DNA of 63,872 nt, the filler included, from Lenisia limosa (lineage: Eukaryota; Protista; Breviatea), in the NCBI GenBank assembly GCA_001655205.1. It is 10 parts of 10 records of this genome, joined end to end, with 100 filler letters (N's around TTAATTAATTAA, not from the genome) between each part and the next. Parts side by side here need not be neighbours in the genome. Positions count along the whole stretch, not along the records: positions 40,164 to 48,201 come from LPNZ01011588.1; 9 more parts are not named here. One strand, given 5' to 3'. The notes beneath the pieces were generated by a model. That model did not search any database, had not been told where the DNA came from, and saw only the letters and a program-made list of their open reading frames with translations. Both the position numbers and the translations under genes were made by a program. Every line of letters begins with the position of its first letter. Within the stretch, counting starts at the first letter, position 1. Positions 1 to 63,872 of this stretch are shown here, one piece after another.

Positions 1-1542
1 GCCCAATATCCCTCGTCCAGTGATGATGAAGATATTCCAATTCAACGTGAGGAGGGGCATTGCTAGTTGTTTTATTAGCTTGAAATAACATGAAAAAAAT
101 TACAACATAATATGTACCAAGCGTAAGGACATAAGAGGGAATCTCATATTACAATTGTATTAGAAAACTACAAATATAATAAAACGACATGCATGGGTTA
201 AATATGACTCACTCCTTTTTACAGCAAAGCGGCAGAAGAGGGAGGCCCCACAAGGCGGTAATGGCTTCAACTCTGCCAGACAAACCTTGGTACGTTATAA
301 TCTCTACATGAGTGGCTACAGTTGTCAGTTTATGATGATGGGTGGTTTTTGCCCCCCCCCCCNNNNNNNNNNNNNNNNNNNNNNNNNNNNNNNNNNNNNN
401 NNNNNNNNNNNNNNNNNNNNNNNNNNNNNNNNNNNNNNNNNNNNNNNNNNNNNNNNNNNNNNNNNNNNNNNNNNNNNNNNNNNNNNNNNNNNNNNNNNNN
501 NNNNNNNNNNNNNNNNNNNNNNNNNNNNNATTGCTTGTTTTTTTTTTGTTTGGAGTTTCAATTATTCGATTCGTGATTTGTACCTTAACACCAATATTCT
601 TCATCGAACTAAACGCTCTCAAAAGATGCCGTTTTATTTTTGTTTCATGAGTAGAGAAGGAATGCAGTGCTGTGGAAGCGACAGGCCTGGGCTGTATTTG
701 TTTTTCTTGTTGTTGTTTTTCTCAACCCTCTTGTTGTATCGCGAACAGAATTGATTTTGGGCTTTTTATTATTATTTGTTACATATGTTTTTCATTTTCA
801 CCCCCCCCCCCCCNNNNNNNNNNNNNNNNNNNNNNNNNNNNNNNNNNNNNNNNNNNNNNNNNNNNNNNNNNNNNNNNNNNNNNNNNNNNNNNNNNNNNNN
901 NNNNNNNNNNNNNNNNNNNNNNNNNNNNNNNNNNNNNNNNNNNNNNNCATTCTCCCCGGTGCGGAGAGAGCTCCAACGGGTGCGGGGTGTGGTATTATTT
1001 CAAGGGGGGGTTATACTCTATCTGTATGCATAGCATAATATACTATGAGATACAGTTTTATGGGTGTGTGTGGGGGGGGGGTATTATGTCAGTGTTGGTG
1101 AGATATTTGATCATCATTTTAAGTTTTTAAAATCATCATGTTCATCATTATCATGTTCATCATCATTTTAAGAATCATCATTTTAAGAACCATCATTTTA
1201 AGTAATATTCATATTCTCATCATCATTTTACATATTTCATGTTCATCATTTTAGGAGATAACCATCTGAGAGGAAACCGCAAAAGTGCTGCCGCGGCTGG
1301 AAATAACAAAGGCAAAAGTGGGGGGAACATTATTGAAATAATAAATGGGGAGTTGGGCTTTACTTCGATTAAAAAAAAGACTGGATTTCTCGCATCCCTA
1401 CGTTCCCCAAAAGGCTGAATTTCTCATAAATCCTCGATAAATATCAATATATTACCGATCTTTTTGAAGCCCTAGTTATGTGCTATTTTGACCGCTTAGC
1501 TGAGGGAGATATGCAGTCGATATTGGAAGGAATCTTTATCCG
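1..1542 (+). CDS. Partial multi-exon hypothetical protein (low-complexity; weak resemblance to a fidgetin-like N-terminus)
   Basis: GC-rich exons with GT/AG ends join as SSSDDEDIPIQ|PKRQKREAPQGGNGFNSARQTL|...|DNHLRGNRKSAAAAGNNKGK|EGDMQSILEGIF. FNSARQTL only loosely recalls the FIGNL1 F.TA.EQL motif. Confidence 0.4.
549..612. repeat. Dispersed intronic repeat family D
   Basis: TTGGAGTTTCAxATTATTCGxTTCGTGATT..TACCTT..CCAATATTCTT; copies at ~2558-2622, 4379-4447 (reverse) and 36745-36822. Confidence 0.7.
1355..1472. mobile_element. MITE family A copy (degenerate)
   Basis: Begins GGGCTTTACTTCG..AAAAAAAAGACTG and ends ..GAAGCCC followed by TA; similar to the copy at 14243-14320. Confidence 0.6.
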
Positions 1543-1653
1543 GTACGTAGCCCTAAGTTTTTTTTTTTTTTATGAGTTTCTATAGCCTTATTTTATAGTT
1601 TTGTTGGGTTTTAAAAAATAGTTGGAAAAAATCCCGTTTTCCCCTCCCCTCCC

Positions 1654-1753
1654 NNNNNNNNNNNNNNNNNNNNNNNNNNNNNNNNNNNNNNNNNNNNTTA
1701 ATTAATTAANNNNNNNNNNNNNNNNNNNNNNNNNNNNNNNNNNNNNNNNNNNN
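1654..1753. other. Artificial scaffold linker (44N-TTAATTAATTAA-44N)
   Basis: Exact 100-bp spacer with a palindromic all-frame stop core at 1698-1709; the same structure occurs nine times. Confidence 0.98.
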
Positions 1754-2341
1754 TTTCAAAGCGAGGGAGACGATGGGGATGTGTGATTGTCTACTCTTTT
1801 AACATTTTAAGACTATTGCCATTAAAAATTAATTTAAAAACATATAAATACAATTCTGGTGACCGTGTATGTGCGATGTGACAATACAGTTTCTCTCGGA
1901 CCTCGAGAATTTCGACTGTTTCAAAAACGCGAGCATCGGAGAAAACAGTTATAGATGCTTGGACCCTCCTCGAATAAGGTTGGCTACCCAGGCAACTTTT
2001 TGGGTCATTTCACACGTGTTAACAAGTGATCGTATTCCGTGTTCTTTTTTTTGAATATTTTTCTTTCTGATTTCTTAGTATGAGATTCCAAAAACTGAAG
2101 ATAGAAGCGCTACTCGGAGTTATTGATCTTTCCATGCTCTCATGTGGGCTTGAACGAATTATCCTTCAGAGCTAGACGGCTTTGGCCAGATACTATTATC
2201 AATATCTCTTGTAAACATGATGATGTGGGCGGCTTACCCTCGATTTTTTTTTTTCTATATAGCTATATATATGTAGTATACATATTTTTTTAGAGGTGGA
2301 AGGGTCTTTTTGTTTCATAAAGTACCCGAATTACTCTACAG

Positions 2342-4109
2342 ATCCCTCAGACACTCTCTTCCTCCATCAGCCGTCAGAGGCGAGTTGTCCGGCTTGTCAG
2401 TTCCTATCTGATACGGCATTTGCTGCTTCTTATGATTTGGAGGTTGAGGGAGATTATTGTTCTATGTTTTGTTTTAATTTTACTCCCTTAGACGAGTTTT
2501 GTTTTTAGTCATCTGGGCTTTGTCTAGCTTATTGCTCATGTTTGTCATCGCTTTTTTTGGAAGTTTCAGATTATTCGTTTCGTGATTACTACCTTTTCGC
2601 CAATATTCTTTATTGACTTTCCTTGTCTCATAAATTTTCCTATCAGAAAACCCCGAGTTTTTTTTTTTATGGGAGTGGTATTTTTACAAGGAATTTTCTG
2701 GCCGGAAAACACGAGTTTGCGAAGCGAACGAGTGTTTTTCTCAACAAAAAACTCCGAGTAACAAAAGGAAGAAAACCACTTGAGTCGGGATTTTTTCACT
2801 TTTCCGGTTGTTTTCTGGAAACAGTTTTCTCCAATCATATCCCCCCTCCCAGACGGCCACACTGAAAGAGGCGTCACGGACATCATTTCCGCCGTCATTT
2901 GCGTCGGAATTGCATCGGAGACACCCTGACATTCCTGTTGTCATGCTTGCTGACTACGACACCCAGTATGAGAGGAGGCAGCCAGAAATGTGTACAGAGT
3001 TGTAAGGCAAACGTTTGGGTGGATAATGTTACTATAATCCAATTTCTCTTATAAGCGTGATNNNNNNNNNNNNNNNNNNNNNNNNNNNNNNNNNNNNNNN
3101 NNNNNNNNNNNNNNNNNNNNNNNNNNNGAGTCTATTGTTTAAGAACATTCAATCAACAATATCTTGTGAGAAAGGAGAAGACGTAGATTGGGCCATTAAA
3201 CTCAGAGTCCAGCCTACTCACTTCGTAGGTACCTCTCAGTGTTCAGTTTATAGTTCACAACCATATTCAATCCAATCCTCTTCCCCATTCCCCTTAGAGA
3301 TAGGCCAATCCTATTGACTTCAGAGATAGCCAGCCCAATTTGTATATTAAGATATTTAGAGTTCTTCCAGCTGTTGTTAAATATTTTTTCTTATTCTCAA
3401 TTAATTTCATCCTATTCCCTTCGCTGATAGCCAGCCAGTTTTATTAACTTCACAGGTACCGGTCCCCCTTTATGGCGTCCCATTTGGACACACTGGAGTT
3501 TGTCTCCGTAAACCAGACTGTGAAAGCGGCTAATTGTGGGTCAGTTCTTTAAACTTATAGTTTGTTGCACTTCAAAATAATATCTTAATTAATGGCGTGG
3601 ACGGAGCCTTTCTTACTTACCATTTACAACTATTGATTACTTCTTAATATTTACCATCATCAGTGTTGATTGGAACAATTGAACTCTACGCCGACTTCAT
3701 CAGAGGACTAATTAAAGGTAACAAAGGATGGTGTGGTGTGGAGCTAGAAATATAGGGGACTTATCAAAGGTAAATTCAGGCCATGTATCCATTCTTCGCA
3801 ATCAGTAATTCAGCTTTTTTTCATCATAGTAAAATTCATATATTGTATGTTCAAACATACTATCTCTGATAACAACAGAGGTTCCAGTTTTATCCGTTCA
3901 GATGATGTTGGTCTGCCTTCAGAGTCCAAAATCCAGACAGCTTTCCAGCCCTCCTTTCCCAGTGCATTCTTCTCGGTGAGGCTCGTCTTCACATCATATC
4001 TAAAAAAAATATAGTCTGATGCCGATTATGACTGACGTTTTAGGGGGATTTTGAGAGGATGCTGCCTTTCAATTCATTGGTAGTTTCGGTTCCTGCGAAC
4101 CAGACCTTG
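2342..4109 (+). CDS. Partial multi-exon hypothetical protein
   Basis: Candidate exons: DPSDTLFLHQPSEASCPACQFLSDTAFAASYDLE|TATLKEASRTSFPPSFASELHRRHPDIPVVMLADYDT|...VLIGTIELYADFIRGLIK|...DFERMLPFNSLVVSVPANQTL. Not all exon phases could be resolved. Confidence 0.35.
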
Positions 4110-4217
4110 GTAGGCCTAGATGGCTAAATTATCCAAACCGTTTTTGACCATCTTTTGAGAGAAAGAAGTAAGGATTCCCTGTGGTCCCAAAAAAGACTGA
4201 TTTTCTCGATAAATTCT

Positions 4218-4317
4218 NNNNNNNNNNNNNNNNNNNNNNNNNNNNNNNNNNNNNNNNNNNNTTAATTAATTAANNNNNNNNNNNNNNNNNNNNNNNNNNN
4301 NNNNNNNNNNNNNNNNN
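4218..4317. other. Artificial scaffold linker
   Basis: 44N + TTAATTAATTAA (4262-4273) + 44N. Confidence 0.98.
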
Positions 4318-4579
4318 GGGGGGGGGGGGGTGAATATGGACAATTTTATAACAATAATGGGGCCCCATAAACATGGGGAGTAAAACGAAGGAAATTTCGA
4401 TGAAGAATATTGGAGTAAACTAGAACCGAACAATCTGAAACTCCAACCAACCGAGTCAGCCTCTGAAAGAGAAAGAAAGAGAAAGAATGAGAAAGAAACA
4501 GAAAAAAAGAAAAGAAAGAGAAAGAAAGAGAAAGGCTATTGTACAAATTCTTGAAATAAACAAACAAAAAACAACCTAC

Positions 4580-7263
4580 CAGGAGTAGTGCCAAAAGCAG
4601 GGGTTGCAGCAGGAGCAGCACCGAAAAGCCCTCCGGTGGCCGGAGCTGTGCCGAAGGCAGGAGTGGTGGTGGTAGCACCGAAAGGTGAAGATGACGTGGC
4701 AGTAGTGGAAGCTCCGAAAAGACCCGTGGTTGGGGCAGCGGGGGTCGCTCCAAATGGCGAAGTTGAAGCAGCGGGAGCACCGAATGGAGAAGCAGCTGGA
4801 GCAGCGCCGAATAAGCCAGTTGAAGGGGCAGCGGCAGGGGCAGCGCCGAAAGCGGGAGTGGTACCGAAAGCTGGTGTGGCAGCAGGCTTACCGAAAGGCG
4901 AAGTGGTGGAAGTAGAGGCACCTAAGCGTGTTAATAAGAACAATTGATCCTAAATTAGACCGAGCATTCCTTTAATATTTGAGGATTTATAGATTAGACC
5001 CGAGCATCACTTTTAACATTTATTGAGGATTTATAGGTTTAACAAGGATTCCTTTTATTAATTAGAGCTTCACTTTCATTTCCAAAAGAAGGCCGAATTG
5101 CCCTAAACGATAAATATTGACATTTTGTTCTGGCAGTTCTAGTATTTGTTGAAGATATGATATGATATAGACTATTTAGATATAAAAAAACATGGGGCAA
5201 CCATACCAAAAGGACTGGTGACGGCTGCGCCAAATGCTGGCGTGGATGTGGCTCCGAAGGCCGGGGCAGCGGCTGCGGCTAATTTCGTAAATTGGGGGAT
5301 ACTATAAGCTGGCTATACTATTGGTAATTTCGTAACTTGGGATATTGTTAGATATTAATATAATATTTTTATATTATGTAGCTAGAGCTAACTTCCTATT
5401 ACCCCACCCCCACCTCCCGGCTTCCTTCCAGCGAGGTAATCCTCCAATCGAAGTTCGTCAATGGAGCACCCCTAAACCGATTATTCAGTGTACTACAAAA
5501 TCAAGAAATTTGTATAAAATCTATGCCTAAAACGCAGATTATTCAAAGAGCATCCCAAAAATGGATTATTCAAGCAATGAGAAATAAAACAATAAGGTTG
5601 AATCTGGCTGAAGCCGTCCACACGATAATGGATTATTGTATAATAATATTAATTCACCCAATCATTTACCTTACAACTCTGTGCACACAGCTTTCTGCGT
5701 GCCTGCCCAGCATACGCAATTCATGCACCCCCCATACACTGTAGGCGTTCATGCAGCAAATCGATTGCATCTTGGTGTTGATGTTTTGACTGATCCGATG
5801 TCTGCCCTGACCCTTCTTCTCTAAAAGGGAAAATTAGGGGAAACGTTCAAGGAAGAATACTGAGGAAAAATGAAACATTTATTTGTGCGCGGAAAAATGT
5901 GCAAAGTTGAATTAAGAGGTAAATCGAGGAAATGTCAAAAACCAACCAAGACTCAACACAGACATGAAAGTTGAAACAACCCCCCCCCACCAGTTTCGGG
6001 CTTGGTGCTGACGACATAGGCCTCCTTCGCCGTTCCAGTGTTTCCTCCAACAGCTAAAGAGAATCAGCGGGGTGATGTGCATGGTCAAATAAAAACCCGA
6101 ATCCTCTCATTAAATTCTTGATAAAACCCCGTTAAACCCTTCATAAACCCTCGATAAACCCTCATTAAACCTTTGAAAAACCCTCATTAAACCCTTGATA
6201 AACAAAGATAAACTCTTGATACTTCATCAGAATTTTACAACCGAGTGAAGCTCTCATAAAGATTGTCTTAGGTATGAAAATGCCCGAGAAAATATCGATA
6301 GTAAATATATTGAGAAAAATGATATTTCTTTCCTCCAAATAAATTCCATTTTTACTCCAACACAGGCAGTTATCACCCCCCCCCCCANNNNNNNNNNNNN
6401 NNNNNNNNNNNNNNNNNNNNNNNNNNNNNNNNNNNNNNNNNNNNNNNNNNNNNNNNNNNNNNNNNNNNNNNNNNNNNNNNNNNNNNNNNNNNNNNNNNNN
6501 NNNNNNNNNNNNNNCACCAAAGGCAGGGGTGGAGGCTCCAAACGCGGGCGTTGCGCCAGCGCCAAAAGCTGGTGTAGTTGTGGTTGTGCCGAATGCGGGG
6601 GTTGTTCCAGCTGTACCAAAAGCTGGAGTTGTACCCGTAGTCCCAAAAGCAGGGGTTGTACCCGCAGTGCCGAACGCCGGAGTGGGGGTTGAGCCAAATG
6701 TGGATGTGGTTGTAGGGGTAGCTCCGAAAGTTGGTGTGGGAGTTGCACCGAATGCAGGAGTTGTTGTGCTAGTTGATCCGAAAGCTGGCGTTGAACCGAA
6801 GGCAGGAGTCGCTGCAGCTCCGAAAGCTGGTGTTGATGTGGCACCGAAAGCAGGAGTGGTGGTGGTAGTGCCAAACGTGGGGGTTGCCGCTGCTCCGAAT
6901 GCGGGGGTTTGTGCTCCCGCTCCAAAAGCAGGTGTTGTTGTACCGAATGCGGGGGTGGTTCCAGGGGCAGCGCCAAAAGCTGGCTTAGCTGTGGATGCTC
7001 CAAAGGTGGAGGTCGATCCAAAGGCTGGGGTGGTGGTGGAGGCACCGAACGCGGGAGTGGTTCCAAATCCTGTTGGCTGGGCTAAAAAGAGTGAGGAAGA
7101 GGGTTAGAAGAGGGGAAGAGAAGCCTTGTGTTAACATACCTGCAGGAGTAGCGCCAAAACCGGTGGAAGCACCAAAGCCTGTCCAATTAGGAAGAATAAT
7201 AGGTAAAAGTGAAAGAAATGACGATTCGCATCTTAAATGATACCTCCCAAGCAAACCAAACAT
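4580..7263 (-). CDS. NUP98: Nup98/Nup116-type FG-repeat nucleoporin, N-terminal part with GLEBS motif (3'-partial)
   Basis: PAFG/GLFG repeats in exons 7069-6514 and 4921-4580. Exons 6053-5991, 5820-5738 and 5471-5413 join in frame as GNTGTAKEAYVVSTKPETEKKGQGRHRISQNINTKMQSICCMNAYSGCSIDELRLEDYLAGRK, a GLEBS (Rae1-binding) motif. Start ATG at 7263 is inferred from phase. Confidence 0.88.
5574..5711. repeat. Dispersed intronic repeat family C (~140 bp)
   Basis: Core ATAAGGTTGAATCTGGCTGAAGCCGTCCACAC..TTACAACTCTGTGCACAC. Related copies at ~2975-3060, 33101-33200, 36380-36460 and 37529-37652; short fragments near 29905, 39165 and 51155. Confidence 0.75.
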
Positions 7264-7798
7264 GGCTTGTCCGTTACTCAAAAGCTATCTGGACCTGTGC
7301 TTCTTTTAAATTGAGTATTAAAACTACTTAAGCAACAGTAGTTAGGGCAATAGCGCTAGATAACACGATAACTCGCCAAAAAACGTCTCTCTCGCCTGTC
7401 AACTATCCTGAATCTGATTCACTAGGAGCTTTAGTTTACCATACAACCATAGACTTGTCAATCCTTTTTAAATCTGGCTGAAAGGCCAAAACAAAAAATA
7501 AATTAAGTGATATCTAATTTCGTAATTCTCAAAATGCCTGTTCTTCAATGCGTAGTTGTGAGAAACGGCTAATCCAACCAGACCTTCAAATCATTCAAAA
7601 ATCATTTGACTTATTGCCTAAAGGCCTTATGATCATAAAAGTCACTTTAAAGTCATAAGAATTCAATACTAATTATACATTATTCATTCAAACAAACTCA
7701 AGAAAACTAATCTACAATCGGAGCCAGCGGAACTTGGGGGGGAACCGGGGGCTGCATTCCGCCTTCCGACGCGGGCGGTGCGGGAATTTGGGGAAGGG

Positions 7799-7898
7799 NN
7801 NNNNNNNNNNNNNNNNNNNNNNNNNNNNNNNNNNNNNNNNNNTTAATTAATTAANNNNNNNNNNNNNNNNNNNNNNNNNNNNNNNNNNNNNNNNNNNN
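7799..7898. other. Artificial scaffold linker
   Basis: 44N + TTAATTAATTAA (7843-7854) + 44N. Confidence 0.98.
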
Positions 7899-10800
7899 AG
7901 GGTGCCCCACAACACTCGGCGGTTGGTGGGGGGAATGCATCATCTGGAGGGAGAGTAAAATTGGAAAATCTACGAAACAAAAAAGCCCAAATAAATTGGA
8001 AAATCTATGAAACAACTCTGCTGGCTGAAAACACACGAGGGTTGCTACAAACAAGGAGGGAGGCGGGGATGAACAAACAATTGCTCATGCACCTGAATGC
8101 TGAAACTAAACAAATCTAGGGGGGGGGGAGCATACAAGCAAGATATCAATTTTATGGGCTCAAGTTAATGAGCATTCTTATGGATCCTGAACCGAACGAC
8201 CAATCCCTTAGAACCACAGTGCACAAGTAGGGATTCCCTTTGTTTCGAAAAAGACTAGTCAAATATCGATATTGAAGATTTATCGAGAAATTCAGCCTTT
8301 TTTTGAACCGAAGTGAAGCCCTATGCACAAGCAACGTACCTGCGGTACAGGCTCGTCAGGGTATGCGTGGGGGTTGAATTGTGCCGAAGCCGACGTGAGA
8401 GTGGGTGACGGCGGCGCGTCGTAGAGGACTGACTCGTCAACTGGAGCCATGGCCTGACCGTGCTGAGGTGTGAGGGCAAAATTGGAAAACTTTTGAAACT
8501 CAATAAAAACAAAAAAAAACTCTTTTGACAAGCAACAGTTGAGAACAACAAAACAAATCCCTGGCCGTGAGGGGTGGGTTTGAAAAAACAAGTTCTCTAT
8601 TATTAAGTCACAGAAAGACCAATAATCACCCAAGCCAAAAGAAACCCAAATATTGGACCAAGTATTGTTCGACTAGCGAATAACACCGCCAGTCGAAGCC
8701 CCATGAATATCACGCACCCCCACCTTGGCAACGCGGGCCTTGAGCGCAGCTGTTTTCTTATCCGATGGTGAGTTGTTGAGCATGGATTCGATTTCGTGGG
8801 CTTTCTCGGAAATCTGTGAGTAGGCACGAGCGCGAGATGGCGCAGGCTCTGGCTCGGCAAAAATGTCTTCCTGTTGTATCAGAAGTGCTTTACAGCCTTT
8901 TTAGCTCCCCAGTATAACCTGTAAGACAGCAAGGACAACTTTCACTCCTCAAACCGTTTCAGTTGGGGGGGGAGGGGCCACTTCTTCCTTTTCCTTTTCC
9001 TTTTCTTTTTCCTTCATCCATTTCGCCTTGTTCTACACACATAAAAACGGGGACACTCAATGTTCTGATTTGTAAAATTCCTATATTTGACCTGGGCCGA
9101 ATCGTTTCCCTCCATCCACATCATCAGTGAATCCTTTCCCTCCACCCACATCATCAGTGAATCGTGTCTTCACGATTTCGATTTCGAAGAAGAGTGTGCT
9201 GTTTCCCGGGATCTTGTCCCCCTGACCATGTTCGCCGTATGCGAGATGTGGTGGAACGCAGATATAACGCTGAAAGATGATAAACATGCTAGTATTGTGG
9301 GGGAGTAAGATGTGACACGGTTGACCTGATTTTGTTTGTTCAAAATTTCTTGCTTGTTGAAACCCTCACCTTAGCACCCTTGCGCATGCCTAAAATCGCT
9401 TCATTCCAACCAGCAATAACTTTTGATTTGTCACCAAGCTGAGAAGTAAGGGGATTGTCCAACAATAGGGGGGGGGGGGNNNNNNNNNNNNNNNNNNNNN
9501 NNNNNNNNNNNNNNNNNNNNNNNNNNNNNNNNNNNNNNNNNNNNNNNNNNNNNNNNNNNNNNNNNNNNNNNNNNNNNNNNNNNNNNNNNNNNNNNNNNNN
9601 NNNNNNNNNNNAACACGGCCTTGACCGAGGGTTTCGATGCGGTTACGTCGGCAAAACGCCCGGTGTATGTAACTTGGCACTGGTCGTCGTTGGCAAGGGG
9701 TTGCTGAACTGGTCAAAGGGCATTCGACACACTTGGCGAAATGACAGTAATATCATCAATCAGGTAAAGGAAAATAGCTGTAATACAAGATGTTCTTCCA
9801 TAACCCCCCCCCCCCCNNNNNNNNNNNNNNNNNNNNNNNNNNNNNNNNNNNNNNNNNNNNNNNNNNNNNNNNNNNNNNNNNNNNNNNNNNNNNNNNNNNN
9901 NNNNNNNNNNNNNNNNNNNNNNNNNNNNNNNNNNNNNNNNNNNNNNNNNNNNNNNNNNNNNNNNNNNNNNNNNNNNNNNNNNNNNNNNNNNNNNNNNNNN
10001 NNNNNNNNGTTGAAACAGATCCTGGGGTTTGTGAGGGGATGTGATGTAGCAACCTTTCGAAGCGTGAAATCAATGAATCCCATCTGAAATATTTTTGAAA
10101 AAGACTTCGGTTCCCATGGGTAATTATTGTTTAACCTATTTGAGGATGCACTTTGGAATAATAATTCTTATTCAGTTATCCAGCAATTTAAAAAGAGTTC
10201 ATTATTTAGTAATTTTTTTAAGGGTACTTCTTTACGATGTTAGCTTATTCTGTGCGAGAATGCAGTATCACTATTCCCATCCTTCCCTTTGAACTTTCTT
10301 TTATTGTTTACCCAAAAAACGTAATCATTTTATCACAACACAATCCACGTCCCTCACATACGAGATATTAAAACCTCTGTCATCATAGAAAGACTGGTAA
10401 AGCTCGGAGCGGACCTACAGGAAGCGAGGGTCATGAGAGCTTTCTTTCATAGAATTTAAATGACAGAATAAACGGTTGGACCAGCAACCGCCTTTCAAAT
10501 CATCTCATCCTACCATTTAGCCCATGAAAATACAAAATAATAATAATAATAATAAAAAGCAGTTGACACGAGTAGAAAGATTACGGGAAAGATGAGGATC
10601 AAGAAATAAATAACGAAGTTGATTGAATGAAAGAAAGTTGAAGGAAGGTCGCCCACGGAATACTGAAGCTTTGAAGTGACTGCATTTTTGGCAAGCTGCT
10701 CATTGCCAGAGCGGTAAATGAGGATCTGTTGAGAGTGAAGGTAATAGGAGAACGGGGAAAAGGGAATATTGTCATGACAAAACTGCCACCAACGTTATCA

Positions 10801-11230
10801 TATTACATTCAATACTTACCTGATAGCTGTTTCCGGTTCCAATAAGGGCTGCGTTAGCACTTCCTAACTGTTCTTGGCTTCCGGCAACGGGATTGCTGTG
10901 TTCATTAGCGCTGATAACAATATAAACAGCAAAATACAGGCCTAACTATCTCAAAAACTTACTATTTGAAAACAGTAACGGGTGCGTAGTGGATTACAGT
11001 AGATTCCGGTCCTGATTTGCCCTTAGTAGCAGATGGCTGCTTGGGAGCAGTGTATTTAAAGGAAGTAGAGGACTGCGAAGAAGTATCATCAAAGACGCTA
11101 TTGAGTCCAGCTTGTCTATACCCTCATTAAAGAAAGTTAAATTATAAACTAAATATCATAAGTTCACCCGAACTCTTAAACCGCCTTCTATTAAAAAAAA
11201 AATCTCTAAAAAAACCACTTACCCCTCCAT
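7899..11230 (-). CDS. FKBP15: FKBP15 (WAFL/FKBP133)-like: WH1-like domain plus FKBP PPIase domain (3'-partial)
   Basis: Exons give MEGQAGLNSVFDD..FKYTAPKQPS..VTVFKY; QLGSANAALIG..YQILIYRSG; VRSELYQSFYDDR; QCQVTYTGRFAD; LGDKSKVIAGWNEAILGMRKGAK|RYICVPPHLAYGEHGQGDKIPGNSTLFFEIEIVK; ALKARVAK|HGQAMAP. These match remembered FKBP15 motifs (YTAPKQP, FYDD, AKMGQPM). Confidence 0.85.
8230..8321. mobile_element. MITE family A copy (intronic in FKBP15)
   Basis: TA|GGGATTCCCTTTGTTTCGAAAAAGACT...TTTTTGAACCGAAGTGAAGCCC|TA; imperfect terminal inverted repeat. Confidence 0.7.
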
Positions 11231-11564
11231 TCTGGACAACTCTGCTGTTCAATCTAGATTCAGTAACCTTATATTCTTATATTTATTTTTTTTTCTTGAC
11301 AAAAAAAATGAAAATTTTTTGTCTAACTATACTACCCGTTCCGGACCACTTTCCTCCTTTCTCAGTTTCAGTCAGGTGTTTCTTCTACACCTCCTCAGCA
11401 CCTCCTAGTCTGTTCTCTCCTCCCTCCAGTCTAACTCCTTGCCAACTCCAGTCCTGCTCAGTCTCTCAAAACAACAAAAAAACTGGCGCACAGCTTCCTT
11501 GTCAACTTGTCGTCAGCAACATCACAACATGCACCCCACATGATATAAGTTTGAACATACACCA

Positions 11565-14456
11565 ATGTTCAATAGGCCTTCTGAAGGACATGGGCACTTC
11601 GCAATGGCTCCGCAATTTGGCTTTGGCCAAATGATGCAGCATGGTCAAAGAAATCCAGACTCCCATATGATGCAGGATGCCCACTTCAATGAAAGAATGA
11701 TGATGAGCAACAGCATGATGCCAAGCAATGACATGATGGGCAGCAATATGATGAACAATCAGATGATGAACTCGATGCCAAGCAATGACATGATGAACAT
11801 GATGAACAACAGCATGATGCCAAGCAATGACATGATGGGCAGCAATATGATGAATAGTCCGATAATGAACACCAGCATGATGAATAAGACCTCAGTGCAA
11901 CGAATGTTGAAGGGGAATCCGATCAAGAAGGACTTCCCTGAACGTTCAGCCCCTGAAAGAGAGTTTGTCGTCACAGCCCCTGTCAAAAAGACACCCCAGA
12001 AGATTGAAAGACCCAAGAATAACAAGAGTGGCAAACACTTAGGAAAGAGACGACCCCTTATTCATAACCCCATTGATAATACTGAAGTATGGGCCCTTGA
12101 GAACTTGTTTGCTGGGGTGGGGGGGGGGAGTTAACTAGTGATTTCCTTTTGCCACCACACTGACAATAATTTGATACAGTATGACTTTGACAGGTTCGCC
12201 GGGATACCATCTGAACATACTTTTGCATATACAGTGACCAGGATAAGTCTTGACCGTTTGCTATGATTTCCCAAAGAAAATCGGTCAAGACTTATCGCAT
12301 TCACTCAATGTTTTCACATTTTCACAATCCACGAACCACACTCCTTTCCTATGACTGTCAATGACTCTTCGTTTAGATGGAATGTCCATATTCAAAACAC
12401 GGTCCGCCCTCTGGTCAGCTACATTAAGATTAACAACCACCAACTTCTGGCTGATGTAAGCGTTCCATAAGGAGAGGGAAAAGGGGTTTACATGAGACTA
12501 GCCTCTTTCAAGAACCAGATTTGACCGTTTAGTTATGGAAGTCTCTGGTTGTTGAAGACCTTTTGGCCATTTTCGAGAAATCAAGAGGTTTTGCTGTAGG
12601 CATGTTGACTAGAACAGTGAACAATACATTCACCTTGAGTAGTTACAATGGTTGACCATTTCAGTTAGCTCTTGTTGAATGCATGTTCCGAGAATCTGAG
12701 TTATTCCCCGCCACTCATGCCAATGTCATTGTAGACGCCATTAATCACCACGATAGTGAGTGTTGATTGGGTTCTACTCCTTGAAAAGACCAGTTCTATT
12801 ATGTACGTTAGGCCATGACTTTCTTACTTCTCTTCTGAAGGAGAAGGCAATCAGCTGCGGCGCACAGGAAAAGGTTTGTTCTTCTTTGAGTTATTGGAAC
12901 TTGTGGAGCGATTCGAGTTTACTTCGCCCAGCTTCGTGTGATAGACTGTATGATCCTCAAATGCACGAATGTGTTCCAGTTCGGCGTGATTAAGGCTATT
13001 TTTGACAAGAACCGTGATTACTTCTACCCTGGAGAAATGGTCTGCTCTCCCCCTTTGATTATCTCACCATTTCAATTGTATATTGTCTGTACTCGCAGCT
13101 TGTCTAACTTATCCCCTTGATGAAGATTTTTAGCATGTACTACCCCTCTCATTTCAAAATAAAAATTGTAGTAGCTCTATTCTCACTTTTTTTTTTTTTT
13201 AGTACCGTGGCCGTATTTCTGAGCACTACATCANNNNNNNNNNNNNNNNNNNNNNNNNNNNNNNNNNCTATCTACACTTTCATCGACTGCTACGTTTCTC
13301 TGGCAAACCGAAACGCAGTCACAAAGATCCATGTTGTCATGCGTCAGCTGTTTGTGGTACATGACTGGGTCCCGCACAACAGTGGCGACGGCAAGTGCAT
13401 GTTTTATTGTGTGCTGGGAAGAGGAAAGTGAATAAATTGTTGAAGACAGAATACCTATTTCAGTGATACCATTCTATTTTAGTCACATTCTTTCACTAAC
13501 TCATCAAACTCACTTTCAGGCAACCTTTTCAAAATGAATGGGCCAGAGTCAGAACGGCTCTTGTCCGAAGCTCTGGATGTGGGGGGGGGGGGGNNNNNNN
13601 NNNNNNNNNNNNNNNNNNNNNNNNNNNNNNNNNNNNNNNNNNNNNNNNNNNNNNNNNNNNNNNNNNNNNNNNNNCCAAAATATACTAGATTTCTTGGAAC
13701 AAGATGTCAGCTATGTATGGGTAGATTTCTTGGAACAAGATGTCAGTATGGGTAGCCGCAGTGCTGGAGTGGAATTGACCGTTCAGATCTTAGATCGATC
13801 AACTAATGGGCCGTCTCTGTCCCCTCCACGTTCTCCAGAACGCACACACTTTATTGACACATATGGCCAAGACACCTCACATGAAGAGCTGAAGAAGCGC
13901 GAAGAGGAGAAAAAGCGGGAAGAACAGATGAAGCGTGACGCAGTTTGTGGGCTTTTTGCTCAAACTCTTTGGTTTGTGTAACCTTCAGATCTATTTCACT
14001 ATAACTGTGAAATGGTCTTCTGTTTGTGGTTTACACCCTTTTGGCAATGATCTCCTGAAAAAAACCCTGTTTTTATTATTATTATTATTGTTGTTGTTGT
14101 TTTTCTCCCCATCATGAATCATTCCTTCTTTCACCCGCCCCAGGAGAGGAAGGCAGCTCTTAACAGGATCTCCTGTGAAATCGAGGAAACGGAGCGAAGG
14201 AGAAATGAAGCTTCTCAAAAGGTAGTCCAACATTCATGATTAGGGCTTAACTTCGGTTCGAAAAAAGACTGTATTTCTCGAAAACTATCTTACCGGCCTT
14301 TTTCGAACCGAAGTGAAGCCTAATTCATGATGCTTGTTTTGTTAAACAATCTTAACACCTCTAACTCCGAAGGTTGCAGAGTTGAAAAAGGAGTGGAACA
14401 AACTCACAGACTACATCACGGACTGTGACAAACAAGTTCGAGGGTCTCCGGCTTAG
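11565..14456 (+). CDS. Multi-exon hypothetical protein with Met/Asn-rich low-complexity N-terminus and coiled-coil C-terminus
   Basis: Long first exon with SMMPSNDMMGSNMMN repeats. Later GT-AG exons include ALVECMFRESELFPATHANVIVDAINHHD, CMILKCTNVFQFGVIKAIFDKNRDYFYPGEM, ERKAALNRISCEIEE and VAELKKEWNKL..GSPA* (TAG 14454-14456). The junction after exon 1 is unresolved, so this could be two genes. Confidence 0.55.
12232..12306. mobile_element. MITE family B copy (CAGTG termini)
   Basis: TA|CAGTGACCAGGATAAGTCTTGACCG...CGGTCAAGACTTATCGCATTCACT; inverted ends. Confidence 0.65.
14243..14320. mobile_element. MITE family A copy (cleanest hairpin)
   Basis: TA|GGGCTTAACTTCGGTTCGAAAAAAG...CTTTTTCGAACCGAAGTGAAGCC|TA, located inside an intron. 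Confidence 0.8.
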
Positions 14457-14749
14457 GCTAAGGGGGTTTTGAACTTCCTCCAATTCTTCAAATGAAATCT
14501 ATCTTTTTGTCCATATCATGTTAAATATCAAAATACACACCAATGTTTTAGCTGATTCTTGTAGCTTGTCCATTTGAAGGAAAGAAAAGAATATCTTATT
14601 CAGTAATCTTCATGGTATGTATGATAAATTTTGTATTCTGTTTTACAAACCTGGTAAGTGATAAAGGCATAAACCTGAGAGCCTACAAGTACTTGAATCC
14701 AATCCCTTATTTCAGCTAGTGATCCTTATAATCCTTCGTCATATCCATA

Positions 14750-14870
14750 ATAACTCATATCCAGTGTTAACTGACCATAATACAATTCTCAATGATAGTC
14801 TTACACTCGGGATGAACCTCGTGTTCATCATTTCGACTCGAAATCATATCACTAGCGGATATGGGACAGC
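14750..14870. repeat. Dispersed repeat family H
   Basis: CTCATATCCA..CTCAATGA..ACACTCGGGATGAACC(C)TCGTGTT..ATCATATCA..GGATATGGG, shared with ~62675-62775. Confidence 0.6.
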
Positions 14871-14957
14871 ATTTATTGTAAATTACCAAGCGAAATGTTG
14901 GTGAAAGACACTCATCAAGCTAAAAAAACAGATAGCACGATAAAAAGTGAAAAAAAC

Positions 14958-16429
14958 TCAAGCCGCTCGTCGCTTTCTCGAAGACAGGACTTCACGTGTC
15001 CGGTCGGTTACGATGTTGGACGCCATCCACCCCAGGTCCGCCACTGACGACAGGTCCAGCTGATCTGCTGTCCACATTTCTGATTTCAACAGCCGCTTCA
15101 GTTGTCGGACGCTTTCCGGCTAAGATGTGAGTTTTCATCGGGCTCTCTTGCATCTTATGATATACGATAAGAGTTATTCAAGTCACATGAGAAGAGCAAA
15201 TAACTGACCTCTTCTTTGCCTGTGTCATCGAGATCATCATCTGGTTTCTTTTCCTTCTTAGAATAGTAAGTGACGGGTTGCATAAAAAGATTCCATAATA
15301 TCCTTTCATTTATATTTCAGGCTCTCTTACTTTAATAACATCATCTTGCTTCTCCTCTTTGGGCTGCAAGATATCGACAGCGATATTGCCTTCGAGGAAA
15401 AGGTCGGGGTGCCCCAGGGTGTCATCCTCTGGTGTCTCTTTCACCTCGATTCGGTCCAAGTCGTTTTCAACTAGACGAATACATGATTCCTAGGGGTGGT
15501 GAAGGATGGTGTTCAGCATCATTAATTGCGAAAACAATCGATAAAACACTTGTATATTGGGAGTATATATGACATAATCGCAACTTCCCTCCTCCCCCCA
15601 CTATTGTGGAATAGGCGGTTGTCAGAGAAGTGTCCAGTGAATGGAGCACACTGGGAAGGTTGAAATCCGTAGAGTCTGCACTAGATATATAAAGGACACA
15701 AAAAAATCAACATGAGAAAAGAGTTGAATAGATGTTCACTTGAAATTTAGAAATTTTAATTTCAGGCCATAATGAGGCGATTTACGCTATTACCCCCGTT
15801 TTGAAATGCAGTTGAGCTCAAGCTCATTCTTCGTAGCATACTTCTTTGTTTCATATCACCCCTCACCCTTGTTTAAACGCTGATTGAGGGTCCAAGAAAG
15901 CTGAAAGAGCAGAAACAAAATTCTAAACCGTAATAAAGAAATAATTTCCCAAAACATCATTGACGAAATATCATTAAATTGAGAATTTTTAAAATCTACG
16001 TTTTGAAAGGAACAATTCAAGAAACGATCCAACAATCTCAAACCCCACCTCAAATGCAAGACGCAATTGAGCCACTTCCTGAACGCTGCTCGAACGCTGC
16101 TGGGGCTGGGGTTGGGGTTGAGCTGCCTGCGCGCTTTGAGCACTTGCTACTTGCTGCTGAAGTTGCTGTTTCTGAGCTTGTTGAAGCTGCTGATGCTGCT
16201 TCATATATTGCGACTGTTGTTGCTGTTGTTGTTGCTGTTGCTGCTGCTGTTGTTGGTTGTACAACAACCTTTGTTGTGCCTGTTGCTGTTGCTGCTGCTG
16301 GTATTGGTGGTACTGTTGTTGTTGGTGCTGAGGGAGTACCTGCGGATGCTGGTGGTGAACAGATGGCCTTTGTTGAGCCATTTGAGCGGCTTGTTGCTGG
16401 TGGTGCTTCACCGCATCCATTTGGTTCAT
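14958..16429 (-). CDS. Poly-glutamine-rich hypothetical protein
   Basis: Q-rich exon (MNQMDAVKHHQQQ..EVAQLRLAFE) followed by GT-AG exons ENDLDRIEVKETPEDD.., KEKKPDDDLDD and PESVRQLKRLLKSEMWTADQL..SSRKRRAA* (TGA 14960-14958). One internal junction is unresolved. Confidence 0.6.
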
Positions 16430-16915
16430 GATGATGAGATTCCGAGAGTGCTGGAGGCAGAGGTACCAGAGGGTTTGTCCCTCTTCAGATGAAGGTCAAA
16501 TGATGGTTTATGGTTGTGGGGGGGGGGGACACACGAGAACGGAGNNNNNNNNNNNNNNNNNNNNNNNNNNNNNNNNNNNNNNNNNNNNNNNNNNNNNNNN
16601 NNNNNNNNNNNNNNNNNNNNNNNTGAGAAGAAGGGGTGAAGACTGCAAGAAAGAGGCTGCTTGGAGGCTGCTTGGCAGAAAAAAAGGCGAAAGAGGTGAC
16701 AAGCCGGGCCGGCTTTTACTTGGTAACCGTGCATGCACCTTCCTTCCCTCACAATCAACATTGGAACACAGTTGCAACACAGATCAAACATTCATTCCGA
16801 ATAACCATGCATGAATCCCCGTATGCAACAACCACGAACCAGCCCTGATATAAAATAAAAACTTGCTGTCAATGACAAGGGGGGCACCTGCCATGCCAAT
16901 TATCATATCATTATA

Positions 16916-18469
16916 ATGAACATTGGCCATCCACCACCCCTTGCAGTCAAGGTTATTGAAGTAGATTGGTATGTTGACGAGGATGTGCATGGCAAATGCC
17001 ATCCTGTTCTGCGGCTGTTTGGGCCACTCTCTTCGGGGCAGTCGTGTTGCCTCCACGTCCATAAGGTTGGAAGATTACACTCTCATTCATTTCAGCTCTT
17101 TCCCTACCTCCACATCCTCGCCCAAGCCCCCAATAACGCTTGCGACAGCAATTTCATTTCAGGTTTGAATTACTTTTTGCAATGGTAACGGGCTGTAGAG
17201 AAGCAGGGTTACATTTGGGATTGCTGCGAGCGGTTTCTGAGCCAAAGCAACAAGGGACCGTTTCTTCACAGGTAGCCTCCTTTTGTTGCGTCACTTTCCA
17301 GAGTCTCATGCGAGGTGTTAACACCAATCTATGGCTTCCACAGCGAACCAAAACTGGTTTTTAGAATTGAACTGTTTGTGACACATATACATCTAAAACT
17401 GCTTAGTTTGAAGCCGGGCTTGTTAACGGTATTGCTGAACGGGTTTCGAGACGGTAAAGTTACGGCCACTTCAGTTGAGGTAAATTCCTGAAGTCAAAGT
17501 AAATTTTTAGGTCTTTTCTGGACATATTCCCTTTGTCTTACAGGCCATGGTAAGAATGTTAATTATTTCCTTATTCTATCAGATTCATATGAACATAGTT
17601 GGAATGGGAGAGGCGTCTTTCTGCAACCCCGTTTTTAGGTAGGTGGGTTGATCCCGTCTAACAGTTTGAAAATGGGGAAAGCTCAACTTATTTTGTGTAA
17701 ACTTCTATCAGAAGGGGTTGTGTTGACGATAGGAATAAAAGAGGTTGCAAGTATCTGGGTGGAGTTTAAGAACTTTTAATGTTGCTATCACACAGTCTCA
17801 TATATTCAGAGGTCAGCTTGTTTCTACGACCAACTTACTGAAAAGAAGGCCATACTGTTTGATGGGTGTCAATATAAAAATAATGGGAGAGGGTCATAAA
17901 ATACAATAAAGCCAAACATCTCTGTACACCTCACACAGCAAGTGGTTCAACATGGGTTGCAAGGGGCAGTCACGTCGGACCAAAACTGGGCGTTGTCAAT
18001 GAAGAAAAGAGAAAGTCGGACCGAAGTTGAGGCTGACATCAACGTAGATGGTGAGCCTGTTTTGTGCTTATTGTCTAGACGTTCTCAATCAATACCAGGT
18101 CGAGGCTGCTGATGTGGACTCCATGGCTGACGATGCCCAACTCATTGCTACTTTACAACCGCTTTGGGAAGAAGAGAAAAAAAGGAAGCAAGCTGGGGGG
18201 AGCGATTCTCCGATTCCCGCAGGCACACCTGTATTCACCCAACAGGTAAATAAACTCATTTCACCGATTAATATCATCTTCATTGGGCGTCCAAAAACAA
18301 GGGGTTGATGTGAAACTGTCAAAAGATAAATGCTTTTATTTGCATAATTAACCTCGAAATAACAAGAGGACATTAACCTAGCAAAGCCTAACATTTAAGC
18401 TGATTGACCGATTGCGCCAGCGTGATGCCAAGAAACGCCCCGATCTGAACAGTCCCCTATCACAACTGG
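16916..18469 (+). CDS. REV3: DNA polymerase zeta catalytic subunit, N-terminal part (3'-partial)
   Basis: LAVKVIEVDWY..PVLRLFGPLSSGQSCCLHVHK|LFPYL; VLTPIYGFHSEPKLVFRIEL; GHIPFVLQAM|IHMNIVGM..VFR; RESRTEVEADINVD|DVLNQ; LQPLWEEEKKR. These are REV3 N-terminal motifs in the expected order. Confidence 0.88.
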
Positions 18470-18510
18470 GTATGCTCTGGATTTAGTCCCCTATCACAAC
18501 TGGGTATGCT

Positions 18511-18610
18511 NNNNNNNNNNNNNNNNNNNNNNNNNNNNNNNNNNNNNNNNNNNNTTAATTAATTAANNNNNNNNNNNNNNNNNNNNNNNNNNNNNNNNNN
18601 NNNNNNNNNN
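18511..18610. other. Artificial scaffold linker
   Basis: 44N + TTAATTAATTAA (18555-18566) + 44N. Confidence 0.98.
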
Positions 18611-21600
18611 TGGCGAACGCAAGGACCACAACGCCGGATAGTACGCCGCCACCAACAACGTCAAGACCAAATATGGTGTCCGGGTACCTGGGGATCATGC
18701 ATAGTAAAGATATGTTTGGCTGTAGTGTTTACTTCTTTTACGTAAAAAAAGGGTCAAAATATGAGATTTCTGTAAAATAAAAAGTGATCCCTTAATCCAG
18801 CAAAAACTACCAACCACCCACCTTTTGAATCCGAAATATCGGGCTTGAGCTCCCTCACTAAGGAGTCAGATGAGTCGTTCCAGCAGTTGCCAGCATGTCG
18901 ACAGTGACCCCCCCCCCCCNNNNNNNNNNNNNNNNNNNNNNNNNNNNNNNNNNNNNNNNNNNNNNNNNNNNNNNNNNNNNNNNNNNNNNNNNNNNNNNNN
19001 NNNNNNNNNNNNNNNNNNNNNNNNNNNNNNNNNTGGCGAAGCTCAGTAAGAAGGCTGGCGTCTGTGGAAATGAGAGCACAGCAGCCGTGACCTACCCATC
19101 CAAGGTTGAATGTGACGAAGAAGAAAAGGTAGATGTAGCGAATGACGGTGACTCGAGCCACAGCCACTTGGAGGAGAACGAGAGCCATAGCCTGCGGAGT
19201 TATGTGAATTCAATCACGGAAAGCAGGGATCATTTCAGGACGGCCATACCCAGGGCATGATACGGATGGCGATTCTCAGTATGAGGCGCGAAACCTTCAA
19301 TATGAACGCCGGCAGTGGTGGTGGCGGCTTGTACCCCTTGGAGAACTCTTGTCTGGGAGGTTAGATGACCTGGTCTTGCAAACGCTTACTTGAAGACATG
19401 CGCCTGGCTGGTGGACATGAAGAACATGACCGCATATGGCAACAGCTGCAGCAATAGGTCTGAAGGGTCCAATCTAAAACGTCATCACTGGACCAGTGTT
19501 CTTGTGCTCGGTGCCCCACAAACTCTTCAAGGCCAACTTCCTTCCTCGTCACCACCCAATCGTCCAAACGAAGGAATGCCACAAGCCCTACTCTGTAAAG
19601 ACGGTATCCAATGCTGGCGTCACTGTGGGCAGAAAGAGAGAAAATGATATGTTAAACTCCACGATTTTTGGATATTTTGGAAGACAAACGCAAGATATCT
19701 CATTTGTACGCCAATCCTCATACATGAGCGGAAGGCAGAAAACTGGAAGAAGTAAAGCGACGTCAGAGCAAGCGCAGCGTAGAGCACCACCAGGGGCCAG
19801 AAAACCGCAATTGTCGTCTACAATGTTGGAGACAAGTGGAAAAGTAATTGGAACAGAGTGTAATATCCTTTTTTACTAGAGTGTCTTCATGATTAGTTAT
19901 CAGGAGAGAGCACCATTGGAAACCTAGTGTTTGGCTGTGCTTACCCTTGGTTTCATTGTGACTTGGTGAATGAGGAAGAAGAGATATGTGAATCCCAAAA
20001 AGACAACTCGCATCACTTGAAGGGGAAGAATAACACCTATTCAGTCAGCAAAGTCTTTGGGACATTGTAGCATACCCATGAGTATGAAGGCCGCATAGCA
20101 CCCTGGGAGAAGAGCCATTGTGAGTATCCGGCCGGTGGTAAGGCCAATAGTCGTGATGATGGGGGGAAGAACCGTGTCCAACGCGGTGTTGATTGCCACT
20201 GAGTTGGTTAAGTCATTAGGTGGAGTTAATTCACACTCCCCCCTGTAAAACGAATGGTATTGATATGCTGAAAATGTGAAAAACAATTAGAATACGAAGT
20301 TAGCCCAAGACAAGCGCATGATCTGTCGAATCTTCCATGTCACTTTATTCAATGCCTAAATTCGCCTGGCTTACTTGGGGTTCCGTAGCCGGCTTCAGGG
20401 TCGTTGACTGCAGTGTGAAAAAATAAAACAGAGTTCAAGTTTGAGTCATTAAAAGTTAAGGGGAAGAAGAGAGGACTGGTAAAAATGAAACAAACTCAAA
20501 GTCAAAAGTGGGTATACCTGGTAGCCTCCTCTTATAGAGCCTCAGTCTGTCCTGGAACACAGCAAAGACAATAACAAGAATGTGGGGGTACGCCACTCTG
20601 AGAAGACTCCAATCATAATGAACACTACTTGGTGAGAACAGCACAAATGTGTCAATGAAAAACACAATTTACCCCCCCCCCTCCAACCCGATATTTTCAG
20701 CCATGCTTGAAGTGCCCCAGTCAACAAAGATGTCGAACCGGGCCACGTAAACAGTGGTGAGTGCCATGATGGGGTACAATACTGCCAGCGACCAGCCCTT
20801 TCGTCCCGCTGATGGGATTGCTACAGGGTCAAACTTGGACCGATTTGCGAATCTCTAACAAACCAGCAAAAATGACAAAGAGCAAAATGTAACCCGCGTT
20901 GAGAAGTGTGGGTCTGTACATGGCTGCGTAGAAAATAGACACCAGAGTCAGCAAATAGGCCTAAAAAATCAGTCCTGTGCTTTGTGGTGTCGGCACGCAC
21001 ATTGTCTTTTGTTTTAGTGAGAAGCGCCAAGCCCAGAACAGCCGCCATTCTCCACCCGCTCTTCGGCCAGTTCATAACGGCTAATACGTCAAACAGCATA
21101 GGGGGGGGGGGGNNNNNNNNNNNNNNNNNNNNNNNNNNNNNNNNNNNNNNNNNNNNNNNNNNNNNNNNNNNCCACAAATTCAATCCAAGCACTGTCATAA
21201 CGCTAGTGAAATAGTACCCCCCTCACCCTCGAGAGTAGAGCCAGCCTTCTTGAAGCCATTAGCCTCGGTCTTGAGTCGGACAAACAGTGTGAGCAAAATG
21301 GCGGCAAGAGCGGGAAGAGCCATCCAGAGTCCTGAGAAGTCTGGGTTGTAGAGTCCCGAGTCATGGTTGCTGAGTTTCTAACAGGTTACAGCCACCTCCA
21401 AGCTAACTAGAGCCACCTCCAAGCTAACCCCATTATCAGGCCAGTCTTCATACTGTATGACGATGACGTAGATCAACTGCCCCAAAACAACGATGCCTAA
21501 AACGGTCATTCGCGTTCCGAGAAAGATTGTATCTTTCTTCCTTAATTACTTGATACAATTACATTCTTGTTTTTAAAAAAGATGCGCTCAACCTCTGCCC

Positions 21601-22113
21601 CTCACATAGATAAGAGATGGTGGCAATGTAAAGGGAAACGTTCGAGTGCGACAATCTTGGCATAATTATGGCCCCCAACACAGCAAGCCACACAAATGAG
21701 AGGCCGACAAAGCCCGGAAATGCGAAAGCATGCACAAAAATGGCAATGACAGCCACTTTGGCAACGTTTTTCCTTATGAGCCTCATGAATGCGTTCGGTT
21801 TACGTTTAGTTGTGCGCTAAAGAATTAGCACATGGCAAATATGGTTGAATTATGAATATCATAAAAATAAAGCATGAAACGGATGACTGCTTTGGAACCC
21901 CAGGAAGCTTCTTGCTGTTCCTTTCCACATCCCCACTCTTGAAGGAGGATCTTCTCTCGGCGTGTAGTTGCTCGGCGCATAGTCGTCACTAAGACCATCA
22001 CCACTTGAGGCAAAAAAGCCACACAACACACATGATGGTATATATTCAGAACATCGCTAATATTTCGTTTGCATAAGCCTCACTCCCACGCAGCCTACCT
22101 CAAAAGCGGTGTT
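18611..22113 (-). CDS. PIEZO: Piezo-type mechanosensitive channel, internal fragment
   Basis: Many hydrophobic exons. DLLLQLLPYAVMFFMSTSQAHVFK|..PPPLPAFILKVSRLILRIAIRIMPW|AMALVLLQVAVARVTVIRYIYLFFF follows the Piezo pattern (S.Q..VF; P.PNFI; W..LV....RISIF..GYL). Confidence 0.75.
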
Positions 22114-22213
22114 NNNNNNNNNNNNNNNNNNNNNNNNNNNNNNNNNNNNNNNNNNNNTTAATTAATTAANNNNNNNNNNNNNNNNNNNNNNNNNNNNNNN
22201 NNNNNNNNNNNNN
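22114..22213. other. Artificial scaffold linker
   Basis: 44N + TTAATTAATTAA (22158-22169) + 44N. Confidence 0.98.
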
Positions 22214-22715
22214 AAGAACTAATTTGTTGACTTGAATAAAAGGAGACACAAGAACGGGCAGTTGAAACACCTCTAAGTTTGTTCAAATTAGCGATCTGTA
22301 TTATCTGGAAGCTTTGTAAACATCACTGTTATGCAAGACTAGTTTGTTAATTATATTGAAGAATGTGTATACGTATTCAATGCTGATGACTCCAACACCG
22401 CTGTAGGAAGCCCCCTCCCCCATACCTACCCCACTTACTGAATATATATTTCTCCCTGGAAATGACACTTTAAAATATGGGTGGAGGGGGCGGGTCGGCT
22501 ATTCACTTCAAGTGTAGAGACATAGAAGGGGGAGGGTTAAGAACAGTCCACATCTCTGCACCCGTGAAGTCTATTTAAATGCTAGTCTGTCGAATCTTGC
22601 TGCCTACTATCGTATATATGACGTCTTTTCATGAAATTCTCTTCTTGGAATGTCGTATTCAACCATTATCCCGTTGTAGCTGACGAAAGAGTTCGTTAGT
22701 TGTATATATATATTT

Positions 22716-22812
22716 AAAACCGCAAACATGATTAAATCCGCGAACAAAAAGGAGGCTTTTCTTTCAATTTTTGAGCCAATACGCTCCTTATTTACGCCTC
22801 TTATTTACGCCA
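22716..22812. repeat. Dispersed repeat family G
   Basis: AAAACCGCAAACATGATTAAATCCGCGAACAAAAAGGAGGCTTTT..GAGCCAATACGCTCCTTATTTACGCC; reverse copy at ~41124-41193 and partial copy at ~40321-40352. Confidence 0.7.
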
Positions 22813-22974
22813 CGTTGAAATAGTGGAATTACTGGCGGAAACTGGTGAATTTCATATATAGTGGTCTTTTTACCTGCAGCAGCCCTTCATGTGAAAATAA
22901 TGTATGTATTTTATTAGCGGTTTCTCACTCCCAGTGTTCTTTTCGCATTACGTATGCCACTTTCTCTCAGGACA

Positions 22975-24899
22975 TCAAGCATGTTTCTTGGTTTCATCTG
23001 CCCTGGCTGCTACGNNNNNNNNNNGGTGAAGAGACCCAATAATATTAACTGGTGGTTGTATTTCCATGTAAACCGAAGTAGTAAATTGATTCGACCATTT
23101 TAATGACTCAACAAACCTGATGACCGCAGAGCATTCCGTTAGAAGTATCAACACGAGAATTTCTCTTGACCCAGGCTTGATCAAAACAACGTGTTCAACC
23201 TGCTGAGTAAGTGAAGTATCTCAAAGCACTGATGTTTACTTGAATCCATGTAAAACTCTTTATAAGTCCTTCTGTGACCGGTCCAATAGACGCGGTTTTG
23301 GTGATACAATTAGCTACCGTCGAAGCAAAAGAAGAACTCAACTGGCTTTGTGATAGAAGTGCTCCTTTTTTACACAGCGCAAAAGATCCTTTGCAGTGTC
23401 TGAGTTGCGGTGTACCATGATGGAGGCAAATGAGGCGACGCCAAGCATAAAGCTCTTTTCACTGTCGGGGCCACCACTCAGGATCATCCTGCTGTCATGC
23501 TTTGGAAACTCTTTGGCTGACTGATGTGGCGAGTGCAACTTCACGGTGCGGAAGGTCACATGGCTGAGGGGAGTTGACTTGGTGGTGAATGTTGGGAAGG
23601 CAGGACCGGATTTATTAATAAAGGCAGATTTGAGAGGAGCTGTGAGATTGTCGGGCTGATACAGGGAAAGAAGGAAGCTGGAAGTGACATCCGTCTCGCG
23701 GTATGTGACCCCATGGTTGAAGACAGAGAGATTGATCAAACTTGGGTCATGGGTACCGTTCCTTCAACTGCTAGCATGGACTTCTCAAGAGTTGCAGGGC
23801 TGACACGATGCAATGCATTGCTGAGCATCTCTGTCAGCATATGATCTTTGAGGATACTGGAAGTGTTAAAACAAAACTGTTTTTTTTTCAACAAAATGTC
23901 ACAGATAATATGATGAGAGAAATAAAACACGCTCACAGGAAAGGGTTTAATTGTTCTTCCATTCGGAGATCTTTCGCCTCATCTCAGCATTCACTACAGT
24001 GTGGTGGAATTGGTCACCAACCTACGTAAGTATTAAAAAGAAAACAGTAAAATAAGATGGTACAATATTAAACCATCAAACTTGGAGGAAGTGGGAGGTA
24101 AAGGGAGGCTCAATCAATCACAATTTTCAGCCACAGTGCCAGGTAGCACACGCTGTGGACCTGAGGAGTTCTTTCAAACAAATGACAATTGGCGTAAGAT
24201 AATCATTCAAAAAATATTCCTAAATGTCTTACCTCGGCGTAGATGTGGACTTTTGCATCCAGAACCACCAGCTTGTGGTTCTCTGTCGAGGCGTTGCCAA
24301 ATTTAGCGAACTGAAAGAGATGGTTTATCACCGACATTGTAGAGTTAAAGGAGCTCTTGTTTACACCAAGGCAAAATACGTTATTTTCTTGGGCTTTAGA
24401 GACCATGGTTGGGGATGGAGCGTAAAGCGTGGGGTGATGTGGTCTGGATTATCTGTATATACCACTTGGAGAGCAAAATAACAACAGTGAAAATCCCTCC
24501 ACAAACCTGTTTTGAAGTCTTGAAGACGTCTTTCGTCTTAGTCACAGCTGCTGGATCGATTTTAGGGCGCCCACATGATGGCTTGTACAAGACACTTTGA
24601 GGGTCTTTGGTGAAGCGGGCTTGTGCTTTTCTGAGATGTTCTCCAGAGAATACGACTGAAAAATTGCCATCGGTGTCAATACAGCGATAAGCATCGCGAG
24701 GGAGGGATTGCTCAATATATCTTGCAATCGATAACTTCAGAAGAATGTTGATCTCTCTGTGGTAGAGAAGTGATAGACCGTCAGTTTCAAGGGGCTTCAA
24801 AGGCTTATTTCCTCTTGACCAGCTCTTCAACTGTTTTTCTGTTGGCCCGTTAGTCTCCATTGGGACTTTGTTTTTCGTATTTCTCGAGCAAAATGACAA
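22975..24899 (-). CDS. Multi-exon hypothetical protein
   Basis: Long open minus-strand frames at 24396-24899 and 23338-23739, plus exons such as FAKFGNASTENHKLVVLDAKVHIYAE|GTAAGA. One apparent 1-nt frameshift in a T run near 23738. Confidence 0.5.
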
Positions 24900-25205
24900 A
24901 CTAAAAGGATAACGAGCTTGAAAAAATACTTTTTAAAAAGGGGGGGGGGAAGTGTATTTTTACTGGGCACATTTTTTAGAGATCACCCCTTGATCTTGTT
25001 TATTTAATTTGACAGAATATCATGACCGTCTTTTTTAACCCTACCAGACACCGAGGGAAATGTGTTAACAAGCTGCCGTAGAGCTTTTTTTTCAATAAAA
25101 CAAAGCCTGCGGTTATTGAGGAGGAGGAAGGAAAATATTACGAAATATACAATATATGCGTNNNNNNNNNNNNNNNNNNNNNNNNNNNNNNNNNNNNNNN
25201 NNNNN

Positions 25206-25341
25206 ATATTTTCACCAATACAACATGTCTCGAAAATTATTAAATTAAATAGCCAGAACTTTAGTGAGCATTAGCAGATCTAAATATTTCAACACCTATC
25301 AGCAAGAGGTAGTTTCGAATTTGAAATAAGGAAAAAGTCAT
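25206..25341. repeat. Dispersed repeat family E
   Basis: ATATTTTCACCAATACAACATGTCT...TTGAAATAAGGAAAAAGTCAT, near-collinear with 54571-54702. Confidence 0.8.
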
Positions 25342-25992
25342 GGAAAAGATTACTTTTCCTGTCCAAATTAACGTATTCATAGGTGGCTTTAATAATCCAA
25401 GCAAACGCAGAGGGAAGGCAAAGGAAGGCACTTAAAAAATTGCCAAAAGTTTATTGTTTTATAGGAGGAATACGTTTTGCTCTTCAAAGAAAACCCCTCA
25501 TACTATAGTAGAGAGATCGCATGCGTCTTTCCATAGTCGAAGGTCGACTGAGACGAACCAGACAGACCAACTCTCAGGCGCTTCTTTGTCTTGTTGGGAA
25601 AACTCACACCCCTCCCCTTTACCGTCACAATGATATTTTATTATTATCACAATTTTCAATAAACACTGAGATGTTCTTTCATGTTTTACATTATTTTTTT
25701 TTGTTTTATTTTTTTTTGTCACATTAGAACNNNNNNNNNNNNNNNNNNNNNNNNNNNNNNNNNNNNNNNNNNNNNNNNNNNNNNNNNNNGTGTGGCAATG
25801 TGCTGCCACCCTATTTCCATACTAAGAGCCACAAGTAGCGTCCTTGTTTTTTTTTTTTGTTTTTTTTTGTTGTTTTTTTGCATTCATTGAACATTGAAAA
25901 CACCATATTTTTGGATGATTTTTGACAACTCAGTCATTGGGGGGGAGCCATAATTACCAGTAATGACATTATTTATTGTTATTACTTTCTAG

Positions 25993-26166
25993 ATTTCTGC
26001 TTTCATGTTTGGTCGATCACCTTCCGATAATGAAATGGTTAAAGAAGTCAGGTGTATGGCAATTGTACCTCAGTGGGGAAATCATCAGTGTGTACACATG
26101 CCTCTGGAACTACCAAAACATGAATTAATTGCTGACCTGGAACCTTTAGGGTGGATTCATACCCAA
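25993..26166 (+). CDS. PRP8: Isolated exon encoding part of the Prp8 Jab1/MPN domain
   Basis: TAG|[58 protein letters not shown]|GTAGG; 58 codons, phase 0-0. No adjacent Prp8 exons found. Confidence 0.85.
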
Positions 26167-27054
26167 GTAGGTTTTTCAATTTACATATTATTTTGATTAA
26201 GCGGATATTATCTACTAGATACACAGTGCGCAGCGAAAATGTTGCGTCGTTTGTTTTTTCCAAAACTTTTCACTATTTTGGGGTTTTAAAAAAAGGATGG
26301 AGGGGGACCAACTAACTCCAAATACTCTCAGATTGCGTTTTCTCCCAAATATGACAGTTTTTGAACCATATGGTCACGAAGAATACATATATCACCAATA
26401 AATGGGAAAACGTAATTTGAGTTCAGAAATACATTTGGTCAGAGTGACCACCCAGCAAATCAAAAATTAAGGTGGTTCGGTAAGACACTTCGGGATATTT
26501 CCATAGGGTAATTTTTCGTATGAAACAGCGTCTGGTAGAAAAACGTGAAAATGCCCATTTTCCCGACTTCCGAGGTTGTTCCAATTTTAGACGTTTTTTG
26601 GATTCGTTTTTTTCACCTTTTTGGTTTAAACACGATATTTGAGAAATGTGAATAATTTAAGTCACTACCCAAAACCAACACGTCGATATTAGTATTGGCC
26701 TCATATAGCCTCGGTTAGGCACATTCCAGGCAATTTTCATCCATTTTTAGAATTTCCATGTCAGGCTGTTTTATAATAAAAAAAACTACCCACACTTTTA
26801 CTATTTTTTTTTCCAAGATCGAAAGAACTGAACCACCTTAATCATTTTAGACATTTACCAATAACCATCCATCCCCAAGAATGTCTAAGGAGATCATTCA
26901 GCCATTGAGAGAGGGTAAGATCTTGAAAAGGCTGATTTCCTCATCAAAACATGTCTTAGCCAAAAGATACGACCCAAAAGAAGGAAGAGAGTAGCAGGAG
27001 CCATATATTTAGCACCGCAAAATCTTAAGATCAGTTGATTTATGTTGTACACTT

Positions 27055-27122
27055 TGCTCAATTGAGCCTAATGATAGCAAGAAAACCTGCAACTTTAGAG
27101 AGCGTAGCCAATGATCACGAAA
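27055..27122. repeat. Dispersed repeat family F
   Basis: CTCAATTGAGCCTAATGATAGCAA..AACCTGCA..AGCGTAGCCAA.GATCACGA, shared with ~45551-45616 inside DDX6 intron 6. Confidence 0.75.
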
Positions 27123-28568
27123 AACAAGTAAATAGGGTAAACAGTTTACTTTCCGAGATCAGTTTTTCTGACGAAACCTAAACACCAACCTTTTTTTGGC
27201 TCTGCTTCACTTCATTGATGTAGGAAAAGTTTTGTATAAGGCGATTTTTGGCAATTTCTCTAAAAATATGTATAGAATATTATGATTGCTCATATTCCCT
27301 CGGCGCAGGTTCCTCGGGAAAATGGCCTCACAAAAAATATCTTCAATATGCATACCGTTTTGGTATTTTCGACAAGGTCCTTATAGCGAGTCTTGCGCCG
27401 AGTCTAAAATTTCATACAAAAGTCGCGTTGAGTTGAACAGGCTTTGCCTTTTTTTTTATTATTATTATTTTTTTGTGGCACTTGTCTTCTGTATGCACTG
27501 CACCGCACTATTCATCAATAGCTTCTCTATGAAGTCTGTGAAGACTTCATTGCCGATCTGAAATTAAACTTCTGAGCACCAGCAGTGCTAACTGCTCCAA
27601 AACTGCTTTTCTTCATGATATAACTTCTTCGGTAAAGTATGTTGGTAGGGCATCTTATTCCCATTATACATAACGCATGTTTTTTTTTTAAGCTCCCTTC
27701 AGGCCACTTTGGCCATTTTGAGAAACTGTCTATGGGTTTCCAGAACTCACAGACGCAGTTCAACCATACTGGCTTTGTAACATTAATTATTGCGGAGCGG
27801 TGGACGGACGCACTGCAGGGTTAAACACTTTTCTGACTGAAATCTCTCGTTACTTGACCGACAGAAGAGGTTTCCTTTCAGAAAAATCTGTCTTGACGGT
27901 CGGGCAAGTTCCCCCCTAACCCCTGAGCATCCACGCTGGACAAGTCAGCTTGAATTACCTAGACCTATAGGTGTTAGAACTCAGTTCTCGGAAGGAGATG
28001 GCCAATGGAGGATTTTTGTTGTAAAACAACAAAATCTTTTAAGCTGCGACAGGTCCATTTCTGGAGAAAATACGGTTTCAAAATTAAGCAAAACACAACT
28101 GAGATAGAGGGGTAAATAGTGAGAAAAAGAAAAAACAATGGTGAAAGGGGAATGAACTGACCTGTGAATTGAACTTTTCATTTCAAAAAACAATCTTCAA
28201 GGTTTTTTTAAAAAAAAAACATCTTGGTAAAATTATAGCGACTTTGGTTGATTTATTGAAATTAGATGGTGTTGAGTCCTTTTTTTATTTTGCAAAAAAA
28301 AAATGAAAAAATGGGAATAAAAAATCAATTGTGCGCTGTTCCAACTTGAGGAATTTAAATGACTATTGTACCAATGCACATGTGTGTGAATATATTATAT
28401 CATAATATAGATAAATATATATATATAAGTACCCCGGTCTGAATGCGATCACCAGTATGTATGCGAGCAGGAAGTTACATTATTTTTCCTATATCTTCAC
28501 TTTAAACACCAAAAATTTCAAAACAACTTATATTTAAACTTAGAAATACCAAAATACAATAGAAACAG

Positions 28569-29177
28569 TTATACAGTAACACGACGGCCACGTCCGCGTC
28601 CACGCCCACGTCCTCTTCCAGCAGGATGGATGGCTTCTCTCTCTACTACCTCGTTTTCCTTACGGGCCTTTTCTTGTTGGCGCTCCTTTGCTATCTCGGC
28701 GGCAACTTGGAGACGGCGCTTGTCGTACTCCTCAGCGGTCTCAACAATTTCGATGTTGGTGCAACGAGCTGTTGGGGAGAGGGTGGGATGGCAGAAATAT
28801 CTTCGGTAACAAATAGGCTTCTATAACAAGGAAGCAAAGAATGTGGCTTATGGAGAAGATGATCCGACATTTCCGCATCTGATAAGTTCTTCGAATGTTC
28901 GAGAAGAACAGCAGATTTGGTCACGTCGTTCTGGGCCGTGCCTTCCTTATAGGTACGGACAACTTTGAGAGTGGGAGAGTCATTGAGGACCGTGCTTTTC
29001 AAAGACTTGTGTTTCAATGGAGAGACGGGTTCGTCAAAGATGCCTCCAAAGACACCAGAACAGCAACAAAGTAGGACAGAAGGACGGATCTCAATCTTAG
29101 GTTCGTCTGAAGTGAGGGCATTCCCAAAGATACCAGCACGTTCAAAAGCGCTTTGAACGGAAAGAGGATCAAGGGCT
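28569..29177 (-). CDS. 3' part of a hypothetical protein with an RG-rich tail
   Basis: Open frames ..GIFGNALTSDEPKIEIRP..TLKVVRTYKEG.., TNIEIVETAEEYDKRRLQVAAE and HPAGRGRGRGRGRGRRVTV*. The frame junction near 28650 is unresolved. Confidence 0.45.
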
Positions 29178-29277
29178 NNNNNNNNNNNNNNNNNNNNNNN
29201 NNNNNNNNNNNNNNNNNNNNNTTAATTAATTAANNNNNNNNNNNNNNNNNNNNNNNNNNNNNNNNNNNNNNNNNNNN
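29178..29277. other. Artificial scaffold linker
   Basis: 44N + TTAATTAATTAA (29222-29233) + 44N. Confidence 0.98.
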
Positions 29278-29368
29278 TTGTGGGGGGGGAGGGGATTTGT
29301 ATTCTAATCCGTTTTGTTCACTATCGTATAATAAAAAGTCTTTTTGTATTGGTCTAACTGTTGATCAG

Positions 29369-30720
29369 GTACGAGAAGAAGAACAAAAAGTCACCCCCCG
29401 TTGAAGAGAAGGTGAGATCAAGGAGATGATAGTAATGATAGTTTACATCCTGTTTATGCTGTTTTTTTGGCCTGCTATCTTGGGTTTCCTACGAATCAAA
29501 ACCAAGTTTCCTCAAAAAAATATCAATATTTTCAGTCTTCTACTAGCGATTTTCTGTTTTTTTTTTTGTTTTTTTTCTTCCTAATAACATTTTTGCACTA
29601 CCCGGAGGGGAAGTACGCCGTACCTGAAATCTTACGGAGTAGAAAGAAGACGTGACAACCATGTCACCTCCAGCAACCGAAAGTCCTGCTAAGCTCAAGG
29701 CCACGGAGGAACTGAACCTCTTGGCTGCCATGATCAACCCCGTTCCTGTTAAAAAGGTGTGAGGAAACGAACAGGGGAAATCTGAAATAAATATGATACA
29801 GTATCGGGTTGAAAGCAGCATGAACAGATAATTTACTAAAATCATAAGCAGGATGTTTTTGGATACGATTCTCCCTTGCATTTCTCATTCTACATATTAC
29901 TATACACTCGGCTTCTGCCAGATACTACCTTATTTTATTTTTTTTCTCATTGCTATATCTATCCATATATACTCGTCCTTATGCAGCTTTTCTGTGTTAA
30001 TACATATTATATCGATTACATAATATTCTGTTGACAACCCTAGGGAGAGACGATGCACCTAGCCCTTTTCAACGAATCTGAAGACTCCACGGAAACCAGC
30101 ATTTTTGATACCTGCATTGTTTCTGCCGGCGGTGATGGTGGGTGCTCTGATTTTTTTTGAATATTATGAGGTCTGGGGGTTTATTTGAATATGCCGGGGA
30201 TATGGAANNNNNNNNNNNNNNNNNNNNNNNNNNNNNNNNNNNNNNNNNNNNNNNNNNNNNNNNNNNNNNNNNNNNNNNNNNNNNNNNNNNNNNNNNNNNN
30301 NNNNNNNNNNNNNNACCGCCCAGACGTCACCGCTTTGAACCCCCATCTCAAAAACGTCGCATCTACCTTCGAAGGTAATTGGGGTGGACTAAATGGGGTG
30401 GGGTAAATAAGCCTCATCTAAAGATGGGGTGTTTTGTTTTGGACTTTGTAATTATGCAATAGAAACAAAAAGACATTAAACTATCAATATAGTGTAATAG
30501 AGTGTTTAACATAATGTACAACATAATGTTCACATAATGTTCTTCAAACAAAATTTCAACATAATTTGCAACATTATATATCTTTCTTTATATTCATCAT
30601 AATGTTCAAACACTTTGTAAAAGTAATCAGCCTTTAATTGTTCTATATTTCTGGGCTCACCCTTCAGCTGATGACCAGCAAGAAGAAGACAGTAATGATA
30701 TTCTTGACATGCTCGATGAG
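29369..30720 (+). CDS. Partial multi-exon hypothetical protein
   Basis: GT-AG exons YEKKNKKSPPVEEK|KEDVTTMSPPATESPAKLKATEELNLLAAMINPVPVKK|GETMHLALFNES..|RPDVTALNPHLKNVASTFE|DDQQEEDSNDILDMLDE. Confidence 0.4.
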
Positions 30721-31236
30721 GTCGGTATATAACAATCTAAAGATCTGCTTACGTTCTATTTATTCTATTTATTTCCTTTCCTTCACCAAATAATGATCAA
30801 AAAGCGACAATTCAATTCGTATTTTTCAGAAACAGTCATAACCGTGGTGGAGTTTTAGAGATATTGGATTATTGGATTACGGTAACATTTGCGTATTTGT
30901 GTTACACATCTTTCTGCTTCCCTTTGAATACATATGTATATCCCCGTCCAAAACCGGTGCTTTTTGNNNNNNNNNNNNNNNNNNNNNNNNNNNNNNNNNN
31001 NNNNNNNNNNNNNNNNNNNNNNNNNNNNNNNNNNNNNNNNNNNNNNNNNNNNNNNNNNNNNNNNNNNNNNNNNNNNNNNNNNNNNNNNNNNNNNNNNNNN
31101 NNNCGGGGAAATAAACGTTCATCTTATTCGATCGAAATGGACTGATAAATTAACCTTTTATTTATGCATCATCAAAAACCTCCATTCCAAACCCCTGTTG
31201 AAATAGTCGATAAAAAGTCCATTAAAAACTCTGTTG

Positions 31237-34200
31237 TTAGACAACAACCGGCAAGTGACGAATATCGTCTAACACGGGACCAAAGTGGGCAATCGTCATG
31301 TCCTCCCTAAACACCGTCAACAGGTTGATATGATGGATATACCCACAGAAGCTCGGTTGTTCTAATTTCTCTTTCCCACATTCTCTCTCTCCGGAGTCGT
31401 TCCTCCTCTTCCATCATGAATGTCTGGAGAGTAAATTCAATTTGAGAGGATGGAGTAGATAATCTAGCTTATATAAAATGTAGTTACACCCAGATGCTCA
31501 TTATTGGCAATATTACCTATCTTTCATGCAATAACAATTTCATCATACTCCAGTAGAATTAATAGCCAGACATGTGACGTGACATCCATTCCTACCTCCC
31601 CTCTTATATTCCATTCCTACCTCCCCTCTCGAAGCATAGTTGTGAATTTGGTCCATTACGCTACAATGTCAGGAGATTAAAATTCAGGAATGTAGGTCAC
31701 AGTTAGAATGAATGAAAGCCTACTCCTGAAGCTTGCTTTGCTGTACGTGTTTAGCATGAAGGTCCAGCTCTCCCTCCAATTCATGCTCAGGTTGATGGAA
31801 ATGAAGACTGGTTTGTAAGACCCTTTCCATTCCATATCAGCTCAAATGAGACACAAGACCATGAGGTCACGCAATAATCCATCGTGTTTTTTGGAGTGCC
31901 CTCATCCACAATTGACACCCACTCCAATACCACAAAATACCCCCCCACTCCTCCAAAATATCGCTGGTAATTCTGCGACGTCGCTCCTTTTCCTCCATAT
32001 CACGGGTCTGTCAACTGTTAGTTCCAGTCTATTTCCCTTAAAAATATCATGACTTTCCCTTTCTAATATCAAGAATTTTTAACAGAGGGATAATACAACT
32101 GTTCCAAAGTCATGACAAATTATACAATTTTGCCAAAATTATTGTTCTGGTTATTTTCAACCAAATTAGCACAAGCGATAATAAGTGAATAGCCCTGGCT
32201 CACCAGCATTCTGTCAGACTCAGATAAGTGCCTGGCCATAGCTTTGTCGAGAAGAATATCCATCTGTCTCATCAATCGCGTCAAATGTATGTATAAGGTT
32301 CAATCTCATATTGTCAATTGTATCATATATGTAGGTCAATATCATCATTGGCTCAATCATAACAGTATCCTTCATGTCAACTCTATCAACGAACCATGTG
32401 ACCAATCACATCTAGGCATACGCCGCACAGTACAATAACTACACTCACTTTCATCATCATATTATGATTCCTATTGATGGGAATCCCATGGAATTTTATG
32501 GAAATTTGACGAAATATATGTGATTCCCATATAATATTAGAGAATCATCAGCGCACCTCAGGAATAGCATCACGGATGCGGTGTGTGGACGCAGACATTC
32601 CCTTCACAGGAATGTTTTGGCTGCTTTCAATGAATACCTAAAGCGGTGATTTTCACAATGAAATGAGGCAAATCAAATCTATGATGTGGGTGGAAGGTTA
32701 GCTACTCAATGGTAAGTCTTGATCAATAAATATAACATAGTACAACCTTCAGGAAAATTAGTCGCTTGAAACTATTCCTATTAATCACATTTACTAATAC
32801 TCCATATCATATCTGGTACACTACGGCATATCGACTTAGAATTCCCTTTGTAGCATTTGGTAATCCCATACATTTCTTCAAATTTCCATAAAATGACATG
32901 GGATTTTTGTAAAATATGGGAATTCCCAAGTTTTTCACAAGAATTCCAAGTCGATTAGTGTATTAAACTGAAACCTCCTGCATACCACAGGGGCCTTCGA
33001 CTTCAGTTCCTCATGTAACTCATGGAGGTACTTTCCAGGGTACTGTTCCTCACGACTGAGCTGAATAAATACCATTTGATGAAAAATATATTTCGATATA
33101 CAGCAATGAGAAACAAAATAAGGCTGTATCTGGCCGAAACTGTCTACACCATCACGCCTATAAGAGATATTGGATTATAGTACAGTATTAATTCACCAAG
33201 GTGAAAATATAGGTTACACACAACGAAAGCTAAGTAAATACAATTTGATGAAAATATATGTGTAGGGGTGGAGTGAGATGCTGGGAGAGGTTATATCAAT
33301 GAGTAAGTCAAACAACTGAAGACATTATTTCATATTCATTGGAATTAGGTGAAGTAATTACAATAATATTATTTTCATCACATTTGTACATATCTTAAGA
33401 CCAGTTACCCACTTATGAGGCCACGCAGCCCCAATTGGTAAGGTGTCGATTCGGTCCAATTGCTCGAAGTACTCCATTGCTCCAACCTGGACAGTCAAAT
33501 CAGTAGGGCTCGGTGTAATGAATTGAATAATTGCAAAATTTGAAGAGCGAATGTGTATACTAAATTTTAGATACTATATTTTCCACATATTAAATTGCAC
33601 AGAGCCCTACATATCAGCCTTGGGCACTTTGATGAGTCACCCAAGTGCATGTTTGTGATTGATAAATTGTATATTATAACATGAGCTTCCCTGCGGTCCG
33701 AAAAAGACCATTTCAAATATCGATAATTTTTGAAGATTTCTCGAGAAATTCAGTCTTTTTTCGAACCGAAGTGAAGCCCTACCCTTGATCCCCCCCACCT
33801 TGAGCCAGCCGGTGCGATGCAGGAGTTCACGATGGAGGGGCTCAAGGCGGTACTCGGCCCAACGCATGCGTCTTTCAAGCTCTTCTGCCTCCAACACAAC
33901 CTCCTTGTTATGACGCCTCTCAATGGTAGTCATCATACTGCGGTGTTAATTGATAAATGATAATGGTACAAGTGATTAATGGTTGTGCTGTTGTAGAAAA
34001 TTTTTTAAACGTGATAGCTATTCATGGTGTTGTAGAAATTTACCCGATATTACCGCTGTTATAACGGTGGCAGGTATTGTATAAGTACACAAACCAAAAC
34101 GAATTTACATTCACGATTATACAATACACCAATATTAATAGTCTCTAAAATCTAAAATAATCATGATTTGTACAGTAATTTTGTTAAGAGCAAAACATTA

Positions 34201-34524
34201 ACGAAGATCGGATACATGGAAAAACTCCATTTTTCAGAACAATCCCGGATGAACCAAAGTTTGTTACTGAAGCACCCTTCACTTAACAACCCCCCCATAT
34301 GTGTATTGAATGATTCAGAACTAATGGCTTTCCCGTCCAGAAAAAACTGAGTTTCTCGATAAACCCTCGAAAAGTATTGATACTCCACCAAACTACCCCC
34401 CTCCCCACTCGTCAAGTACGTCGTTTTTGATGCGACGTGTGCGCTCTCCTGCCTCCATGTCGTTGACCATGTTTTGGTTGGCCTCACGCTCATGAACGCG
34501 CAGGCACTCACCAAGGAGTGGTTC
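31237..34524 (-). CDS. Multi-exon coiled-coil hypothetical protein
   Basis: Exons EPLLGECLRVHERE..ERTRRIKNDVLD|MMTTIERRHNKEVVLEAEELERRMRWAEYRLEPLHRELLHRTGWLK|..LSREEQYPGKYLHELHEELKSKAPV|VFIESSQNIP..|MDILLDKAMARHLSESDRML|TRDMEEKERRRRITSDILEE|..TFMMEEEERLRREN; ends are uncertain. Confidence 0.5.
33683..33779. mobile_element. MITE family A copy
   Basis: GAGCTTCCCTGCGGTCCGAAAAAGACC...CAGTCTTTTTTCGAACCGAAGTGAAGCCC|TA. Confidence 0.75.
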
Positions 34525-35488
34525 CTGGAGGTTTAGAACTTCAATTTTGGTTTTAAATTAAATGATGCAAAAGAATATCACAATAAATCTCACAAGCGTA
34601 ATGAAACAATATAAATTATTAAAGGAGCACGTCAGATATTTCAACAACATAAAATGCCATAATATTCAGGAGCTATTGAATGCATTGATCAAAGAAAAGA
34701 ACAATATTTTGTCAAATCCCTATTCTAAAACGATTATCCACATTCTTCTCTTCCTTGCAAGGAATTATTTGTATATGACATGGAGGATTAACAGTGTTTG
34801 AAATTACACGGCTTTATGAATAACCGGGGAGTATTTATGTTGAGAACATGAAATAAATCAAAAGAAGCAAATACAATAATTAAAAAATAAGCTCAATAAA
34901 TAAAGCGAATGAACCTATTGCGATATTATACAGATTATCTTTCTGACCCACATAGATGTCGTCAAGTGATGGGTGGGAATCCTAAAGGTAAATAAACAGG
35001 AAAGTTGAATCACCTACCATTGTTAGGGTAGATTTGAAAAGAAGATAAGATCACTAAATGTAAAATCACGAATGTATTTGAAAACTTAATAGAATCAAAT
35101 GAATGATGATAGTTGCTCGTGAAAAAGGAGAGACCTGCCCGATTAGGCATGTTGTGTTACAATGACATTTGCCGTTTTTGGCAATCTCGATGAGAAATCA
35201 CATGTCCAAATGTTCCAAGATGTTATTGTTTCTTTAAGTTCCTTATTATTACGCAATATTACATCCTTGGTTCACCTTTTTTCAGCTTTTTGACATATCG
35301 GATAAAATACTACAGCGCCGCCGTAATTTCCCGAGTTTTGAGAGGAGAAAAAAATCGACCTTTTTGAACACTGTTCACACAGACTGTTGTGTAATAGTCT
35401 GTCTTTATTACCTGTACCTAGTACCGGTCTCTTGTTTTTTTTTTTGTTGCTTTCTTTTGAGCTCTCCGCTCTTACTTAGATTTTAACA

Positions 35489-38400
35489 ATGGCCATAGAC
35501 GCTGAATCCCTTAAAATTGAGGGTAATAATCTTTTTAAAGGTTTGCATTAAGTAATTGTCTTCCTCATATGACTCATTCTACCTCTGCTGCGCCTTCTAA
35601 CCAATTCAGAACATCACTTTGAATTGGCCATCAAGAAATGTAAGTCCGTGACTCCCTTAACCTCCTTACCACCTAGATCAAGAAGCTCTTGATCATGCCG
35701 AAGATGGTCAGGTCAAGGCCGTGATCCTCTCCAACATGTCTTTTTGCAAGTGGGAAGGGAACACACCCCAAGAACACCATGACCTCCACCATAGTTACAG
35801 CGTCTAACATCGTTCAGCTTCAAGCTTGAAAACTTTGGCCTGTCGATTACGGAGGCGGAGCAGGCGGTTGAAGCANNNNNNNNNNNNNNNNNNNNNNNNN
35901 NNNNNNNNNNNNNNNNNNNNNNNNNNNNNNNNNNNNNNNNNNNNNNNNNNNNNNNNNNNNNNNNNNNNNNNNNNNNNNNNNNNNNNNTTTGGTGACAAAG
36001 ACATGTATTGAATTAACTAATTGGAAAGGGGATGGGAAGCAGTCTGTACAAAGAACAAAGAGGAGACAAATTCATTCGATTGCTTGGCCCTTATTTATTA
36101 TGCATTTTAGCCTTTTAAGCTGAAAATATGAAGATATGGACATTTTATATATTACCCCCCCCCCTCCCTTTTTAATCTGTTCTTTATGCCCATTAAACCT
36201 TTTAATCCTTTAACCATGACCATTTCAATCATTTAAATCATGGGCATTTTGATCATTGTAACCATTTTGCCGATCTGGTCTTTTGACCATTTTAGGCCCG
36301 TTACCGCATGGGGTCCGCTCACCTCGCTCTGAGACAGTTCGACAAGGGTCTGTCCCAGTTCAAAATGGTGGGCTAAGGGTGAACTAATATTATACTATAA
36401 TCCAATACCTCTTATAAGCGTGTTGGTGTTGACGACTTCGGCCAGATCCAACTTTTTATTGGGGGGGGGGGCATTATTGTTAGGTGAACATATATTATGC
36501 TTTTTTTTATTGTTCTCATTNNNNNNNNNNNNNNNNNNNNNNNNNNNNNNNNNNNNNNNNNNNNNNNNNNNNNNNNNNNNNNNNNNNNNNNNNNNNNNNN
36601 NNNNNNNNNNNNNNNNNNNNNNNNNNNNNNNNNNNNNNNNNNNNNNNNNNNNNNNNNNNNNNNNNNNNNNNNNNNNNNNNNNNTTTTTTTTTGTTTAATA
36701 AACTTTCCTATTATAGTTGGTTGCTCGTGTTTGTTATAGCTTGTTTTTTGGAGTTTCAGATTATTCGGTTCGTGATTAGTACCTTTACGCCAATATGCTT
36801 TATCGAAATTTCCTTCGTTTTACCCCCCCCCCCCAGGNNNNNNNNNNNNNNNNNNNNNNNNNNNNNNNNNNNNNNNNNNNNNNNNNNNNNNNNNNNNNNN
36901 NNNNNNNNNNNNNNNNNNNNTTGGACCAGTGCAAAAAAGCTATTGCGTGGGAGGGGGGTATGCACGTGACGAATAGTGGGTTTTGTTGAGACACTTAATA
37001 GGTTGTAAATCAGCGCGAGGCTCTCACTTTAGAGGTTTTATTTTCACGGAGTCAAATATCGACGTTTTGAATGGCTTCGGTCCGAGCCAACGCCAACCTA
37101 TTATTAGAGCTTCACTTTCGGTTCCAAGAGACTGAAAAAAAATATCGACATTTATCGAAGAAATATCGAGAGTCTTTTTTTGGAGCAGAAAGCGGAGCTC
37201 TACCGATTAACCAATTCATCATAATTCATCATCACCAAACTATCAACTATCAATACCAAACTAACTTATCATAACCAACTTATCGTAGCCCTTATCATAA
37301 CCAAACGCAGCGCGATTCGCTTTAGCGAAGCTATTCGATCCGATGAGGAGGAGAAGTCTGTGTTTGACCGTCTTCAGCCCGATCAGCTCGCTCGTGGGGG
37401 GGGGGNNNNNNNNNNNNNNNNNNNNNNNNNNNNNNNNNNNNNNNNNNNNNNNNNNNNNNNNNNNNNNNNNNNNNNNNNNNNNNNNNNNNNNNNNNNNNNN
37501 NNNNNNNNNNNNNNNNNNNNNNNNNNNNGCTGTAGGCACGCAGAAACCTGTGTGCATAGAGTTGTAAGGCAAATTATTTGGTACACTATATTCCAATATC
37601 TCTTATAAGTGTGATGGTGTGGACGGCTTCTGCCAGATACAACCTTATATTTAATTTCTTATTGTTATCTGTAAATATAACACAGCTTTACTTACATAAT
37701 ATTCATTTTAGGAATGAGTGATATATTTCGACATTTCATTGGGCTTTTTTGAGACGCGAAACCAAAATTTTACTGGGCAAACCAAACCGAAGCTTTCCTC
37801 ACCCAGCAGAGCCGCCAGCATCCTACAAGGGCCCGGTCCTTACCGGCGACTCGGTTGTTGATGGCGAATTCTGCGAGGCTCTCACTGTGTTCCAAAGGGA
37901 TGGTGGCCTGCTTCATTTGAGGTCAGCGGGATTGATAAGAAACAAGAAATAGCTACAATAATAACAATAGAAACAAGAAATAGCCACAATAACTACAAAA
38001 GGTCTTGTTGTTGTTATTGTGGCTATTTCTTGTTTCTTCATAGAATTGGGGTTTCTTTCCCTCCTCCCAAGAATAACCGCACGTTAATATTTCATATATA
38101 TTATGAACAATAAGAGTGAAATGCTATTTAAAACGCACACTATCATTGTTCTCTCTGTTTTATCTTTTTAGGTCATTGATGGAACTGATGGTTCGACTTC
38201 GTGATGTTCTTGAGGCCTGTGATACTCTTGTTGATGTANNNNNNNNNNNNNNNNNNNNNNNNNNNNNNNNNNNNNNNNNNNNNNNNNNNNNNNNNNNNNN
38301 NNNNNNNNNNNNNNNNNNNNNNNNNNTCGAAAAGCATACTATTATACTTCTATGATATCACTTCGTTCCAAAAACAACTAAAACTTGATAAAATTCTCGA

Positions 38401-40024
38401 AAACTATCAATGTTTTATTGGAGACCGAAGTGACACCGAATTGGTAACACAAGGACAAACAACAATTATTATACTATTTATCCTATTAATGATGTATAAT
38501 TGGATCCCATTCCATGTAATATTTTGCAGTTGAGCAGCATTGACTCACAGTCATTGTTTTGATTGATATGATCGGATTTCTCTTTTTGAAAAATCTCTCA
38601 GGACTTTTACCACATTGATTGATTTGATCGAAATCAGGACTTTTGCCACGATAACTCTATACAGTGACCGGGATAAGTCTTGACAGATTTGCTCTATGGT
38701 TTCCCAAGGAAAATATGTCAAGACTTCTCCCGGTCAGTGTATCATATCACATGTTAACAATGGGGGGGAAACATGACCATTTAGTATCCGATCAAAGAAA
38801 ACGGCCAAGTCACTGTTTGTGGCGACACTCACGGCCAGTACTTCGATACCCTCAATATCTTTGAAATCAACGGCAAGCCCTCCAATGACAACCCGTGGGG
38901 ATNNNNNNNNNNNNNNNNNNNNNNNNNNNNNNNNNNNNNNNNNNNNNNNNNNNNNNNNTAATATCAAGAGCAATTCGTAAATTCCCCATACTGAATTTTT
39001 AGAAAATTCCTCGATATTTATATTATAATACATTTGCATTCACCACATTAGTTACATCTTCAACGGAGACTTTGTTGACCGAGGCTCATGGTCGATTGAG
39101 AACTTCTTGCTTCTTGCTGCCTACAAGGTTTGGGACTCTCTAGTCAACTTCTTTTTTGAAAGTGATCGTGTGGACGGCTTCTGCCTGATACTAGATCCAG
39201 TAGCTTTATAACATAGGTTGCTTACGACTAACCACCACATAGGTTACTTACAACTAAGCTTAACACTAACATCAAAGGTTGCTTACAACTAAGCTCAACA
39301 CTAACAACATAGGTTGCTTATCATTAAAAACAGTGGTTGTTTATTACTAACAAATAGGTTGCTTACCCCGAACACGTTCACCTCACCCGCGGCAACCACG
39401 AGACCATTAACATGAACATGATGTACGGTTTCCAGGGGGAGGTTGAGAAGAAGTACAACAAAACTTTGTTCCCAGTGTTCACCGAGGTGAGGACTGCTGT
39501 TTGCTTTGATGCTTTTGTGTTTCGCTTACTAATATGTACTGATTAGATCTTCTCTTTCGAATCTAACAGACGTCTTAAAGGAAGTACATAGTATCTCTAT
39601 CAAAGTACTAATAGTAGCGTGACTTTTTGTTCAGAATCTGTTGCTACTTTTTTTTTTTATCTGATCCGATTTTAGGTCTTCCGTCTCCTTCCCCTCGTGC
39701 TTGTTGTTGACAAGGCTTTCTTCATCACACACGGTGGCCTCCCGATGAAGGTTAGGGGGGNNNNNNNNNNNNNNNNNNNNNNNNNNNNNNNNNNNNNNNN
39801 NNNNNNNNNNNNNNNNNNNNNNNNNNNNNNNNNNNNNNNNNNNNNNNNNNNNNNNNNNNNNNNNTTCACATGCAGTTATTAATGCGTATTCTTGGCATAT
39901 TCTTGGCGTTGTTACGTAATTATTAATGCGTATTCATGGTGTTGTTACGTATTCATGGCGTAGGAGGATATTACTCTTGACGACATCCGTACGCTCAACC
40001 GCAAACGCGAGCCCCCTCAAACCG
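35489..40024 (+). CDS. PPP5C: Serine/threonine protein phosphatase 5 (TPR + PPP domain), 3'-partial
   Basis: [17 protein letters not shown] (TPR start); YQEALDH..ILSNMSF; [18 protein letters not shown]; YKGPVL; [22 protein letters not shown]; [13 protein letters not shown]; [16 protein letters not shown]; HGGLP; [16 protein letters not shown]. Confidence 0.95.
37107..37200. mobile_element. MITE family A copy (intronic in PP5)
   Basis: TA|GAGCTTCACTTTCGGTTCCAAGAGACT...AGTCTTTTTTTGGAGCAGAAAGCGGAGCTC|TA. Confidence 0.7.
38662..38739. mobile_element. MITE family B copy (78 bp, TA target site, Tc1/mariner-like ends)
   Basis: TA|CAGTGACCGGGATAAGTCTTGACA...TGTCAAGACTTCTCCCGGTCAGTG|TA; 24-bp inverted repeat with 2 mismatches. 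Confidence 0.8.
39213..39366 (+). repeat. Tandem array of 3' splice-site cassettes in a PP5 intron
   Basis: AGGTT(G/A)CTTA at about 39215, 39241, 39276, 39311 and 39356, mostly preceded by CTAAC. The last copy is the real AG|VAYPEHVHL acceptor. Confidence 0.75.
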
Positions 40025-40063
40025 GTGCGGGGAGTTAGAGTATATAGTCCTGGGGGGGGGGGG

Positions 40064-40163
40064 NNNNNNNNNNNNNNNNNNNNNNNNNNNNNNNNNNNNN
40101 NNNNNNNTTAATTAATTAANNNNNNNNNNNNNNNNNNNNNNNNNNNNNNNNNNNNNNNNNNNN
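40064..40163. other. Artificial scaffold linker
   Basis: 44N + TTAATTAATTAA (40108-40119) + 44N. Confidence 0.98.
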
Positions 40164-41324
40164 ACATATTTATCTCTTGTCTTACAGGTTCCTTCAGTTG
40201 ACCTTTTTTGTACAAACATTGAGAAGAACATAGTATGGGGTAATTGTTGGAACCAAATTTTGAAAATAAATATTATTGCTAGTAATTACATATATATTAC
40301 ATGTAATATAGGTTGCTGTTTAAAACCGCGAACATGATTAAAACCGCTAACAAGCCAAAATTCGACATAAATCGCTTCAATAACACCCGTTTTAGTGTGA
40401 AATTCGGCAGTTTTGAGTACTAGACTATCAATAACATCAAAAAAAAGAAATTTTGAGCAAAAAGAAGAAAAAAATGAGGTGATAAAAAAATCGAAAAAAG
40501 ATCTTTTGATCAGAATCGAATCCGGCCGGTCACCCGGTTTCTTTTACGCGAAAATATTTTTTGAAACCCCCCTCTTTCAGAATAATAGCATTTTGAGCCT
40601 ATTAAAGTGCCCCACTATAGAAATGCAGATTTTTAAGGAGAATTCGAATCTGAAGTCCATTTTTGGAGAAAATGTGATTTTGAGGTATTTAAGTCAACTT
40701 TTGTAACGGTTTTTTCAAGAATTTTTCTTGTTCAGTCTCTATAATGGAGAGCCATTGGACAAATTAGACGTCTGATTAAAGTATATGCTGCGTCAACAAC
40801 CCATTTACCGTTCTGGAATGTCACAAAAGGTAAGAGTCAAATTCGCTTGATTTATTAACATCTTCTATCATATTTTCGCCCATTTATCGGTAATTTACGC
40901 TCACGTATCTACTTAAATGTCTCTAGGTTACTCAAGAGTGGAAAAAAAATCAAATTTGATGGTGCAAGAACGTCTTCACTTTATCGCAGGGACAATTCTA
41001 GGCNNNNNNNNNNTGTACCATGAAGGTGGTATTTTGCATGTATGTTGATACCCCTGCCTATTCTTATGAATAAAATCCTGTATAAAGGAGTGTTCCGGGC
41101 GATAATTTGCAAAAAATGCGAAAGAGGCATAAATAAGGAGCGTATTGACTCAAAAATAGAAATAAAAGCCTCCTTTTTGTTCGCGGTTTTAACTATAAAT
41201 ACAATATTTCGGGCTTGGTATGGTTTCAGTTTTTTAAATAATGAACATCATGTAATATTTCATTCACCTCCAATAATAAAATTAAGATATGATACATGAT
41301 TCACAACATTTTAGAGGACAATTT

Positions 41325-44300
41325 TCAATTGTAGAGAGAATGGTTAATTAAAGCCGGAAGAGGTTCAATGATAGTACCTAAGGATTCCTCAATCTCAAAT
41401 AGAGCAATTCTGTCCTGAAAAGTGATTAAATTTATTGCTAAACCAATCAAATAATAAGAGTAAAAAACAAACTTGTCCATATCTACCAGAACGTCCAATG
41501 CGGTGTAAATATGAATCAGCAGCTTCAGGTAAATCAAAATTTATAACAACATTCACAGAAGGAATGTCAATCCCGCGAGTGAATAAATCGGTTGAGACAA
41601 GAACTCTTGAATCCCCATTACGAAAGTCATGAAACACCCGATTTCTTTCGTTCTAAAAGGTTATGAGTAGCTGAGCATTAAAAAATAGCTTTCAAGATTT
41701 TTGAAAATATTAATACAAAAGTGTGCATATGCATAACACATGCAGGAATTGTCATGATTTGTTAACGCTGCTGGGTTTGTTCTTAAGAAGGCTGCTGAGA
41801 CATACTGAAAGCTCTAATAAGAAAGCTGATGTTTGTGTCGATATCAATATACTAAAACATCTTTATCACGCCTTGTTCGTCACTCGGAACCTCCTTAAAA
41901 CAACCGCGGAAATCCTTGAATGCCATATCCCTCGGGAACATACGATGAAATATGAGAAATGTCATATTGTGAGTGATCTCAATCAAAAAGGTCGAAATTT
42001 GTCATATAAAAAACACTTCTTACTACAAAATTCAGTGAAGCAGAGCCAAGAAGATATCCAATATTATGTTTCAGTTTTTATAGTAAAGGCGACCTTAAAG
42101 AAGTGAAGCTTTTTGCTAATTATATATATGCGTAATTATGTAATAGTATTACTTTTCTGTTCTTTCTAAAAGGTGAAGTCAGGTTTTGTTGCTACTTAAA
42201 AAGAATTCTACAAAATGTAACTAATGTAAAATGATGTAGTGTTTATAGTTTTCCCCCCCCTTCCTTTCTGCTTTCAGCCTTAACATTCAGAGAGCTTCTT
42301 TTGAGGATGATTGACTGGAGCTTTTCAAGGATCTTCTAAAAGTTGCTGGGTTCCTCCTTTACTCTTCTCTTCTTTGTTGTTCTCTGTAGTGCTTAGCGCT
42401 ATAAACAAAATAAACACAAATAATCATGATTTCAGGAGTTCAGTTGATCTCAACTTCCTCCTCAACTGATCGATCACGCTAAAGACCTGTCCTTTGGGGA
42501 GTATCATGAATGGGTTTTAGAATGAATTGAAGTGTTTTTGTACGTTTTTGTGTGTCAACTTTGTCTGAGAAATTGGGGTTTATGAACATTCCTTTCTGCC
42601 ATTTGTGCAGCCGAAAGGCTGCCATTTTCTTCTCTCTGTCTGAACAACGCAAAATATGACTATTCTCTAAAACAAATGGGGTTCAATGAGTCAAAATATG
42701 TCATATATATCAGATAGTATATCCTATTTCCGCGAGTAAATAAATATGATAATTGTCATATTTTATGCTCCCACGGGTAAAAAAAGAAGAATGATAAATG
42801 TCATATTTTTCCATTATATTCATCATATATATATATGACATTCCGATGACGTGTCACCCCATATCCCCCATCCTTCTTACCCCCTTTATCCCCTTTGTCC
42901 CGTAAATGATGTTTTATGCTTCTAATAGTTCGATCAGAGCGACAAATATGATTTTGTGAAAAAAAAATGACCCCAAGACGAAAAATATGACTTTTCTGCT
43001 TTCTAAAGTTAAACGATGGTTGTCATTAGATCCTTAAGATATGGTTTTCCTCATTGGATCCTCTATGGAGTTTTTTTTGGAGAAAGTTCTTGTTGAACAA
43101 GAAGGTTGTTAGTATTTACCATGCTGATTGACTTTATTAGGTTCTTTACTTGTCAAAACGAAAGATTTCTTCTCTTATTGTTGATGACATCCGCCCCACA
43201 TCTGTCAAGCGCTGCGAGCCTGGTCGTCATTTGAATGTGGCGGGGGGNNNNNNNNNNNNNNNNNNNNNNNNNNNNNNNNNNNNNNNNNNNNNNNNNNNNN
43301 NNNNNNNNNNNNNNNGTTTCTGAATTGGTGAACCAAAAAAAGACACGTTAGAACACATAATAATAATGGGGGTGAGGATATCTAATGAATGAGGGAGGTA
43401 CATAGCAAATATCTATTTGCTCTTCCGTTTCTGAATTCACTCCGCCAGCAATATGACCAACAAAAGAAGTTCGTTTGGAAAAGCATTTTTTCGGCCAATT
43501 TCACAGAAAATAGCGTATGAGGTTGTTTTGCTGACTAGAGTTATTGATTTTTCTTTGTCGTTTAAATCTTGAAGGTTGTTCTTAACCCCTCCATTGCGGA
43601 AGTTTGCCAAAACAACTGGAAAATGAGCGTTGAGAAGGTGAACGCGAAGGCAAAAGGTAGTAGGAGTACCGGATCCAGACAATTGATTCTTTCACTATCT
43701 CCCTTTTATTCGTTCACTACCCTTTATTCGTTCACTACCCCCGTTTATTGGCATTTCTGTAGGCGATTGGGAGTCCAATGGTTCTATCCCTTTTTTTAAA
43801 GATAAGAAATTACATTACCTTCACGGGTCTTCAATCAAAAATTTGGTGACGTCGATCAGGGACATTGCTGAAGAAGCGGGCGGTGATGGTTAATCCAGCA
43901 CATTCCAAGATCGTGTCCCTGTAAGGGGGGGACTTGTGTGTTTAATTACAATGATACTTTACTTTTTACTCTTTAATCGGCAATATTGACTATGAACACC
44001 ACCTTACACCGACAAACACGGCGCTGACAGATGTGCATTGTGCACTACCTAATTGACCAATCAATGATCAACGCTCAAATTGCCTACTCTGACTTCCTCC
44101 CCTCTGCTGGACGCCCAGCTACTGACCGCAAGAGCTTACACATGCGCGTCACCGAGGCCCTTATTGGCATGTCCCCCTTCTCAACCACCAACAGCAGTAT
44201 TCCCTCACCCAAGAAGGTTGGAATTGGTTCCTGATGCTAAGATTGTGTGATTAATTTCACATTATTTTGAGAAAGTGTTATTATGAATGATTTAATATTA

Positions 44301-47300
44301 CTTTGACTCAAGCAAAGCTCCGATAAACTATCGATTATTTTCGTTATTTTATCTGTCTTTTCAAGGTCAAATGAACATACATAAATTTTAGGATACTATG
44401 AATTTGTCCTTTGTTTGATCGTATTTATTCACTTGTTTTCCCATGTTAACAGCTCAGACAGCAGCACTCCTCAACATCCTTCAATTCGTGCTCTTGTTGG
44501 TGATGTCGCTAAGCACTTCACCGCTGTGGCCATTGCAGTTCTGGAAAGTTGGCCTCCAAGAAAATCTGGACCAATCTATTCTGTGCGGGTTGTGGTGTTT
44601 TTCTTTGTCCATCTTGTTCTTACAATGTTCATTCTTTAATGTTCAAGGCTTGATGTGGTTTGTGCTTATGGTAATTAGGGTGTTTTGATGTGATTAACAT
44701 TTAAGTTTGGAAATGTATGTTTTTTTTAAGGAAATTGGGCGGTTGTTTTTTATTTGATTAAAGAAGGGTTTCAAATGGGAAAGTTGTATCGGATAGTAGA
44801 TGAATAAACGAAGAATAGGCCTTCCTTTAAGCGATTTATGTATATTAATCAATACTGTATTGATTATGACTCAATAATGACTCAAGTCGATTTTAAGAAA
44901 GGAGTACAGAGGCAAAAGTGGCGTAAATCACATTCAATATTACGCGGAATACTTCAGATATTCGAGAACTTTCCCTCAAAAGGTCAAAGTGCAGGCTGTT
45001 TTATCTTTTACAGAAGATAGTCGCTGAATGTAGTGCTGATTGGTTCCTGCGCCAGTTTCCAGTATAATATGTACTGCTAAAAGTCTTGTGCAAATACCAA
45101 AAACATGATCAGATTGTCCTCAATAAACGCCATTATTTGCAGCAATTGTCCAGAATAACGTGCTTCGGATATACGAGACAACTTCCCCATTTGAAATCCT
45201 GCTTTTATCATGAGTTTTTATCGCTTAATACCAGAAAAGCACTTGGGTTAACTTAGTGGGAGATGACAAGACAAAAAAGAAAGAACAAAAAAAAAAGAGC
45301 AGAGACAAAAACAAAAAAGAATATGATATTTATATATATATAGATGTTAATGTTTGGGGTGAAATGTACTGATGTCATGTCACTAATCTGGTGATCCAAA
45401 ACTCAAGTATTTGAAACTACCAAGTAAATGGTAACCTAGATCATATGAACTTATACAGTGACCGAGATAACAACAAACTTATTTCGCAAATCGGTCAAGA
45501 TATATCGCGTCACTGAAATTCTCATTAGCTGATTTTTTTGTGCACTTTATCACTCAATTGAGCCTAATGATAGCAAAAAACCTGCATCTTTTGTCAGCGT
45601 AGCCAAGGATCACGATAAGTTCTTGAAATCTGACGCTTAATGTCATTTGTAGAAGTAAGCAACCTATTTGAGTTAAAAAGAAGGAATCATTAGTTAACCA
45701 ACCTCAAGAAGTTTTGAAAACTTCGACAAAGGCCCTTTTAGAAGGGGGGTTGGGAACACAACTTTCAGGTATCACGAGGTTGGCTTGGTAATTCATCATT
45801 TTATCATGACAAGAAACTAATAAAGTCAAATAGAAAATCAGCAGCTCAAACAAACTTTCGTCTTTCAGTGTCATCAACCTTCGGTTTTTCTACTAAAAAA
45901 CATCTAAGCATCCTTGAATCACTTCACAAGCGTTAAGATTTGAAAAAAAGAGTGAAAAAATAAAAATGTTAATAAATGTAGTCTAACTTATAGCAGTAGT
46001 TACATATGTAGGCACCCTTTTAAAGATCTTTTAAAAAATGCGTAAAAACCTCTCTAGAAAATGCTGAAAAGATGCATGTTAAGTAAATAACAATAAAGTT
46101 AAGGAAATAGTTGCTCTTTGCAAGACCAGTTTAGCTGGCCAAACCTGAACATATTGAACATCTTCTTGNNNNNNNNNNNNNNNNNNNNNNNNNNNNNNNN
46201 NNNNNNNNNNNNNNNNNNNNNNNNNNCATTTCTCTTAAAATATGACTTCCCATTTTCCGTTGGGCATATGATTGCTCATATACCCTCGGCACAAGTTCCT
46301 AGGGAATGGCATGGGGCATTTTCTTGGTTGTTTGCGGAGGTTCCTCGGTTCTCACTCGGCTATGACTCCTTCGTCCTTAAACCAACCTCGAAAATTCACT
46401 CCGGCCTCCCTCGGAAACAACATTTCATTTTATACGATATACTATGTCCATATTTCATTTATTATATAATACAGTTCTCATTACAATATGATTTTTTTTA
46501 CAATTTCAAAAAAAACGCCAAAAATACCCCATCAGCCGACCATCTTATTATATTAAATTGAGGGATAAAACAAAATAAGACATATGATATTAGGTTACCT
46601 TAAGATGGTCCCTTGGTCAAAATGAATTGAAGTCTTGTCTTCCACTGTTTTTTAGATATTATTTTCAAATAATCATTTAGATTTTTATATTAATAATATT
46701 TATAGGAGAAACCTCGACCAATAATAATTACATCAATTCACAAAATAAAAAAATAACCCATATTAACTCTCATACTTAACAAAAGAAAACAACAACCTGG
46801 GGCATCCTTGAATGAATGAAGAAACAAGAATATCCAATTTCAGTGATTTTTCTTGCCAACAGCTCAACCCGATTGACAGAATTACAAAAAATTATCATCT
46901 GATTAATTTGTAACATATCAAAAAAAAGTGAAAAACTTTTTTAAAAAGCGAATGAAGACAAAAAATTTTATATTGTTCTTCAACAAAAGAATAAAATTGA
47001 CTAACCCCACTTAATGTCAGTTTAGGCATCATGTTAACTTCTTTAGCGTTCTGAACAAATCTATTATCAGTAATTCGAAATAAACAAAGAGATTTTGGAT
47101 TGGATTGATGAAGGGAATGTGGCAGAAAATAAATAGGTTTGGTGATGAGCTAAAAGCAGAGATATCTTTTGACATGTACTAAAAAACTCTTCAGTCAGTA
47201 AACGATCAGCCAAATTAGAATTAAAGTCAACCTCATCAAGAACAAGAGAATTAATACATGATAAAGAAATCACTCCCCTTTCCATCAGATCCAAAAGTCT

Positions 47301-47766
47301 TCCAGGAGTTCCGATGATAAGGTTAACATTACCACATAATCTGATCACGTCATCCTTTGTTAAAACCTGAAACTACTCTCACAGAAGTTCCTCCAAATGT
47401 TGATACAACTGCAAGGTCTAAGTATTTAGAAAAAGATTTAGCAATATGGGAAACTTGAAGAGCTAGCTCCCTTGTTGGAACAACAACAACAGCAATACGC
47501 CCATCAGCTGAAAGTAAACTTTCTAAAATTGGAATTAAATATGCTCCTGTTTTCCCTGTTCCATTTTTGGACCTTCCCAAAATATCCACTCCTGACAACG
47601 CAGATGGAATGCAAACATTACAACAAACAGTAAACCATGCCTCTTGAATTGGAGTTGGTGACACAAAGCCAGCTTCATGAAGCCCAAGGATTAACTTATG
47701 ATTGAGATGAAAATCTGAAAAGAAAACTGTGGACACACAATTAACATCTTCAGTTTGAGCCCTCAT
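41325..47766 (-). CDS. DDX6: DEAD-box RNA helicase DDX6/Dhh1/Me31B, apparently complete, 8 exons
   Basis: Exons 47766-47636, 47611-47377, 47354-47232, 47210-47086, 47060-46937, 46913-46797, 41652-41473 and 41447-41325 give [129 protein letters not shown]. Confidence 0.95.
41448..41472 (-). other. DDX6 intron 7, 25 nt, GT-TG (frame-shifting if retained)
   Basis: gtttgttttttactcttattatttg lies between RYGQ and IGLAINL. Confidence 0.88.
43141..44653 (+). pseudogene. Decayed piggyBac-type transposase inside DDX6 intron 6 (opposite strand)
   Basis: Motifs in order: PGRHLNV; [10 protein letters not shown]; [25 protein letters not shown]; C-terminal Cys-rich [27 protein letters not shown]. Contains a stop and a frameshift; TTAA/TIR ends not found. 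Confidence 0.72.
45456..45515. mobile_element. MITE family B copy (in DDX6 intron 6)
   Basis: TA|CAGTGACCGAGATAA...CGGTCAAGATATATCGCGTCACTG. Confidence 0.65.
46914..46936 (-). other. DDX6 intron 5, 23 nt, GT-TG (frame-shifting if retained)
   Basis: gtttttcacttttttttgatatg lies between SLFKK and LQINQ. Confidence 0.88.
47211..47231 (-). other. DDX6 intron 3, 21 nt, GT-TG, splits the DEAD motif
   Basis: gttgactttaattctaatttg lies between GAT GAG and GCT GAT. Confidence 0.9.
47612..47635 (-). other. DDX6 intron 1, 24 nt, GT-TG
   Basis: gtttactgtttgttgtaatgtttg; removal restores IQEA-C-IPSAL. Confidence 0.8.
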
Positions 47767-48201
47767 TACCACAACTGAACACAAGAACACAAAAACAATC
47801 CACTTATGCTAGTAGATTCAAAGTAGCTTATTCCTCAGTGTTCCAGCTGCACCTGGCACAGGGTGACGGTCTTTGTATAAACCCCCCAGGTGCCGGTATA
47901 ATGACCATTTTTTTTGCTCTTATTATCTCTTTTTACTACCTTTATCACGTCGAGGACTTCACGGTTTTAAATATGTGTTTTAAAGTAGTCTATAACTGCC
48001 CCCAAATTTGCCCAATTAGAAAAAGAGAAAAGTTGTAGGAAGTTAACCGTATTTTTCTGACGTTGTGTAAAAACACAGAAGACAAAGAAATGACGAAGGT
48101 TGGTGTTCTTTGGATTGTTTAAGTTTATATAGAACAATTATCAGAAAGGATGGCGAGGGAGAGGCCTTTTGATACTTGCGAAGTGCTGTTTACGAACTCC
48201 A

Positions 48202-48301
48202 NNNNNNNNNNNNNNNNNNNNNNNNNNNNNNNNNNNNNNNNNNNNTTAATTAATTAANNNNNNNNNNNNNNNNNNNNNNNNNNNNNNNNNNNNNNNNNNN
48301 N
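48202..48301. other. Artificial scaffold linker
   Basis: 44N + TTAATTAATTAA (48246-48257) + 44N. Confidence 0.98.
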
Positions 48302-48886
48302 GAAAATCAAAATAATTGCACACAAAAAAGGCAGGTCAAAAGGTTACTTTACAAATATTAAACAGAGTTAAATTGGGATGTAAAGGCTCAGCAAATCCCG
48401 TAATTAGCTTGTTAGCGAAGAAGCCAACACTATTTCCTTCCTGAAAATAACTACACATTACAGTACGATCATGAACACAATGCAATACCAACAAATTATT
48501 TCTCAAATCAAGAAAAAGCAATTTTGAAAGATTACCAATTTCTTCACACACAGTCTTTTTTAACATACAAAAGATACCTTTATGTAATTTCCTGCTAGCC
48601 TCACCTCAGTCAGACTACCAATACAAGTTAAACTCTTAGGAACTTCAGTTAACTGATTTGATGTTAAGGATATTTGCTCTAAAGGCAAAAGAGAAATTTC
48701 CTTCGGTAAATTTGCAATTCTATTTACGCTCAAAGACAAATATTTAAGAGATTGACAATTTCCAATTTCAGGAGGGATAAAACTCTAAATAATGAACAAA
48801 AGGTAAACAATTCCATTCTGCCCTAAATCTAAATCAACAAGTGAGACAAGCATTGAAATCACTTCAGGAACAACATGCAATTGACA
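48302..48886 (-). CDS. Leucine-rich-repeat protein fragment with micro-introns
   Basis: CQLHVVPEVISMLVSLVDLDLGQNGI|SFIPPEIGNCQSLKYLSLSVNRIANLPKEISLLPLEQISLTSNQLTEVPKSLTCIGSLTEVRLAGNYIK|TVCEEIGNLSKLLFLDLRNNLL. Introns 48785-48808 (24 nt) and 48555-48577 (23 nt) are both GT-AG. Confidence 0.85.
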
Positions 48887-49341
48887 CTAAAGAAATAATA
48901 AGACAAATAAATCTTTATTGATAATATGGTGGTTGTTTATTGTATTTTTGAGTAATATACATGTATGTACATGTATGTTATCACATACAGTATGTAGGTT
49001 AGTTGGATTTGGGTTGGAGTTGTTTTTATGATCTGTGTGATATTTTTCTCATATTCCAGTCTCTTCGCAAGAGAACGAGCAAAAAAGAATGCCGCTGCTG
49101 ATTCTTGGCTCAAACCCCAATTAAGTCACTTGGCAACCCGTTTGCGGCCCTTAAACTGCCACAAACAACCAAACCGTTATAATCGGCCACATTCAAGGAA
49201 TAAATGGCAACTATCCGGGAAAGTTTGACCTTGTAGAAAGCACTATTTTGAACTTTTCCCCCTCAAAATTCACCATTACATAGCCAAAGCAAGGGGGAAT
49301 CCATTACCAATTACTCCGAGGGGTACAATTTTTCGAAAAGA

Positions 49342-51117
49342 TTACCAATAAACGTTCTCACTAATAGAAGAGGCACTGAGACTGATTATTTTGAAATGGA
49401 GATGAGAGTGGCCAATTCCGCTCCCTCTCACAAGCAGCAAGACCCTTCCTCCACTACCGCTCATATTTCTTGCTGTTTGGACTTGGCGACCTTCTCGATG
49501 CGTTTTGGAATTATCAAATGGCTTATCAAACGCCAATAGCATTCAATACTCTACTTTATCAAGAAGCAGGATAACCTTTTTTATCATTACATCATTCATT
49601 ATAAATGTCACATGAAAGGGTTTAAAAACAACACTAGGATACTCGTTATATCTGTAACTTCTTTTATCAACGGCAAAAGCTTGAGTTCCGCGATGAGCAA
49701 TGGCACTTAACTCTGATCGACAAGACAAAGATGGTTATGATTGCTATAAAAACGTTTACTCTGGTCAGCCTCTCACTCTGAAGACGCATATGCTGAAGTA
49801 GTCATCAGCAAGTTTGACACATTGAAGGAGTTATTACCTGGTGAGCCAATTCTTTTCAAGGTGCTTTTCGAGGTGACGAAGGTGCTCTGGCGACGCAAGT
49901 CCCCAGGGGAAAGTATTGTTTTCTGTTGACATCTTTCACGCTACATTATCTCTATGGTGGTCAGCAAGACCAAGGATGTGGGCGCGAATGGCTTTGGTGG
50001 GTGTCAACGATAGTGGTGAAGGCGTGATGGATGTAGAACCTATCCTTCTTGAGTGTGGTTATATTATACTGTGTTGGAATTATAAAGTACCAACCTTTGC
50101 CACTTTTCAGGGTTGGGTATGATGAGAATGGATGTTACTGTTCGCCCCTTACTTACACTGCTATCAGTCGACCAACACTGCTAAAAGTACAAAACAACGA
50201 GTATCACCACACCCAAAATGCTATTCTCGCAATAGTTGTTCATAGATGAGACCAAATCTCGAACAGCATTGAATTTTGCTTTCTAGCTGTCATGGAATCG
50301 TTGAGCTGGTAAAGAGCCTGGCGAAGATGAGAAGGCTGAGAGAGCTGAGTGAGTTAAGGTGTACCAAAGAGAGATGTCATAAGAGCTCTTCTTTCGGGCT
50401 TGAATCGAGTTGTATTTTTTTTTATGAGGAGAATTTCATCAACTTTAAGTTATTTCCCTTTTTTTGTCTTTGGTGTTTGTGCACAGGTGCTCTTGTAACT
50501 CTTCTTGGATTCCTTGATGGCATGTTTATCTTTTGTATTGTATTTGCTTCAGAAATGAATCTATTTGCCCCTCCTCCCCTGTTTTGCTTCATCTATTAAC
50601 TGATCACCTCCAATTGCTTATCTTGAAGGCTACGTGTGAATTCATATCCTCCGCAACCGCTGCGCAATGTTATTCAGTGCTCTTGTCCTAACGATTGTTC
50701 CCTGTCGGACCTACAGAAGACAGCTCGGTGGGTATTGGCTGGTTAGCGGCGGACTGGGCTAGGAGGGCTCTGAGAACACGGACTGGATCATGGTCAAGGA
50801 GGGGAGAGGACTCCTAGGTAAAGGTGACGGGGGAGTGAGAGGGATTCTTTGTCAATTTAACTGTCATACTGGCCTCATCGCCGTCAAACTGGATGTTGTC
50901 GATGGTAGGGCACCTCTCTCAGGGTCCTTGGTGGTCGGGGGGAGGAAATCGCCAATGAGGCTGATAACCTGCGAGGTAAATGGCTCGGATGAGGATGTTC
51001 TTCTTCTTGTTGGGGCCAGTCGGGGGGCGGGTGCGTAGCTTGTGAAACTGGGCGGACGAATATCGGGGCCTGTTTCACTGGCTTGGACTTGTTAGCCTTG
51101 TTGATGCTCAAGATCAT
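49342..51117 (-). mobile_element. Degenerate non-LTR (LINE, APE + RT) retrotransposon remnant
   Basis: Broken frames give, in the expected order, ILIRAIY / SLIGDF / LDHDPV (APE-like) then GSPGNNSF / IAHRGTQAF..RS..N / LLAFDKPFD (RT-like). Many stops are present. Confidence 0.42.
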
Positions 51118-51280
51118 TCTGGATAATTAGTCAGCTATAACTCGTAAAAGTTGTCGTCACTTCTGCCAGATCTATAATGTGTTTTTTACCATCTCCAGCG
51201 TCTTAGTCGGAAGGACTTGGCAAACACAAACTGGACCTTACCGCCTCAACCAAAAAATTTCACGAAAAATCATATAAAAA

Positions 51281-51538
51281 TTGAAAAAGGAATCAGGACA
51301 GTAATGGTTGATGCCAATCCTCAGTAAGGTGAATAAGAAAAGCAGGGGGAAAATACCCCCTTCCCACTCCACTGAAGCTTCCAGTGCCCGTTTTGATGTA
51401 AGAGACACCGATGGGAGTCTTGAAATGTATGTGTTGTTCGGCGTCATGCCCCTGGAATATGACGGTCTTGGACAGGAGTCATACCTCGCAACCTTGAAAA
51501 AGGAATCAGGACAGTAATGGTTGATGCCAATCCTCAGT
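51281..51538 (+). repeat. Exact 45-bp direct repeat, period 213 bp
   Basis: TTGAAAAAGGAATCAGGACAGTAATGGTTGATGCCAATCCTCAGT at 51281-51325 and 51494-51538. Confidence 0.9.
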
Positions 51539-54500
51539 TTTAGGGTCACTAAGCCTATTTTCTCGTCTATGTGAGGTTGAAATTTCCTGGAACAGCACCA
51601 AACAACGTATAATAACATTTAAAAGGATCTTAGACATTTAACTTTGCACCTTGCTGATCTAACACCGCAAATGTCTCTGTCTCAAGATACAAAGGTTCGG
51701 GCGAAAAAATCATTATCATACCAGTAGATGGGTTATCACATCACTGCGTGGAAAATGAAAGTTCACCCGCGTGAAAAATGTAAAACGTACCAAATTTATC
51801 TGTTTTACTCGCAAAAACCCTCGTGCATGTTCATTTCGACTTGGAAGTCGGCCATATGATCTCTCGTGAACGTGGGACGTTTTAAAACGTCTATCAATTA
51901 TACTGATAATCAACTGTATGTGTGTGACATACTGTAAAGTAGTTGTCCGAGCGAGTTCAGTTATTTCCACGCGAAATCCCACATCGACTTCACGACTGGT
52001 CTTCTTCGGCTCCGCTAACTCAACCTTCCTGTTGATACAGCCACAGAAAGGTCTCGTAAGCTAGCGAGAAAAACAGGCAAAGGCAAACCGGTACTTTTGG
52101 GCTTCTATCACTGGGAGCGGTTGAGTAGGGGGGACGCCCTATCGGAAATCAGATTTCATTGATGATACCCAACTTTATATCCTGACAGCTGAGTGAAAAG
52201 ATTGCAACAATTTGAATCACCATATGATATGATTTAAAACTGTCTTCTTGCTGGAAAAAGAAAAAACAAATTAGAACTCCCAGGTTGCGAATATTTTCTT
52301 GGCTGGTAGGTTGATGTTAGCATCTTCCTTTATTCAAATTTAAGGTTGTGAACCTTGACAAATTATTAGTATTTCCTATCCATATCATTTTCTTGAAAAA
52401 AATTGCCTTAATGATAAATAAGGGTGCTGAAACTCGATAAATTAAAACAAAAAGGTCAAAGAAGATAGAGATGGTGATTAGAGATTACCCTAATTCTACC
52501 AGAAATGTCATTTATCTGTTTTAATGTTGTAATATTATTTATTATTTACATGCTACATATGATGCAGTATTTATCCCATCAAATCCCATGCTTGCCAAAT
52601 CCCCTGACAGCGTTTAACTAACCCTTAAAATTACAACAAGAGAATAGGAAGACTATGGAGGATAAAATGAGAATAATATGCTTACATTCCATCATAAAAA
52701 CTATCTGCTAATACAGTTATGAATTATTCTACAAAAAAACCTTGGTAAGCTGCAACTTTTTCAAAGACACCATTGACTGCATTTGAATCGGAAGTGAAGA
52801 TATCCTATTGTTCCGAAGAATTAAAGTCTGTAAATATTAAACAAAAAAGAAAGGGTGTGGGTTGGACAAAAATGATGCTTGTACACCTTTTATCCACCAG
52901 ACCTTATTGATCCAGTTTAAATACAGAGAAGGCAAAATGCAGCTTTTTCGCGATATTTAGAAAGAAAGAAAAAAAAAGGACTTAGAGGTCATTGACAAAA
53001 CTGCTGTCACTCGAAAAAAAATATAGCAGATGATATGAAGCAGTTATGACTGGAAATATACTGTTACTCAACCACTTGACAGTCTATATGTAGTATATGA
53101 TATTTATTATGCCGGGTAAATTTCAAAAAAAATAGTGAGTTTTCTTGTTCAAAGTAATCTTAAGGTGGTCGGTTTTTTGGCGGTTTTTGGAATTTTTCGA
53201 AAATGTAATATGCAGATTTTAACTTCCTCTGGAAATTTTCATTTAGAGTATGTGTCTGTTTTCGTTCCTTTGCCTCTTCTTACGCTGTCAATTAAGATAA
53301 TGCCATACCCTATTTACAGATCTTGGATGGAGACTTTCATTGGTTTCCCCTTGTCTCAAAGAGTTGCCTTATCTGGATGGTCATACTTATCACATGGCTT
53401 AAACTGAGTTTCGTCCTCTCATCCTTCAGGTTGGCGTCTCCCTGGTCAACCAGTGCACCTCTTCCCTCTTCCTTCCCCGTTGTCAAGTTTAGAAGGTATG
53501 TAACGCAGATGGAACGGGTTTAGTGTAACTTTTAAGGATTTCTCAGTGATCTCTTTCAACTGATTTTGCTGTGTTGCCTTGTCCCAGCTACTCCACTTCT
53601 CGACAAGAGCTCTTTCTTGATTCATGAATAACACTTTTTATTAACTTGTTCTCAGGAACTTATGCGTTTCTGATGCCTTCTGACTTGCATAAAAGACGAA
53701 ATAGTACCAAGATCATGAAGCCTCTTCACAAAACAACATCATCAGTTTAAGAAGATTATTTACCCTCTCCAATGCAGAAAAACACCTAATAGTCTTTTGT
53801 TATGTAAAACATGATGATGGGTTAGGAACAAACATTGGGTTATTCTTAGGGATTTAAGATAAAAAACATTCAAAAGCGTGAGAAAATAGTAGGGTGAAAG
53901 GGGGGGGGGGGACANNNNNNNNNNNNNNNNNNNNNNNNNNNNNNNNNNNNNNNNNNNNNNNNNNNNNNNNNNNNNNNNNNNNNNNNNNNNNNNNNNNNNN
54001 TACAATGCCTTCTTTGGCCTGCAACGCTAGCAGTATCTTACATCGAATATCCCTTGAAGAATCAACTAAAGATAATTAGAAGATGAGTATCAGTTACTTT
54101 ATATTAAGTGGAGCAACGTGTTTATATACTTGGTCAAGGGCACAGCTCTAAAATGAGAGGCAAATGGAAGCAGAAGGGAGAAATAGACAAGATCATGTTC
54201 AAAATAGAGCCACATTCCCTAAAATACCCTGATCAGTAATGTCTCACCTCAAGAGCGCCAAGATGGACCGAGAGGGTACTTCAGAAGAAAGCCCAAGATC
54301 AATTACCCCATCAAGGCTGATAACGAAGGTTTCTGTATAGTTAAGCAATCACAGCGGAGATGAATAGCCCTACCTCTTCTTCAAGAGGCAGAATTCTATC
54401 TTTAAGTCGTTTAACCTCCGCTTGAACCGTAATAAACTTATTGTATAATACTAAGAGCAACTCAGAGACAACGAGAAACAAAAATAATTCGAAAAATCAA

Positions 54501-57500
54501 ATTTGCGTGTCCCGCTAAACCTAGAAAACCCTAGATATTTAAAAAATTATTTATTTTAGACCACCAAATCATATTTTCACCAATACAACATGTCTAGGAT
54601 ATTAATAAACTAAATAGCTAGAACTTTAATGAGAATTAGTGAATCTAGAAATTGCAACACCTATCAGTGGCAGTTTCAATTTTGAAATAAGGAAAAAGTC
54701 ATTGCTCTGACGGACGAACTAGGCATACCCGATAGAGATCTGAGGAATCTTCACAAAAAAACCCAAGCAAATACCCCATACTGTTCAGTGTTTTGCTTCC
54801 TTCTGCTCCTCTCGTGTCTCTTTTTGATTGTATCTTTTGGTTTAGGTTTGATTTTGATGTGAAGATTAACCTTTTTTTGGATCTGTCCGTAAGATCTCTC
54901 TCCTTCATGGCTGAACTATCTGCTTTCTTCAGCCTTTTAAGGAAATGCATTCCTGAACTCAAATTATGACGTATTTTCCATTTATTGGTGAAATATTCTC
55001 GAAAATTAAGTCAAAACAGTCATTATGGGGGAAACGCAAGAGTAACATTGATTTAGAGAAAAGAAAAATATGGCAAAAGCCAAATGTAGTGACCGGGAAA
55101 ATGTTCTTAATTCTTAATAGAATTTTTGACCTTTTATGATTGTATAATTTCTGTAAAAAACGCTAAAGATCCCAGTTATCATTTTCAAAATTATGTTTAA
55201 AACAACAGTATATGAGTATAGTATATGATATGCTACTGGCCAAAAACCCCGTCAATAAATCATTTTTGGTGCTTTTTCACACTTTTTACACCATATGTTT
55301 GCTCGTTTGCCATTAAATATTAAATTTGGAATTAAACAACCTGCAGCTATTCAAAAAAATCAAAATATAAAAGTTTTTAGGTTGAAAACGTGAGAATTGG
55401 GGGAAATATCCTGAATAATGGGTGTTTTTGAAATATTCGAGAGGGGCTAAATCGCCAAAATGTCATATTTTGGGAAATGAGCGTTCAAAACATCCGTTTT
55501 GGAGTTTTTAATTTTTTTGAAAACCTCAAAAAAAGGTACCCGGGGGTATTTAAGTGGCTTTTTTTTTGTTCCCCTTGATTTTCCTTTTTATCAACTTTTT
55601 CAATTATGGAACTGGAGCCACTTGGAAACCAAAAACAAAGTTTGAAGGGTATATGAGTGGTATATGAGTTTTGATAGTAAATATTGTGCAATTTTTGGTG
55701 TGCTGAAGTAAGAAAGATTTTTCATTTTTACCCGGGTACCTGGAACCCTATTTTTTTATTAAATTTTTCTCACCCCCTGTATTGTTTTCTCATTCCCTCC
55801 TCCTTTTTGGCCAAATATATGATTGTAGAAATTTACCGCATAAAATATAAGCCATAATATAGCGAAAAGCAGAGAGGCACTTTTTCTACATCCCCGCCGT
55901 ACATTTCAGATTCTTTTTGTTCCCATTTTAGGATTATTTTGTTGTTTATGACCAATTTGCTAACTTCTCACCTTTTTAGAAGGGGAGAACAAGCAAACCN
56001 NNNNNNNNNNNNNNNNNNNNNNNNNNNNNNNNNNNNNNNNNNNNNNNNNNNNNNNNNNNNNNNNNNNNNNNNNNNNNNNNNNNNNNTCTGAAATTTACAA
56101 CCAAATTCGCCTTATGATCTAGATCTTCCTGATAATGTTCATTTTAGACAAAATATAATTTTTGAGAAATGACCAAAAAAGAAAAGCGTGAGTTACTCAT
56201 TTTCCCGATGGTATAATAAAAAATTACATATCATATTAGTATATGTATATATCATCATATATGTGGGTCCTCAAAGTTCCGGACACATCAAAATTCCCGG
56301 GCAGCTTAAAGTTGACACCCTATATAGGCCATTGTTAGTGTTTTTTGAGAAACTGCTTCGACCAGATACATAGAGAAATGGACCTCCTCATGTTCCCCAA
56401 CTTTTTATTTTTCAGTTTTCAGCAAATGTCAAAAATCCGTGAATTTGGTCTCCCCTTCGTTTTTGAAGAACCACTTTCTTTAATTAGAATTAAGCCCAGA
56501 CAGAGGGCTGTTGTGCTTAAAAAGGGACAGGTAAGAAATGGTTTAAATCTCGTGATTCAATTGTACCATATCACTCATAGTGATTGAGGTTGTTGCAAAT
56601 ATTGATGAACTGAAGGCAAAACTTGTGAGAAATTCCAAACTCTCAAAAAAACAGGCTCATTTGTGAACCATGCTACTTGTATGGATGTTGGAGGTCTGGC
56701 CAAATTGTCAAACAACCTCAAGAATAAAAAAAAGAGGAAAACAACTCCAGCTCAAAAGAAGCCACGTAAAAATTGATAGTGGTTGCTTTTTGTGCAATTT
56801 ATATTGATATATTTTTTCTTATTATTTTGGTTACATAGGGTCTTGATATTTCTATTCATAATTAACAAGCAAGAACTGAAAATGAGCAAACATCTGAGCA
56901 AACAACCAAAAAAAGTTATAATAACGAAAAAATGATTTCATGACGGGAAAATGATTTAATGACGGGGTTTTCGGCCGTAGCATATATTTTAGTAATGGAT
57001 CCACAAAATTAGAATGAAAGATACATTGGAGTTTGTCAGTCATTCAATTACAGTCCAACATTGGGTTGAATAAAAATTTAGTCTTTATAACATGGATCAT
57101 GTTTTTCTTCACCTCATATCCATACTTCAACCTTTTTCTTTCATTACATAGGTAATTGTACATTTAGAAATATAAAAGCAAAATATGTAATTTAGTAGAG
57201 CTAAAAGCCAAAATATTAATTATAAACTCATAAATGTCAACGCCATTGCTCCACTTTATATAACAAAACAACAAAGAAACAGTAACAAACCTCAACCCCT
57301 TTGGTTTTTAAAATCACCAAGGGAAAACTTGTTAAATTTTTCCCAGGTATAGATATTTCTTGAAGGTTTTGTCCTGCCCAGCACCACTACGTAATTAGAT
57401 TTGAAAAAGAATCTAAAAAAGCAGTCAAAATGAGATGAAGTTTACACATCTGATATAATATGATTTGATATGTAAAATATTGTAATTTTCGTCCGAGCTC

Positions 57501-57747
57501 TCCGAAGCGACTCGTGGAGCCCTTTTGAAAATGTTTGTTGTTACTCCGTGAAGTAACCCTTCTTCATTTCTTAGGCCCCACCCAAAAATGCCGAGCTGCG
57601 TGCCAAGCCCAGCGCCAAAACAGAGCGGAGTGGAGCCAATTCAACAAATATTTCACCTATTGTAGGTATTGGCAATATTAGCTACAGCTCTATTGAACAG
57701 AATTTGAACACAGAATCCACAGAATTTGAACAAATTCTTTCATACAT

Positions 57748-58329
57748 TTACATACCACCGGAACACAATAAACTTGAACTCGAATTATTCCGCTTAGAGA
57801 GCAAATCATTGCGTGAGGCAGCATCCGCAAGTTTATTATCAGCAGTCAATGTATGTTGATAATGAAGCGGTTTAGCGAGAAGCAAATAGCATTTGTGAGG
57901 CACCACCTTTATGAAACCAAGAGATTGCGCTCGTATTGTCACACCCCGCTAAAATGCTGGAGTTTGTTGGAAGATTCTTGCCAAAAATCATGTATGCGGC
58001 GTACTGCTATCAAGTAATCCGACCCTGTATAATTAGTGAAAGCATAAGACAAAAAGGTCGGCTAATAGTATAGTATGGTGAAGGCCACCCGAGATTCAGT
58101 CCACCCACCATTATGAAGGTCCCCCCAATATCTTCCACCAAGAGAGGCACTTGAGGAGGTCAATCCAGGCTTGGAAGGAGGGACTTCGTGAGTCGTCTCC
58201 AGATAGGCAGGACTCTACCTGTCCAGTTGAGCTTGCTGGTGATGGACTGAAGCTCGGACTATTGTGGGCAATATTGTCATAAAGTGCCAACAATGGGTTG
58301 AGAGGTTTTATGTAAAAAAGGGGTTTCAC
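57748..58329 (-). mobile_element. DIRS/Ngaro-type tyrosine-recombinase retroelement remnant (RT thumb + RNase H)
   Basis: LLKCLSWWKIL, then ILAGCDNTSAISWFHKGG, then ADNKLADAASRND; DIRS1-type RNase HI motifs broken by frameshifts. Confidence 0.72.
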
Positions 58330-60228
58330 TTAAATACAGTGAAAGAACTTGAAATAGCCTCTCTAATTCTTAGGGTGCCGTGCAATTACTGCAATTAATT
58401 ACCAATTAATTACCAACTAATGGCCAATTAAATTGCACTCTTTCTCCCAACCAATCAATTGAGATTTTCAACAGTTTTAAATTAAAAATCACAACAGTAG
58501 ATTGAAAATACCTACTTGGGGTTGTTTGATGAATAGTATTATCTTCAAAAAACAATAAAAAAACAGATTTATATCACTAGAAAAATCCTGGGAGGTGTTA
58601 CGCCAAGGTAACGTTGTATAACTTTGTACTAGACGTTAAGACTTCGGTCGCAATGTTATTCAACGTAAGAGATCGTCAAAGAACGTTACGTTAGTTGCAG
58701 ACATATGGTAGTTTTCCGGCTGTGATCTCTAACGTCAGGTCACCTCTAGACATTACGGCTATTTTTTGCCTGCTACCGCTAACGTCTAGTCATTACCTAT
58801 AGCATTACGGTATTGACTCAAGCTATCACATAACAACATTGATCATCAAGTTCCACCGAATCCGAATGGTCAAACAACAATCAAAAACAACCAAATGTCT
58901 TTCTTTTTATTATTATTGACCGCGGATAAAGGTGGGAAAAATTCAAAACTTGTGAATATTTATCTCTAGTCCTGACATGATTAACACTAAGATAATCAAT
59001 ATCGAGATCAACATCTGTCAGTCGCGTTCTGTCAGTGTCATTTTTTTGAATTCCTTGATGAATTGTTCTTGTATTCCATGATTTTTTGGACCAAATAACT
59101 TGAGACCTGCTTGTGAGACTTGATAAGAGAATGTGTGAACAGGCACGAATGAAGGATGGGAAAAGTTGGCACTAAGTGGAGGAGGACAAACAAGGTGGAC
59201 GGACGAAGAGAAAAGAAAAAGAAGAAATGACGAAGTAACTACTAATGAATGACGAAGAAATGGAAGAGAAGAGGAAGAAGGAGGAGAGGGGGAGGGAAAC
59301 AACAAGGTTGGTTGTAATTTCGTGTATTATATATTGAACTGAACAAGATAACCTAGTTTTCTTTTTTTTTGTTTTCATTTCTTTTTCGTTTTGAGTTTGA
59401 GGCTTTGGCGTATGTCATTGTCCATCATAGCAGGTTCAACAAATTCTGTCGGTTACTGAATCTCAATTCAAAATCTGTGAAATGCTTATAATATTTAAAG
59501 GTGCTCTTTCTTTTCAATTTGCGACTCCAACTAGCTGAAAAGCTCCAGTCAATCATCCTCAAAAGAAACACTCTGAATGTTAAGGCTGAGAATTAATCAT
59601 CTTGAACTGTCTTCTTAAAAGATCTCCCCTAAAACAGTCAAAAAGAAGGGATATTAAGAGGGAGCACACCTTCGACAGATCAGGAAGGAACCGATCACCC
59701 CAAAACTTCTTTAAAACTGATACTTCAATGACAAAATAAGCGTCTTAGAAGCAGTCTTCGACTGCAAGTTTCAAGCATTCAGTAAGAGAAGAAATCCTTC
59801 GTTCAGACAAGTAAAGAACCTATTAATCAACACCGTTAATACACACAAACATCCAAAAAACGCCAGTTCTTCAATTCAAGGCAGTAAGAGGATCCAATAA
59901 GGAAAATCATAACTTGAAAAAGCAGAAAAAGGAAAAAAAAAAAAAAAAAAAAANNNNNNNNNNNNNNNNNNNNNNNNNNNNNNNNNNNNNNNNNNNNNNN
60001 NNNNNNNNNNNNNNNNNNNNNNNNNNNNNNNNNNNNNNNNNNNNNGGATCCTACATAATGTAACTAATGTAAAGAACAGATAAGAAACTCTACTACATAA
60101 TTACGCATAAATTGAGAAAAAGCTTCATTTTTCCAAGATCGCCTTTGCTCTGGAAACTGAAACATCATAGACATCTCCTTGGCTCTGTTTCACTGATATG
60201 TTTTTTATATTGTTAAATTGTTTTAAAA

Positions 60229-60665
60229 TATCGAACATTGATAAAATATCACAAATCATCATCTGGAATATCTGGAACATTGATATAACACCATAAATAA
60301 AAAATCATAATCTGGAATATCTAGAACATTGAAAAAAAACACCACAAATCATATCCGGAATATCTGGAACATTGATAAAACACCATAAATCAGAATCTGG
60401 AATATATAGAACATCGATAAAACACCACAAATCAGATCAGGAATATCTGGCATTGATAAATCATAATCTGGAAAATTATAACAACATTAATCATAATCTG
60501 AAAAACTGTAACCACAAATCATAATCTGGAATATCTGGAACATTGATATAACATCATAAATAATAAATCATAATCTGAAATCTCTAGAACATTGATAAAA
60601 CACCACAAATCATAATCTGGATCTGGAACATTTAAAAAACACCATAAATCATAATCTGGAATTCA
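60229..60665 (+). repeat. Minisatellite, ~10 degenerate units of ~40-45 bp
   Basis: Repeating AAATCATAATCTGGAATATCTGGAACATTGATAAAACACCAC. Confidence 0.9.
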
Positions 60666-62120
60666 AACTGGGTAAAACACAATCTAGATTAGCTGGAATC
60701 AAAAAACAAAGGAAATTTTGAATATCGGGGAATAAAAAATCTAGTTGAACTTTCCAGATTCCAGATTTCTCTATCTTACAAATTTAAGGACATATTGAGA
60801 ATAATAAAAGGGGTAAAAAACGAATCTGTTCAAAATTGAAGGGAAAGTAATACTGATGCTTTCATTTCATCCAAGAAAAAAGTTTCTGACCCTTTGTCTC
60901 TACAAAGGTTTGTCTTTTTGTTTCAACATTCTTTCCTACCCTACCCTGTTAGGTGAGGTTTACTTTTTGCATTTCACTTTTATCCCACATAACCATCAAA
61001 AGTGGTGAATTTATAATAAATATTAAGTTGGCCAAAAGATTCTAATTGATATGTCCGGATCTCAGAGCGATCTTACCAGATTAGCCAGCATAGCTGTCCT
61101 CTTCACACTCAATAACGGGTCACAATTCCCTTTCTTTTAATGTTCTCTCCGTAGATTGGAAGACGTGCGTGCCCTACAATAGCTTGGTACGTGGAAACAT
61201 GGCCATAAGCCACTCTCGAATACGGTGCCGACCACAGGATCAAACCCAATGCACGTGCACCCAACCCAAGTCAACGATCAATCTTAGCTCATCTATGACC
61301 CCAAAAAGTCCCTCCCAAACAATGTCAATGTCATTCTCACCATCCCACCACCCTGTCATAACGGGAAGCTTGCTGACAGTGTACCAAGCTACCATAATGG
61401 GTAGCTTCAACCATATACGCAGATTACCCTAAATTGAAAACGGTGACTGACTTCAAGATAAGGCCTCTTACCCATTGAATAGATAACGTCACAATAAGAG
61501 AAATGAATGAAAGGTACTTTCTGTCTAATAAATTACAAATATCGATACGGATTTGACTATTTCGTACAAATTAAACATCTGCTAACTTTGAAAAAAATGG
61601 AAACATACCAAGGGCATATTAGAAAAAACAAACTTGAAGATTGAATTGTGATGAGAAAAACCACACCTATTTGGAATTAAGAAAACCATTGAAAAATTCT
61701 CTGGATAACAAAAAATCCACACACAAAAACAAGACAAAGTTACTTCAAGATGGTTTTTCTAAAGAGTTAACAGCGAAAACTCCTCTTTGAAAATGGCATT
61801 CTAGAAATTTTATCATTTAAAAAAACGCTGATGTAAACTCAAAGAGTATGCTAAAAATAGTCTGTTAAAGAAGCCTGATCATTTCTGATGTGTTGCAAAG
61901 TACTCTCACCTCATAAAATCGTCAAAAAAGTACAATAGAAGTAAGCATCTTCAAAAAAACTCCCTGAAAACTAAAAATTGAGACCCAAAAATGATATGGA
62001 GTTTTTTTTTGTCTTTTTCCCTTTGTTTAAGGTGAGCGCCCCCTTTTTAAGCTAAAATAGCCCCCCCCCCTGAAGAACAACCCCTATATTACTTATAACT
62101 AAACACATACTACAGTATAA

Positions 62121-62220
62121 NNNNNNNNNNNNNNNNNNNNNNNNNNNNNNNNNNNNNNNNNNNNTTAATTAATTAANNNNNNNNNNNNNNNNNNNNNNNN
62201 NNNNNNNNNNNNNNNNNNNN
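62121..62220. other. Artificial scaffold linker
   Basis: 44N + TTAATTAATTAA (62165-62176) + 44N. Confidence 0.98.
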
Positions 62221-63155
62221 GTGCGTAATACTGCTTTGAGGTGGGGGGGGGGGTAATACTGCTTTTGATCTGGAAACAAAAGAGAGAAGACAAACCCTGA
62301 GATAACAAAGTATCAAAGAGTTACACACCAGTGTGAGGAGGAGGGTACAAATGAATCAAGTAAATAGATGTTTTTCGAGGATTTAACGAGAAATTTCTCT
62401 CATTTTTTGTAGAAATTAGAAAATACATTGTCTGAAATGGGGTTCTCATGACAATATGTCGCACTTCAAATTTTGCAATTATTTTTTCACTTAATTGCAC
62501 GGGGCCCTAATTTTTTGTAACCCCTATCTAACCCACCAGAGTTCCCCCCGATACCCCGGGTGCCCTTGATGTCATTTACCAAGACCAAGATCGTGAGGAG
62601 GGGGGGTCATTTCTTATCATATCCCTTTTTGGATCATTCACATTTGTGAACTAGCATTTCCACGCGGTGATATGATACCTCATATCCACTCGTGTGATAA
62701 TTGACTGACAAGTCTCAATGACACTCGGGATGAACCCTCGTGTTATCTTGATCATATCATTAATGGATATGGGTAAATTTCTCGGATTGCATTGAGTAGG
62801 GAGATGGTGTGAATGGCTTTTTTTTTTTTTTTTTTTTTTTNNNNNNNNNNNNNNNNNNNNNNNNNNNNNNNNNNNNNNNNNNNNNNNNNNNNNNNNNNNN
62901 NNNNNNNNNNNNNNNNNNNNNNNNNNNNNNNNNNNNNNNNNNNNNNNNNNNNNNNNNNNNNNNNNNNNNNNNNNNNNNNNNNNNNNNNNNNNNNNNNNNN
63001 NNNNNNNNNNNNNNNNNNNNNNNNNNNNNNNNNNNNNNNNNNNNNNNNNNNNNNNNNNNNNNNNNNNNNNNNNNNNNNNNNNNNNNNNNNNNNNNNNNNN
63101 NNNNNNNNNNNNNNNNNNNNNNNNNNNNNNNNNNNNCTGCATTCTAACACTCCAG

Positions 63156-63725
63156 CACTGCCCCTATCGAGTTGATCATTGAGACGGTTATGGCCTGTAA
63201 CGCCCTCGTCAACGACGCCATTTTCGACTGTGTTGCTCTGGGACCGTGGGGAGGGGGGGGGGNNNNNNNNNNNNNNNNNNNNNNNNNNNNNNNNNNNNNN
63301 NNNNNNNNNNNNNNNNNNNNNNNNNNNNNNNNNNNNNNNNNNNNNNNNNNNNNNNNNNNNNNNNNNNNNNNNNNNNNNNNNNNNNNNNNNNNNNNNNNNN
63401 NNNNNNNNNNNNNNNNNNNNNNNNNNNNNNNNNNNNNNNNNNNNNNNNNNNNNNNNNNNNNNNNNNNNNNNNNNNNNNNNNNNNNNNNNNNNNNNNNNNN
63501 NNNNNNNNNNNNNNNNNNNNNNNNNATGTATGTATTTCGAAGGGGTAAGTTTTTGTTTTCATGGTAAGGGGGCATCCATACAAAAACATCCAGTTACATT
63601 GCAGGAATGTTCTTTTATATCGTAGGGAAAAAACGTGGAACTCAGAACAGCTTTTCCGCTTCAGTGGAAATGGGCATCTCGCTGCCCTCTCAAGTCTCTC
63701 GCTCCCGGCTCCCTCAATCATGAAT
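63156..63725 (+). CDS. Two candidate exons of an unidentified gene
   Basis: CAG|..APIELIIETVMACNALVNDAIFDCVALG..|GTGGGG and TAG|..WNSEQLFRFSGNGHLAALSSLSLPAPSIMN|GTTGG. Confidence 0.3.
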
Positions 63726-63872
63726 GTTGGTGGTCATGATGGTGGTGGTGGTGATGGTGTGGCGATTGTGATATTGCAATTTTATTACTTGTATTTACAT
63801 TGGTCTTTCCCCAAACCTTACCTACTTAGATGTTCGGAATCATCATGACCCCCCACCCGTCTAAATGGGTCA

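Follow-up and report, generated by a model that had tools for sequence, protein, structure and literature searches.

An apparent relaxation of the splicing AG rule in the shortest introns of Lenisia limosa

The AG rule of splicing appears to be relaxed for the shortest introns of the breviate Lenisia limosa. A gene for a DDX6/Dhh1-type DEAD-box helicase contains seven introns: one spans 5.1 kb, and the other six are micro-introns of 21-25 nt. The six short segments are very probably genuine U2-type micro-introns that are removed from the DDX6/Dhh1 pre-mRNA although four of the six end in TG. They are present in the genomic DNA and absent from the expressed message, and their excision restores a co-linear, fully conserved helicase. 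The 3' AG is among the most invariant signals of eukaryotic gene expression.

The DDX6/Dhh1 gene and its micro-introns

The gene is located in the part from record LPNZ01011588.1, with its coding sequence on the minus strand at 47766-41325 of the window, i.e. the whole stretch of 63,872 nt that was analysed. Eight exons between the start codon ATG (47766-47764) and the stop codon TGA (41327-41325) encode 385 amino acids. The spliced model matched the Pfam families DEAD (PF00270) and Helicase_C (PF00271) and contained the motifs Q, I, Ia, II (DEAD), III (SAT) and VI, with HRIGRSGR visible. The closest relatives with solved structures in phmmer searches were CGH-1, p54/DDX6 and Dhh1. Full-length DDX6-type homologues shared 54-55% identity with the model over residues 2-384, that is end to end, and the alignment to DDX6 homologues had just two gaps of one residue each, neither of them on a splice junction. 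The neighbours of the Lenisia transcript protein among the homology matches were named DDX6/DHH1. Judged from its predicted domains, motifs and similarity, the helicase can be assigned to the DDX6/Dhh1/Me31B/CGH-1 subfamily of DEAD-box helicases.

In the direction of transcription, exon 1 (47636-47766) is separated from exon 2 (47377-47611) by micro-intron 1 (47612-47635), an in-frame segment of 24 nt with the ends GT..TG. If retained, it would insert eight residues (WFTVCCNV) after PIQEA, corresponding to a gap of eight columns against the homologue P0128. Micro-intron 2 (47355-47376; 22 nt, GT..AG) precedes exon 3 (47232-47354), which ends with VLDE. Micro-intron 3 (47211-47231; 21 nt, GT..TG, in frame) has the 3' end CTAATTTG and is followed by exon 4 (47086-47210), which starts with ADRLL. 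Micro-intron 4 (47061-47085; 25 nt, GT..AG), exon 5 (46937-47060), micro-intron 5 (46914-46936; 23 nt, GT..TG) and exon 6 (46797-46913) lie upstream of the large intron. Downstream of it, exon 7 (41473-41652) with the Helicase_C domain and exon 8 (41325-41447), which includes the TGA stop, flank micro-intron 7 (41448-41472; 25 nt, GT..TG). All exon boundaries follow the spliced model, with additional support from the transcript-derived protein for exons 1, 2 and 5, from phmmer for exons 3 and 4 and from Pfam for exon 7. A sequence-only reading of this DNA had proposed the six segments, four GT..TG and two GT..AG, and all were recovered at the same coordinates with the same ends. Reconstruction of the spliced model also bore out its statement that the 23- and 25-nt TG introns, i.e. 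micro-introns 5 and 7, shift the frame if retained. In the phmmer alignments with CGH-1 and p54 an exact gap of seven residues lay between LVLDE and ADRLL; the 21-nt segment therefore splits the DEAD motif (DE|AD), as that reading had stated. The same phase-0 site is occupied by a 62-nt GT..AG intron in the DDX6 gene of another eukaryote (L004 725-786), the DE|AD site being the one for which conservation of intron position was compared.

All six excisions forced by homology start with GT, for which the chance expectation is about (1/16)^6, or about 4e-5 when three shifts are permitted for each. The donors of the micro-introns read GTTTAC, GTAGTT, GTTGAC, GTTTAT, GTTTTT and GTTTGT, and GT donors were found in all seven DDX6 introns as well as in all 19 modelled introns on contig L003, a further piece of Lenisia DNA. 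Every micro-intron retains its terminal G. The four TG micro-introns contain no AG dinucleotide, and the nearest AG 3' of their acceptors ends 10, 15, 20 and 22 nt into the exon. Junction shifts from -4 to +4 were examined at these four introns and none gave GT..AG, in agreement with the earlier claim.

Among the other explanations, the least improbable, though in our view distinctly unlikely, is that the segments are removed with shifted boundaries and have non-GT donors rather than the ends GT..TG. Micro-intron 1 could be read as TG..TT or GG..TT and micro-intron 3 as GG..TT or TT..GG, the mRNA being the same either way. A shift by one base (-1) would turn micro-intron 5 into AG..AT (AAA to AAG) and micro-intron 7 into AG..TT (CAA to CAG) and leave the protein unchanged. 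GT..TG is nevertheless the sole reading common to all four introns, and it preserves the GT donor found in 29 of 29 introns examined. Shifted boundaries never restore AG, and the finding of non-AG acceptors therefore stands either way.

Removal of the segments from the message

A transcript-derived protein of L. limosa (P0152; EukProt EP01086, TRINITY_DN350_c0_g4_i1.p1, a complete ORF from Trinity/TransDecoder) was identical to the spliced model in 385 of 385 residues. As this model lacks all seven segments, the identity indicates that removal occurs in RNA, and the proposal that the four GT..TG segments are really removed from DDX6 was thereby substantiated. The RNA support for DDX6 splicing consists of this evidence at the protein level and of k-mer shares. 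The polyA RNA run X1 contained 0.69 of the 31-mers sampled from 46780-47800, a region for which shares of 0.715 and 1.0 are expected if all five introns are spliced or unspliced, respectively. For exons 7-8 the share in X1 was 0.62, and the DNA run X2 gave 1.00 in both regions. No RNA contigs were placed on the DDX6 exons by a procedure whose filters drop records, although X1 has 69% of the exon 31-mers. The EukProt assembly and run X1 likely originate from the same study, so that the RNA evidence is probably one data set. In a search of protein representatives, the sole near-identical match was P0001, a genomic ORF that retains an intron.

The window, contig L001 of an ENA assembly and the DNA contigs of run X2 (about 36-40x) agreed to 100% at the DDX6 locus. 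From 41340 to 47339 the X2 contigs showed neither variant letters nor DNA joints that skip the introns. These data bear on three further explanations. The transcript could stem from another DDX6 copy with canonical introns or none, the copy in the window being silent or decaying. It is protein identity that ties the transcript to the window locus, and the assembly is fragmentary. Against a second copy speak the identity of 385 in 385 residues with every exon intact, the DNA depth of about 40x at DDX6, which resembles that of flanking single-copy sequence, and the lack of variant letters and exon-joining DNA contigs over 41340-47339. Moreover, an exact-sequence look-up found the ORF of exons 1-2 (P0001) on one contig only, and an eEFSec-like gene has introns of the same kind. 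We consider this explanation even less probable than shifted boundaries.

Less probable again is an excision of the segments from DNA in the transcribing nuclei, resembling the elimination of IES, instead of splicing from RNA. It is a formal possibility, as the DNA that was sequenced need not equal the template that is expressed; nothing points to it directly, and nuclear dimorphism is not known in breviates. The DNA contigs contain the segments at full depth and none joins across without them. The segments lack TA-type IES ends, their ends being GT..TG, and their GT starts, T-rich bodies and the shared DE|AD position are traits of spliceosomal introns. Errors of base calling or assembly that changed AG to TG at the acceptors are hardly credible: all DNA evidence may stem from one read set, but such errors would be needed at four separate sites in DDX6 and at two in another gene, three assemblies (about 36-40x) are concordant and show no alternative letters, and three of the four TG introns would, even with an A at -2, have no other AG.

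Intron length, acceptor and possible mechanism

Further Lenisia DNA was available as contig NODE_194 (L003, L005, L006), which was found via a repeat-encoded ORF of the large DDX6 intron. Only three further genes were modelled because most of its 38 kb is without recognisable domains. The eEFSec-like gene on L003 has one 22-nt GT..TG intron and one 22-nt intron that is apparently GT..GG. The GG junction was pinned by the human eEFSec residues 149 | 150-181; alternative readings of this intron are AG..TG, or TG..AG with V replacing S. The GT..TG intron before exon 4 is a probable reading based on frame, open translation and the human sequence; a PDB search with the eEFSec-like exon 4 returned no match. 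All 20 modelled introns of at least 29 nt are GT..AG (Vps34-like gene, eEFSec-like gene and the 5.1-kb DDX6 intron), and the LOG-like gene has three GT..AG introns of 39-50 nt, judged by eye. In this small, homology-based census of DDX6 and three further genes on one contig, non-AG ends occurred in 6 of 9 introns of up to 25 nt versus 0 of 20 introns of at least 29 nt (Fisher p = 1.8e-4). The sequence-only reading had held that the spliceosome routinely accepts TG. The TG and GG ends in a second gene extend this claim, and the uniform GT..AG ends of the longer introns narrow it: relaxation of AG seems to be limited to introns of up to about 25 nt.

Five of the six non-AG introns have an A at -5 and thus end A-N3-G, mostly ATTTG, and several micro-introns contain yTrAy-like motifs (CTAAT, TTGAT). 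In introns of at least 29 nt, branch-like motifs are located 9-18 nt upstream of the 3' end and every acceptor is AG. From these sequence patterns a ruler mechanism can be envisaged. The branch adenosine of introns no longer than about 25 nt would be placed just 4-7 nt from the 3' end, and geometry or the distance to the branch point may largely set the 3' cut. In the second catalytic step, pairing between the first and the last intron G would persist, and the A that is usual at position -2 would no longer be needed. Introns of at least 29 nt would follow ordinary 3' splice-site selection with AG.

Human U2-dependent introns offer a close parallel at the 3' end. TG 3' splice sites are rare among them and were described in 36 genes as alternatives to the regular AG (Szafranski et al. 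2007, PMC2374985). They share with the Lenisia introns the U2 type, the GT donor and the TG 3' end, and they show that the second step of a major spliceosome can work on TG. In Lenisia, however, TG is the only usable site, with no AG in the intron itself or within 10 nt beyond it; none of the four TG introns has the competing tandem AG a few nt away that characterizes the human sites. The frequency is also high, with 5-6 of 9 introns of up to 25 nt. The introns depart from the U2-type definition in the AG acceptor, four of the six DDX6 micro-introns ending in TG and the eEFSec-like gene contributing one TG and one GG. U12-type AT-AC introns also have non-AG 3' ends that are removed by a spliceosome, but they possess the long 5' motif [AG]TATCCTT and a conserved TCCTTAAC-like branch site and are not so short. 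No Lenisia DDX6 intron has a donor resembling [AG]TATCCTT.

Ultra-short introns are also present in ciliates such as Stentor and Paramecium and in the Bigelowiella nucleomorph. The ultra-short introns of myxobolid Myxozoa and Dicyema were reported as spliceosomal and GT..AG (PMC13644364, PMC6543705). These animal annotations used BRAKER3, which probably models canonical sites alone. The ultra-short-intron lineages resemble Lenisia in intron lengths of 15-27 nt, reduced splice motifs and a conserved A near the 3' end that is taken as branch point. Their introns are reported as GT..AG, whereas in the unrelated breviate Lenisia most of the shortest introns lack AG. Abundant non-canonical introns occur in Fritillaria borealis and Oikopleura (AG-AC, GA-AG and others), as non-conventional introns in euglenids, and with GC/GA donors in dinoflagellates. 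These cases, too, are organism-wide departures from GT-AG that defeat standard gene finders; they concern introns of ordinary length, in which the change mostly affects the donor or both ends. In Lenisia the donor stays GT and only the acceptor position -2 varies, in association with extreme shortness.

The literature searched contained no description of TG-ending micro-introns, the original Lenisia genome paper being outside its reach. The broader proposal is that L. limosa, and perhaps breviates generally, possess a genome-wide class of introns of up to 25 nt in which the 3' end would be defined by the distance from the branch adenosine (A-N3-G), with the terminal G being sufficient. The major spliceosome would act on them without AG recognition, possibly via altered or lost AG-reading factors (U2AF35) or altered contacts of Prp8, Slu7 or Prp18, and GT-AG gene finders would overlook more than half of the shortest introns. 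We regard the chances for and against this proposal as evenly balanced. The association of non-AG ends with intron length suggests how splice signals could erode as introns shrink to an extreme. With TG, perhaps also GG, as the sole acceptor of most of the shortest introns, a free-living protist would offer a natural test system for the needs of the second catalytic step and for 3' site finding with a branch point only 4-7 nt away. Gene finders restricted to GT-AG/GC-AG will keep the in-frame 21- and 24-nt introns, which would add 7-8 residues to motifs like DEAD, or else break the frame at introns of 22, 23 and 25 nt. Breviate proteomes, BUSCO scores and claims of gene loss would therefore be biased, possibly also in other ultra-short-intron lineages.

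The large intron and its N gaps

The large GT..AG intron of the DDX6 gene (41653-46796, minus strand) measures 5144 nt as written in the window; in contig L001, which has no gaps, its length is about 5109 nt. This independent contig of 6914 nt is 100% identical to the window from 47969 to 41021 on three flanks. The true sequence of the N gap at 46169-46226 comprises 53 nt (L001 1744-1796) and that of the gap at 43248-43315 comprises 38 nt (L001 4650-4687); the latter gap is also crossed by an X2 DNA contig, which is 30 letters shorter. Both gaps are situated within the intron and bridged by L001, and the reading frame is therefore unaffected. No match was obtained in a Pfam scan of the ORFs of the large intron, and scanning the DDX6-bearing piece for Rfam families and tRNAs also gave no hits. 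Besides the two N gaps, the large intron contains repeats and a transposase remnant.

The DDX6 gene and its introns

The sole recognisable gene in the piece at 40164-48201 encodes, on the minus strand, a DEAD-box helicase of the DDX6/Dhh1/Me31B/CGH-1 type. Once seven minus-strand segments are removed, 385 codons can be read without interruption before TGA, and the frame of this spliced model extends from the ATG at 47766 to the stop at 41327-41325. Four segments begin with GT and end with TG: introns 1 (47635-47612, 24 nt), 3 (47231-47211, 21 nt), 5 (46936-46914, 23 nt) and 7 (41472-41448, 25 nt). The others are GT..AG introns, namely introns 2 (47376-47355, 22 nt) and 4 (47085-47061, 25 nt) and a large intron of 5144 nt as written (46796-41653). 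The micro-intron coordinates and end letters claimed by the sequence-only reading match the sequence. Its claim that no junction shift yields GT..AG also held when both junctions of the TG introns were moved by -4 to +4. None of the four contains an AG, and the nearest downstream AG ends 10-22 nt into the exon.

Exon 3, the 21 nt and exon 4 together form a stop-free stretch. When this stretch was compared with solved structures by phmmer, C. elegans CGH-1 and human p54/DDX6 lacked exactly 7 of its residues, those between LVLDE and ADRLL. This bears out the proposed position of the intron inside the DEAD motif, between DE and AD. Residues 2-384 of the spliced model shared 54-55% identity with full-length DDX6-type proteins, with just two single-residue gaps, none at a junction. 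All six homology-forced excisions start with GT, which is unexplained by chance. Judged from these alignments, the gene model is forced by homology.

Both N runs within the gene fall in the large intron, and no coding frame of DDX6 crosses an N gap. A look-up with P0001, the ORF spanning exons 1-2 with the intron retained, identified L001, a 6914-nt contig of an ENA assembly (coverage 36x) matching the window by 100% at 47969-46227, 46168-43316 and 43247-41021. The gaps of 58 and 68 letters correspond to 53 and 38 real bases in L001. A contig of the DNA run X2 crosses the gap at 43248 too, 30 letters shorter. Since L001 bridges both gaps and the X2 contig one of them, the gene is continuous from one half to the other. 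Just beyond the 3' end of the gene, a third N run of 10 letters (41003-41012) looks like a scaffold joint, because L001 ends at 41021.

The large intron is inflated by repeats, with an X2 depth of 150-600x at 41900-43200 versus about 40x elsewhere and many repeat-type joints. A plus-strand ORF at 44031-44234 resembles clusters with the transposase domain DDE_Tnp_1_7 (piggyBac type) in protein-language features (score 0.94-0.96), while Pfam found no domain in it. The region is likely a decayed transposon that swelled the intron to 5.1 kb. The plus-strand ORFs 43569-43799 and 44415-44639 adjoin this remnant. The single RNA contig placed in the whole stretch (41880-42248, minus strand, depth 3) lies inside the high-depth repeat zone and probably represents transcription of a repeat or transposon.

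Removal of the segments from the DDX6 message

As regards DNA errors and second gene copies, three assemblies agree on the DDX6 DNA, and neither alternative letters nor intron-skipping joints were found in X2 over 41340-47339. The exon depth is that of a single-copy gene, and an exact-sequence look-up of the ORF over exons 1-2 returned a single contig.

The decisive evidence came from a profile search: its query alignment (A2) joined a distant homologue and four window-encoded pieces, and its third match was a protein of 385 aa (P0152; EukProt EP01086_Lenisia_limosa_P010619, 'TRINITY_DN350_c0_g4_i1.p1 ... ORF type:complete'). This protein, a prediction from RNA-seq data assembled de novo for the anaerobic breviate Lenisia limosa, is the same as the spliced DDX6 model at every residue. 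The mature L. limosa DDX6 message is, by identity at the protein level, without exactly these seven segments. Alternative junctions for introns 1 and 3 would give the same mRNA, and one-base shifts of introns 5 and 7 (AG..AT, AG..TT) would alter only a synonymous codon. None of these alternatives for the four TG introns ends in AG, and GT..TG is the sole reading common to all four.

X1, a polyA metatranscriptomic run from 2016, contained a share of 0.69 of the 31-mers sampled from 46780-47800, where 0.715 was expected if all five introns were spliced and 1.0 if not; the share in X2 was 1.00. Over exons 7-8 the X1 share was 0.62 (expected 0.815 if spliced, 1.0 if retained), which is not a retained pattern; RNA coverage there was probably incomplete. 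Among the assembled RNA contigs, in which filtered records leave holes, none was placed on DDX6 exons. The observation of GT..TG in four DDX6 micro-introns is confirmed, and the evidence supports that these are genuine spliceosomal micro-introns, removed from the message, whose acceptors are not AG but another NG (mostly TG).

Non-AG ends and intron length

A second Lenisia contig, NODE_194 (38 kb, coverage 35x), was reached through a repeat-encoded ORF of the large DDX6 intron. Three genes are recognisable on it (eEFSec/SelB-like, Vps34-like and LOG-like), all within its part L003. Removal of the first nine introns of the eEFSec/SelB-like gene (1787-3110 and beyond) gave a clean open translation. 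Human eEFSec was the best solved match of the gene (E = 4e-14 with a single exon); such a factor would imply selenoprotein synthesis in a breviate. The nine introns comprise 53 nt with AG (1983-2035), 22 nt with apparently GT..GG (2182-2203, GTTGTTAAATTTGCCTAATTGG), 22 nt with GT..TG (2303-2324), 23 nt with AG (2451-2473) and five further ones of 31, 30, 36, 73 and 39 nt, all AG. At the GG junction, the 5' exon ends at residue 149 of the human eEFSec chain and residues 2-32 of the 3' exon align to its residues 151-181; therefore, exactly 22 nt must be removed. A canonical 24-nt GT..AG intron at 2182, using the AG directly after GG, was rejected as it breaks the frame. Co-linear alternatives to GT..GG are AG..TG, or TG..AG with V in place of S.

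All ten introns of the Vps34-like PI3-kinase gene (about 9050-7160, minus strand) are GT..AG and measure 29-43 nt, and the spliced translation of the gene is open and conserved. The LOG-like gene (5531-6250, plus strand) has three introns of 39-50 nt, GT..AG by eye. With 21-25 nt in DDX6 and about 30 nt in Vps34, intron size differs markedly between genes.

Introns of at most 25 nt comprised five TG and one GG end versus three AG ends (n = 9), whereas all 20 modelled introns of at least 29 nt ended in AG (Fisher p = 1.8e-4; 1e-3 with the GG case discounted), in a small sample that excludes the three LOG-like introns and is homology-based outside DDX6. This shows that non-AG ends are not peculiar to one gene and track extreme intron shortness. 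The proposal of a spliceosome routinely accepting TG is supported in that the TG acceptors are real and recur in a second gene; it is refined in that non-AG acceptors seem to be limited to introns no longer than about 25 nt.

On L005 and L006 (NODE_194 about 11000-20000), called ORF sets of 215, 74 and 180 aa are repeated two or three times, which suggests a tandem repeat or gene family. Some products called there (e.g. L005 19116-19589) are interrupted by stops when read with the standard table, which means that the collection's gene caller applied a different code in that part.

Known systems and a possible mechanism

Human TG acceptors are rare alternative sites, known from 36 genes (PMC2374985), whereas the Lenisia introns with TG offer no other acceptor. 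Myxobolid Myxozoa and Dicyema are known to have ultra-short introns (PMC13644364, PMC6543705); a 2026 survey based on BRAKER3 annotation gives AG as the 3' end of such introns (PMC13644364). The literature searched, to which the original Lenisia genome paper did not belong, contained nothing relevant on Lenisia or breviate introns or splice sites.

All micro-introns start with GT, and all six non-AG ones with GTT. They are rich in T; T content is 36-68% overall and 45-68% in the non-AG introns. In five of the six non-AG introns an A stands at -5 (ATATG, ATTGG and three cases of ATTTG); in the sixth, the last A is at -7. The fixed distance may act as a branch-point ruler. Several micro-introns contain CTAAT- or TTGAT-like candidate branch motifs ending 3-4 nt before the junction; in longer introns similar motifs lie, by eye, 9-18 nt upstream of the AG. 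Distance would mainly set the cut site in introns whose branch adenosine stands 4-7 nt before the 3' end. Spliceosome C*/P-complex structures have established that the last G of introns pairs with the first. Such pairing in the second step would retain the terminal G, and the A at -2 would become dispensable in the shortest introns.

The common TTTG end resembles the usual TTTAG minus its A; speculatively, the signal eroded during intron shrinkage. At the position of the 21-nt intron, the DDX6 gene of another eukaryote, on a JGI soil metagenome contig (L004, 725-786), carries a canonical 62-nt GTATGT..CTAG intron. This shared position argues that the Lenisia intron is a shrunken ordinary one.
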